Assembly: GCA_021162505.1 (NCBI GenBank)
Contig: JAGGYO010000139.1
Coordinates: 1 to 34,210, forward strand
Reading direction: 5' to 3'
Source of the DNA: a bacterium
GTDB lineage: Bacteria > AUK180
DNA length: 34,210 bases
Shown: positions 1-34,210 of the stretch, piece by piece
Numbering within the stretch: the first letter of the stretch is position 1
Layout: every line of letters begins with the position of its first letter
The notes under the pieces: model-generated
What the model saw: the letters and a program-made list of their open reading frames with translations, nothing else
Told to the model about the DNA's origin: nothing
The model's database searches: none
Translations under genes and position numbers: made by a program

Positions 1-37
1 ATTCTATATTAAACAACTTATCTTCTCCCATTGCCAT
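1..37 (-). CDS. 5' end (12 codons) of a minus-strand gene that runs off the left edge; product unknown
   Basis: ATG at 37-35 on the minus strand. It is preceded by AAGGAGGA embedded in the last codons of the upstream gene. The frame reads MAMGEDKLFNIE and stays open to position 1. Confidence 0.3.
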   Translation of the reverse strand, partial: MAMGEDKLFNIE

Positions 38-38
38 A

Positions 39-695
39 TCATTCCTCCTTATGAATTAAATAATAATTTTTTGTCAATTTACCAAGCATATTCGCTTTTT
101 TTAAAGATAGATGAAAATCAGACATATCCCGTTCTTTTTCCTTGTATGATGCTTCAATGAAAGCAATATCCTTATTTTCTATATAATTTTTCAATTTTTC
201 AAAATAACCCGTGTCGCCACTATAGAAAATCGAATTTTCTAAGAATTCCATTTCAAAACAGAGTGCATTTAAAGGATAGCTCTTAGATGAGTGTTGGGCT
301 TTATGTGGTAATATATTTCCCCAATTGAACTTGATAATTTTTCCTTCTTTCATTTCAATAAATTTAAAGATTTGTTTTTTGTATCTTTTCTGAAAATATT
401 CTTTGATCAATCTTATCACCAATGAATTTTTCGGATGGTAAATATTAGGAAATATTTTTTTTATTTTAAAATATGCTAATATTGATAAAAGCCCCCCAAT
501 ATGGTCCATGTGATCGTGTGAAATGAATATTTCACTGATATTTTCTATCTTTTTATTTAACAGAAATGTTAGTGTCCCATCCCCGCAGTCCATCATAATA
601 GTATCCTTTTCTCCTGCGAAAATTAGGGAAGTAGTTGCTGATGCGATGGAGGTTGGTATATATACGAATCCATTTTTAATTTCAATTTGTTTCAT
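39..695 (-). CDS. MBL-fold metallo-hydrolase (short RNase Z/ElaC-like form)
   Basis: 218-aa ORF. The HxHxDH motif appears as SHDHMDHIGG. It is followed by His (KAQHS), Asp (YSGDTG) and His (DFHLS) in the usual MBL order. The ORF overlaps the upstream gene by 14 nt. Confidence 0.7.
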   Translation of the reverse strand: MKQIEIKNGFVYIPTSIASATTSLIFAGEKDTIMMDCGDGTLTFLLNKKIENISEIFISHDHMDHIGGLLSILAYFKIKKIFPNIYHPKNSLVIRLIKEYFQKRYKKQIFKFIEMKEGKIIKFNWGNILPHKAQHSSKSYPLNALCFEMEFLENSIFYSGDTGYFEKLKNYIENKDIAFIEASYKEKERDMSDFHLSLKKANMLGKLTKNYYLIHKEE

Positions 696-1668
696 TGGAA
701 TTCAATGTTTTCTTTAACTGATCAATGAGGTCTATATCATAGGGGTTTACACCCTTTAATAAGCCGAGATAAAATGAAACATAATCTCCCAAAAGGATAA
801 GCTGCAGCAGCTCTTGAATGAAATTCTCAGAGTTGAACTCAATTTCAAAATCAATGTAACTTTTGAAGAAATCGCTATCCAACTTTTCAATTTTTGTTTC
901 TTCCCCGCTTCTTAAAGAAACAAGGTGAAAGCCCTGCTTACCATTTATGAACGGCACGATCTCATTATGACAGAGTTCGGGAAAATAATTATAAAAAGCA
1001 AAATGTTTGGAATTCTCATTAAATTGGGTTTTCCATCTATAAGCAACACCCTTTAATATGGAAGGAGCATATATCAAAATGGGTTTGTTCTGCAATTGGG
1101 TTGCCATTTCCCATGGCAACGAGTGTTTTTTTGAAAACTCTTTTTCCCTTTCTCTCAGCAACTCAACTGTTGTGCGGAGATGAACTTCAATATCGGGAAT
1201 ATTGAAAATGCGACCAACAAGAAGGAGTAAATTTGAGAAAAGATAATAAAAACCGAAACGGGGTGGTAATCCTTTTGGTATAATTATAACCTTTTTTGTA
1301 AGTTTGCTGTTTGTAGAAATACCGTAAATGGAGCATTTATTGCACTGTGATATCATTCGTTTTGTTTCTTTCGTCCCACCGGAATAGGATATTGGAATGA
1401 GGAGAGTTTTATCATCACTGTATTTGGGTAAAGTATCTTGAGAAAGAACAATGATTGGTATAGATAGTATTTTTTCCAAAAAGGATTTAGCGATGATCCC
1501 GGAAATGGCAGAGCCACCCATTCCCATTATCACTATTTTATCATATTTGGCGCGAGGTCTAATATTGGGGAAATTCTTTAAAGACCATACAATATGATCA
1601 GCAGAAGTATTCAACAATTCAAACAAGTTATGGGTATCATACTTTTTTAACAATGCTTTCATAATCAT
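682..1668 (-). CDS. SIS-domain sugar-phosphate isomerase, bifunctional phosphoglucose/phosphomannose isomerase-like
   Basis: 328-aa ORF. It has the SIS loop IVIMGMGGSAISG and a second SIS-type segment LLIPISYSGGTKET. Length and layout fit the PGI/PMI family. Confidence 0.6.
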   Translation of the reverse strand: MIMKALLKKYDTHNLFELLNTSADHIVWSLKNFPNIRPRAKYDKIVIMGMGGSAISGIIAKSFLEKILSIPIIVLSQDTLPKYSDDKTLLIPISYSGGTKETKRMISQCNKCSIYGISTNSKLTKKVIIIPKGLPPRFGFYYLFSNLLLLVGRIFNIPDIEVHLRTTVELLREREKEFSKKHSLPWEMATQLQNKPILIYAPSILKGVAYRWKTQFNENSKHFAFYNYFPELCHNEIVPFINGKQGFHLVSLRSGEETKIEKLDSDFFKSYIDFEIEFNSENFIQELLQLILLGDYVSFYLGLLKGVNPYDIDLIDQLKKTLNSNETN

Positions 1669-1711
1669 ATTTTATAAAAATAAATGAAATAAATCAAGAA
1701 AAAAATTAAAC

Positions 1712-1741
1712 TTGACAAAAACTTGGAAAATTAGTTATAAT
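1712..1741 (+). promoter_or_regulatory. sigma70-type promoter: TTGACA (1712-1717), 18-nt spacer, TATAAT (1736-1741)
   Basis: Both hexamers match consensus perfectly. They lie in the divergent gap between the minus-strand isomerase gene and the + strand ORF at 1767. AGGAG at 1756-1760 precedes that ORF's ATG. Confidence 0.55.
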
Positions 1742-1766
1742 ATACAAACCTGTTTAGGAGAATATT

Positions 1767-2168
1767 ATGAGAATAATAGTAGAAAAACCATCACAAGAAA
1801 AATTGGATCAATTAAAAGTTGAAGAATGGCCTATTTGGGAAAAAGAAGTATCGGAATTTGATTGGGACTATTCCGACAAAGAGACCTGTTATATCTTGGA
1901 AGGTGATGTAATAGTCAAAACAAAATCACCACTAAAAAATAGGTTAAAGAGCTTCCGCTGTAATGTAATTGAGGTAAATGGTCATGATTTTGAGGATATT
2001 GTTAATAGTTTTGAAAATGCTTTAAAATTTAAAGAAAAAAAGACAGTCATAATTGCTCACACTATTAAAGGTAAGGGTGTTTCTTTTATGGAAGATAATC
2101 CCGCCTGGCACGGCAAACCACCAAACAAAGCAGAATTTGAAAAATCTATGAGAGAATTAAAAAAATAA
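1767..2168 (+). CDS. Chimeric ORF: N-terminal fragment of a DUF861/cupin_3-type protein fused in frame to the C-terminal ~78 residues of a transketolase N-terminal subunit (probable gene remnant)
   Basis: Residues 1-53 (KVEEWPIWEKEVSEFDWDYSDKETCYILEGDVIV) match the start of small cupin proteins. Residues ~56-133 (NVIEVNGHDFEDIV...TVIIAHTIKGKGVSFMEDNPAWHGKPPNKAEFE) match the tail of split transketolase N-subunits. Neither fragment is a complete domain. Confidence 0.6.
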   Translation: MRIIVEKPSQEKLDQLKVEEWPIWEKEVSEFDWDYSDKETCYILEGDVIVKTKSPLKNRLKSFRCNVIEVNGHDFEDIVNSFENALKFKEKKTVIIAHTIKGKGVSFMEDNPAWHGKPPNKAEFEKSMRELKK

Positions 2169-2179
2169 AGGAGGGAACA

Positions 2180-2479
2180 GTGAAAATAACTGAAGAAGAG
2201 AAGAGAACATTGCAATTGTTCAAATTATTGGGTAATTCAACAAGGTTTATGATAATTAATATTTTAGAAAGTGGTACAAGGAATGTTACAGAATTAATAA
2301 AATTGACAAATAAAAGACAAACTGTTGTTTCAAAACATTTGAGGTTATTAAGAGATCTTGACATAGTTTCTTTTAAAACAATTGAAAATAAAGTATATTA
2401 TAGTTTAAAGAAAAAAGAGGTTATTGAATTAATTAAAAAGGGTTTGGAAATAATGAAAAGAGATATTAAAAAAGAATAA
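2180..2479 (+). CDS. ArsR/SmtB-family winged-helix transcriptional regulator (no cysteines, so no canonical metal-sensing site)
   Basis: 99-aa ORF with a GTG start 4 nt after AAGGAGGG. The pattern LFKLLGNSTRFMIINIL...VTELIKLTNKRQTVVSKHLRLLRDLDIV...VYYSL is typical of ArsR HTH proteins. The protein contains no Cys. Confidence 0.75.
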   Translation: MKITEEEKRTLQLFKLLGNSTRFMIINILESGTRNVTELIKLTNKRQTVVSKHLRLLRDLDIVSFKTIENKVYYSLKKKEVIELIKKGLEIMKRDIKKE

Positions 2480-2492
2480 ATGGTATATGCCA

Positions 2493-2539
2493 ATATTCGC
2501 ATATTCGCATATAGGCATATAGGCATATTCGCATATAGG
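2493..2539. repeat. 8-bp tandem repeat, six units, in two variants: ATATTCGC x2, ATATAGGC x2, ATATTCGC, ATATAGG
   Basis: Read directly from the sequence. It lies in the 83-nt gap between the arsR-like stop codon and the ATG at 2563. Confidence 0.9.
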
Positions 2540-2562
2540 TTTTGAATATTAAAGGATAGAAT

Positions 2563-3165
2563 ATGATAATTAATTTTATTGAGGATTTGAAAAAAATGGA
2601 ACTTCCAAAGAATGTTTTGGAATTTGAAAATTCATTGAATGATTTTAAAAAACAATTTTTCCATGAGTACAAAAACATCTATATCGAATCGCATTTTGCC
2701 GCAGAAGATATGGTACAATTGGAGTTCACAGAAGAAAAACTAAGATTTTCCTTTGCAAATATTTATATTATCCTGGAAAAGATCGATAGTGTTCTCATTA
2801 GGTTCAGAGAACAATTTCCCCCAATGGATCCCGACTTTGTTATTTTTTTTGGTTTTTTTTCTCCTGATGGTTTTTTAATGTCCATAGAAGATAAGTGGTA
2901 TCCAACGATCTGTCTTGACCGTTTCTTTGATTATTTTAAGATAGAATCGGTTGCAGCACATGAACTTGGGCACTATTTTTTTAAAAATTCAGGGATAAAA
3001 TATGACCTGGATAAAGAAGAAATCTTTGCAAATTATTTATCCACAAAAATATTAAAGACCTGCTATAATAATGTAATATTTGATGATGGTAAGGCAATAC
3101 CCATGATATCCAATTCGGATAGGTTTTGGTTAGATGCTGAGATCAGGAAAACAATTAGCACATGA
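2563..3165 (+). CDS. Hypothetical protein with HExxH zinc-metallopeptidase motif
   Basis: 200-aa ORF. The only recognisable signature is VAAHELGHYFF. No signal peptide is evident. Confidence 0.45.
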   Translation: MIINFIEDLKKMELPKNVLEFENSLNDFKKQFFHEYKNIYIESHFAAEDMVQLEFTEEKLRFSFANIYIILEKIDSVLIRFREQFPPMDPDFVIFFGFFSPDGFLMSIEDKWYPTICLDRFFDYFKIESVAAHELGHYFFKNSGIKYDLDKEEIFANYLSTKILKTCYNNVIFDDGKAIPMISNSDRFWLDAEIRKTIST

Positions 3166-3202
3166 GTGCTAAGTATTGCGTAGGATAAATAAAGGAGGAA
3201 AT

Positions 3203-3616
3203 ATGAAGGATCTGGATGTTAAGTTTTTGAATGTAAAAATAAGTACATTCTATTTTACTGATATTTTAGGGAAAGAGGTTTCTGAAACATTGATTGACGA
3301 ATATGATAAGATAATACGAAAGGCAAAAAAGATGCGTGTTCCCAAGGAAGAAAGTGTAGCATATTTTTTAATGGTAGAGAAATTAAAGGCAATGGATTCA
3401 TCCATGAATTACCCTCCCGCTAAATTGCGTATGCAAAAGAATCTGAAGAAATTTGCCAAAAAGATGGAAATATCATACGATCTAATGCCTTATTTTTTCA
3501 TTGCCATTTTTGAAAGATATCCTAATAAAAATGAAGTACTTCTTGACCTTGTTTTACAAGTTGCTATTGAATTTGTCGCACTGATTCTTATATTGAAAAA
3601 GAAAAAGAATTTGTAA
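3203..3616 (+). CDS. Hypothetical protein
   Basis: The ORF is open from 3176. The ATG at 3203 sits 5 nt after AAAGGAGGA, so I prefer it as the start. The C-terminal segment is hydrophobic. I recognise no family. Confidence 0.45.
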   Translation: MKDLDVKFLNVKISTFYFTDILGKEVSETLIDEYDKIIRKAKKMRVPKEESVAYFLMVEKLKAMDSSMNYPPAKLRMQKNLKKFAKKMEISYDLMPYFFIAIFERYPNKNEVLLDLVLQVAIEFVALILILKKKKNL

Positions 3617-3789
3617 AATATGTAAGATAGATATAGGGATCAAGTTTCAACATTTGATTTCGCAAGTTTTGACTGTTTCTGTTTCTTTCGTTTGAAAGAG
3701 GCAAAGAAGCAACCTGGCACTTTTATTACTTTGCGTCTCTGCGGTGAGATCCCTCTGAATGACAAAACCAAAAAAAAAGCAAAATAATT

Positions 3790-3817
3790 TTGAATTTTTA
3801 TAAAAATGTGCTAAAAT
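3790..3817 (+). promoter_or_regulatory. Possible promoter: TTGAAT (3790-3795), 16-nt spacer, extended -10 TGcTAAAAT (3809-3817)
   Basis: It lies at the end of a 229-nt non-coding gap, about 30 nt upstream of the ATG at 3846. AT-rich DNA produces such matches easily. Confidence 0.35.
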
Positions 3818-3845
3818 AACATATAAAGTTTGTAGAGGATGTAAT

Positions 3846-4889
3846 ATGAGTCAAAAGCAGATTACTGTGATCATCATAGAGATAATTTTAATACTCCTTG
3901 GAATTGTTTTCTATTTTATTGGAGACCAGTATTTTAATAAGAAAAACAATATGCAGCACGAAATATTGCAAAAAAATGTTGTTGCCCTAAAAGCAAAATT
4001 GGATGCTTATGAAAAGCTGGATACATCAAATCATTTTACCAAAAAATTTCTTTCACTGCAAAAAGAACAGAACCATCTTGAGGTAACATTTGCAGAAAAT
4101 AATTACAATGAAGCCTTGCAATTATACACTGAACTTATTACAAAGACCGAGAATTTAAAAAGCGAAATCGGAAATTATAATAAAGAACAGGAAATGAATA
4201 TTGAGAGGGGAAAACTTAAAAAACAATTGGCTGCTAAGGACAGGGCTTTAAGAAAAAAGAAAGCCTATGTAAAACCCAAGGTTGCAACCACGCAGCCTAA
4301 GGTGACCAAAACAACTACAACGAAACCTGCTTATACATATGAACCACTTAAAAAGACCAATACCACCACTTCTGAACCAGCTAAGACCACCGAACCCAAA
4401 GTTCAAACAAATACAGTTAGTAATGAGGATAATTCCAATAAGATCGATATAAATAATGCCGGAGCAGAAGAGCTCCAAAAACTTCCTCGAATAGGACCTG
4501 TTAAATCAAAATCAATTATAGATTATAGAAATTCTCATAATGGTTTCCAAAATGTTGATGATCTTGTGAATGTAAGTGGGATCGGACCAAAGACCATGGC
4601 TTCATTAAAACCATTGATATACTGTGGTTCTTATGATGGTGAAAAAAGTGGACAATCTGCGGTAGCAACAAGGACAACAAATAAAGGCAAGATAAATATA
4701 AATACAGCGTCATTCGATAAATTACAAGAACTTCCAAGGGTTGGCCCAAAACTTGCCCAATCAATAATAGATTACAGGAATGAAAATGGAAATTTCAGAA
4801 GTTATGAAGATCTCCTTAATGTGCCGCGAATTGGAGAGAAGACCTTGGAAACCCTTAAACCTTACATAATTTTAGGAGATAATAAATGA
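3846..4889 (+). CDS. Membrane-anchored ComEA-like DNA-binding protein with two helix-hairpin-helix modules
   Basis: 347-aa ORF. It has an N-terminal TM helix (ITVIIIEIILILLGIVFYFIG), a coiled-coil stretch and a T/P/K-rich linker. Two ComEA modules follow: IDINNAGAEELQKLPRIGPVKSKSIIDYRNSHNGFQNVDDLVNVSGIGPKT and ININTASFDKLQELPRVGPKLAQSIIDYRNENGNFRSYEDLLNVPRIGEKT. Confidence 0.8.
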   Translation: MSQKQITVIIIEIILILLGIVFYFIGDQYFNKKNNMQHEILQKNVVALKAKLDAYEKLDTSNHFTKKFLSLQKEQNHLEVTFAENNYNEALQLYTELITKTENLKSEIGNYNKEQEMNIERGKLKKQLAAKDRALRKKKAYVKPKVATTQPKVTKTTTTKPAYTYEPLKKTNTTTSEPAKTTEPKVQTNTVSNEDNSNKIDINNAGAEELQKLPRIGPVKSKSIIDYRNSHNGFQNVDDLVNVSGIGPKTMASLKPLIYCGSYDGEKSGQSAVATRTTNKGKININTASFDKLQELPRVGPKLAQSIIDYRNENGNFRSYEDLLNVPRIGEKTLETLKPYIILGDNK

Positions 4890-6856
4890 AAGTGAGCGAA
4901 CTTTTACAAAATTTCGGTGAGAAAGAACAGAAATACTTCTTGTTTTTAATTAAAGATCTTGACGATGAAAGTAAGGAGAAGTTCTTAAAGGAAATATATG
5001 AACTCAGTGTATTTGAACAAAAATTAGTATTAAATCTTTTACTTCGCCTTTCTCCAATGCAGTTAAAAGCAGTTATTCATAATTCTTTTATTGATGGTCC
5101 GCTAATGATAATCGGGGATGAGGTTTCCTCAAAAAGGGCTATTATCTCCAATAGGATCGCCTACCATTTGATAGTAAGGAATATTAAAGCGGACGAAATA
5201 TTCGGACTTGCTTTTTCAAATTCAAATGCCGGTACCATTATTGACACTATTGGAAATTCACTACCGGATAAATTGATAATCAATATGGATATTAACACCT
5301 ATAATTCACAAGCATTGGAGATATTGAACGATTATGTTTTTGGATCACTTAACATTGAGAAGATAGGTTATAAAGCGTCTCCCAAATTCAGGGTATTGAT
5401 AGCCAGAGAGCAATTGCTATTACTCAAAAGGTCCTTTGAGGAATCAAAGATTCCTTCCAATGAAATAGGTTTTTCATCGCTTGTAAGAGAGATCATTGCA
5501 TTAAAGAGAGATCTTATTTCTCCCGAACAAGCGGAAAAAGATGCTAAGGATGATAAAGCTAAGAAGATAGCAACGATTTATCATATCTATCAGGATAAAT
5601 TATTTAAGAACAATACTTGTGATGTAAATGACCTTATCCGAATGGTTTTAGAGCTTTTTGAAAAATCATCAGAGGTTTTGGACTATTATAAGAACAAATT
5701 TAAAATGATAATTATCGATGATTATCATTATGCGAATCATTCGCAATATAAATTCATTAAAATATTGACCGAAGGGGTTAAAAATATTACCTTTACATCC
5801 GCATATAAGTTAAATGTCTATGGTTGGAATATATCCGGAGAGAATTATTCCAATAAGTTCAAAGAGGATTACGAAAACGGTATTGTTATGGAATATGAAC
5901 GGGAACCCGTAGATGTTGAAGAGATATTAAAAAGAGAGATGTTCTTTGAAACCGGAGAACTGGTGGAAGAATTGGAACCCGCTGAAACTGCTGATTTTAA
6001 TGATTATATTGAAGGTAAAGCTCTAATAAGATTAGAAAAAGAAGATGAGCAAAATGAAACCTCGTTAGTGGTCAATAATATTATTAAGAAAGTACAAGAA
6101 GGTGTACCCTATGAAAAGATGGCAGTTGTTGTAAGGTCCAATAGGCAACTTACTATCTTAAAAAAGGTCTTTACCGGCTCTAATATACCGTTTTTTGTAA
6201 TGGGGGATCAGTTACTATTCAGAGATGAAATAAAGGATGTAATGTCCATGCTTGAATTAGTATATTTCGTTGCAAAAATGAAAACAGAAAAATTGACCGG
6301 AAATGAAAATTTATCTGTTAATAATGTCCTGAAGACCATCTTTCTTGAGATTAAACCATTACAATTAGAATTCAATACTTTTGTCCAGCTTGAAAAGCTC
6401 GCTCTTGAAGAGAGCACGAACATCTATTCCATCATATCCAAGGAAAACGTTGAATCAGATCGGTTTAAAACCCGTTTCCCATTAAAAGATAGAGAGATAA
6501 TTGGATATTTTAGAGAATTGGTGGATACGGTCGTTAGCGAATTAGATGAGTATGATCCCGGTATTTTAATAGAACTTTTGACAAATGAAACACAATATTT
6601 GCATTCACTTGTAGATGAGGGGAAAATGATAGGCAGGTTAAAAGCTGAAAATATAAAATATTTGTTTTTATATGCCAGTGAATTTGTTAAAGAAAATAAG
6701 GCAAAAGGGATTTCCGGTCTGGAAAATTTTGTGAAGAACATTGGTGAAAAGAGAAAAAAACAAAATAAAGAATTAAAGATATATGATAAACATGTTAGGA
6801 TAATCACTCTAAATCGTATAGAGGATATTTCTTATCAGATCTATTATTTAATATAG
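4886..6856 (+). CDS. UvrD/PcrA-family (SF1A) helicase homologue with degenerate ATPase motifs and no motif VI (probable pseudo-helicase)
   Basis: 656-aa intact ORF with an ATGA overlap onto the upstream gene. It is collinear with UvrD: LSPMQLKAV...GPLMIIGDEVSSKR...RIAYHLI (motif I), IFGLAFSNSNAG (Ia), MIIIDDYHYANHSQY (II), ITFTSAYKLNVYGWNIS (III), IPFFVMGDQLLFRDEIKDVMSMLELV, and VRIITLNRIEDIS (V). The protein ends 7 residues after motif V. Confidence 0.7.
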   Translation: MKVSELLQNFGEKEQKYFLFLIKDLDDESKEKFLKEIYELSVFEQKLVLNLLLRLSPMQLKAVIHNSFIDGPLMIIGDEVSSKRAIISNRIAYHLIVRNIKADEIFGLAFSNSNAGTIIDTIGNSLPDKLIINMDINTYNSQALEILNDYVFGSLNIEKIGYKASPKFRVLIAREQLLLLKRSFEESKIPSNEIGFSSLVREIIALKRDLISPEQAEKDAKDDKAKKIATIYHIYQDKLFKNNTCDVNDLIRMVLELFEKSSEVLDYYKNKFKMIIIDDYHYANHSQYKFIKILTEGVKNITFTSAYKLNVYGWNISGENYSNKFKEDYENGIVMEYEREPVDVEEILKREMFFETGELVEELEPAETADFNDYIEGKALIRLEKEDEQNETSLVVNNIIKKVQEGVPYEKMAVVVRSNRQLTILKKVFTGSNIPFFVMGDQLLFRDEIKDVMSMLELVYFVAKMKTEKLTGNENLSVNNVLKTIFLEIKPLQLEFNTFVQLEKLALEESTNIYSIISKENVESDRFKTRFPLKDREIIGYFRELVDTVVSELDEYDPGILIELLTNETQYLHSLVDEGKMIGRLKAENIKYLFLYASEFVKENKAKGISGLENFVKNIGEKRKKQNKELKIYDKHVRIITLNRIEDISYQIYYLI

Positions 6857-6865
6857 GAGGCAAGA

Positions 6866-7096
6866 ATGGGAAAATTTGACAAGTACAAAAAAGCAGGTGA
6901 TCAGACGAATCTTGATAAGTACAAAAAGAAAAGCGGTGAAAGTTTTGAGGAAATTGAAAAAACAATAGAGCAAAAAGACGAGAAACAAGTTGTTCAAGCC
7001 CAACAAAAGGGTTCAACAGGCGGTGCGATATTAATCGTAATATTGGGAGTAGTTACCGTATTGGTCTGGTTTCTCGCTATTTCAAAATTAGGATAA
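6866..7096 (+). CDS. Small tail-anchored membrane protein (charged N-terminal part, single C-terminal TM helix)
   Basis: 76-aa ORF with AGGAGG 5 nt upstream. It carries a duplicated (F/L)DKYKK segment and the C-terminal TM helix GGAILIVILGVVTVLVWFLAI. Confidence 0.55.
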   Translation: MGKFDKYKKAGDQTNLDKYKKKSGESFEEIEKTIEQKDEKQVVQAQQKGSTGGAILIVILGVVTVLVWFLAISKLG

Positions 7097-7103
7097 TTTA
7101 TTG

Positions 7104-8810
7104 ATGAAAAGATTTTTTATTTTATTAACTCTATTGTTCACCGTTTTATTAAGTGCAGGTGAATTAACAGTTACATTCCTTAATATTAATCAAGGAGACA
7201 GCATATTACTATCAATGCCAAATGGTAAGCATTATTTGGTAGATGGCGGTCAACCTGCATACTATGATCCTGTAAAGGATATCTATTATTCCCATTTTGA
7301 TGCCGGCAAAGACATAATTGTTCCTTATTTAAAATCACATGGAATAAAAAAAATCGACGGAATTTTAGGAACACATCCTGATGCGGATCATATTGGCGGT
7401 TTGATCTATGTTATGAATAATTTCCCTGTTGAAAATGCCTATTATACAGGCAAAAGCCATACTTCAATGACATATAAGAATTTTATGCTTGCCATTAAGG
7501 ATAATAATATCAAATATCATGAAATTCGTGATGAAGATATTTTAAATTGGGATGCCAGCGTTTTGATCAATGTACTTGGTCCTACTGAGAATGAAGTTAA
7601 ATATCCGACCAATAATAATAATACATCAATTGTTCTTTATATTAAGTATGGAAATGTTAAATTTTTATTGGCCGGTGATGCAGAATTTAAAGAGGAATCC
7701 CGAATTATTGCAGAATATGGTGAAAACCTGCATGCTGATATTTTAAAGTTCGGTCATCATGGTTCAAAAGGCGCTTCAAGCGCTCCGTTTTTAAAAGCAG
7801 TCAACCCTGATTTCGGTATTTTATCATGCGGGGCTAATAATAAATTCGGCTTCCCTCATAAAGAAACACTGATAAGGATCTATAATGAGAATCCTAAAAT
7901 GAAGATTGTAAGAACCGATTATAATGGGAATATTTCTTTTATTACCGATGGCAAAACCATAAAAATCGAACCTAAAAAGGATAAGGTATTTACAATTTCA
8001 GAGATTTTAAAACAAGAAAACATTGATCTGGTATCCGGGAAAAAAGATTATAGTGTAAATGTTCCTGCTGATATCCAAAAAGTCGATATAAACAAAGCGA
8101 ATAAGGAAGAGCTCATTAGCTTACCCAGGGTGGGTCCTGCAACAGCAGAAAATATATTGAACTATAGAAAAACCCATGGTGCTTTTAAGACCATTCATGA
8201 TATTGTTAATGTCCCGCGTATTGGTGAAAAAACATTTGAAAAGATGGCATCATATATTATGGTTTCGGGTGAGGTAATAAAAAGCAATACTCCAAATGAG
8301 AAAGTAGAAAAAAGTTCGGAGAATGTTTCAAACAATAATTTGATAAATATTAATACTGCATCTTCAAAGGAACTGGAAACATTACCCCGGGTCGGTCCCA
8401 AAACGGCTCAAAATATCATTAATTATAGAAATGAGAACGGGGCTTTCAAAACCATTCATGATATAACAAATGTCCCGCGTATCGGAGAAAAGACATTTCA
8501 GAATTTAAAACCTCATATTATGGTTTCAGGGGAGGTAATCACTACTTCTAATGTCGGAAGCAATAAACAAAATAGTACCACCTATAGTCCCAATATAAAG
8601 AAAGTTAATATTAATACTGCATCGCAAAAAGAACTTGAAACCCTATCAAGGGTAGGACCGAAAACCGCGCAGAATATTATAAACTACAGAACGGAAAACG
8701 GACCATTTAAAAATATTCATGATATAACGAATGTTCCGCGTATCGGAGAAAAGACATTTCAAAATTTAAAACCATATATTACAGTTTCCGAGAATGAAAA
8801 AAAAAAATAA
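7104..8810 (+). CDS. Exported ComEC-type MBL (putative nuclease) domain fused to three ComEA-type helix-hairpin-helix modules
   Basis: Signal peptide MKRFFILLTLLFTVLLSAG. ComEC C-terminal-domain signatures are LTVTFLNINQGDSILL...LVDGG, GTHPDADHIGGL, LLAGDAE, LKFGHHGSKGASS and GILSCGANNKFGFPHKETL...VRTDYNGNI. Three ComEA modules follow. A TTG at 7101 is an alternative start. Confidence 0.8.
   Translation: MKRFFILLTLLFTVLLSAGELTVTFLNINQGDSILLSMPNGKHYLVDGGQPAYYDPVKDIYYSHFDAGKDIIVPYLKSHGIKKIDGILGTHPDADHIGGLIYVMNNFPVENAYYTGKSHTSMTYKNFMLAIKDNNIKYHEIRDEDILNWDASVLINVLGPTENEVKYPTNNNNTSIVLYIKYGNVKFLLAGDAEFKEESRIIAEYGENLHADILKFGHHGSKGASSAPFLKAVNPDFGILSCGANNKFGFPHKETLIRIYNENPKMKIVRTDYNGNISFITDGKTIKIEPKKDKVFTISEILKQENIDLVSGKKDYSVNVPADIQKVDINKANKEELISLPRVGPATAENILNYRKTHGAFKTIHDIVNVPRIGEKTFEKMASYIMVSGEVIKSNTPNEKVEKSSENVSNNNLININTASSKELETLPRVGPKTAQNIINYRNENGAFKTIHDITNVPRIGEKTFQNLKPHIMVSGEVITTSNVGSNKQNSTTYSPNIKKVNINTASQKELETLSRVGPKTAQNIINYRTENGPFKNIHDITNVPRIGEKTFQNLKPYITVSENEKKK
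8081..8783 (+). repeat. Intragenic triplication of a ~180-nt ComEA/HhH module (approx. 8081-8260, 8339-8521, 8601-8783)
   Basis: Modules 2 and 3 are about 85% identical at protein level by eye. They share the near-identical run CGCGTATCGGAGAAAAGACATTTCA(G/A)AATTTAAAACC. Elsewhere they differ at many synonymous positions. Confidence 0.8.
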
Positions 8811-8980
8811 TGATCAAAGAAAAGATTGATAATACGAAGAATATAGAGGTTAATACAGAGAAAAAAGTTCAGCAAGAGGATAATTCCACTAAAGAAATAA
8901 AAAAAGACAAGCCCTTTTTATTAGTGAGCATAGGGATTATGATCATTGTTTTAGCAGGGATTTTTCTAGCGAATAATTAA
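8810..8980 (+). CDS. Small tail-anchored membrane protein (56 aa), below the ORF-track cutoff
   Basis: The ATG at 8810 shares its A with the upstream TAA stop. Translation is MIKEKIDNTKNIEVNTEKKVQQEDNSTKEIKKDKPFLLVSIGIMIIVLAGIFLANN. Its topology matches the 6866 ORF. It may instead be the C-terminus of the upstream gene, reached by a -1 shift at the A11 tract. Confidence 0.4.
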   Translation: MIKEKIDNTKNIEVNTEKKVQQEDNSTKEIKKDKPFLLVSIGIMIIVLAGIFLANN

Positions 8981-9046
8981 GAAAATATTTATGAGAAAAA
9001 GAGAAAAATCCGGATCTATAGAGAATTTCACAAGGAGGTACTATTA

Positions 9047-10054
9047 ATGGACCTTAATTCTATATACAATGATGCGTTAGATGACCTCAAAAATATCAAA
9101 AACAAGGGAGATCTTCCTTTGATAAAGTCAAAATATATTGGTAGAAAAGGAAAAGTGACGGAATTATTCAAAGAACTCACATCTTTGCCAAAGGAAGAGA
9201 GAAAAGATTTTGGCCAAAAGATCAATGAAGTACAAAATAAACTAAAAGAACTTTTTGAAGAACATGAAGAGAAATTCCGTTTAAACGCTTTCAATATAAA
9301 ACTAAACGATATTACTCGAGATGCCTATCCCATAGAATCGGGTAGAACTCATATTTTAAATCAGACATATGAAGACATTTACAATGTATTTAAGTCCATG
9401 GGATTCACCGTGGTTGAAGGACCTGAGATTGAAGACGAATTCCATAATTTTGAGGCATTGAATTTTCCCAAAAGCCATCCGGCAAGGGATACCCAGGACT
9501 CATTCTTTTTTGATGATAAAAGTTTATTGAGGACCCATACTTCTCCAGTGCAGATCAGGATTATGGAAAGTTGGGAACCACCTTTTGCAGTGATCTCTCC
9601 CGGAAAGTGTTATAGACGAGACACAATTGATGCTTCTCACTCCTTTATGTTCAATCAGATCGAGGGTTTCCTTGTTGACGAGGATATTGGTGTGGGGCAT
9701 TTAAAAGCAATTCTCGATATTTTTGTTCAAAAGATATTCGGTGAAGATGTCAAATTCCGCCTAAGACCACATTTCTTTCCGTTTACTGAGCCCAGTATGG
9801 AAATTGACATAGGGTGTATATTCTGCGGTGGCAAGGGATGTAATGTTTGTAAAAATACCGGTTGGATAGAAATTATGGGTGCCGGAATAATTGATCCCAA
9901 TGTATTTACTTTATCAGGTATTGATCCTGAAAAACATTCAGGATTTGCATTCGGTATGGGTGTTGAAAGGATTGCAATGTTAAGGCAAAATATTAATGAT
10001 ATGCGTCTTATTTATGGAAATGATCTGGAATTTTTAAAACAATTCAGAGGTTGA
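9047..10054 (+). CDS. pheS: Phenylalanine--tRNA ligase alpha subunit
   Basis: 335-aa ORF with AAGGAGG upstream. Class II signatures are FPKSHPARDTQDSFF, LRTHTSPVQIR and GFAFGMGVERIAML. pheT follows directly. Confidence 0.95.
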   Translation: MDLNSIYNDALDDLKNIKNKGDLPLIKSKYIGRKGKVTELFKELTSLPKEERKDFGQKINEVQNKLKELFEEHEEKFRLNAFNIKLNDITRDAYPIESGRTHILNQTYEDIYNVFKSMGFTVVEGPEIEDEFHNFEALNFPKSHPARDTQDSFFFDDKSLLRTHTSPVQIRIMESWEPPFAVISPGKCYRRDTIDASHSFMFNQIEGFLVDEDIGVGHLKAILDIFVQKIFGEDVKFRLRPHFFPFTEPSMEIDIGCIFCGGKGCNVCKNTGWIEIMGAGIIDPNVFTLSGIDPEKHSGFAFGMGVERIAMLRQNINDMRLIYGNDLEFLKQFRG

Positions 10055-10057
10055 TTT

Positions 10058-12400
10058 ATGGAATACAGTTTAAAATGGATACAAAAATATATTGACATAG
10101 ACATTCCGGAACGGGAGTTATTTGAAAAATTATCAATGTCCGGTTCAGAAGTTGAGGGTTATAAGGAACTTTTAACCGAAATAGAAAATGTTTGTATTGG
10201 AAAAATACTGAAGATAGAAAAACATCCTAATGCTGATAAATTGCAGTATTGTGATGTAACCGACGGTAAAGAGACATTTAAAGTCGTTTGCGGTGCACAG
10301 AATATACATGAAAAAGATATTATTCCCTTTGCAAAGATCGGTGCCAAACTTCCCGGTGGAGTAAAGATCAAAAAATCTAAGATCAGGGGAGTTGAATCAC
10401 AAGGTATGCTTTGTTCTCAAAAAGAATTGGGTTTTGGAGAAGACCACACGGGAATTTTTATTTTAGATGCTCAGTATAAAGTGGGTGAGAATTTTAAGAA
10501 ATATTTCGATGATATGATCTTTGAAATAGAGATTACACCAAATAGACCTGATCTATTATCCCATATTGGATTGGTAAGAGAGATAGGAGCGCTTTTGGGT
10601 AAGGGAACTCGAAAACCTGCTGTTGAAGAGATCAGAAATACTGTTGATTCTCCCATAAAGGTGAAGATTGAGGCAAAAGATGCTTGTCCAAGATACTCTG
10701 CAATTTATATCAGCGGCATCACTAATGGAGAAAGTACAGAGGAAATTACTTATTTTATTAAAACCATGGGATTGAATTCTAAGGGCTTGCTGGTTGATAT
10801 TTCTAACTTTAATCTTTTTGATATTGGTCATCCTACGCATTTTTTTGATGCGGATAAGATCGATGGAAATATTACGGTCAGATTTGCAAAAAAAGGAGAA
10901 AAATGCACCACCATTGATAAAGAAAATAGGGTATTATCAAATAAAGATCTTGTAATTGCAGATGATAAGAAGATCATTGCTCTTGCAGGTGTAATGGGCT
11001 GCATGAACAGTGAAGTTGATAAAAATACAAAAAACCTATTTATTGAAAGTGCTATTTTTGCACCATCCTATATTAGAGAGACTAAAAAACATTATGGAAT
11101 AATGAGCGATGCGGCATATCGTTTCGAAAGAGGTGTCGACCCGGAAATAACACCGTTTAGCATTAAGAGAGTGGTATACCTTTTAAAGCAAAATACCACA
11201 TTTAGCGGAACCTCGAATATTCTTGATAGTTATCCCGGCAGACGGGATCTTCCCATAATCACTTTAAAAAAGGAAAATGTTGAAAAGATCTTGAATATTG
11301 ATCTTGCATTGGATAAGATCACGGATATTTTACGCTCCCTTGGGTATAAAGTAGAAAAATTGATCAATAACGACATAAAAGTCCTTGTTCCTTCATTTAG
11401 ATCTTATGATACTCTTAGGGAGATTGATCTCATTGAAGAGATCGGTAGAATTTACGGTTTCAATAATGTTCCCGAAATAAGACCCTATATCAGAGGTAAG
11501 GTGAGAACAAATGTGTTTTGGGATTTAAAATTCAAAATAAGAAAATATTTGTCCGGCCGCGGTTTTTATGAAACAATGACCTTCTCTCTCATAGATGAGA
11601 CCTATATAAAAAATTTGGGATATAAAGGCAAGATAAAAAGTTTATCCAACCCCTTAAATATTGAGCAAAACATCTTTTCCCCCTGGATATTTCCTCGTCT
11701 TTTAAGGGTATTGAAGGGTAATTTGAAATATAAAAACAAAAATATTCGTCTTTTCGAAATAAGCCATATTTATGATGGTGAGGAAAAAGAGGCTATCTCA
11801 TTTTTACTTTATGGGAATCAAGAATTGATCAATTGGAGAAATAAAGAACCCAATGAAATGGATATTTTCAACTTAAAAGGTGAACTCAATGCTTTCTTTG
11901 ATTTGATTGGGCAAAATGATCTCATATATAAAAATGAGGAATTACCGTTTTTAGTAAAGGGTAATAGCGGAGGCATTTATAAGGGTGAAGAATATCTTGG
12001 TTTCATTGGTATGGTATCACCGGAATTTCTTCCCTCAAAAAGAATAGAAAAACCTGTTTTTATTGCAGAACTTGTTCTGGAACCTTTATTAAAAAAAGGG
12101 ATCGTAAAATATACTCCAATCTCGCAATATCCGGCTATAGAAAGAGATATATCAATGATATTCAAAAAAGATATTCAGATAAGCGAAATTAAAGCATTAA
12201 TAGAAAAGAATGGCACCGTGAACCTTAGGGAAATAAATCTCATGGATGTATATGAGATGAATGACAAAGAAGATGCCCTTATGTTCAGATTGATCTTTCA
12301 ATCTCAAAGTAAGACATTGAACGATAAAGCAATAGAATATCTCATGGGTAAGATAATAGGATCTCTTGAGGAGAAATTAAGTGGCAGACTTAGAAAATAA
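10058..12400 (+). CDS. pheT: Phenylalanine--tRNA ligase beta subunit
   Basis: 780-aa ORF. It has the N-terminal tRNA-binding domain (IEKHPNADKLQYCDV...GVESQGMLCS). B3/4 and B5 regions and a C-terminal FDX-ACB-like domain follow. It starts 3 nt after pheS. Confidence 0.95.
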   Translation: MEYSLKWIQKYIDIDIPERELFEKLSMSGSEVEGYKELLTEIENVCIGKILKIEKHPNADKLQYCDVTDGKETFKVVCGAQNIHEKDIIPFAKIGAKLPGGVKIKKSKIRGVESQGMLCSQKELGFGEDHTGIFILDAQYKVGENFKKYFDDMIFEIEITPNRPDLLSHIGLVREIGALLGKGTRKPAVEEIRNTVDSPIKVKIEAKDACPRYSAIYISGITNGESTEEITYFIKTMGLNSKGLLVDISNFNLFDIGHPTHFFDADKIDGNITVRFAKKGEKCTTIDKENRVLSNKDLVIADDKKIIALAGVMGCMNSEVDKNTKNLFIESAIFAPSYIRETKKHYGIMSDAAYRFERGVDPEITPFSIKRVVYLLKQNTTFSGTSNILDSYPGRRDLPIITLKKENVEKILNIDLALDKITDILRSLGYKVEKLINNDIKVLVPSFRSYDTLREIDLIEEIGRIYGFNNVPEIRPYIRGKVRTNVFWDLKFKIRKYLSGRGFYETMTFSLIDETYIKNLGYKGKIKSLSNPLNIEQNIFSPWIFPRLLRVLKGNLKYKNKNIRLFEISHIYDGEEKEAISFLLYGNQELINWRNKEPNEMDIFNLKGELNAFFDLIGQNDLIYKNEELPFLVKGNSGGIYKGEEYLGFIGMVSPEFLPSKRIEKPVFIAELVLEPLLKKGIVKYTPISQYPAIERDISMIFKKDIQISEIKALIEKNGTVNLREINLMDVYEMNDKEDALMFRLIFQSQSKTLNDKAIEYLMGKIIGSLEEKLSGRLRK

Positions 12401-12581
12401 TATTGACGAAAGATTTAAAAAGGTAATAAAAAATATATATACCTATTTTAAGAAGGTAGATAAATTAGAAAAGAGGACACTACATTTGAGAAAAGAACTT
12501 TTGCATACGCGAGAGGAACTTTTGGATATTAGAGATTTTTTAGAAGAGGTCAAAAAGAAAAAAGATGATAAAAGAGATTAG
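12381..12581 (+). CDS. Small coiled-coil protein, function unknown
   Basis: 66-aa ORF with a GTG start. It overlaps the pheT end by 20 nt and the next gene by 17 nt. The charged heptad-like sequence suggests a coiled coil. Confidence 0.4.
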   Translation: MADLENNIDERFKKVIKNIYTYFKKVDKLEKRTLHLRKELLHTREELLDIRDFLEEVKKKKDDKRD

Positions 12582-12879
12582 AATAGGTACCATATCCTTC
12601 AAATTGAATTATAAATCGAAGGAAGCCGGACAAAAACTGGATGAGATCCAGGAATACATAGAAAAGAAAATCCAGGTCATTCGCAAAAAAATAGGTAATA
12701 AGGATTTCGATCATATTATGGCCGCGATCATTCTTGATGTACTTGATGAATATTGGGAAGCCATCAGCCCGGGTAAAAAAGTAAATAATAAGGGTACACT
12801 TCTTGACAAAATGGATATCTTGAATAACAAAATATTAGGTAAAATAGAGGAATTAGATGAAAACATGGGTAAATTTTAA
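12565..12879 (+). CDS. zapA: ZapA-like cell-division protein
   Basis: 104-aa ORF. The pattern IRIGTISFKLNYKSKEAGQKLDEIQEYIEKKI...IMAAIILDVLDEY resembles ZapA. zapA downstream of pheST is a known arrangement in some bacteria (e.g. Bacillus). Confidence 0.5.
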   Translation: MIKEIRIGTISFKLNYKSKEAGQKLDEIQEYIEKKIQVIRKKIGNKDFDHIMAAIILDVLDEYWEAISPGKKVNNKGTLLDKMDILNNKILGKIEELDENMGKF

Positions 12880-14305
12880 AAAGATTGGAACTTTTTTTTC
12901 CTGTCCATTGAGGTATAAAAAAATGTATCTTTCAAATAGGGAAAAGGGTTCATGGACCCCGAACAGCAATATTGAGAACTTAAAGAAAAACATTTTAAGG
13001 ATCTTTCAGGAAGAAACAAAATTATTAAAGGGGCGTAAGCCTAATGTTTATGATAATATTGATTTTGAAGAAGGAAAATTAAGTGAAGAAAGATTGAAAC
13101 AATTTCAGGAAAATTTGGATACCTTTCAAAATGAGCACAAACTTTCAAATTTAACCGCATACTCCAAGCCTCTTTTTGTGGGATATAATGACAATATTGG
13201 GCTTTTTGCCAATATAGATATTACCATGAGAGTGAACTCCCAACTCACTGCTGTAATTTTGGAGTTTTACGGTTACCAGAAGAGCGTGGAGACCATTGGT
13301 GATAATAAAGAACATTCTTTTAATTCTTATGTAATAAATGAGAAGATAAAGGGTGTCAAAAATATCCTGTATATTTATCCCAATTTTAATAATATTCTTT
13401 TGGTACCGGTGAGCGAAGAAAATATAGAAGATGGGAAAAAGTATGTTGAGAATTTCGTTCATTCTTTAAATAGCTCTGATTTTAATGCTCCCCCCGGCGG
13501 GTTCTGCGATTATTGTGATTTTCAAGAAGAATGTCCTTCTTGGAAGGAATATCCCTTTGAATTGAGTAAAGAAAAGCGTCGGGAACTTTTCAGATTAAGC
13601 TATTCAAAATTGGATGTTTTTAAGAGATGTCCCTTTTCATATAAAAAGATCTATGTCGAAAAGATCCCACAGCGAAGCAGAGATTTTTTCAGTATAGGAA
13701 CCACTGTACACAATGTGATGGAAGAAATTGAACAATTAGATACACCGCCTACCGTTGATGAAGTTCACGAACTCTATCTTAAACATTGGATATCCAGGGG
13801 TTTTGAAAACAAAGCTCAAGAGGAAGAAGAAAAAAGGTATACCTGGAAATGGTTCAGAAAATACCTGGAAGAGATAGCTTTAAAACCTTTCATTAAAGCA
13901 GAGAACACAGAGCTATATTTTCAATTCCCTATTGAGAAAAAAGTAATGGTAAATGGTTTTATTGATAGAATAGATAAATTGGAAGACGGTACCTATGAGA
14001 TTATTGACTATAAGACAGAAGATTCAATTAGGAGCCAGGAAGATGTTGATCACGATATGCAGCTCACCGTTTACTTTTGGGCGGTAAAAAAATTAGGAAT
14101 GAAGGTTTCAAAAATGAGTCTGCATTTTACGAGATTTCAAAAGATCGTTTCCACTACCCGAAAAGATGATGATATTGAGAAATTTGAAAGAGAGATATCC
14201 AATTGGGTAGATAAGATAAAGGCTGAAGAAGATTTTTCTCCTAAGGAAAACAAATATTGCAATAATTGTGATTTCCGACATATTTGTCCCCTTTTTAAAA
14301 AATGA
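12857..14305 (+). CDS. Tandem-duplicated PD-(D/E)XK nuclease of the Cas4/AddB iron-staple type (two four-cysteine units; only the second has an intact catalytic motif)
   Basis: 482-aa ORF. First half: SCPLRYKK ... CDYCDFQEEC. Second half: RCPFSYKK ... GFIDRIDKLEDGTYEIIDYKT ... QLTVY ... CNNCDFRHIC. Each half shows the C...CxxCx5C pattern. Confidence 0.75.
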   Translation: MKTWVNFKKIGTFFSCPLRYKKMYLSNREKGSWTPNSNIENLKKNILRIFQEETKLLKGRKPNVYDNIDFEEGKLSEERLKQFQENLDTFQNEHKLSNLTAYSKPLFVGYNDNIGLFANIDITMRVNSQLTAVILEFYGYQKSVETIGDNKEHSFNSYVINEKIKGVKNILYIYPNFNNILLVPVSEENIEDGKKYVENFVHSLNSSDFNAPPGGFCDYCDFQEECPSWKEYPFELSKEKRRELFRLSYSKLDVFKRCPFSYKKIYVEKIPQRSRDFFSIGTTVHNVMEEIEQLDTPPTVDEVHELYLKHWISRGFENKAQEEEEKRYTWKWFRKYLEEIALKPFIKAENTELYFQFPIEKKVMVNGFIDRIDKLEDGTYEIIDYKTEDSIRSQEDVDHDMQLTVYFWAVKKLGMKVSKMSLHFTRFQKIVSTTRKDDDIEKFEREISNWVDKIKAEEDFSPKENKYCNNCDFRHICPLFKK

Positions 14306-15921
14306 GCATTGTTTTAAAGGAATTTAAAAAAGAAAAACTCGAAGGTATACCGGAAATAATTTCAGATTTATTGAATATTAGGAAAATCTATACACAAGAA
14401 GAACTTGACGATTATTTTTATCCAAAATTGGGGAAATTATCCAAAGCGGAAAATATCGGTGAACTGATAAAAATAAAAGAGCGTATCTTGGATATAAAAA
14501 AAAGTGGGGAAGGTATTGCGATCTATGGAGATTATGATGTTGATGGTATCACCTCTTCAGTAATATTAGCCAATCTATTTGAAAAACTGGAGATGAAACA
14601 CCATATATATATTCCCAATAGATTTGATGAGGGCTATGGGATTTCACAATTTGGTATTGATGAGATAGAGAAGCTGGGTTTCAAGCATATCATAAGTGTT
14701 GATTGCGGGATCACATCATACGAAGAAGTTGAATATGCAAGATCCAAAGGTATTGAAATAATTATTACCGATCATCATGAAGTTACCGGTAAACTACCTA
14801 ATACATTGATCTTTGATCCAAAACTTTATGATGAAACATATAATTTTCATGATCTTGCAGGATGCGGTGTAGCATTGTTTTTATTTATGAACTTTTTTAG
14901 AAGAGTTGATAATCTATTAAAAAAGATGTTCGCCTTAACTGCTATTGGTACAATTGCGGATGTCGTTCCTTTAAGAGGCGATAATAGAACCATTGTAAAA
15001 TTAGGTCTTGATGCACTAAATACAATGGAAATTGAAGGTATTGATGCCTTAAAAAAGGTATCGGGAATTGACAATGAAAGAATCTCCACATATCATATTG
15101 GTTTCGCCATGGGTCCTCGGTTAAATGCAGGTGGTCGTTTGGAAAGCGCTCAATATGGGGTTGACCTCCTATTGGGAAAGAATGTTCAAGAGAATGCTAA
15201 ATTTCTTAACGATATGAACAATGAAAGAAAAGAATTGCAAAATACAATATTCGAAAAAGCAAAAGAAATGTATAATGAAAAGTCTGCAGGCATCATTCTC
15301 TCTTCTCAAGAGTTCAATCGTGGTGTTAATGGCATAGTTGCATCCAAATTTGTTGAATTTTATCATAAGCCTGCCATTATCCTTGAAGATGTTGACGGCA
15401 TTCTTCATGGTTCGGGACGATCCATCCAGGGCATAGATATAATGAGCATTATTGCTGAATTGAAGAACCTTCTTTTAGCAGGCGGTGGTCATGAAATGGC
15501 CTGCGGTATTACATTAAAAAGAGAAAATTATTCTGAATTCAAAGATAGATTTAATAAAATATTATTAGAGAACTACAGCGAAAAATTAAAGGATAGGGTA
15601 CATTATGCAGATATTGTTCTCGGGATGAGAGAATTTAGTAGAGAAATAGAAGGTTTTCTTGAAAAAATGGAACCTTTTGGTATTGGCAATCCAAAACCGA
15701 AATTTCTTATTGAAAATATTGAGATAATGCAGGATGTTATTTTATTAAAGGATAAATATAAAAAATATATTGCCAAGCAAAGTGGTATGAGATTTAATAT
15801 GCTGGATTGGCGCGGAAAGACGAATTTTGGAAAAAATGAGACAATCAGTGTTATCGGTTTTCCTAAGTTCAATACATTTCGGGGCGTAACTAATGTAGTG
15901 TTGGAATACATTGTGCATTAA
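14302..15921 (+). CDS. recJ: Single-stranded-DNA-specific exonuclease RecJ
   Basis: 539-aa ORF with an ATGA overlap onto the upstream nuclease gene. DHH motifs are IAIYGDYDVDGITS, VDCG and IITDHH. The DHHA1 motif is GGGHEMACG. Confidence 0.9.
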   Translation: MSIVLKEFKKEKLEGIPEIISDLLNIRKIYTQEELDDYFYPKLGKLSKAENIGELIKIKERILDIKKSGEGIAIYGDYDVDGITSSVILANLFEKLEMKHHIYIPNRFDEGYGISQFGIDEIEKLGFKHIISVDCGITSYEEVEYARSKGIEIIITDHHEVTGKLPNTLIFDPKLYDETYNFHDLAGCGVALFLFMNFFRRVDNLLKKMFALTAIGTIADVVPLRGDNRTIVKLGLDALNTMEIEGIDALKKVSGIDNERISTYHIGFAMGPRLNAGGRLESAQYGVDLLLGKNVQENAKFLNDMNNERKELQNTIFEKAKEMYNEKSAGIILSSQEFNRGVNGIVASKFVEFYHKPAIILEDVDGILHGSGRSIQGIDIMSIIAELKNLLLAGGGHEMACGITLKRENYSEFKDRFNKILLENYSEKLKDRVHYADIVLGMREFSREIEGFLEKMEPFGIGNPKPKFLIENIEIMQDVILLKDKYKKYIAKQSGMRFNMLDWRGKTNFGKNETISVIGFPKFNTFRGVTNVVLEYIVH

Positions 15922-16030
15922 CACTTATGGCAAACAAATTGCAATACAATGAATACGGAAGAGAACATGAAAATTAGAATTATGAACCTTCTCCTTAATG
16001 GTAAAAGACCAAAAGAACTATTAAAAATGA

Positions 16031-16059
16031 TTGACTTAATATCCAATAAATTATATAAT
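16031..16059 (+). promoter_or_regulatory. sigma70-type promoter: TTGACT (16031-16036), 17-nt spacer, TATAAT (16054-16059)
   Basis: Near-consensus hexamers with optimal spacing, about 108 nt upstream of the ATG at 16167. AAAGGAG precedes that ATG. Confidence 0.5.
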
Positions 16060-16166
16060 TTTGTTAATTGCAAAATGTTATATTACAACGGGGATATTTG
16101 TATGGAGTATGAATTGGTTCCTAATAAGTTAAATAATGAAATGAAATATAAAAAAAGGAGTTTATT

Positions 16167-17555
16167 ATGAAGAAGACATTATTACTTCTTATGATCTTTG
16201 CTTTTGTGTTTTCCGCTTATGCGAATTATTACAAGGATTACAATGCAGGTGTGAACTATAAAAAAATGAAACAATATGCTGCTGCGGAAAAAAGCTTTTT
16301 AAGTGCATTAAAAGATAAACCTAGTTTTACTCTTGCTATGTGGGGACTTATTGAGGTTTACAACTTAAGGCATCAAAAAGTAAAAGCATTAGCGGTATTG
16401 GATAAGATCATTGCTGCAAAACCAAAAAATAAAGAAGCATATTTGGTAAAAGCCAGAATGCTTGTAAATCTTTCCAGAAATAAAGAAGCGAAATATTTCC
16501 TTAATAAATTAAGAGAAATTGATCCAAAAAATATTGACGGGCAGATATTGGAAGCTCAGGTATTGAATAAAACCGGCAATAATGAGGGATCTATCGCAAA
16601 GTTGGAAACGATTGCAAAATCGAATAACGATAAAGCAGGGTCACTATATAAACAGATCGGCGACATTGCTTTTAAAGACCTGCGGGATTATAATAGAGCA
16701 ATAAAATACTATAAGTATGCTCTTTCCAATAATGTTTTGAATAAGGATTCCATAAATAAGAAGATTGCATATAGTTATTTCCTGCGGCAGGATTGGACAA
16801 ACGGAATTAACTATATAAATAAAGCCGGTAAAGCCCAAATTGGTCCGGCTGATCTTAAATGGCTCGGTATGGCTTATGAGAAAACCAAAGATATTAATAA
16901 TGCTATAAAGTTCTATGAAAAATATTACGAAAAAAAGAAGGGTCAGGATACAGCAATAAAACTCTCCGAGCTTTATAAAAAAATCGGGAATACCCCAAAA
17001 TATAAGTATTATTTAAATATTGCACAGAACAGTACTTCCATAGATTATAAAACCGCCTATAAATTGGGATATCAACTCTTAAAACAGAAAAAATATGCAG
17101 AAGCAATAAAACAGTTTGAGAAATCTATTGCCGGTAAGGATGATTTTTACGGTTCATGGTATGCCATTGGTTTTGCTCAATATAAATACGGACAAAAAAA
17201 CAGAGCATTAGAATCCTTCTTAAAAGCGGAGAAATTGAACCCTACCTATGTCTATACATTAAGATATATTGCTATGATCTATGATAATAATAAAAATTTT
17301 GATAAAGGACTTCTCTACTGGAGAAAGATCGCAGCATTACAACCGAATGATCCTGAAGTTTATTATTTCATAGGTCTGGATGCCGGGGAGGTCAAGGATT
17401 ATACAACCTCAGCAGCTGCATTGTCAAAAGTTGTGAAATTACAACCAAAGAATAAAGATGCCTGGTATAATCTGAGCGTTGCTTACGAAAACCTTGAAAA
17501 ACCGAATATGGCAGCAAATGCTTTGGAAAAATATAATGAATTAGGAGGAGAATAA
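16167..17555 (+). CDS. Exported tetratricopeptide-repeat (TPR) protein
   Basis: 462-aa ORF with signal peptide MKKTLLLLMIFAFVFSAYA. Multiple 34-residue TPR-like units carry the recurrent A..Y/F...L...P.N pattern. Confidence 0.75.
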   Translation: MKKTLLLLMIFAFVFSAYANYYKDYNAGVNYKKMKQYAAAEKSFLSALKDKPSFTLAMWGLIEVYNLRHQKVKALAVLDKIIAAKPKNKEAYLVKARMLVNLSRNKEAKYFLNKLREIDPKNIDGQILEAQVLNKTGNNEGSIAKLETIAKSNNDKAGSLYKQIGDIAFKDLRDYNRAIKYYKYALSNNVLNKDSINKKIAYSYFLRQDWTNGINYINKAGKAQIGPADLKWLGMAYEKTKDINNAIKFYEKYYEKKKGQDTAIKLSELYKKIGNTPKYKYYLNIAQNSTSIDYKTAYKLGYQLLKQKKYAEAIKQFEKSIAGKDDFYGSWYAIGFAQYKYGQKNRALESFLKAEKLNPTYVYTLRYIAMIYDNNKNFDKGLLYWRKIAALQPNDPEVYYFIGLDAGEVKDYTTSAAALSKVVKLQPKNKDAWYNLSVAYENLEKPNMAANALEKYNELGGE

Positions 17556-18118
17556 TGGGTGTTGGTTTAATTGTTGTATTGGTTTTAGTTGTAGTATTGG
17601 TTTTTTGGTTCATTGGTGTATACAATGGGCTGATTGTTCTACGAAATAGAGTAAAAAATGCATGGTCGCAAATTGATGTCCAATTGAAAAGAAGGCATGA
17701 CCTTATACCAAATTTAGTTGAGATCTGCAAGGGTTATATGAAACACGAAAGAGGAACCCTTGAAGCTGTTATTAAAGCAAGACAACAAGCGGTGAATATA
17801 AATTCCGATAATGTTAAGGAAAGGGCACAAATCGAAAATATGCTTTCACAAACCCTAAAAAGTTTATTTGCTGTTTCAGAAAATTATCCGAATCTAAAAG
17901 CAAATGAGAATATGCTTTCATTGCAAGAAGAATTAACATCAACTGAAAATAAAATATCGTTCGCAAGACAGCATTATAATGATATGACCATGACATTTAA
18001 CACAAAAAAGCAACAATTTCCTGCAATTATTGCTGCCAATATGCTCAATTTCAAGGATAGTGAATTTTTTGAAGTTGAGAATGAAGAGGAAAAGAAAGCA
18101 CCCAACATATCATTTTAA
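17555..18118 (+). CDS. lemA: LemA family membrane protein
   Basis: 187-aa ORF. It has an N-terminal TM helix and then NAWSQIDVQLKRRHDLIPNLVE...ENYPNLKANENM, which is characteristic of LemA. htpX is adjacent, as is common. Confidence 0.85.
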   Translation: MGVGLIVVLVLVVVLVFWFIGVYNGLIVLRNRVKNAWSQIDVQLKRRHDLIPNLVEICKGYMKHERGTLEAVIKARQQAVNINSDNVKERAQIENMLSQTLKSLFAVSENYPNLKANENMLSLQEELTSTENKISFARQHYNDMTMTFNTKKQQFPAIIAANMLNFKDSEFFEVENEEEKKAPNISF

Positions 18119-18128
18119 GGTATAGATC

Positions 18129-19031
18129 ATGTATGAATTAATTGCTAAAAATAAGAGAAGTTCTTGGCTTTTGGTTTTTCTTTTATCATTAGTGCTCATT
18201 GCTATGGGCGCTTTTTTAGGATACTATTTTAAAAATATTTGGCTAGGCGTAGCTTTTGCCACGGCTTTGGCTTTTTTCTCAGGTCTCATTGCTTATTATA
18301 GTGGAGATTCTATTTTATTGGGTATTTCCAAGGCAAAACGAATTGAGAAAAAAGATGCTCCTCAACTCTGGAATGTTGTTGAAGAATTGACAATAGCATC
18401 CGGTCTTCCCATGCCTAAGATCTATTTGATCGATGATACTGCTCCCAATGCCTTTGCAACGGGAAGGGATCCGGAGCATGCCTCGGTTGCGATAACCAAA
18501 GGACTTATTGAAAAATTGAATAGAGAGGAACTTCAAGGTGTAATGGGACATGAACTTTCCCATGTAAAGAACTATGATATACTTTTTGGTACTATGATCG
18601 CAGTTATGGTGGGCACCATCGTATTACTTTCCGATTTCTTTTTGAGGAGTTTTTTCTGGACCGGTGGTCGTCGAAGATCATCAAACAAGAGTTCCGGTAA
18701 ATCAAATGCGGTTTTCCTAATAATCGGCATTATTCTTGCCATAATTGCTCCAATTCTTGCGAAGATCATACAATTTTCCGTTTCAAGGCAAAGAGAATAT
18801 CTTGCCGATGCTTCTTCTGCAAAAATGACAAGGAATCCCATTGGACTGGCTCATGCCTTGGAAAAGATCTCGGAGGATCCCGAGCCCTTGGAAGTGGCAA
18901 ATAAAGGTACACAGCATCTTTATATTGTAAATCCATTAAAAAAAGTCAGTGATAAATCAGGTGCTTTTGACACACACCCGCCTTTAAAGTCGAGAATATT
19001 CAGATTAAAAACATTGGCACACGAGAAGTAG
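18129..19031 (+). CDS. htpX: Zinc metalloprotease HtpX (peptidase M48)
   Basis: 300-aa ORF with HELSHV zinc motif, several hydrophobic TM segments, and a conserved EYLAD segment. Confidence 0.9.
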   Translation: MYELIAKNKRSSWLLVFLLSLVLIAMGAFLGYYFKNIWLGVAFATALAFFSGLIAYYSGDSILLGISKAKRIEKKDAPQLWNVVEELTIASGLPMPKIYLIDDTAPNAFATGRDPEHASVAITKGLIEKLNREELQGVMGHELSHVKNYDILFGTMIAVMVGTIVLLSDFFLRSFFWTGGRRRSSNKSSGKSNAVFLIIGIILAIIAPILAKIIQFSVSRQREYLADASSAKMTRNPIGLAHALEKISEDPEPLEVANKGTQHLYIVNPLKKVSDKSGAFDTHPPLKSRIFRLKTLAHEK

Positions 19032-19060
19032 TCAAAAGTCCAATGTCGAAGGTCAAAGGT
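19031..19060. repeat. Left inverted-repeat arm: GTCAAAA GTCCAAT GTCGAAG GTCAAAG GT
   Basis: Read directly from the sequence as four heptamers of the form GTCNAAN. Confidence 0.9.
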
Positions 19061-19131
19061 TTGAAAAGCAGAATACAGAGAAAGTATTATAATAAAATTA
19101 CTAAAATAGAAACATATAAAGGGAATATTAT

Positions 19132-19497
19132 ATGAGAGTTAAAAAAATTGAAGATTTAAATGTGTGGCAACTCGCGAGAGAAATGGTTGTTAATATTTAC
19201 AGAATAACGAAGAACAAAGGATTTAAAAATGATTTTGGATTAAGCAATCAAATTCAAAGGGCAAGTGTTTCCGTGTTATCAAATATAGCAGAAGGTTCTG
19301 AATATGGTTCAGATGCAGAATTTAGAAGATATTTACAAATAGCAAAAGATTCCATTGGAGAAGTAAGGGCTCAATTATATGTTGCTGTAGATCTTTTCTA
19401 TATAGAGCAAGATGAATTTGAATTAGCTCATAGTAAGGCAGAGAATATAAGCAAAATGATAAGTAGTTTAATAAAGTATTTAAAAGGTGAAAATTAA
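19132..19497 (+). CDS. Four-helix-bundle protein (23S rRNA intervening-sequence protein / Avd-related family)
   Basis: 121-aa ORF. The pattern EDLNVWQLAREMVVNIYRIT...LSNQIQRASVSVLSNIAEGSEYGS..EFRRYLQIAKDSIGEVRAQLYVA matches this family's hallmarks. Confidence 0.85.
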   Translation: MRVKKIEDLNVWQLAREMVVNIYRITKNKGFKNDFGLSNQIQRASVSVLSNIAEGSEYGSDAEFRRYLQIAKDSIGEVRAQLYVAVDLFYIEQDEFELAHSKAENISKMISSLIKYLKGEN

Positions 19498-19520
19498 AAG
19501 ATTCATGAAAATTAGTACTA

Positions 19521-19578
19521 ACCTTCGACTTTCGACCTTTGACTTTGGACTTTTGACCTTTGACTTTGGACTTTTGAC
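19521..19578. repeat. Right inverted-repeat arm: eight GTCNAAN heptamers when read on the minus strand, including a 21-nt unit (CCTTTGACTTTGGACTTTTGA) repeated twice
   Basis: Read directly. The reverse complement is GTCAAAAGTCCAAAGTCAAAGGTCAAAAGTCCAAAGTCAAAGGTCGAAAGTCGAAGGT. Confidence 0.9.
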
Positions 19579-19597
19579 TATTATATAGGAGTTACAC

Positions 19598-20155
19598 ATG
19601 GAAGAATTTAGAACCATTGAAGAATCAATGAAATTGCTAAGGGAATATGTAAAAAATGAAAATTTGATCAAGCACATGCTGTCAACCATGGCTGCAATGG
19701 GTGGATTGGCAAAGAAATTCGGTGAAGATGAACATTTGTGGAAGACAGTGGGCTTGCTTCATGATATCGATTATGAGCAAACGGTAAATGATCCCAAAAA
19801 TCATGGCAAAATCGGCAAAGAGATCTTATTGAAAGAGGGTTATCCCCAGATCGTTGCAGATGCAGTTGAGGCACATGTAGGAATGACACCGCGAGATACA
19901 ATGCTCAAAAAAGCCATATATTCCATTGACCCATTAACTGGTATTATCGTAGCGACAGCTCTAATCATGCCGGATAAAAAGATAAATACCGTAAAAGCGA
20001 AATCCGTTAAAAAGCGATTAAAAGAAAAACGATTTGCAGCCAGTGCCAACAGAGAGCCCATCTATGAATCAAGTGAAATGGGATTGGAACTTGACGAGTT
20101 TATTGATATTGTTCTAAATTCAATGAAATCCATTTCCAATGAGTTAGGCTTATAA
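19598..20155 (+). CDS. HD-domain metal-dependent phosphohydrolase
   Basis: 185-aa ORF with AGGAG upstream. It has the HD motif VGLLHDIDYE, an upstream His (IKHMLST) and a downstream His (VEAHVG). Confidence 0.7.
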   Translation: MEEFRTIEESMKLLREYVKNENLIKHMLSTMAAMGGLAKKFGEDEHLWKTVGLLHDIDYEQTVNDPKNHGKIGKEILLKEGYPQIVADAVEAHVGMTPRDTMLKKAIYSIDPLTGIIVATALIMPDKKINTVKAKSVKKRLKEKRFAASANREPIYESSEMGLELDEFIDIVLNSMKSISNELGL

Positions 20156-20212
20156 AAATTGATTTTTTATTAGAAAAATGGTATCATAAGTTGAAAGATG
20201 AAGGGAGCGTAA

Positions 20213-20428
20213 ATGAACATTAAAAAGCGGCCAAATCATAAAATATATATCCGAATACTTCGCAAAATGACCCCGGAACAAAGATTATTAAAAGCATTTG
20301 AATTATCAGAATTTACCATGGAACTGTTCATTCAAGGATTGCACAAGAGATTCCCTGACTTAACAAGTGAAGAATTTCATAAATTATTATTGGAGCGTTT
20401 AGATAAATGTCACAACAGAAATTATTAA
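20213..20428 (+). CDS. Small conserved hypothetical protein, of the type usually found upstream of a nucleotidyltransferase gene (possible antitoxin-like partner)
   Basis: 71-aa ORF. MTPEQRLLKAFELSEF...GLHKRFPDLTSEEFHKLLLERL..CHNRNY resembles a widespread small-protein family. This is recalled from memory, not searched. Confidence 0.5.
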   Translation: MNIKKRPNHKIYIRILRKMTPEQRLLKAFELSEFTMELFIQGLHKRFPDLTSEEFHKLLLERLDKCHNRNY

Positions 20429-20628
20429 AAAAGATCATTCAATCACTGGATAAAATCGGAATTCAATATATGATAACAGGTTCTGTTGTAAATAGGGGAC
20501 GGTGTTTTAAATTTGTTAAATTCTCAGGAAAAAGTTGTGGAATATTTTTATTATACTTTCGCATTTGGCTAAATGTGCAAGTGAAAAGGAAAAGAATGAG
20601 ATTCCTACGGAAACTTTGTTTCCTCTGA
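20407..20628 (+). pseudogene. Truncated nucleotidyltransferase-like gene; only the first ~28 codons (20407-20490) look homologous
   Basis: MSQQKLLKKIIQSLDKIGIQYMITGSVV resembles the N-terminus of small nucleotidyltransferases (pattern ...IPYM(L/I)xGS...). The rest of the reading frame runs into repeat-like non-coding sequence. Confidence 0.35.
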
Positions 20629-20670
20629 ATGACGAAAATCAAGTTGAGAATTGAGAGTAAAAGAAAATGT

Positions 20671-20752
20671 AAATACTGGATTATCGTGTCAAGCACGGAA
20701 TGACCCAGAAATAAATACTGGATTCCTGATCAGGTCAGGAATGCCAGGAAAT
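20671..20752. repeat. Two tandem REP-like hairpin units: AAATACTGGATT-[stem-loop]-GGAATG(A/C)C-(C)AGAAAT
   Basis: Unit 1 is 20671-20712 and unit 2 is 20713-20752. Unit 2 has a perfect 8-bp stem (ATTCCTGA / TCAGGAAT) with a 5-nt loop. Unit 1 has different stem bases (CGTG / CACG) that still pair. Confidence 0.7.
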
Positions 20753-20893
20753 ATTTTTAAAAATAATTTGATTTTTGGAGTTAAAAATGATATTATTCAT
20801 TATGTTTTTATTAAAAAAAAGTATTTATGCATCACATAAAAAGAACAAGTTTTGTGTATAAGTTATGATTATGAATTTTAGGGAGAAGTTTAG

Positions 20894-22069
20894 ATGAAGA
20901 TTGAAAAGATAAAGAAAGAAGATCTTGAAAAAATATGGATATTGGAATCACTATCTTTCGGAATGGGAGAAAAAGCAAAATCCATATTCAAGAAGGAAAT
21001 TGCACAATATGAAGGATATAAGATCATTATTGATAATAAACTCGTAAGTGCAGTTTTTTTTCAAAAAATGTTATTGAATTTTGGTACGGTGTCGTATAAA
21101 ACAGTTGGTATTTCCTATGTTGCAACATTACCTGAGTATAGAGGACAAAAGCATGTAAGAAAAATGTTCGAATATTTAATACCTAAATTTGAAAAAGAAG
21201 ATTATTTTTTCACTTCTCTATATGCATTTAAGATAGAGTATTATAAAAAATTTGATTATGAAACTGTATGTCAAAGTTTGAAATATACCTTTAAACCTGA
21301 AATTGTCCCTTTTTTTAAGGATGAAACATTATATAAGATAGAGTATTTAGAAGATAAACATTTAAAGGATTATGTGAACTATTTTAATAATAACCTATAT
21401 AAGGAATTTAATGGCGCATATAAGAAAAAAGTAGCCAATGAAAAGATATATAATAAATGGATATTGGATCTTGAAGGTTATGTGAGAATTTATCGAATAT
21501 TTTTAAAAGATAAAGAGAATAATACTAAAGGAATGTTCTTTTACGGTATAAAAAGAACTGCTGATCACCACCAAAAGATAACGGTTTTTGAGGTTTTTCT
21601 GGATAATGATATTGCTTATAAAACATTTCTCAATTATTTGGCAAATTTTAGGGATCAGGCAGATGAAATATTTATAAATACAAATTTAGGAGATCGCTTT
21701 GAATACCTGCTTAACACGCTTTATTTTAAAAAAGAGATTGGTACAAAACAAATGCTGAGGATACTAAATTTCCGAAAATTGATCAGTTCTTTAAAGATAA
21801 AAAACGGCTCGTATAATATAGCCATAAAGGATAAAATGATAAAGAAAAATACCGGTAATTATTTCATAAAAATAGAAAATGGGAAAAAGATCATTAAGAA
21901 AAGTGAGCTGAAAAAATCCGGTATGGATATAGGATTGTTTGTAAAACTTTTATTTTTAGACGATGCTTTAGATTTTTATGGATCCAAGGGTTTTCTAAAG
22001 AAAAATGAAATTAAATTTCTACATGCTTTTGAGGAGCGCAAGATTTCCTATGTAACAGAGGATTTTTAA
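20894..22069 (+). CDS. GNAT-family N-acetyltransferase, Eis-like three-domain type
   Basis: 391-aa ORF. The N-terminal GNAT motif A region is GISYVATLPEYRGQKHVRKMFEYLI. The ~390-aa length and long C-terminal extension fit the Eis-like architecture. Confidence 0.6.
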   Translation: MKIEKIKKEDLEKIWILESLSFGMGEKAKSIFKKEIAQYEGYKIIIDNKLVSAVFFQKMLLNFGTVSYKTVGISYVATLPEYRGQKHVRKMFEYLIPKFEKEDYFFTSLYAFKIEYYKKFDYETVCQSLKYTFKPEIVPFFKDETLYKIEYLEDKHLKDYVNYFNNNLYKEFNGAYKKKVANEKIYNKWILDLEGYVRIYRIFLKDKENNTKGMFFYGIKRTADHHQKITVFEVFLDNDIAYKTFLNYLANFRDQADEIFINTNLGDRFEYLLNTLYFKKEIGTKQMLRILNFRKLISSLKIKNGSYNIAIKDKMIKKNTGNYFIKIENGKKIIKKSELKKSGMDIGLFVKLLFLDDALDFYGSKGFLKKNEIKFLHAFEERKISYVTEDF

Positions 22070-22788
22070 TGAATATATTCTTAACAAACGATGATGGAGT
22101 TAATGCGCCCGGTATAAATATACTCTTTGAATTTTTAAAAGCGGCGGGATATGATGTGATAATGGTGGCTCCTCATAGGGATAATTCTGCTATCTCACAT
22201 TCTATCTCTTTGGGTAGGGACCTATTGCTAAAAAAGATCGCTGAGAATAGGTATTCCATTAATGGTACGCCTTCGGATTGTGTAATGCTCGGATTGAAGT
22301 GTAAGGTAACAAATCAGCCGGACCTTTTAATATCCGGAGTGAATCGAGGTGGCAATATGGGGGAGGATGTACATTATTCCGGAACTGTTGCCGCTGCAAT
22401 AGAGGGTAGTTTCGCAGGGATATCTTCAATTGCCATTTCCGTTGCCAGCAAATCCCCGAAGCATTATAAAGCGATCTTGCCTTATATGAAAAGCATCATT
22501 GAACTATCATTAAAAAGTGAAAAAAATACCATTTTAAATATTAATTATCCTGATATGGAACAATTAAAAGAAATTAAATGGTCCTTTCTCGGTCGCCGGA
22601 TCTATCTTGATAATGTAGAATGTAAAAAAATGAACGACGGCAATATAAAAATAATCAATCACCCTTCGGAAAATGTTCAAGAAAAATTGAGAAACAGTGA
22701 TTTTTGGGCTGTCCAGAATGGTTATATTTCCATTTCACCCATTAGCGTTGATTGGACGGATTATAAATACCTCAAAGGAATTGAATGA
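22069..22788 (+). CDS. surE: 5'/3'-nucleotidase SurE
   Basis: 239-aa ORF with MNIFLTNDDGVNAPGI, SGVNRGGNMGEDVHYSGTVAAA, and pcm immediately downstream. Confidence 0.9.
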   Translation: MNIFLTNDDGVNAPGINILFEFLKAAGYDVIMVAPHRDNSAISHSISLGRDLLLKKIAENRYSINGTPSDCVMLGLKCKVTNQPDLLISGVNRGGNMGEDVHYSGTVAAAIEGSFAGISSIAISVASKSPKHYKAILPYMKSIIELSLKSEKNTILNINYPDMEQLKEIKWSFLGRRIYLDNVECKKMNDGNIKIINHPSENVQEKLRNSDFWAVQNGYISISPISVDWTDYKYLKGIE

Positions 22789-23399
22789 CAATTGATCATC
22801 TCATAAAAGAACTAATGGAGGATTACGGGATATATAATAGAGAAATATTAAATGCAGTAAGAAAAATTGATCGGAAGCATTTTGTACCTGAAAAATATTC
22901 TCAAAGGGCTTATAAAAACAAGCCGATCCCATTAGTGAATGGACAAACTTCTACCAGACCCTCTACTATTTGTAGATTTATTTCAAAGATAGGGCCTTCA
23001 AAGGAAAAAACGGTCTTGGAATTAGGTACGGGGAGTGGTTATCAAGCTGCTCTCTTATCGGAACTTTTCGGCAGCGTTGTTTCTTATGAAATTGATGAAA
23101 CCCTATACTTATGGTCCCACGAACGATTGAAGATAAGGGAAAACATCACTCAATTCCATAAGAACCCCATGTCGGATTTTCAAGGCGGTTCTTTTGATGC
23201 CATAGTATTTTCTTTTTCAACACCTATAATTCCGGAATATTTAAAGAAAAGTCTCAAAGAAAATGGTATTTTACTGGCACCGTATGTCAAGGGGAAACAT
23301 CAATATTTATTGAATATAATAAATAAAAATGGTATAATAAAAAATGATTTTACAAATTATGAAACTTTTGTAAAGGTAAGAGGATTAATAAATGGATGA
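22785..23399 (+). CDS. pcm: Protein-L-isoaspartate O-methyltransferase
   Basis: 204-aa ORF with RKHFVPE...AYKNKPIPL.NGQTSTRP and the SAM motif VLELGTGSGYQAALL. It has an ATGA-type overlap with surE. Confidence 0.85.
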   Translation: MTIDHLIKELMEDYGIYNREILNAVRKIDRKHFVPEKYSQRAYKNKPIPLVNGQTSTRPSTICRFISKIGPSKEKTVLELGTGSGYQAALLSELFGSVVSYEIDETLYLWSHERLKIRENITQFHKNPMSDFQGGSFDAIVFSFSTPIIPEYLKKSLKENGILLAPYVKGKHQYLLNIINKNGIIKNDFTNYETFVKVRGLING

Positions 23400-24396
23400 A
23401 CGCTCATATTCCGAGATAAGAAAAGACCCTGTTATGGGCCGTTGGGTAATAATAAACAAAGATCCCGGATATATACCTGATCTCAATGAAAAAATAGTTA
23501 GACCGGAAAAAAAAGATAATTGTCCTTTTTGTGCAGGTAATGAGACAATGACCCCCGAGGAGATCATTTCTATTTCGCTAAATGACCATGACCCGTGGTC
23601 AATAAGAATAGTTCCCAATAAATATCCGGCATTGAACGGGAATCAAAACCTTAGTAAGGAAGGTATAGGTATTTTTGACAAAATGACCGGCTATGGTTTT
23701 CATGAGGTGGTGATTGAAAGCCCTCAGCATAAAAACAGTTTATCCGATCTATCAAAGGAGCATGTTTTCAATATCTTTAGGATCATTAAGAAAAGGATAT
23801 TAGAATTAAAGGACCAAAAAGATATTAAATATATTCTTGTTTTTAAGAACGAAGGCAGCTCCGCCGGAGCATCCATTGAGCACTCACATTTACAATTAAT
23901 AGGTACTCCAATTGTTCCTAAAAGGGTCCAGGAAGAATTAGATGGCTCAAAATTTTACTATGATTATAAGAAAAGATGCATATTTTGCGATATTTTAAAG
24001 GAAGAACATGGTTCAAAGGGTGAGCGAATTATTTATGAAAATGAGAATATGATCTCTATCTCACCTTATGCTGCAAGATTTCCCTTCGAGACCTGGATCC
24101 TTCCCAAATCGCATGCTTCCCATTTTGAAAACTCTTCTGATGAAATTTTAATGGACCTATCTGAAGTCTTACTGTTTTATTTAAAAGCGTTGGATAAAAA
24201 TCTTATAAATCCGCATTATAATATGATCCTTCACAATAGTCCTGTGAAAGAAGGGACGGAAAAACATTACCATTGGCATATTGAAATAATTCCAAAGATC
24301 AAAAAGATCGCAGGTTTTGAATGGGGAACGGGATTTTATATTAACCCCATCTCACCTGAAGACTGCACAAATGTCTTGAAAAGGAGAAGTGAATGA
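23392..24396 (+). CDS. GalT-family (HIT superfamily) hexose-1-phosphate nucleotidyltransferase
   Basis: 334-aa ORF. It has the RKDPVMGRWVII N-terminus, the CPFCAGNE zinc knuckle, and the HxHxQ active-site motif as EHSHLQLIG. Confidence 0.8.
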   Translation: MDERSYSEIRKDPVMGRWVIINKDPGYIPDLNEKIVRPEKKDNCPFCAGNETMTPEEIISISLNDHDPWSIRIVPNKYPALNGNQNLSKEGIGIFDKMTGYGFHEVVIESPQHKNSLSDLSKEHVFNIFRIIKKRILELKDQKDIKYILVFKNEGSSAGASIEHSHLQLIGTPIVPKRVQEELDGSKFYYDYKKRCIFCDILKEEHGSKGERIIYENENMISISPYAARFPFETWILPKSHASHFENSSDEILMDLSEVLLFYLKALDKNLINPHYNMILHNSPVKEGTEKHYHWHIEIIPKIKKIAGFEWGTGFYINPISPEDCTNVLKRRSE

Positions 24397-25862
24397 GGAT
24401 ACTTCACATTGCATCCGAAATCGAACCATTTATAAAGACCGGAGGATTAGCAGATGTATTGGGTTCTCTCCCGAAAGCATTAAAACAGTTAAAAAACGAA
24501 ATATATATTGCTCTCCCTTTTTATAAAGATCTTATCAACGAAAATTTGAAGCATAGGGGATTAAAATCAAAATTAAAGAAGATCAAGACCATTGATATTA
24601 AAATTTCCCTGAACAATAAGGAATTAAAAGGTCGTGTCCATTTTTGTAAATTTCAGGGGATAAATGTTTTTTTTGTTGAGAACAATGAATTTTTCAATAG
24701 GAAAAACCTATATACCCATATAATAGAAGAGGATGGTGAGGTAAAAGTTGCAGATTATGATGATAATTTATTGCGATTTTCGTTCTTTGCCCATTCCATA
24801 TTCTCCATAATTAAAATTTTTAAACTTGATCTTAATATAGTCCATTGCCATGACTGGCAAGCTGCACTTGTTCCCATACTGGCAAAAAATAATTATAAAT
24901 ATTTGATAAATGATAAAACCAATTTTATCTTTACCATTCATAATTTAGCTTATCAGGGAATATTTCCCAAAGAGCAATGGGCATATACAAAATTACCATG
25001 GAAATTATTCTCAATGGAAGATCTTGAATTTTGGGGAGATATAAACCTAATAAAAGGTGCCGTTAAATACTCTGATATCATTACCACTGTTTCCCCAACC
25101 TATGCAAAAGAGATACAGACCAAGGAATATGGCTTCGGACTAGATGGTTTTCTATCTCAGTATTCGCATCATTTACATGGTGTATTGAATGGTATTGATG
25201 TTGAATATTGGAATCCCAAAACGGATACTTTTATTTCCAATTATAACTATGATCTAAATGATACATCAAATAAGCTTATGCTTAAAATGGAGTTTTCCAA
25301 AAAGTACTTCAAACAGAATGCCTTGCCTCTAATTGGCATGGTAAGTCGTTTAACTGAACAAAAAGGGATACAATTTATTCTTGAAGACATGGATAAGATA
25401 ATGGAACTTCCTATAAATTTAATAATCTTGGGAAGTGGGAATAAAAATTTTGAAAATTCATTAAAATCATATGAAAAAAAGTATGCTGATAATTTTCATT
25501 TTGAAAATGGATATAATGAATCATTAGCCCATAATATTTATGGTGCCAGCGATTTCTTTTTTATGCCTTCTGTCTTTGAACCCTGCGGTCTTGGGCAAAT
25601 GATCGCGATGAGATATGGGAGCATACCTATTGTAAGAGAAACCGGCGGTTTGAAGGATAGTATAGTTCCCATAGAAGGGAACGCCGGCACGGGGATCGTA
25701 TTTAAAGAAAACTCATCGAAGGGAATATACAAAGCAATTAACAGTATATTTAATATGGATGATAAAAAGAGTATTATGAATAATTGTATGAAGATCAACC
25801 TATCGTGGAGAGCTTCTGCGAGAGAATATATGAAAATTTATGAGAGAGGAAAAGACCTATGA
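24393..25862 (+). CDS. glgA: Glycogen/starch synthase
   Basis: 489-aa ORF with MRILHIASEIEPFIKTGGLADVLGSLP, HCHDWQAAL, and a C-terminal EPCGLGQMIAMRYGSIPIVRETGGLKDS. Confidence 0.9.
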   Translation: MRILHIASEIEPFIKTGGLADVLGSLPKALKQLKNEIYIALPFYKDLINENLKHRGLKSKLKKIKTIDIKISLNNKELKGRVHFCKFQGINVFFVENNEFFNRKNLYTHIIEEDGEVKVADYDDNLLRFSFFAHSIFSIIKIFKLDLNIVHCHDWQAALVPILAKNNYKYLINDKTNFIFTIHNLAYQGIFPKEQWAYTKLPWKLFSMEDLEFWGDINLIKGAVKYSDIITTVSPTYAKEIQTKEYGFGLDGFLSQYSHHLHGVLNGIDVEYWNPKTDTFISNYNYDLNDTSNKLMLKMEFSKKYFKQNALPLIGMVSRLTEQKGIQFILEDMDKIMELPINLIILGSGNKNFENSLKSYEKKYADNFHFENGYNESLAHNIYGASDFFFMPSVFEPCGLGQMIAMRYGSIPIVRETGGLKDSIVPIEGNAGTGIVFKENSSKGIYKAINSIFNMDDKKSIMNNCMKINLSWRASAREYMKIYERGKDL

Positions 25863-28465
25863 AAAAAATAATGTTATTATTAATTGCAGTTTTTATTATT
25901 GTAAGCGGTTTCGCTGTTGATTTTGAGAAATATGAGGGTAAATATATCGAGAAGGTCATTCTGACCCACGATAAAAATTTATCAAATATAGATAATGATC
26001 TTACAATGATTCTAAGGGTTGAAGAAGGAACCACTTTTTCCATAAAGAATCTGAACGATGATATTAAGGATCTCTGGGATCTGGGTTACTTTAATAATAT
26101 AAAAGCAGAAGCTGACTGGGGAAAAGTGGGGCTTATAATTAAATTTGTCTTTGAAGATAAATACACATTGAAAAATGTATTATTTTCAGGTAATGACTCT
26201 TTTTCAGATAAAAAATTATTAAAAAAAGGGGAAATTTCAGATGAAAAGGGAAATTTGCCTCCCTATTATGACGAGTATTTCGCTTTGAGCGGATTAAAAC
26301 AATTAGTAAAATATTATCATAAAAAGGGATTTTTAAATGTCAAGATCAATTATTCTATTGAAAAACTTGAAGACAATAAAGTAAACTTGAAATATGAGAT
26401 AAAAGAGAACAATAAATTTTATATATCTCGGATCGAATTGGAAGGGAATGAAAATTTTAAAACGGCAAAACTTATAAAAATTTTAAAGATACACAAAAGA
26501 ACTATCATAAATCGTGGCTATTTTGATGAAAAGAATGTTGATAATGGTTTGAACAATTTAAGGGCATTTTACAAGGATAATGGTTATATTTCGGTGAAAG
26601 TTCTCCTGAAATCTACCGAGAAAGTGGACAATCATATTAAGATCGTCATAGGGATCGAAGAAGGTAAACCATTTAATTTCGGTGATGTCAATATCAGTTA
26701 TGCCAAGGACCAGATAAAACCTGTTATTAAAGTTAATAAATTAAATAATGCTGTTATCAATTACACCGGCAAACCCTATTCTGAAAACCTGTTAATGGAA
26801 ATAATCCAGAAGATCAGAAGCGGATTCACTAATATCGGATATCTATCCGTTGTGCTCAATAGTAAAAAAATATATGATCTTAAAAATAATAAGATCAATC
26901 TTATTATAAATATTGAGCAAGGTGAACAATTTTTCGTAAATTCAATTTCCATTAAACCATTGAACAAAGAAAAGATGAAGACAAAGGACTGGGTATTATT
27001 AAGGGAAATGTTTATAAAGGAAAAAGATCCATTCTCAGTAAAACTTCTACAAGAAACACAAAAACGACTTTTTAATTTGAACTATTTTGAGAACATTTAT
27101 CCCATCTATACGGAGATCCCAGGAACAAATAAGCTTGATATAATATGGTATGCACAAGAAAAACCCACGGGCAAAGCGCAAATAGGTGGTGGGTATTCCA
27201 ATGAGGAAAAATTTATCGGATTCGTTGAGATCGGGGAAGAGAACTTCATGGGCTATGGATATAAATTGAATTTTAAATATGAGCATAGTAAATATAAGGA
27301 TGATTTTAATTTGAGTTTTACTGATCCGTGGTTCTTGAATCCTTGGGTATTAAAAAAGCAATTGGCTTTTTCTATAAATGTTTACAAGACCTCGTTTGAT
27401 AGATATGAGTTATTCTATAAAGAGTATAAAAACGGTATTTCCCTGCGTCTGGGAAAAAATTTCTGGAGATACTATCAATTCAGTTTTGAAATAAAGCATG
27501 ATGAGATCCGTTTATCCGTCGATGATGAAAACAAATATGCTGCCCCTCAGGATGTTCTGAATAATCTGGGATGGAATGTTACCAATTCACTATCATTGGC
27601 TCTAATAAGAGATCACCGTGATTATTTCTTTAATCCGCAAAAAGGTACTAAATTTAGTTTTAATACAACATTTGCAGGAAATTTCTTGGGAGTTGGGAAT
27701 GATAAATGGATAGGTCTTGGAGGAAATGCTCACTATGTTAAAATGGTAACACAAGGGGAGTATTATTTACCTACATTTTGGAAATTCATCTTGGGAATGA
27801 GAATGAAGTTCGGATATATTTTAGGCACATCAAACCAACCTGTTCCGCCAATTTATGAAAGATTTTTTATTGGTGGTGATTATTCCGTAAGAGGTTATGA
27901 AGATAGAAGTATAGGATATACCGAATTATCTTATGCAAGGGAGAATTGGAAATGGGAGTATGCTAATTTTTCTACTATTTCCGGAAGATGGGTCATTATT
28001 AATCCCAATACAGGTGATTGGATAGACCCTTACTCCGGTATAATAATAGATAAGACCACCGGAAAAGAACAATACAGTTCGGTAAATGGAGGAAGATATC
28101 CTTCCTATGGTGTATCATATTATCCGACAGGTGGTACAAAAATATTCAATTTTAATATGGAATATAAATTTCCCATATATCAAAAACTATGGGGAGCGTT
28201 CTTTTATGATGCAGGGAATATTTGGAGTGATATTTATAGAGATACCAATGGTGACGGTGTTGTAGAAAAAGTTTATAGTGAACCTTTTTCAATAAATAAT
28301 TTTAAATTAGCACAATCTGTAGGTTTTGGCATAAGACTTGAAGTACCTATGCTGGGAGTTATTAGGGTGGACTATGGTTTCGGACTTTCCCACCCCACTA
28401 ATTCTGAGGTTGGAAAAAACTTTTCTAATACAAAATTACACTTTACTATTGGTAATGTGTTCTAA
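25859..28465 (+). CDS. bamA: Outer-membrane protein assembly factor BamA (Omp85 family)
   Basis: 868-aa ORF with a signal peptide, POTRA-type repeats in the N-terminal half, and an Omp85 barrel with the FFIGGDYSVRGY loop-6 motif. It ends in Phe (TIGNVF). skp-lpxD-fabZ-lpxA follow. Confidence 0.9.
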   Translation: MKKIMLLLIAVFIIVSGFAVDFEKYEGKYIEKVILTHDKNLSNIDNDLTMILRVEEGTTFSIKNLNDDIKDLWDLGYFNNIKAEADWGKVGLIIKFVFEDKYTLKNVLFSGNDSFSDKKLLKKGEISDEKGNLPPYYDEYFALSGLKQLVKYYHKKGFLNVKINYSIEKLEDNKVNLKYEIKENNKFYISRIELEGNENFKTAKLIKILKIHKRTIINRGYFDEKNVDNGLNNLRAFYKDNGYISVKVLLKSTEKVDNHIKIVIGIEEGKPFNFGDVNISYAKDQIKPVIKVNKLNNAVINYTGKPYSENLLMEIIQKIRSGFTNIGYLSVVLNSKKIYDLKNNKINLIINIEQGEQFFVNSISIKPLNKEKMKTKDWVLLREMFIKEKDPFSVKLLQETQKRLFNLNYFENIYPIYTEIPGTNKLDIIWYAQEKPTGKAQIGGGYSNEEKFIGFVEIGEENFMGYGYKLNFKYEHSKYKDDFNLSFTDPWFLNPWVLKKQLAFSINVYKTSFDRYELFYKEYKNGISLRLGKNFWRYYQFSFEIKHDEIRLSVDDENKYAAPQDVLNNLGWNVTNSLSLALIRDHRDYFFNPQKGTKFSFNTTFAGNFLGVGNDKWIGLGGNAHYVKMVTQGEYYLPTFWKFILGMRMKFGYILGTSNQPVPPIYERFFIGGDYSVRGYEDRSIGYTELSYARENWKWEYANFSTISGRWVIINPNTGDWIDPYSGIIIDKTTGKEQYSSVNGGRYPSYGVSYYPTGGTKIFNFNMEYKFPIYQKLWGAFFYDAGNIWSDIYRDTNGDGVVEKVYSEPFSINNFKLAQSVGFGIRLEVPMLGVIRVDYGFGLSHPTNSEVGKNFSNTKLHFTIGNVF

Positions 28466-28482
28466 TAAAAATGGAGGCGCTT

Positions 28483-29022
28483 ATGAAAAAGAGCTTTATT
28501 ACGATCTTGGTTTTGTTTTTTGTTGCAGGTATTTTTGCCACGGAAATCGGTTATGTTGATGCAATGACAGTATTCCAAAATACTCAAGAATTCCAGCAGG
28601 AATACACTAAGTTACAGGATTTTTTTAAAAATAAACAAGCAAGTATTGATGCTAAAAAGACCCAAATGCAGAATGAAATGCAGGCTTTGCAGAATCAATC
28701 CGAATTAATGGACAAAACGAAAAAAGAAGAAAAGCAACAAGAACTGCAGACAAAATATAATAATCTTATGCAAGAATACAATTCTGCACAACAGGAATTG
28801 AACCAGAAACAACAAACAATCATGGGAAAATTTCAAGCGAAATTAGCAGAAGCAGTCAGAAAGATAGCCGCAAGAGAAGGTTATGATATGGTGGTCTTAA
28901 AGGATGCTGTAATCTACGCAAATGTCGGTAATGATCTCACACCAATGGTTATTAAGGAAATGAATAAGGGTGTAGCTACATCTAATAAAACCTCAAAAAG
29001 TAAAAAGAAAAAAGGTAAATGA
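28483..29022 (+). CDS. skp: Periplasmic chaperone Skp/OmpH
   Basis: The ATG at 28483 lies 5 nt after GGAGG; the ORF is open from 28471. It has a signal peptide and a Q/K/E-rich coiled-coil body. Its position between bamA and lpxD is canonical. Confidence 0.8.
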   Translation: MKKSFITILVLFFVAGIFATEIGYVDAMTVFQNTQEFQQEYTKLQDFFKNKQASIDAKKTQMQNEMQALQNQSELMDKTKKEEKQQELQTKYNNLMQEYNSAQQELNQKQQTIMGKFQAKLAEAVRKIAAREGYDMVVLKDAVIYANVGNDLTPMVIKEMNKGVATSNKTSKSKKKKGK

Positions 29023-30041
29023 GCTATACCGTATCCCAAATTGTTTCTCACTTAGGTGGGCAGGTTCTTGGGGATATGGAAAGAGAAGTTTTATTCCCCA
29101 GAAATATAACGGATACTATTGAGGGTTCAATTACTTTTCTTGAGAATAGTATCTACAAAAAGTACCTCACTTCGCTTAAAAATGTAACTATCATTTTAAA
29201 GGGAGAGGATCATTCAGAGGGTTTGGAAAAAGATAATTCAATAATATTGACGGATTCACCTCAATTATACTACGGTAAATTACTTACTTTATTTGCTGAA
29301 AAAGATGAACCGGCACCTTTTATTTCCCCTCAATCGTATATTGATGAAAGCGTTAAATTGGGAAAAAATATTACTATTTATCCATTTGTTTTTATTGGTA
29401 AAAACTCTACTATTGGAGACAATGTTAAAATATATCCAAATGTGACCATACTTGCCAATTCGATTATCGGGAATAACACTCTCGTTTCATCAAATGTAAA
29501 GATATTTAAAAATACTAAAATAGGTAAAAATTGTTATATTGATCAAGGGGCTAGTATTGGCAGCAGAGGTTTTGGATTTCCAAAGGATAAAACCGGTCAC
29601 ACTAATGAGATCCCGCAAATAGGAAATGTCATTCTCGGAGACAATGTCTATATTGGCGCGAATACGACTATCGACAGAGCCACAGTAGAATCAACCTATA
29701 TTGGTGATAATACCAAAATCGATAATTTAGTCCAGATCGCGCATAATGTAAGGATTGGAAAAGAGTGTTTGGTAATTTCACAAAGTGGAATTGCGGGTTC
29801 AACGGAATTAGAGGATAATGTTATCATTGCGGCACAAGCAGGAATTGTCGGACATCTAAAACTTCAAAAAGGGAGTATTGTGGGTGCACAAAGTGGCTTA
29901 ACAAAAAGTATTCCTCCCGGTGAAATGTGGTCCGGATCACCTGCTCGTCCACATTTTGATGAGCTAAGGAAGGAGGCAATAATGAACAAATTACCTAAAT
30001 TATATAAAATGTTAATGGAGGTGTTACATGGAAAAAAATGA
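29019..30041 (+). CDS. lpxD: UDP-3-O-acylglucosamine N-acyltransferase
   Basis: 340-aa ORF with an N-terminal LpxD-type domain and long left-handed beta-helix hexapeptide repeats. It sits in the cluster position before fabZ. Confidence 0.85.
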   Translation: MSYTVSQIVSHLGGQVLGDMEREVLFPRNITDTIEGSITFLENSIYKKYLTSLKNVTIILKGEDHSEGLEKDNSIILTDSPQLYYGKLLTLFAEKDEPAPFISPQSYIDESVKLGKNITIYPFVFIGKNSTIGDNVKIYPNVTILANSIIGNNTLVSSNVKIFKNTKIGKNCYIDQGASIGSRGFGFPKDKTGHTNEIPQIGNVILGDNVYIGANTTIDRATVESTYIGDNTKIDNLVQIAHNVRIGKECLVISQSGIAGSTELEDNVIIAAQAGIVGHLKLQKGSIVGAQSGLTKSIPPGEMWSGSPARPHFDELRKEAIMNKLPKLYKMLMEVLHGKK

Positions 30042-30501
30042 AGGGATTGATATTCAAGGTATTTTAGAGCGAATACCCCATAGAATTCCATTTATTATGG
30101 TGGATAGGGTCGAAAAAATTTGGGATAAAAATATTGTGGCATATAAAAATGTTACCATAAATGAATGGTTCTTCCAAGGTCATTTCCCAACACATCCCGT
30201 AATGCCAGGTGTTTTAGTTGTTGAAGGAATGGCACAAGCCGCAGCTATTTTAATGGTAGAAAAATATAATCTTCCGCATGAAATGCTAATGTTTTTTATG
30301 ACTATTGATAAGGTTAAATTTAGACAACAGGTTGTACCGGGTGATAAACTTGTTTATGAAGTTGAGATAAAACATTTTTCAAAAGATCCCTATATGGCAA
30401 GAGGAAAACTTATTGGAAAGGCACTTGTTGATGGAAAAGTCGTTGCCCAAGCTGAAATGGGAGCTCTTGGTCGTACCCCTGAAATTAATAATGCCAAATA
30501 A
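30028..30501 (+). CDS. fabZ: 3-hydroxyacyl-ACP dehydratase FabZ
   Basis: 157-aa ORF with ILERIPHRIPFIMVDRV and FFQGHFPTHPVMPGVLVVEGMAQ, the hot-dog dehydratase signature. Confidence 0.9.
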   Translation: MEKNEGIDIQGILERIPHRIPFIMVDRVEKIWDKNIVAYKNVTINEWFFQGHFPTHPVMPGVLVVEGMAQAAAILMVEKYNLPHEMLMFFMTIDKVKFRQQVVPGDKLVYEVEIKHFSKDPYMARGKLIGKALVDGKVVAQAEMGALGRTPEINNAK

Positions 30502-31270
30502 TATCCATAAAACTGCAATTGTCTCACCCAAAGCAATATTAGAAGATAATATTTTTATAGGTCCGTATGCTTTTATCGGGGAAGATATTCATCTTGCAAA
30601 CGGTGTGAAGATAATGCATCATGCTTCAGTATACAAGAATACCACTATTGGAGAAGGTTCAATAATCTATCCATTTGCATCACTTGGTACAGCGCCCCAG
30701 GATCTGAAATATGCAGGCGAGACAGCATACTTGGAAATAGGTAAAAATACCACTATCAGAGAGTATTGCGATATTAATTATGCCACCGGTGAGGGCGAAA
30801 AAACCATAATTGGTAATAATAACCTTTTAATGGCATATGTTCATGTTGCGCATAATTGTATCATAGGTAATAATACTGTTTTAGCTAATGTTGCACAACT
30901 TGGCGGGCATGTTATTATTGAAGATCATGCCATCATAGGTGGTGTTGTGGGCATACATCAATTCTGCAGGATTGGAAAATATGCTTTGGTCGGTGCTTCT
31001 GCATTAGTACATAAAGATATTGTCCCTTATGCTCTTATAGATAGCAAGGGCGAAAAGGTTAGAGCGTTCAATATTATCGGCTTAAAAAGACATAATTTTA
31101 CAAATGAAGAGATCGATCTTGTAAAATCACTTTATAGGATCATGTTCCACTCACATTTAAATACAACACAAGCATTGAGCCGCGTGAAGGATGAGCTTGA
31201 TATTAATAATGAAATAATTTCGTATTTCATTAATTTCGTGGAATCATCTAAAAGGGGAATATTAGGGTAA
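30491..31270 (+). CDS. lpxA: Acyl-ACP--UDP-N-acetylglucosamine O-acyltransferase
   Basis: Start placed at the ATG at 30491 (MPNNIHKTAIVSPKA, typical LpxA N-terminus). It has hexapeptide repeats and a helical C-terminal domain. The upstream in-frame extension to 30413 lies inside fabZ. Confidence 0.85.
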   Translation: MPNNIHKTAIVSPKAILEDNIFIGPYAFIGEDIHLANGVKIMHHASVYKNTTIGEGSIIYPFASLGTAPQDLKYAGETAYLEIGKNTTIREYCDINYATGEGEKTIIGNNNLLMAYVHVAHNCIIGNNTVLANVAQLGGHVIIEDHAIIGGVVGIHQFCRIGKYALVGASALVHKDIVPYALIDSKGEKVRAFNIIGLKRHNFTNEEIDLVKSLYRIMFHSHLNTTQALSRVKDELDINNEIISYFINFVESSKRGILG

Positions 31271-32653
31271 ATGGAAGTTAAAATTTACAATACATTAACG
31301 GAGAAAGTAGAAGAAATCAAACCAATTGAAGATAACTTGATAAAGATGTATTCCTGCGGTCCTACGGTCTATGATTTTGCTCATATTGGCAATTTAAGAT
31401 ACTTTGTTTTTGTAGATCTACTAAAAAGAACACTTTTAAAAGCAGGATATAAGGTCTTTCAGGTTATGAACATTACGGATATTGATGATAAAATTATTCA
31501 GAGGGCAAATGAGAGGAAGATCGATTATAAGGAACTCGCAAAGACCTATGAAAAATATTTCTTTGATGATATAAAGAAATTAAAAATATTAATGCCGGAA
31601 AAAACGCCTCATGCAACGGAAGAGATCCCCACAATGGTAGAAATTATTTCCAAATTATTAAAATCCGGCATCGCTTATAAAAAAGCAGGTTCGGTCTATT
31701 ATAATATTGGAAAATATGCAGAATACGGTAAACTTTCAAAGCTTGATAGAAGAGAACTGAGACCCGGAGCAAGTGTCGATATTGACTCTTATGAAAAGGA
31801 TAATTCAGGGGATTTTGTGCTTTGGAAAGGTAAAAAGGAAAATGAACCGTTCTTTGAAACGGATTTTGGTGTTGGCCGACCCGGTTGGCATATAGAATGT
31901 TCTGCCATGAGTTATAGATATCTTGGGGAACAATTCGATATACATACAGGAGGAGTAGATCTTATCTTCCCTCATCATGAAAATGAAATTGCTCAATCGG
32001 AGATGTTCTGCGGGCATAAGACCGTAAATTATTGGGTACATTCGGAACATCTTCTTGTAGATGGAAAGAAAATGTCTAAGTCATTGGGTAACTTTTATAC
32101 CTTGAAGGACTTGCAGGAAAAGGGCTTTCCCCTCAATGCAGTAAGGTTATTGTTTCTCTCTGCACATTATAAGACACAATTAAATTTCACAATAAAAGGT
32201 TTAAAGGCATCCGAGAACACTATTAAGAACATAAACGAGTTCATTCAACGCCTCTATAGCTCGGGAGACGGAAAAAAGGATATAAGCGAGAGTATCGCTC
32301 ACCTTAAAGAGGAGTTCTTTACACATCTTTTTAACAATATAGATATCGTCAAATCGCTTGCAAGAATGCATGATATTGTTAATTTGGCAAATAAAACTGA
32401 GCTGGATAATTTGACAAGGTCGAGTAAATCAAAAATATTAGATGCTTTTAAAGAATTCAATGAAATTCTTCTGGTCTTTAATTTGGAAAAGAGTGAAATT
32501 ATACCACAAGAAATTAGATCATTAGCGGAAGAAAGATGGAATGCAAGGCAGGATAGGGATTTTGAAAGAGCGGACGACATAAGGAATAAACTTACGGCAT
32601 TGGGTTATATAATTGAAGATAAAAAGGACGATTTTATCATAAGGAAAAAATAA
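31271..32653 (+). CDS. cysS: Cysteine--tRNA ligase
   Basis: 460-aa ORF with the HIGH motif as AHIGNLRY, the zinc-site context GWHIECS, and the KMSKS motif as GKKMSKSLGN. Confidence 0.95.
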   Translation: MEVKIYNTLTEKVEEIKPIEDNLIKMYSCGPTVYDFAHIGNLRYFVFVDLLKRTLLKAGYKVFQVMNITDIDDKIIQRANERKIDYKELAKTYEKYFFDDIKKLKILMPEKTPHATEEIPTMVEIISKLLKSGIAYKKAGSVYYNIGKYAEYGKLSKLDRRELRPGASVDIDSYEKDNSGDFVLWKGKKENEPFFETDFGVGRPGWHIECSAMSYRYLGEQFDIHTGGVDLIFPHHENEIAQSEMFCGHKTVNYWVHSEHLLVDGKKMSKSLGNFYTLKDLQEKGFPLNAVRLLFLSAHYKTQLNFTIKGLKASENTIKNINEFIQRLYSSGDGKKDISESIAHLKEEFFTHLFNNIDIVKSLARMHDIVNLANKTELDNLTRSSKSKILDAFKEFNEILLVFNLEKSEIIPQEIRSLAEERWNARQDRDFERADDIRNKLTALGYIIEDKKDDFIIRKK

Positions 32654-33424
32654 TTGTTCGTAATAATATCAATCCTCATATCTCTAATTATTATAACTTT
32701 TCTCTATGCTTATTTTTATGAAAAAAACAGATTGATAATAAAAGAATATTATTTAAAAGGTATTCCATTTGATATGATGCTGATTTCAGGTATTCATTAT
32801 AGGAAACATACAAGATTTTTGGCAAAACTCGCAGAGAAGATAGTTGGTTTGGACATTGATATTATCTTGAATGGGGGTGATACATTTGAAAATGTAGAAG
32901 ATTTCGAACTTCTCAATGTTTTTAAGGGTCATCGTTCTTTTTTTGTTCTTGGTAACAATGATCATGGTAAAAAGGATGATCCTAAAAGGATTGAAAAAAT
33001 TGAAACCATTTTAGAAAAACATAATATACAATTAATGAGAAATGAAAATGTAAAATTGGCAGACAATTTTTATCTTATTGGTATTGATGATCCTCATAAA
33101 TTCAAGGAAGATGTAAAAACATCCTTCGAAAACATCCCGTATAATGCAATTAAATTTGTTCTTACCCATTCACCAGAGGCAAATATAGAAATATTAAAAT
33201 ATGAACCTGATTATATCTTTTTCGGGCATACGCATGGAGGGCAGGTAAGAATACCATTTATTGGGTCAATTTTTAATAATATAAAAAGGGGAAAAGTCCC
33301 AAAACTCGGGATCACAAAAAAGGGTAAAACAATGCTTATTCACACATCCGGTCTTGGAACCACTCTTTTACCCCTTCGGCTTTTCAATCCTCCCGAGATT
33401 ATTGTTCTAAGGAAGGAAATATAA
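32654..33424 (+). CDS. Membrane-anchored calcineurin-like metallophosphoesterase
   Basis: TTG start directly after the cysS stop, followed by an N-terminal TM helix. Motifs GGDTFEN, GNNDHG, LTHSP and GHTHGGQ are present. The first motif, usually DxH, reads SGIH. Confidence 0.7.
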   Translation: MFVIISILISLIIITFLYAYFYEKNRLIIKEYYLKGIPFDMMLISGIHYRKHTRFLAKLAEKIVGLDIDIILNGGDTFENVEDFELLNVFKGHRSFFVLGNNDHGKKDDPKRIEKIETILEKHNIQLMRNENVKLADNFYLIGIDDPHKFKEDVKTSFENIPYNAIKFVLTHSPEANIEILKYEPDYIFFGHTHGGQVRIPFIGSIFNNIKRGKVPKLGITKKGKTMLIHTSGLGTTLLPLRLFNPPEIIVLRKEI

Positions 33425-33591
33425 TAACCGTTCAAAATTGTTTTAAATTTATTGAGCAACTTCGAAACTTTTAAAAGTATTTAAGTGCAAACTAAAAAAA
33501 TATTTGAATTAATAGAGATAAAATTGTAAAATAAATTAAGGATAGCCCCGATTAGAACTAAAACTTTTAACGGGGCAAGGGAGTTTGACAT

Positions 33592-34210
33592 ATGAAAAAG
33601 AGTATTTTTAAAGGGATTTTGGTTGTATTGTTGATTTTTGTTTTAGGTTTAGGTTTTCAAGGTTGCAAAAATAAAGTTGAAAATATTCAAAAAAAACAGG
33701 TTAAAAAGATAGAGAAGAAAGAAAATATAACACAACCTATTGAAAAAAAAGAAGTGGCTAAAAAACATAAAATAAAAAAGATAAAACTAAGTTCAAAATT
33801 AATTGATGATAAAATAAAGAAACATATTGATTGGAAGAATAAAGACGAAATAAAATTTTTAAAAAAATATTTAAAGACAAATGAAATGACAGACAAACGT
33901 TTTTATGATGAATACGAAATAAAGCCTGATTTTTTTGATGATAAAGATGAATATGATAAAAAGAAAGTAAATGCATTGGTTGTAGATGGTATCATAAAAT
34001 ATAAAACAGAAATAATGAAGAAAAAATATGAAGATTATATAAATTCTGAACAATATAAAAAAGATTTCAAAAAGTGTGCCGCGAAATTTATAAAAGATCC
34101 GCCATTATCCAAAAATGAATTGAGGGATATGTATGGAATAGAAAATTATGATTCATTAAATACGGAAAATAAGATAATTTTAATGGAATCACTTCTATCT
34201 GATAATATTA
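33592..34210 (+). CDS. Lys-rich putative lipoprotein, 3' end outside the window
   Basis: ATG at 33592 after AAGGGAG. The signal peptide has a lipobox (VLGLGFQGC). The frame stays open to the window end. It is absent from the ORF track because no stop codon is reached. Confidence 0.6.
   Translation, partial: MKKSIFKGILVVLLIFVLGLGFQGCKNKVENIQKKQVKKIEKKENITQPIEKKEVAKKHKIKKIKLSSKLIDDKIKKHIDWKNKDEIKFLKKYLKTNEMTDKRFYDEYEIKPDFFDDKDEYDKKKVNALVVDGIIKYKTEIMKKKYEDYINSEQYKKDFKKCAAKFIKDPPLSKNELRDMYGIENYDSLNTENKIILMESLLSDNI

Follow-up and report, generated by a model that had tools for sequence, protein, structure and literature searches.

The window, i.e., the whole stretch of 34,210 nt that was analysed, contains a short series of ORFs related to ComEA, to UvrD-type helicases and to the nuclease domain of ComEC. 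Their coordinates, the successive gaps of -4, +9, +7 and -1 nt from g1 to 'g5', and the 229 nt of non-coding DNA located 5' of g1 were all reproduced as given in the initial annotation. What had been presented there as a five-gene cassette is, however, really made of four genes, g1 to g4, the second microprotein being the frameshifted C-terminal anchor of g4. The features are the following:

3790..3817, + strand: promoter-like site, TTGAAT, 16-nt spacer, TG-extended TAAAAT (TTGAAT-16-TGcTAAAAT; consensus scan)
3846..4889, + strand: g1, predicted inner-membrane-anchored periplasmic DNA-binding protein with two ComEA-type HhH modules
4886..6856, + strand: g2, catalytically dead PcrA/UvrD paralogue, predicted to be cytoplasmic, truncated at its C-terminus and extended by 50 aa at its N-terminus
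6866..7096, + strand: g3, tail-anchored protein of 76 aa with a C-terminal TM helix at 54-72 (hydropathy)
7104..8810, + strand: g4, predicted Sec-exported ComEC-type MBL nuclease domain (about 20-290), then three HhH modules (327, 414, 501)
8797..8807, + strand: A11 homopolymer, frameshift site at the g4/'g5' junction
8810..8980, + strand: 'g5', out-of-frame C-terminal K/E-rich linker and TM anchor (36-54) of g4
9047..12400, + strand: pheS and pheT (Pfam), constant downstream neighbours of g4

The description of these ORFs as co-directional and tightly packed is correct, but it is not distinctive. Indeed, the + strand carries all the ORFs from 1767 to 33424, and 21 of 29 junctions have gaps of at most 10 nt (median 0), also between clearly unrelated genes. 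Since tight spacing is the norm across the window, conservation is the only evidence of gene linkage. An extended -10 promoter had also been proposed. A candidate site is present about 29 nt 5' of the g1 start, and the proximal ~70 nt, both hexamers and the TG included, are kept in two relatives (L010 and L021), but such sites are no commoner in the region than in shuffled sequences (37 vs 33.5 +/- 6.3, i.e., no enrichment). At the other end, the unit had been considered closed at 8980. This limit has to be abandoned, as pheS follows at +66 nt and a scan of the window found no terminator-like site between g4 and pheS. The pheS-pheT pair lies 3' of g4 in all lineages examined, at 1-2 nt in L001, L005 and L015, at 20-24 nt in L012 and L018, and at 54 nt in L021. 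It is probably part of one transcription unit with g1-g4.

The domain assignments proposed at the outset hold: the HhH modules are of the ComEA type, the UvrD is dead, and the MBL is that of ComEC, devoid of Competence and OB domains. The proposed topology agrees with what hydropathy and the positive-inside rule predict. In g1, a single N-terminal hydrophobic segment (TM helix 8-26, KD 2.94, with Lys on its N-terminal side; hydropathy) leaves only about 7 predicted cytoplasmic residues; then come a helical stalk of ~100 aa, a linker rich in T/P/K and the two HhH modules (200-260 and 283-343). These match HHH_3 in two stretches (E 3.7e-46) and TIGR00426 as two modules (120.9 bits for a cutoff of 53.1), and the score against the curated full-length comEA model TIGR01259 is 144.9 bits, below the cutoff of 152.35. 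The HhH modules of both g1 and g4 are far above the ComEA-repeat cutoff (TIGR00426/HHH_3) and match the ComEA structures 8dss and 8dfk. The g1 orthologues are 46-55% identical. Within one genome, module 2 of g1 resembles the modules of g4 (67-75%) as much as it resembles its own orthologues (60-70%).

The start of g4 is the ATG at 7104 rather than the listed TTG at 7101, since the proteins of the relatives begin with MKKF, MKRI or MRRL. Its N-terminus resembles a signal peptide, with a cleavage site predicted between MKRFFILLTLLFTVLLSA and GE (hydropathy, positive-inside rule), and this is its one hydrophobic segment in the frame as read; restoring the frame adds a second one at the C-terminus. 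In Pfam, g4 matches Lactamase_B and three copies of HHH_3. It matches TIGR00361 at positions 429-663, i.e., only the last third of the model (E 3e-39; 134.7 bits, below the cutoff of 190.05), while its 222.3 bits against TIGR01259 come solely from the repeated HhH modules. Among PDB entries, the ComEC CTD 9ic4 (E 1e-38) and the full-length ComEC 30bt and 9vc6 are matched. The metal-ligand motifs are intact (D32, H91-x-D93-x-D95-H96, D192 and H218-H219), and g4 gave no match to the OB fold DUF4131 (PF13567). No Competence domain (PF03772) was found in g4 or in any window ORF of at least 100 aa. Both the nuclease activity of g4 and its export are predictions from the sequence.

The so-called second tail-anchored microprotein proved to be a piece of g4, namely its C-terminal membrane anchor, which a frameshift has separated from the rest. 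'g5' possesses no Shine-Dalgarno sequence and begins on the stop codon of g4, right behind the A11 run, where adding one A or removing two fuses both frames into one ORF of 625 aa. In the closest relatives, L021 and L022, g4 is a single uninterrupted ORF, whose tail (linker and TM helix) is homologous to and colinear with the fused tail of the window; in the remaining relatives, g4 ends in a fourth HhH module and nothing resembles 'g5'. The missing Shine-Dalgarno sequence, the A11 junction and the single-ORF g4 of L021 and L022 rule out an independent gene. The first microprotein, g3, is a gene of its own, predicted by hydropathy to be tail-anchored. It is preceded by a strong Shine-Dalgarno sequence (aggagg), and its N-terminal part is Lys-rich, with a duplicated DKYKK motif, and predicted to be cytoplasmic. 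In relatives, g3 is 57-63% identical with 34 invariant columns, and a profile search retrieved only 21 proteins in 5.8 billion. The MBL-HhH gene lies directly 3' of g3 in every contig reaching that far, including those of a distant clade without local g1 and g2.

The UvrD homologue g2 had been annotated as having dead ATPase motifs, and our data bear this out: motifs I, III, IV and VI are destroyed and the fold is retained. The Walker A (motif I) reads GDEVSSKR where AGAGSGKT is canonical. At this position the orthologues read GD[EQ][VI]S[SM]KR, and the fragment P0182 reads SDSAIVRE, with the Lys also lost. Motif II is DDYHY in place of DEYQD, motif III is lost (TSAYKLNVYGW vs GDxDQSIYxWRGA), as is the Arg-bearing motif IV (YER instead of NYRS), and motif VI, the Arg finger, is absent because g2 ends just after motif V. 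The Pfam matches are UvrD-helicase (PF00580) and UvrD_C (PF13361), with scores against PcrA, Rep and UvrD (173, 178 and 112 bits) all below the equivalog cutoffs (911, 951 and 1144). The AF2 model (pLDDT 79.9) matches PcrA/UvrD/Rep structures (1pjr, 4c30, 2is1, 1uaa) at E ~1e-21, AddAB and RecBCD chains being also among its Foldseek matches; Pfam and the model agree on the four-subdomain SF1A fold. Hydropathy revealed no TM segment in g2. As judged from sequence divergence, g2 is under strong purifying selection despite its lost catalytic motifs. Compared with L021, its pN (0.079) is below that of PheS (0.090), with synonymous sites saturated, and the pace of evolution of both g2 and g3 is as slow as that of PheS. 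A full-length ORF of 654-660 aa, with identical substitutions and the same C-terminal end, is kept in lineages down to 39% identity. The family of g2-type dead helicases is extremely rare.

The gene neighbourhood expected in relatives was found: about seven related lineages have g1-g4 side by side, behind five different genes upstream. In the more distant L024, where a g1 homologue of 357 aa adjoins a distant g2 homologue, a non-coding stretch of 164 nt, without a g3 start, comes after the g1+g2 pair, which is retained at 39% identity. In the distant clade formed by L012 and L018-L020, g3+g4+pheS follows CorA, and g1 and g2 are absent from that place. As g1+g2 and g3+g4+pheS lie on separate contigs in these more distant relatives, the four genes are not an indivisible cassette, and the two pairs, on this sequence-level evidence, may not work together. 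Both families are very rare, and all the contigs that carry them belong to this group of uncultured bacteria. The window also encodes BamA, Skp, LpxD, FabZ and LpxA, envelope genes which indicate a diderm, so that exported proteins would be periplasmic. The 34-kb window proved devoid of dprA, comF, pilus genes and the ComEC channel domain; likewise, neither it nor the 10-kb flanks of the relatives contained a gene for a secretin, a type IV pilus or ComEC. The claim that the ComEC channel is missing is correct for the window, but for the window only, and a ComEC without MBL may well be encoded in the rest of the genome.

In our interpretation, g1-g4 most likely represent a rare and conserved four-gene operon for DNA binding and cutting in the periplasm by stand-alone ComEA/ComEC parts. 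We lean towards the view that this vertically inherited operon of an uncultured diderm is a DNA-capture and degradation device on the periplasmic side of the inner membrane. g1 would be a membrane-anchored, long-stalked double-HhH receptor for DNA, and g4 the enzyme, a Mn/Zn-dependent ComEC-type MBL nuclease exported by its Sec signal peptide. The three ComEA-type HhH modules of g4 would grip duplex DNA in replacement of the OB fold, without which the ComEC nuclease domain is not efficiently active, and its C-terminal TM helix (here out of frame, as 'g5') would tether it to the membrane in this subclade. The isolated MBL domain of ComEC is an endo- and 5'-exonuclease with almost no affinity for DNA alone; a DNA-binding domain fused to it raises its activity, as does coating of the DNA with ComEA (PMC12455585, PMC13539106). 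As a lone ComEC MBL binds DNA poorly and gains from an attached DNA-binding domain, the MBL-HhH fusion is mechanistically sensible. g3 would act as a small tail-anchored partner of g4, and g2 as a non-enzymatic cytoplasmic partner of g1, having lost ATP hydrolysis. Against this role of g2, we know of no precedent for a dead helicase of the cytoplasm taking part in periplasmic events, and g1 would offer it only about 7 cytoplasmic residues for contact. The device may yield (oligo)nucleotides to be salvaged, or else process a strand and pass it to a ComEC channel encoded elsewhere.

This last outcome leads to the possible, if doubtful, reading that the cassette is part of an ordinary competence machine, with a ComEC split in two for transformation: an MBL-less channel encoded elsewhere, the g4 nuclease acting in trans, and g1 as the ComEA receptor. 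Indeed, a protein with the Competence domain, or a fragment of one, is encoded in 96% of bacterial genomes, and only 52% of the Competence-domain proteins carry Lactamase_B, about half of ComEC proteins being naturally without MBL (PMC6299819). A precedent is EndA of Streptococcus pneumoniae, a nuclease bound to the membrane that works in trans alongside a ComEC with an inactive MBL (PMC12455585). The alignment of the N-terminal helix and MBL of g4 with the last TM helix and CTD of ComEC (TIGR00361 429-663) goes in the same direction. However, the cassette is probably co-transcribed constitutively with pheST, unlike the competence regulons of model organisms, which are inducible, and the five to six HhH modules per cassette and the dead helicase are foreign to known competence systems. 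That genome compactness alone brought together two unrelated modules, namely g3+g4 (nuclease and small partner, linked to pheST) and g1+g2, seems to us unlikely. The CorA context of the distant clade, the non-coding stretch after g1+g2 in L024 and the tight junctions between unrelated genes of the window would all be expected from it, but both modules are built of the same ComEA-type HhH family, g1 module 2 being close to the g4 modules. Moreover, about seven lineages keep the four genes together behind five different upstream neighbours, and the two families are very rare and confined to this uncultured group.

At the most speculative end, and with little probability, the four genes could form an envelope machine independent of ComEC, in which g1 captures periplasmic DNA, g4 cuts it, and a strand or signal crosses through a helix bundle of g1, g3 and the g4 tail to g2, acting as a RecC/AddB-like, ATP-independent ssDNA receptor or scanner. 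If true, this would be a previously unknown coupling of extracellular DNA processing to the cytoplasm. Anti-phage defence of the type combining a UvrD-like helicase and an MBL nuclease (DRT RT-associated helicase/MBL, or Gabija GajB) is suggested by PADLOC matches of g2 to RTasHel (105 bits) and GajB (100 bits), and of g4 to LmuA-type MBL (89 bits), RTasMBL (60 bits) and Avs1a (43 bits). These scores are nevertheless at superfamily level, below those for PcrA/Rep and ComEC, and Gabija and DRT rely on partner genes and an active helicase. Here, neither a reverse transcriptase nor GajA nor any other partner is encoded nearby, g2 is a dead helicase, g4 is predicted to be exported and bears ComEA modules, and the context is housekeeping and vertically conserved, with no defence island. 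We hold this reading highly improbable. Finally, the destroyed motifs and truncated C-terminus of g2, together with the fact that 'g5' is not a gene, could evoke a decaying helicase pseudogene and a chance ORF, leaving only a ComEA and a secreted nuclease. The conservation data refute such a decay of g2, whose length, substitutions and end are shared down to 39% identity, whose pN is below that of PheS at saturated synonymous sites, and whose model is confident; the chance of this scenario is next to nil.

Returning to the periplasmic capture and degradation device that we favour, its parts can be compared with known systems. g4 resembles the CTD of ComEC/Rec2 (Moorella/Neomoorella; 9ic4, 30bt, 9vc6; PMC8579336, PMC12455585, PMC13539106): the alignment spans the whole domain (g4 residues ~20-285; E 1e-38), the metal ligands are kept, H-x-D-x-D-H included, and the domain is predicted outside the inner membrane, right after a hydrophobic helix. 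Unlike ComEC/Rec2, g4 has neither the Competence channel nor the OB fold, is a separate polypeptide predicted to be exported, carries three or, in some relatives, four HhH modules of the ComEA type, and in this subclade is anchored by a C-terminal TM helix. Like ComEA (8dss, 8dfk, 2duy), g1 has HHH_3/TIGR00426 modules, and like monoderm ComEA an N-terminal membrane anchor with a predicted periplasmic orientation; it differs by its two modules, ~100-aa helical stalk and T/P-rich linker, by the absence of a detected SLBB or oligomerisation domain, by a score just below the TIGR01259 cutoff, and by its pairing with a dead helicase instead of comEC/holA-type neighbours. As for g2, it shares with RecC/AddB, degenerate SF1 helicase-fold scaffolds that bind DNA, an SF1A fold with degenerate motifs kept under selection. 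Unlike them, it is far closer to PcrA/UvrD/Rep and has neither a nuclease domain nor an adjacent active motor subunit. RecC/AddB systems unite an SF1 motor and a nuclease in one complex or operon; the window contains no active SF1 helicase, and the nearest PD-(D/E)XK nuclease gene (12857-14305) is separated from g2 by pheST and a ZapA-like gene.

The logic of g4 recalls EndA of Streptococcus pneumoniae, where DNA is broken down on the outer side of the cytoplasmic membrane by a tethered nuclease distinct from the channel, but EndA is a beta-beta-alpha-Me nuclease, a fold unrelated to that of g4. The composition of the locus had been regarded as undescribed, which is only partly true. Indeed, stand-alone ComEC-type MBLs are very common (2,361 homologues of g4 at E <=1e-10, most of ~290 aa with PF00753 only), and some of them carry HHH_3 (P0040, P0090, P0099, P0129, P0140). 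Other fusions of such MBLs involve LTD (Lysinibacillus), and OB or TPR elsewhere; two unrelated MBL-HHH_3 proteins (L013 and L014) occur in other gene contexts. g4 belongs to the same MBL subfamily as the stand-alone proteins named 'ComEC/Rec2 family' or 'MBL fold metallo-hydrolase' (37-49% identity), which likewise have no channel domains and usually bear a signal or an anchor at the N-terminus. Most of these are without HhH, whereas the g3 partner, the array of three or four modules, the C-terminal anchor and the g1/g2 neighbours are found only in this lineage.

The initial annotation had described a five-gene, translationally coupled DNA-capture cassette without a ComEC channel. The five reading frames were recovered here, with junction gaps of -4, +9, +7 and -1 nt and an upstream gap of 229 nt, and domain scans bore out the domain assignments (ComEA HhH, UvrD, ComEC-type MBL):

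3846-4889, + strand: g1, 347 aa, two HHH_3 / TIGR00426 ComEA modules
4886-6856, + strand: g2, 656 aa, UvrD-helicase and UvrD_C domains
6866-7096, + strand: g3, small protein with a C-terminal helix by hydropathy (residues 54-72)
7104-8810, + strand: g4, 568 aa, Lactamase_B domain followed by three HHH_3 modules
8810-8980, + strand: "g5", reading frame with a C-terminal helix by hydropathy (residues 36-54)
9047-12400: pheS and pheT (pheST), the downstream neighbours

The tight co-directional spacing, which had been read as the sign of a unit, is the norm throughout the window. Indeed, from 1767 to 33424 all ORFs of at least 100 aa lie on the + strand, the only exceptions being some short minus-strand ORFs contained within them, and gaps are of 10 nt or less at 21 of the 29 junctions (median 0), those between plainly unrelated genes included; spacing and co-directionality are therefore uninformative here. 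Several overlaps join functionally unrelated genes (e.g., glycogen synthase and BamA), and each 1-kb window from 1001 onward has a positive GC skew, which fits 1767-33424 being a long stretch of leading strand in a compact genome.

What does argue for the linkage of g1 to g4 is comparative, and comes from the contig neighbourhoods fetched around homologues in relatives (loci with L numbers). The four genes are contiguous in L001/L002/L003, L004, L005, L006/L015-L017, L021/L022/L010 and L023. Upstream of them we found five different neighbours, i.e., two hypothetical genes, an MFS gene, a Na/Ca exchanger, an M14 peptidase gene of opposite orientation and an HTH gene, and downstream a constant series, pheS-pheT-small ORF-ZapA-like-PD-(D/E)XK nuclease (for instance in L001, L005 and L015). 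A second clade, with g3 36-42% identical, carries CorA, g3, an MBL-HhH(2-3) protein and pheS, with no g1 or g2 (L012, L018-L020). In L024, a 357-aa homologue of g1 precedes the gene for P0180, a protein 39% identical to g2; 164 nt of non-coding DNA come next, and there is no g3. These arrangements delineate two conserved cores, (g1, g2) and (g3, g4, pheS). Around the genes of two MBL-HHH_3 proteins unrelated to g4 (P0090, P0140), no g1, g2 or g3 was present. The proposed synteny holds for g1 to g4, but "g5" is no gene and the two pairs come apart at greater distance.

No terminator-like site was found between g4 and pheS in the window, and several relatives have merely 1-2 nt between them, so that the transcription unit probably runs into pheST. 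The promoter proposed upstream fared well in part: L010 and L021 both retain the extended -10-like site TTGAAT-16-TGcTAAAAT (3790-3817), a predicted promoter. The 229-nt leader of g1 showed no significant fold relative to shuffles (z = -1.08) and no Rfam match; at 3640-3700 it carries a window-specific insertion of about 60 nt relative to L010 and L021. Further upstream (2563-3616) lie two hypothetical genes of 200 aa and 146 aa; the former has a HELGH zinc-peptidase-like motif, with weak DUF5700/M78 matches only, and the latter matched no family. ORFs of comparable size and position precede g1 in L010 and L021.

The second tail-anchored microprotein of the initial annotation, "g5", is instead the C-terminal membrane anchor of g4, put out of frame. 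An A11 homopolymer (8797-8807) immediately precedes the g4 stop codon, on which "g5" begins without a Shine-Dalgarno sequence, and one A added to this run (or two removed) produces a single 625-aa ORF. Moreover, in the closest relatives (L021, L022; 84-86% identical), a single unbroken reading frame spans g4, ending in a K/S-rich linker and a TM helix and colinear with g4 plus "g5" of the window. In other relatives, g4 has 656-695 aa and ends in an acidic linker and a fourth, degenerate HhH module, with pheS 1-2 nt beyond. The frameshift could stem from a sequencing or assembly error at the homopolymer, from a genuine mutation, or from a site prone to slippage, since poly(A) runs can cause slippage; slippage could then yield both a soluble and a membrane-anchored g4. 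Two breaks in relatives, a run of N within g4 of L021 (about 6120-6230) and g2 split into several ORFs in L023 (2595-4011), are assembly problems, and fragmentation there is not to be taken as pseudogenisation.

The start of g4 is the ATG at 7104, and not the TTG at 7101 of the ORF listing, because its orthologues begin MKKF, MKRI or MRRL. By hydropathy its N-terminus is signal-like (MKRFFILLTLLFTVLLSA|GE). The Lactamase_B domain matched positions 429-663 of the ComEC/Rec2 model, its last third (E 3e-39), and aligned over its full length with solved ComEC nuclease domains in the PDB (9ic4, E 1e-38; full-length ComEC 30bt and 9vc6), with intact metal-ligand motifs (D32, H91-x-D93-x-D95-H96, D192, H218-H219). 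As it has no channel and no OB fold and scores under the cutoff, g4 is not a ComEC. Its HhH modules align with the ComEA structures 8dss and 8dfk. In the membership test g1, which has a single N-terminal helix by hydropathy (residues 8-26), fell slightly under the cutoff of the full-length ComEA model. The two cores share HhH module ancestry: module 2 of g1 is 67-75% identical to the g4 modules of the same genome and equally near its own orthologues. The g4 modules evolve in concert, two of them reaching 100% identity in L001. In this L001 orthologue (12223-14292), the identity of modules 1 and 2 extends over 60 aa and module 3 stands at 88%, which points to a recent tandem duplication or gene conversion. 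Across lineages, module number varies from 2 to 4 and the C-terminal ending between a fourth HhH and a TM helix. Domain scans matched no family for g3 or "g5".

The UvrD homologue g2, without a membrane helix by hydropathy, scored only 112-178 bits against the PcrA, Rep and UvrD models (cutoffs 911-1144). The dead ATPase motifs announced by the initial annotation were found again, motifs I to IV being altered and motif VI absent.

Helicase motifs of PcrA and g2, by alignment
Motif I (Walker A): PcrA AGAGSGKT; g2 GDEVSSKR
Motif II: PcrA DEYQD; g2 DDYHY
Motif III: PcrA GDxDQSIYxWRGA; g2 TSAYKLNVYGW
Motif IV: PcrA NYRS; g2 YER
Motif VI: present in PcrA; absent in g2, which ends ...ISYQIYYLI directly past motif V

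By these features g2 is not expected to be a functional UvrD/PcrA. All g2 orthologues share these motif changes and this C-terminal end; P0180 has them too (LGDAVSNKR, DEYHY, end ...ILFFMI), and the fragment P0182 has also lost the Walker Lys. AF2 gave a confident model (pLDDT 79.9), which matched PcrA/UvrD/Rep at E ~1e-21; Foldseek returned only these, then AddAB/AdnAB/RecBCD chains, with no clue to function. Relative to the closest relative, synonymous sites are saturated and non-synonymous divergence is lower in g2 (0.079) and g3 (0.066) than in PheS (0.090) and PheT (0.146). It is therefore a conserved pseudo-enzyme, and a decaying pseudogene, for all the degenerate motifs of g2, is scarcely credible.

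The g2 family is extremely rare, with 3 close clusters among 5.8 billion proteins and members in 6 of 185,579 GTDB species. Searched exhaustively with a profile, 1.84 billion representatives gave P0002, P0180 and two fragments only, then ordinary active helicases, and the JGI metagenome scan with the family profile gave ordinary helicases only (26-29% identity). P0183 and P0188, from other metagenomes, are active PcrA-like helicases that, like g2, carry an N-terminal extension of ~50 aa; this extended PcrA subfamily is thus the probable origin of the dead family. The neighbourhood of P0183 (L027) has no ComEA-like gene, which rules out that the pairing of g2 with ComEA was inherited from an active helicase-ComEA module.

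The window is otherwise ordinary chromosome, with PGI, pheST, RecJ, LemA, an M48 peptidase, SurE, PCMT, glycogen synthase and CysRS. It also encodes BamA, Skp, LpxD, FabZ and LpxA, a gene content that indicates a diderm host, in which Sec-exported proteins would be periplasmic. The search for comEC (Competence domain), dprA, comF and pilus genes found none in the window or the 10-kb flanks of relatives. NCBI labels of the MAGs disagree (bacterium, Ca. Calescamantes, Ca. Dependentiae, Ca. Atribacteria). Behind pheST (12565-15921), the reading frames of a small ZapA-like protein, a 482-aa PD-(D/E)XK/Cas4-like nuclease and RecJ overlap, an S9 peptidase replacing RecJ in L001/L015; this DNA-end-processing pair adjoins the cassette by position alone. 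The largest non-coding gap (20155-20894, 738 nt) holds two short overlapping ORFs (20213-20428, 20407-20628), the first with a weak Rv0078B-antitoxin-like match (E 0.006), and may be what is left of a degraded toxin-antitoxin locus. Across the window, neither Rfam at gathering thresholds nor a tRNA scan returned a match.

The initial annotation is thus confirmed in part as an observation and supported in part as an interpretation. On the reading with the best support, the operon would encode a periplasmic device for DNA capture and cleavage, tethered to the inner membrane. In it, g1 would be the DNA receptor, with g2 as its conserved non-catalytic cytoplasmic partner, and g4 the nuclease carrying built-in ComEA modules and a membrane anchor, with g3 as its small partner. 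It may serve to salvage nucleotides or phosphate, or else to supply a ComEC whose gene lies elsewhere; given the probable co-transcription with pheST and the many HhH modules, we lean slightly towards constitutive scavenging.

A split-ComEC competence system is possible, if clearly less probable. About half of the Competence-domain ComEC proteins have no MBL domain (PMC6299819), and S. pneumoniae employs a separate membrane nuclease, EndA (PMC12455585). That the two cores are functionally independent modules, merely neighbours, as the contigs with one core and not the other beside it would suggest, seems unlikely; they are contiguous across the closer relatives. A defence system is rejected as very improbable, the PADLOC models matching g2 and g4 at superfamily level only and partner genes being absent.

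Stand-alone ComEC-type MBL proteins are abundant (2,361 at E <=1e-10, mostly ~290 aa). They are named "MBL fold metallo-hydrolase", "ComEC/Rec2 family competence protein" or "competence protein ComEC", and some are fused to LTD (Lysinibacillus), OB, TPR and occasionally HHH_3. Our literature search found no characterisation of them, nor any description of their fusion to ComEA or of a dead UvrD tied to competence; the Haloferax eDNA nuclease is an unrelated thermonuclease. In isolation, the MBL domain of ComEC acts as an endo- and 5'-exonuclease and has negligible affinity for DNA; the OB fold, when attached, stimulates it (PMC12455585), and on ComEA-coated DNA internal cuts are suppressed and 5'-terminal cuts enhanced (PMC13539106). 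Both an attached DNA-binding fold and ComEA-coated DNA tune this domain, which is nearly inactive alone (PMC12455585, PMC13539106), so that its fusion to ComEA modules is mechanistically sensible.

The system is restricted to a few uncultured lineages, a handful that limits its importance, and has no direct bearing on a long-standing open question. Nevertheless, the operon would offer a useful minimal system for how ComEA modules direct a ComEC-type nuclease; it is a natural case of such a nuclease with its own small membrane partner (g3), and a candidate clue to the role, e.g., eDNA salvage, of thousands of stand-alone "ComEC family" MBL proteins currently mis-annotated as competence proteins. 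ComEA, the ComEC nuclease domain and stand-alone MBL hydrolases are known kinds; the one truly unexplained component is the conserved dead helicase paired with a ComEA-like protein, which, if functionally linked, would show the SF1 fold put to a new use. Compared with ComEC itself, g4 is the nuclease domain freed from the channel and joined directly to ComEA modules.
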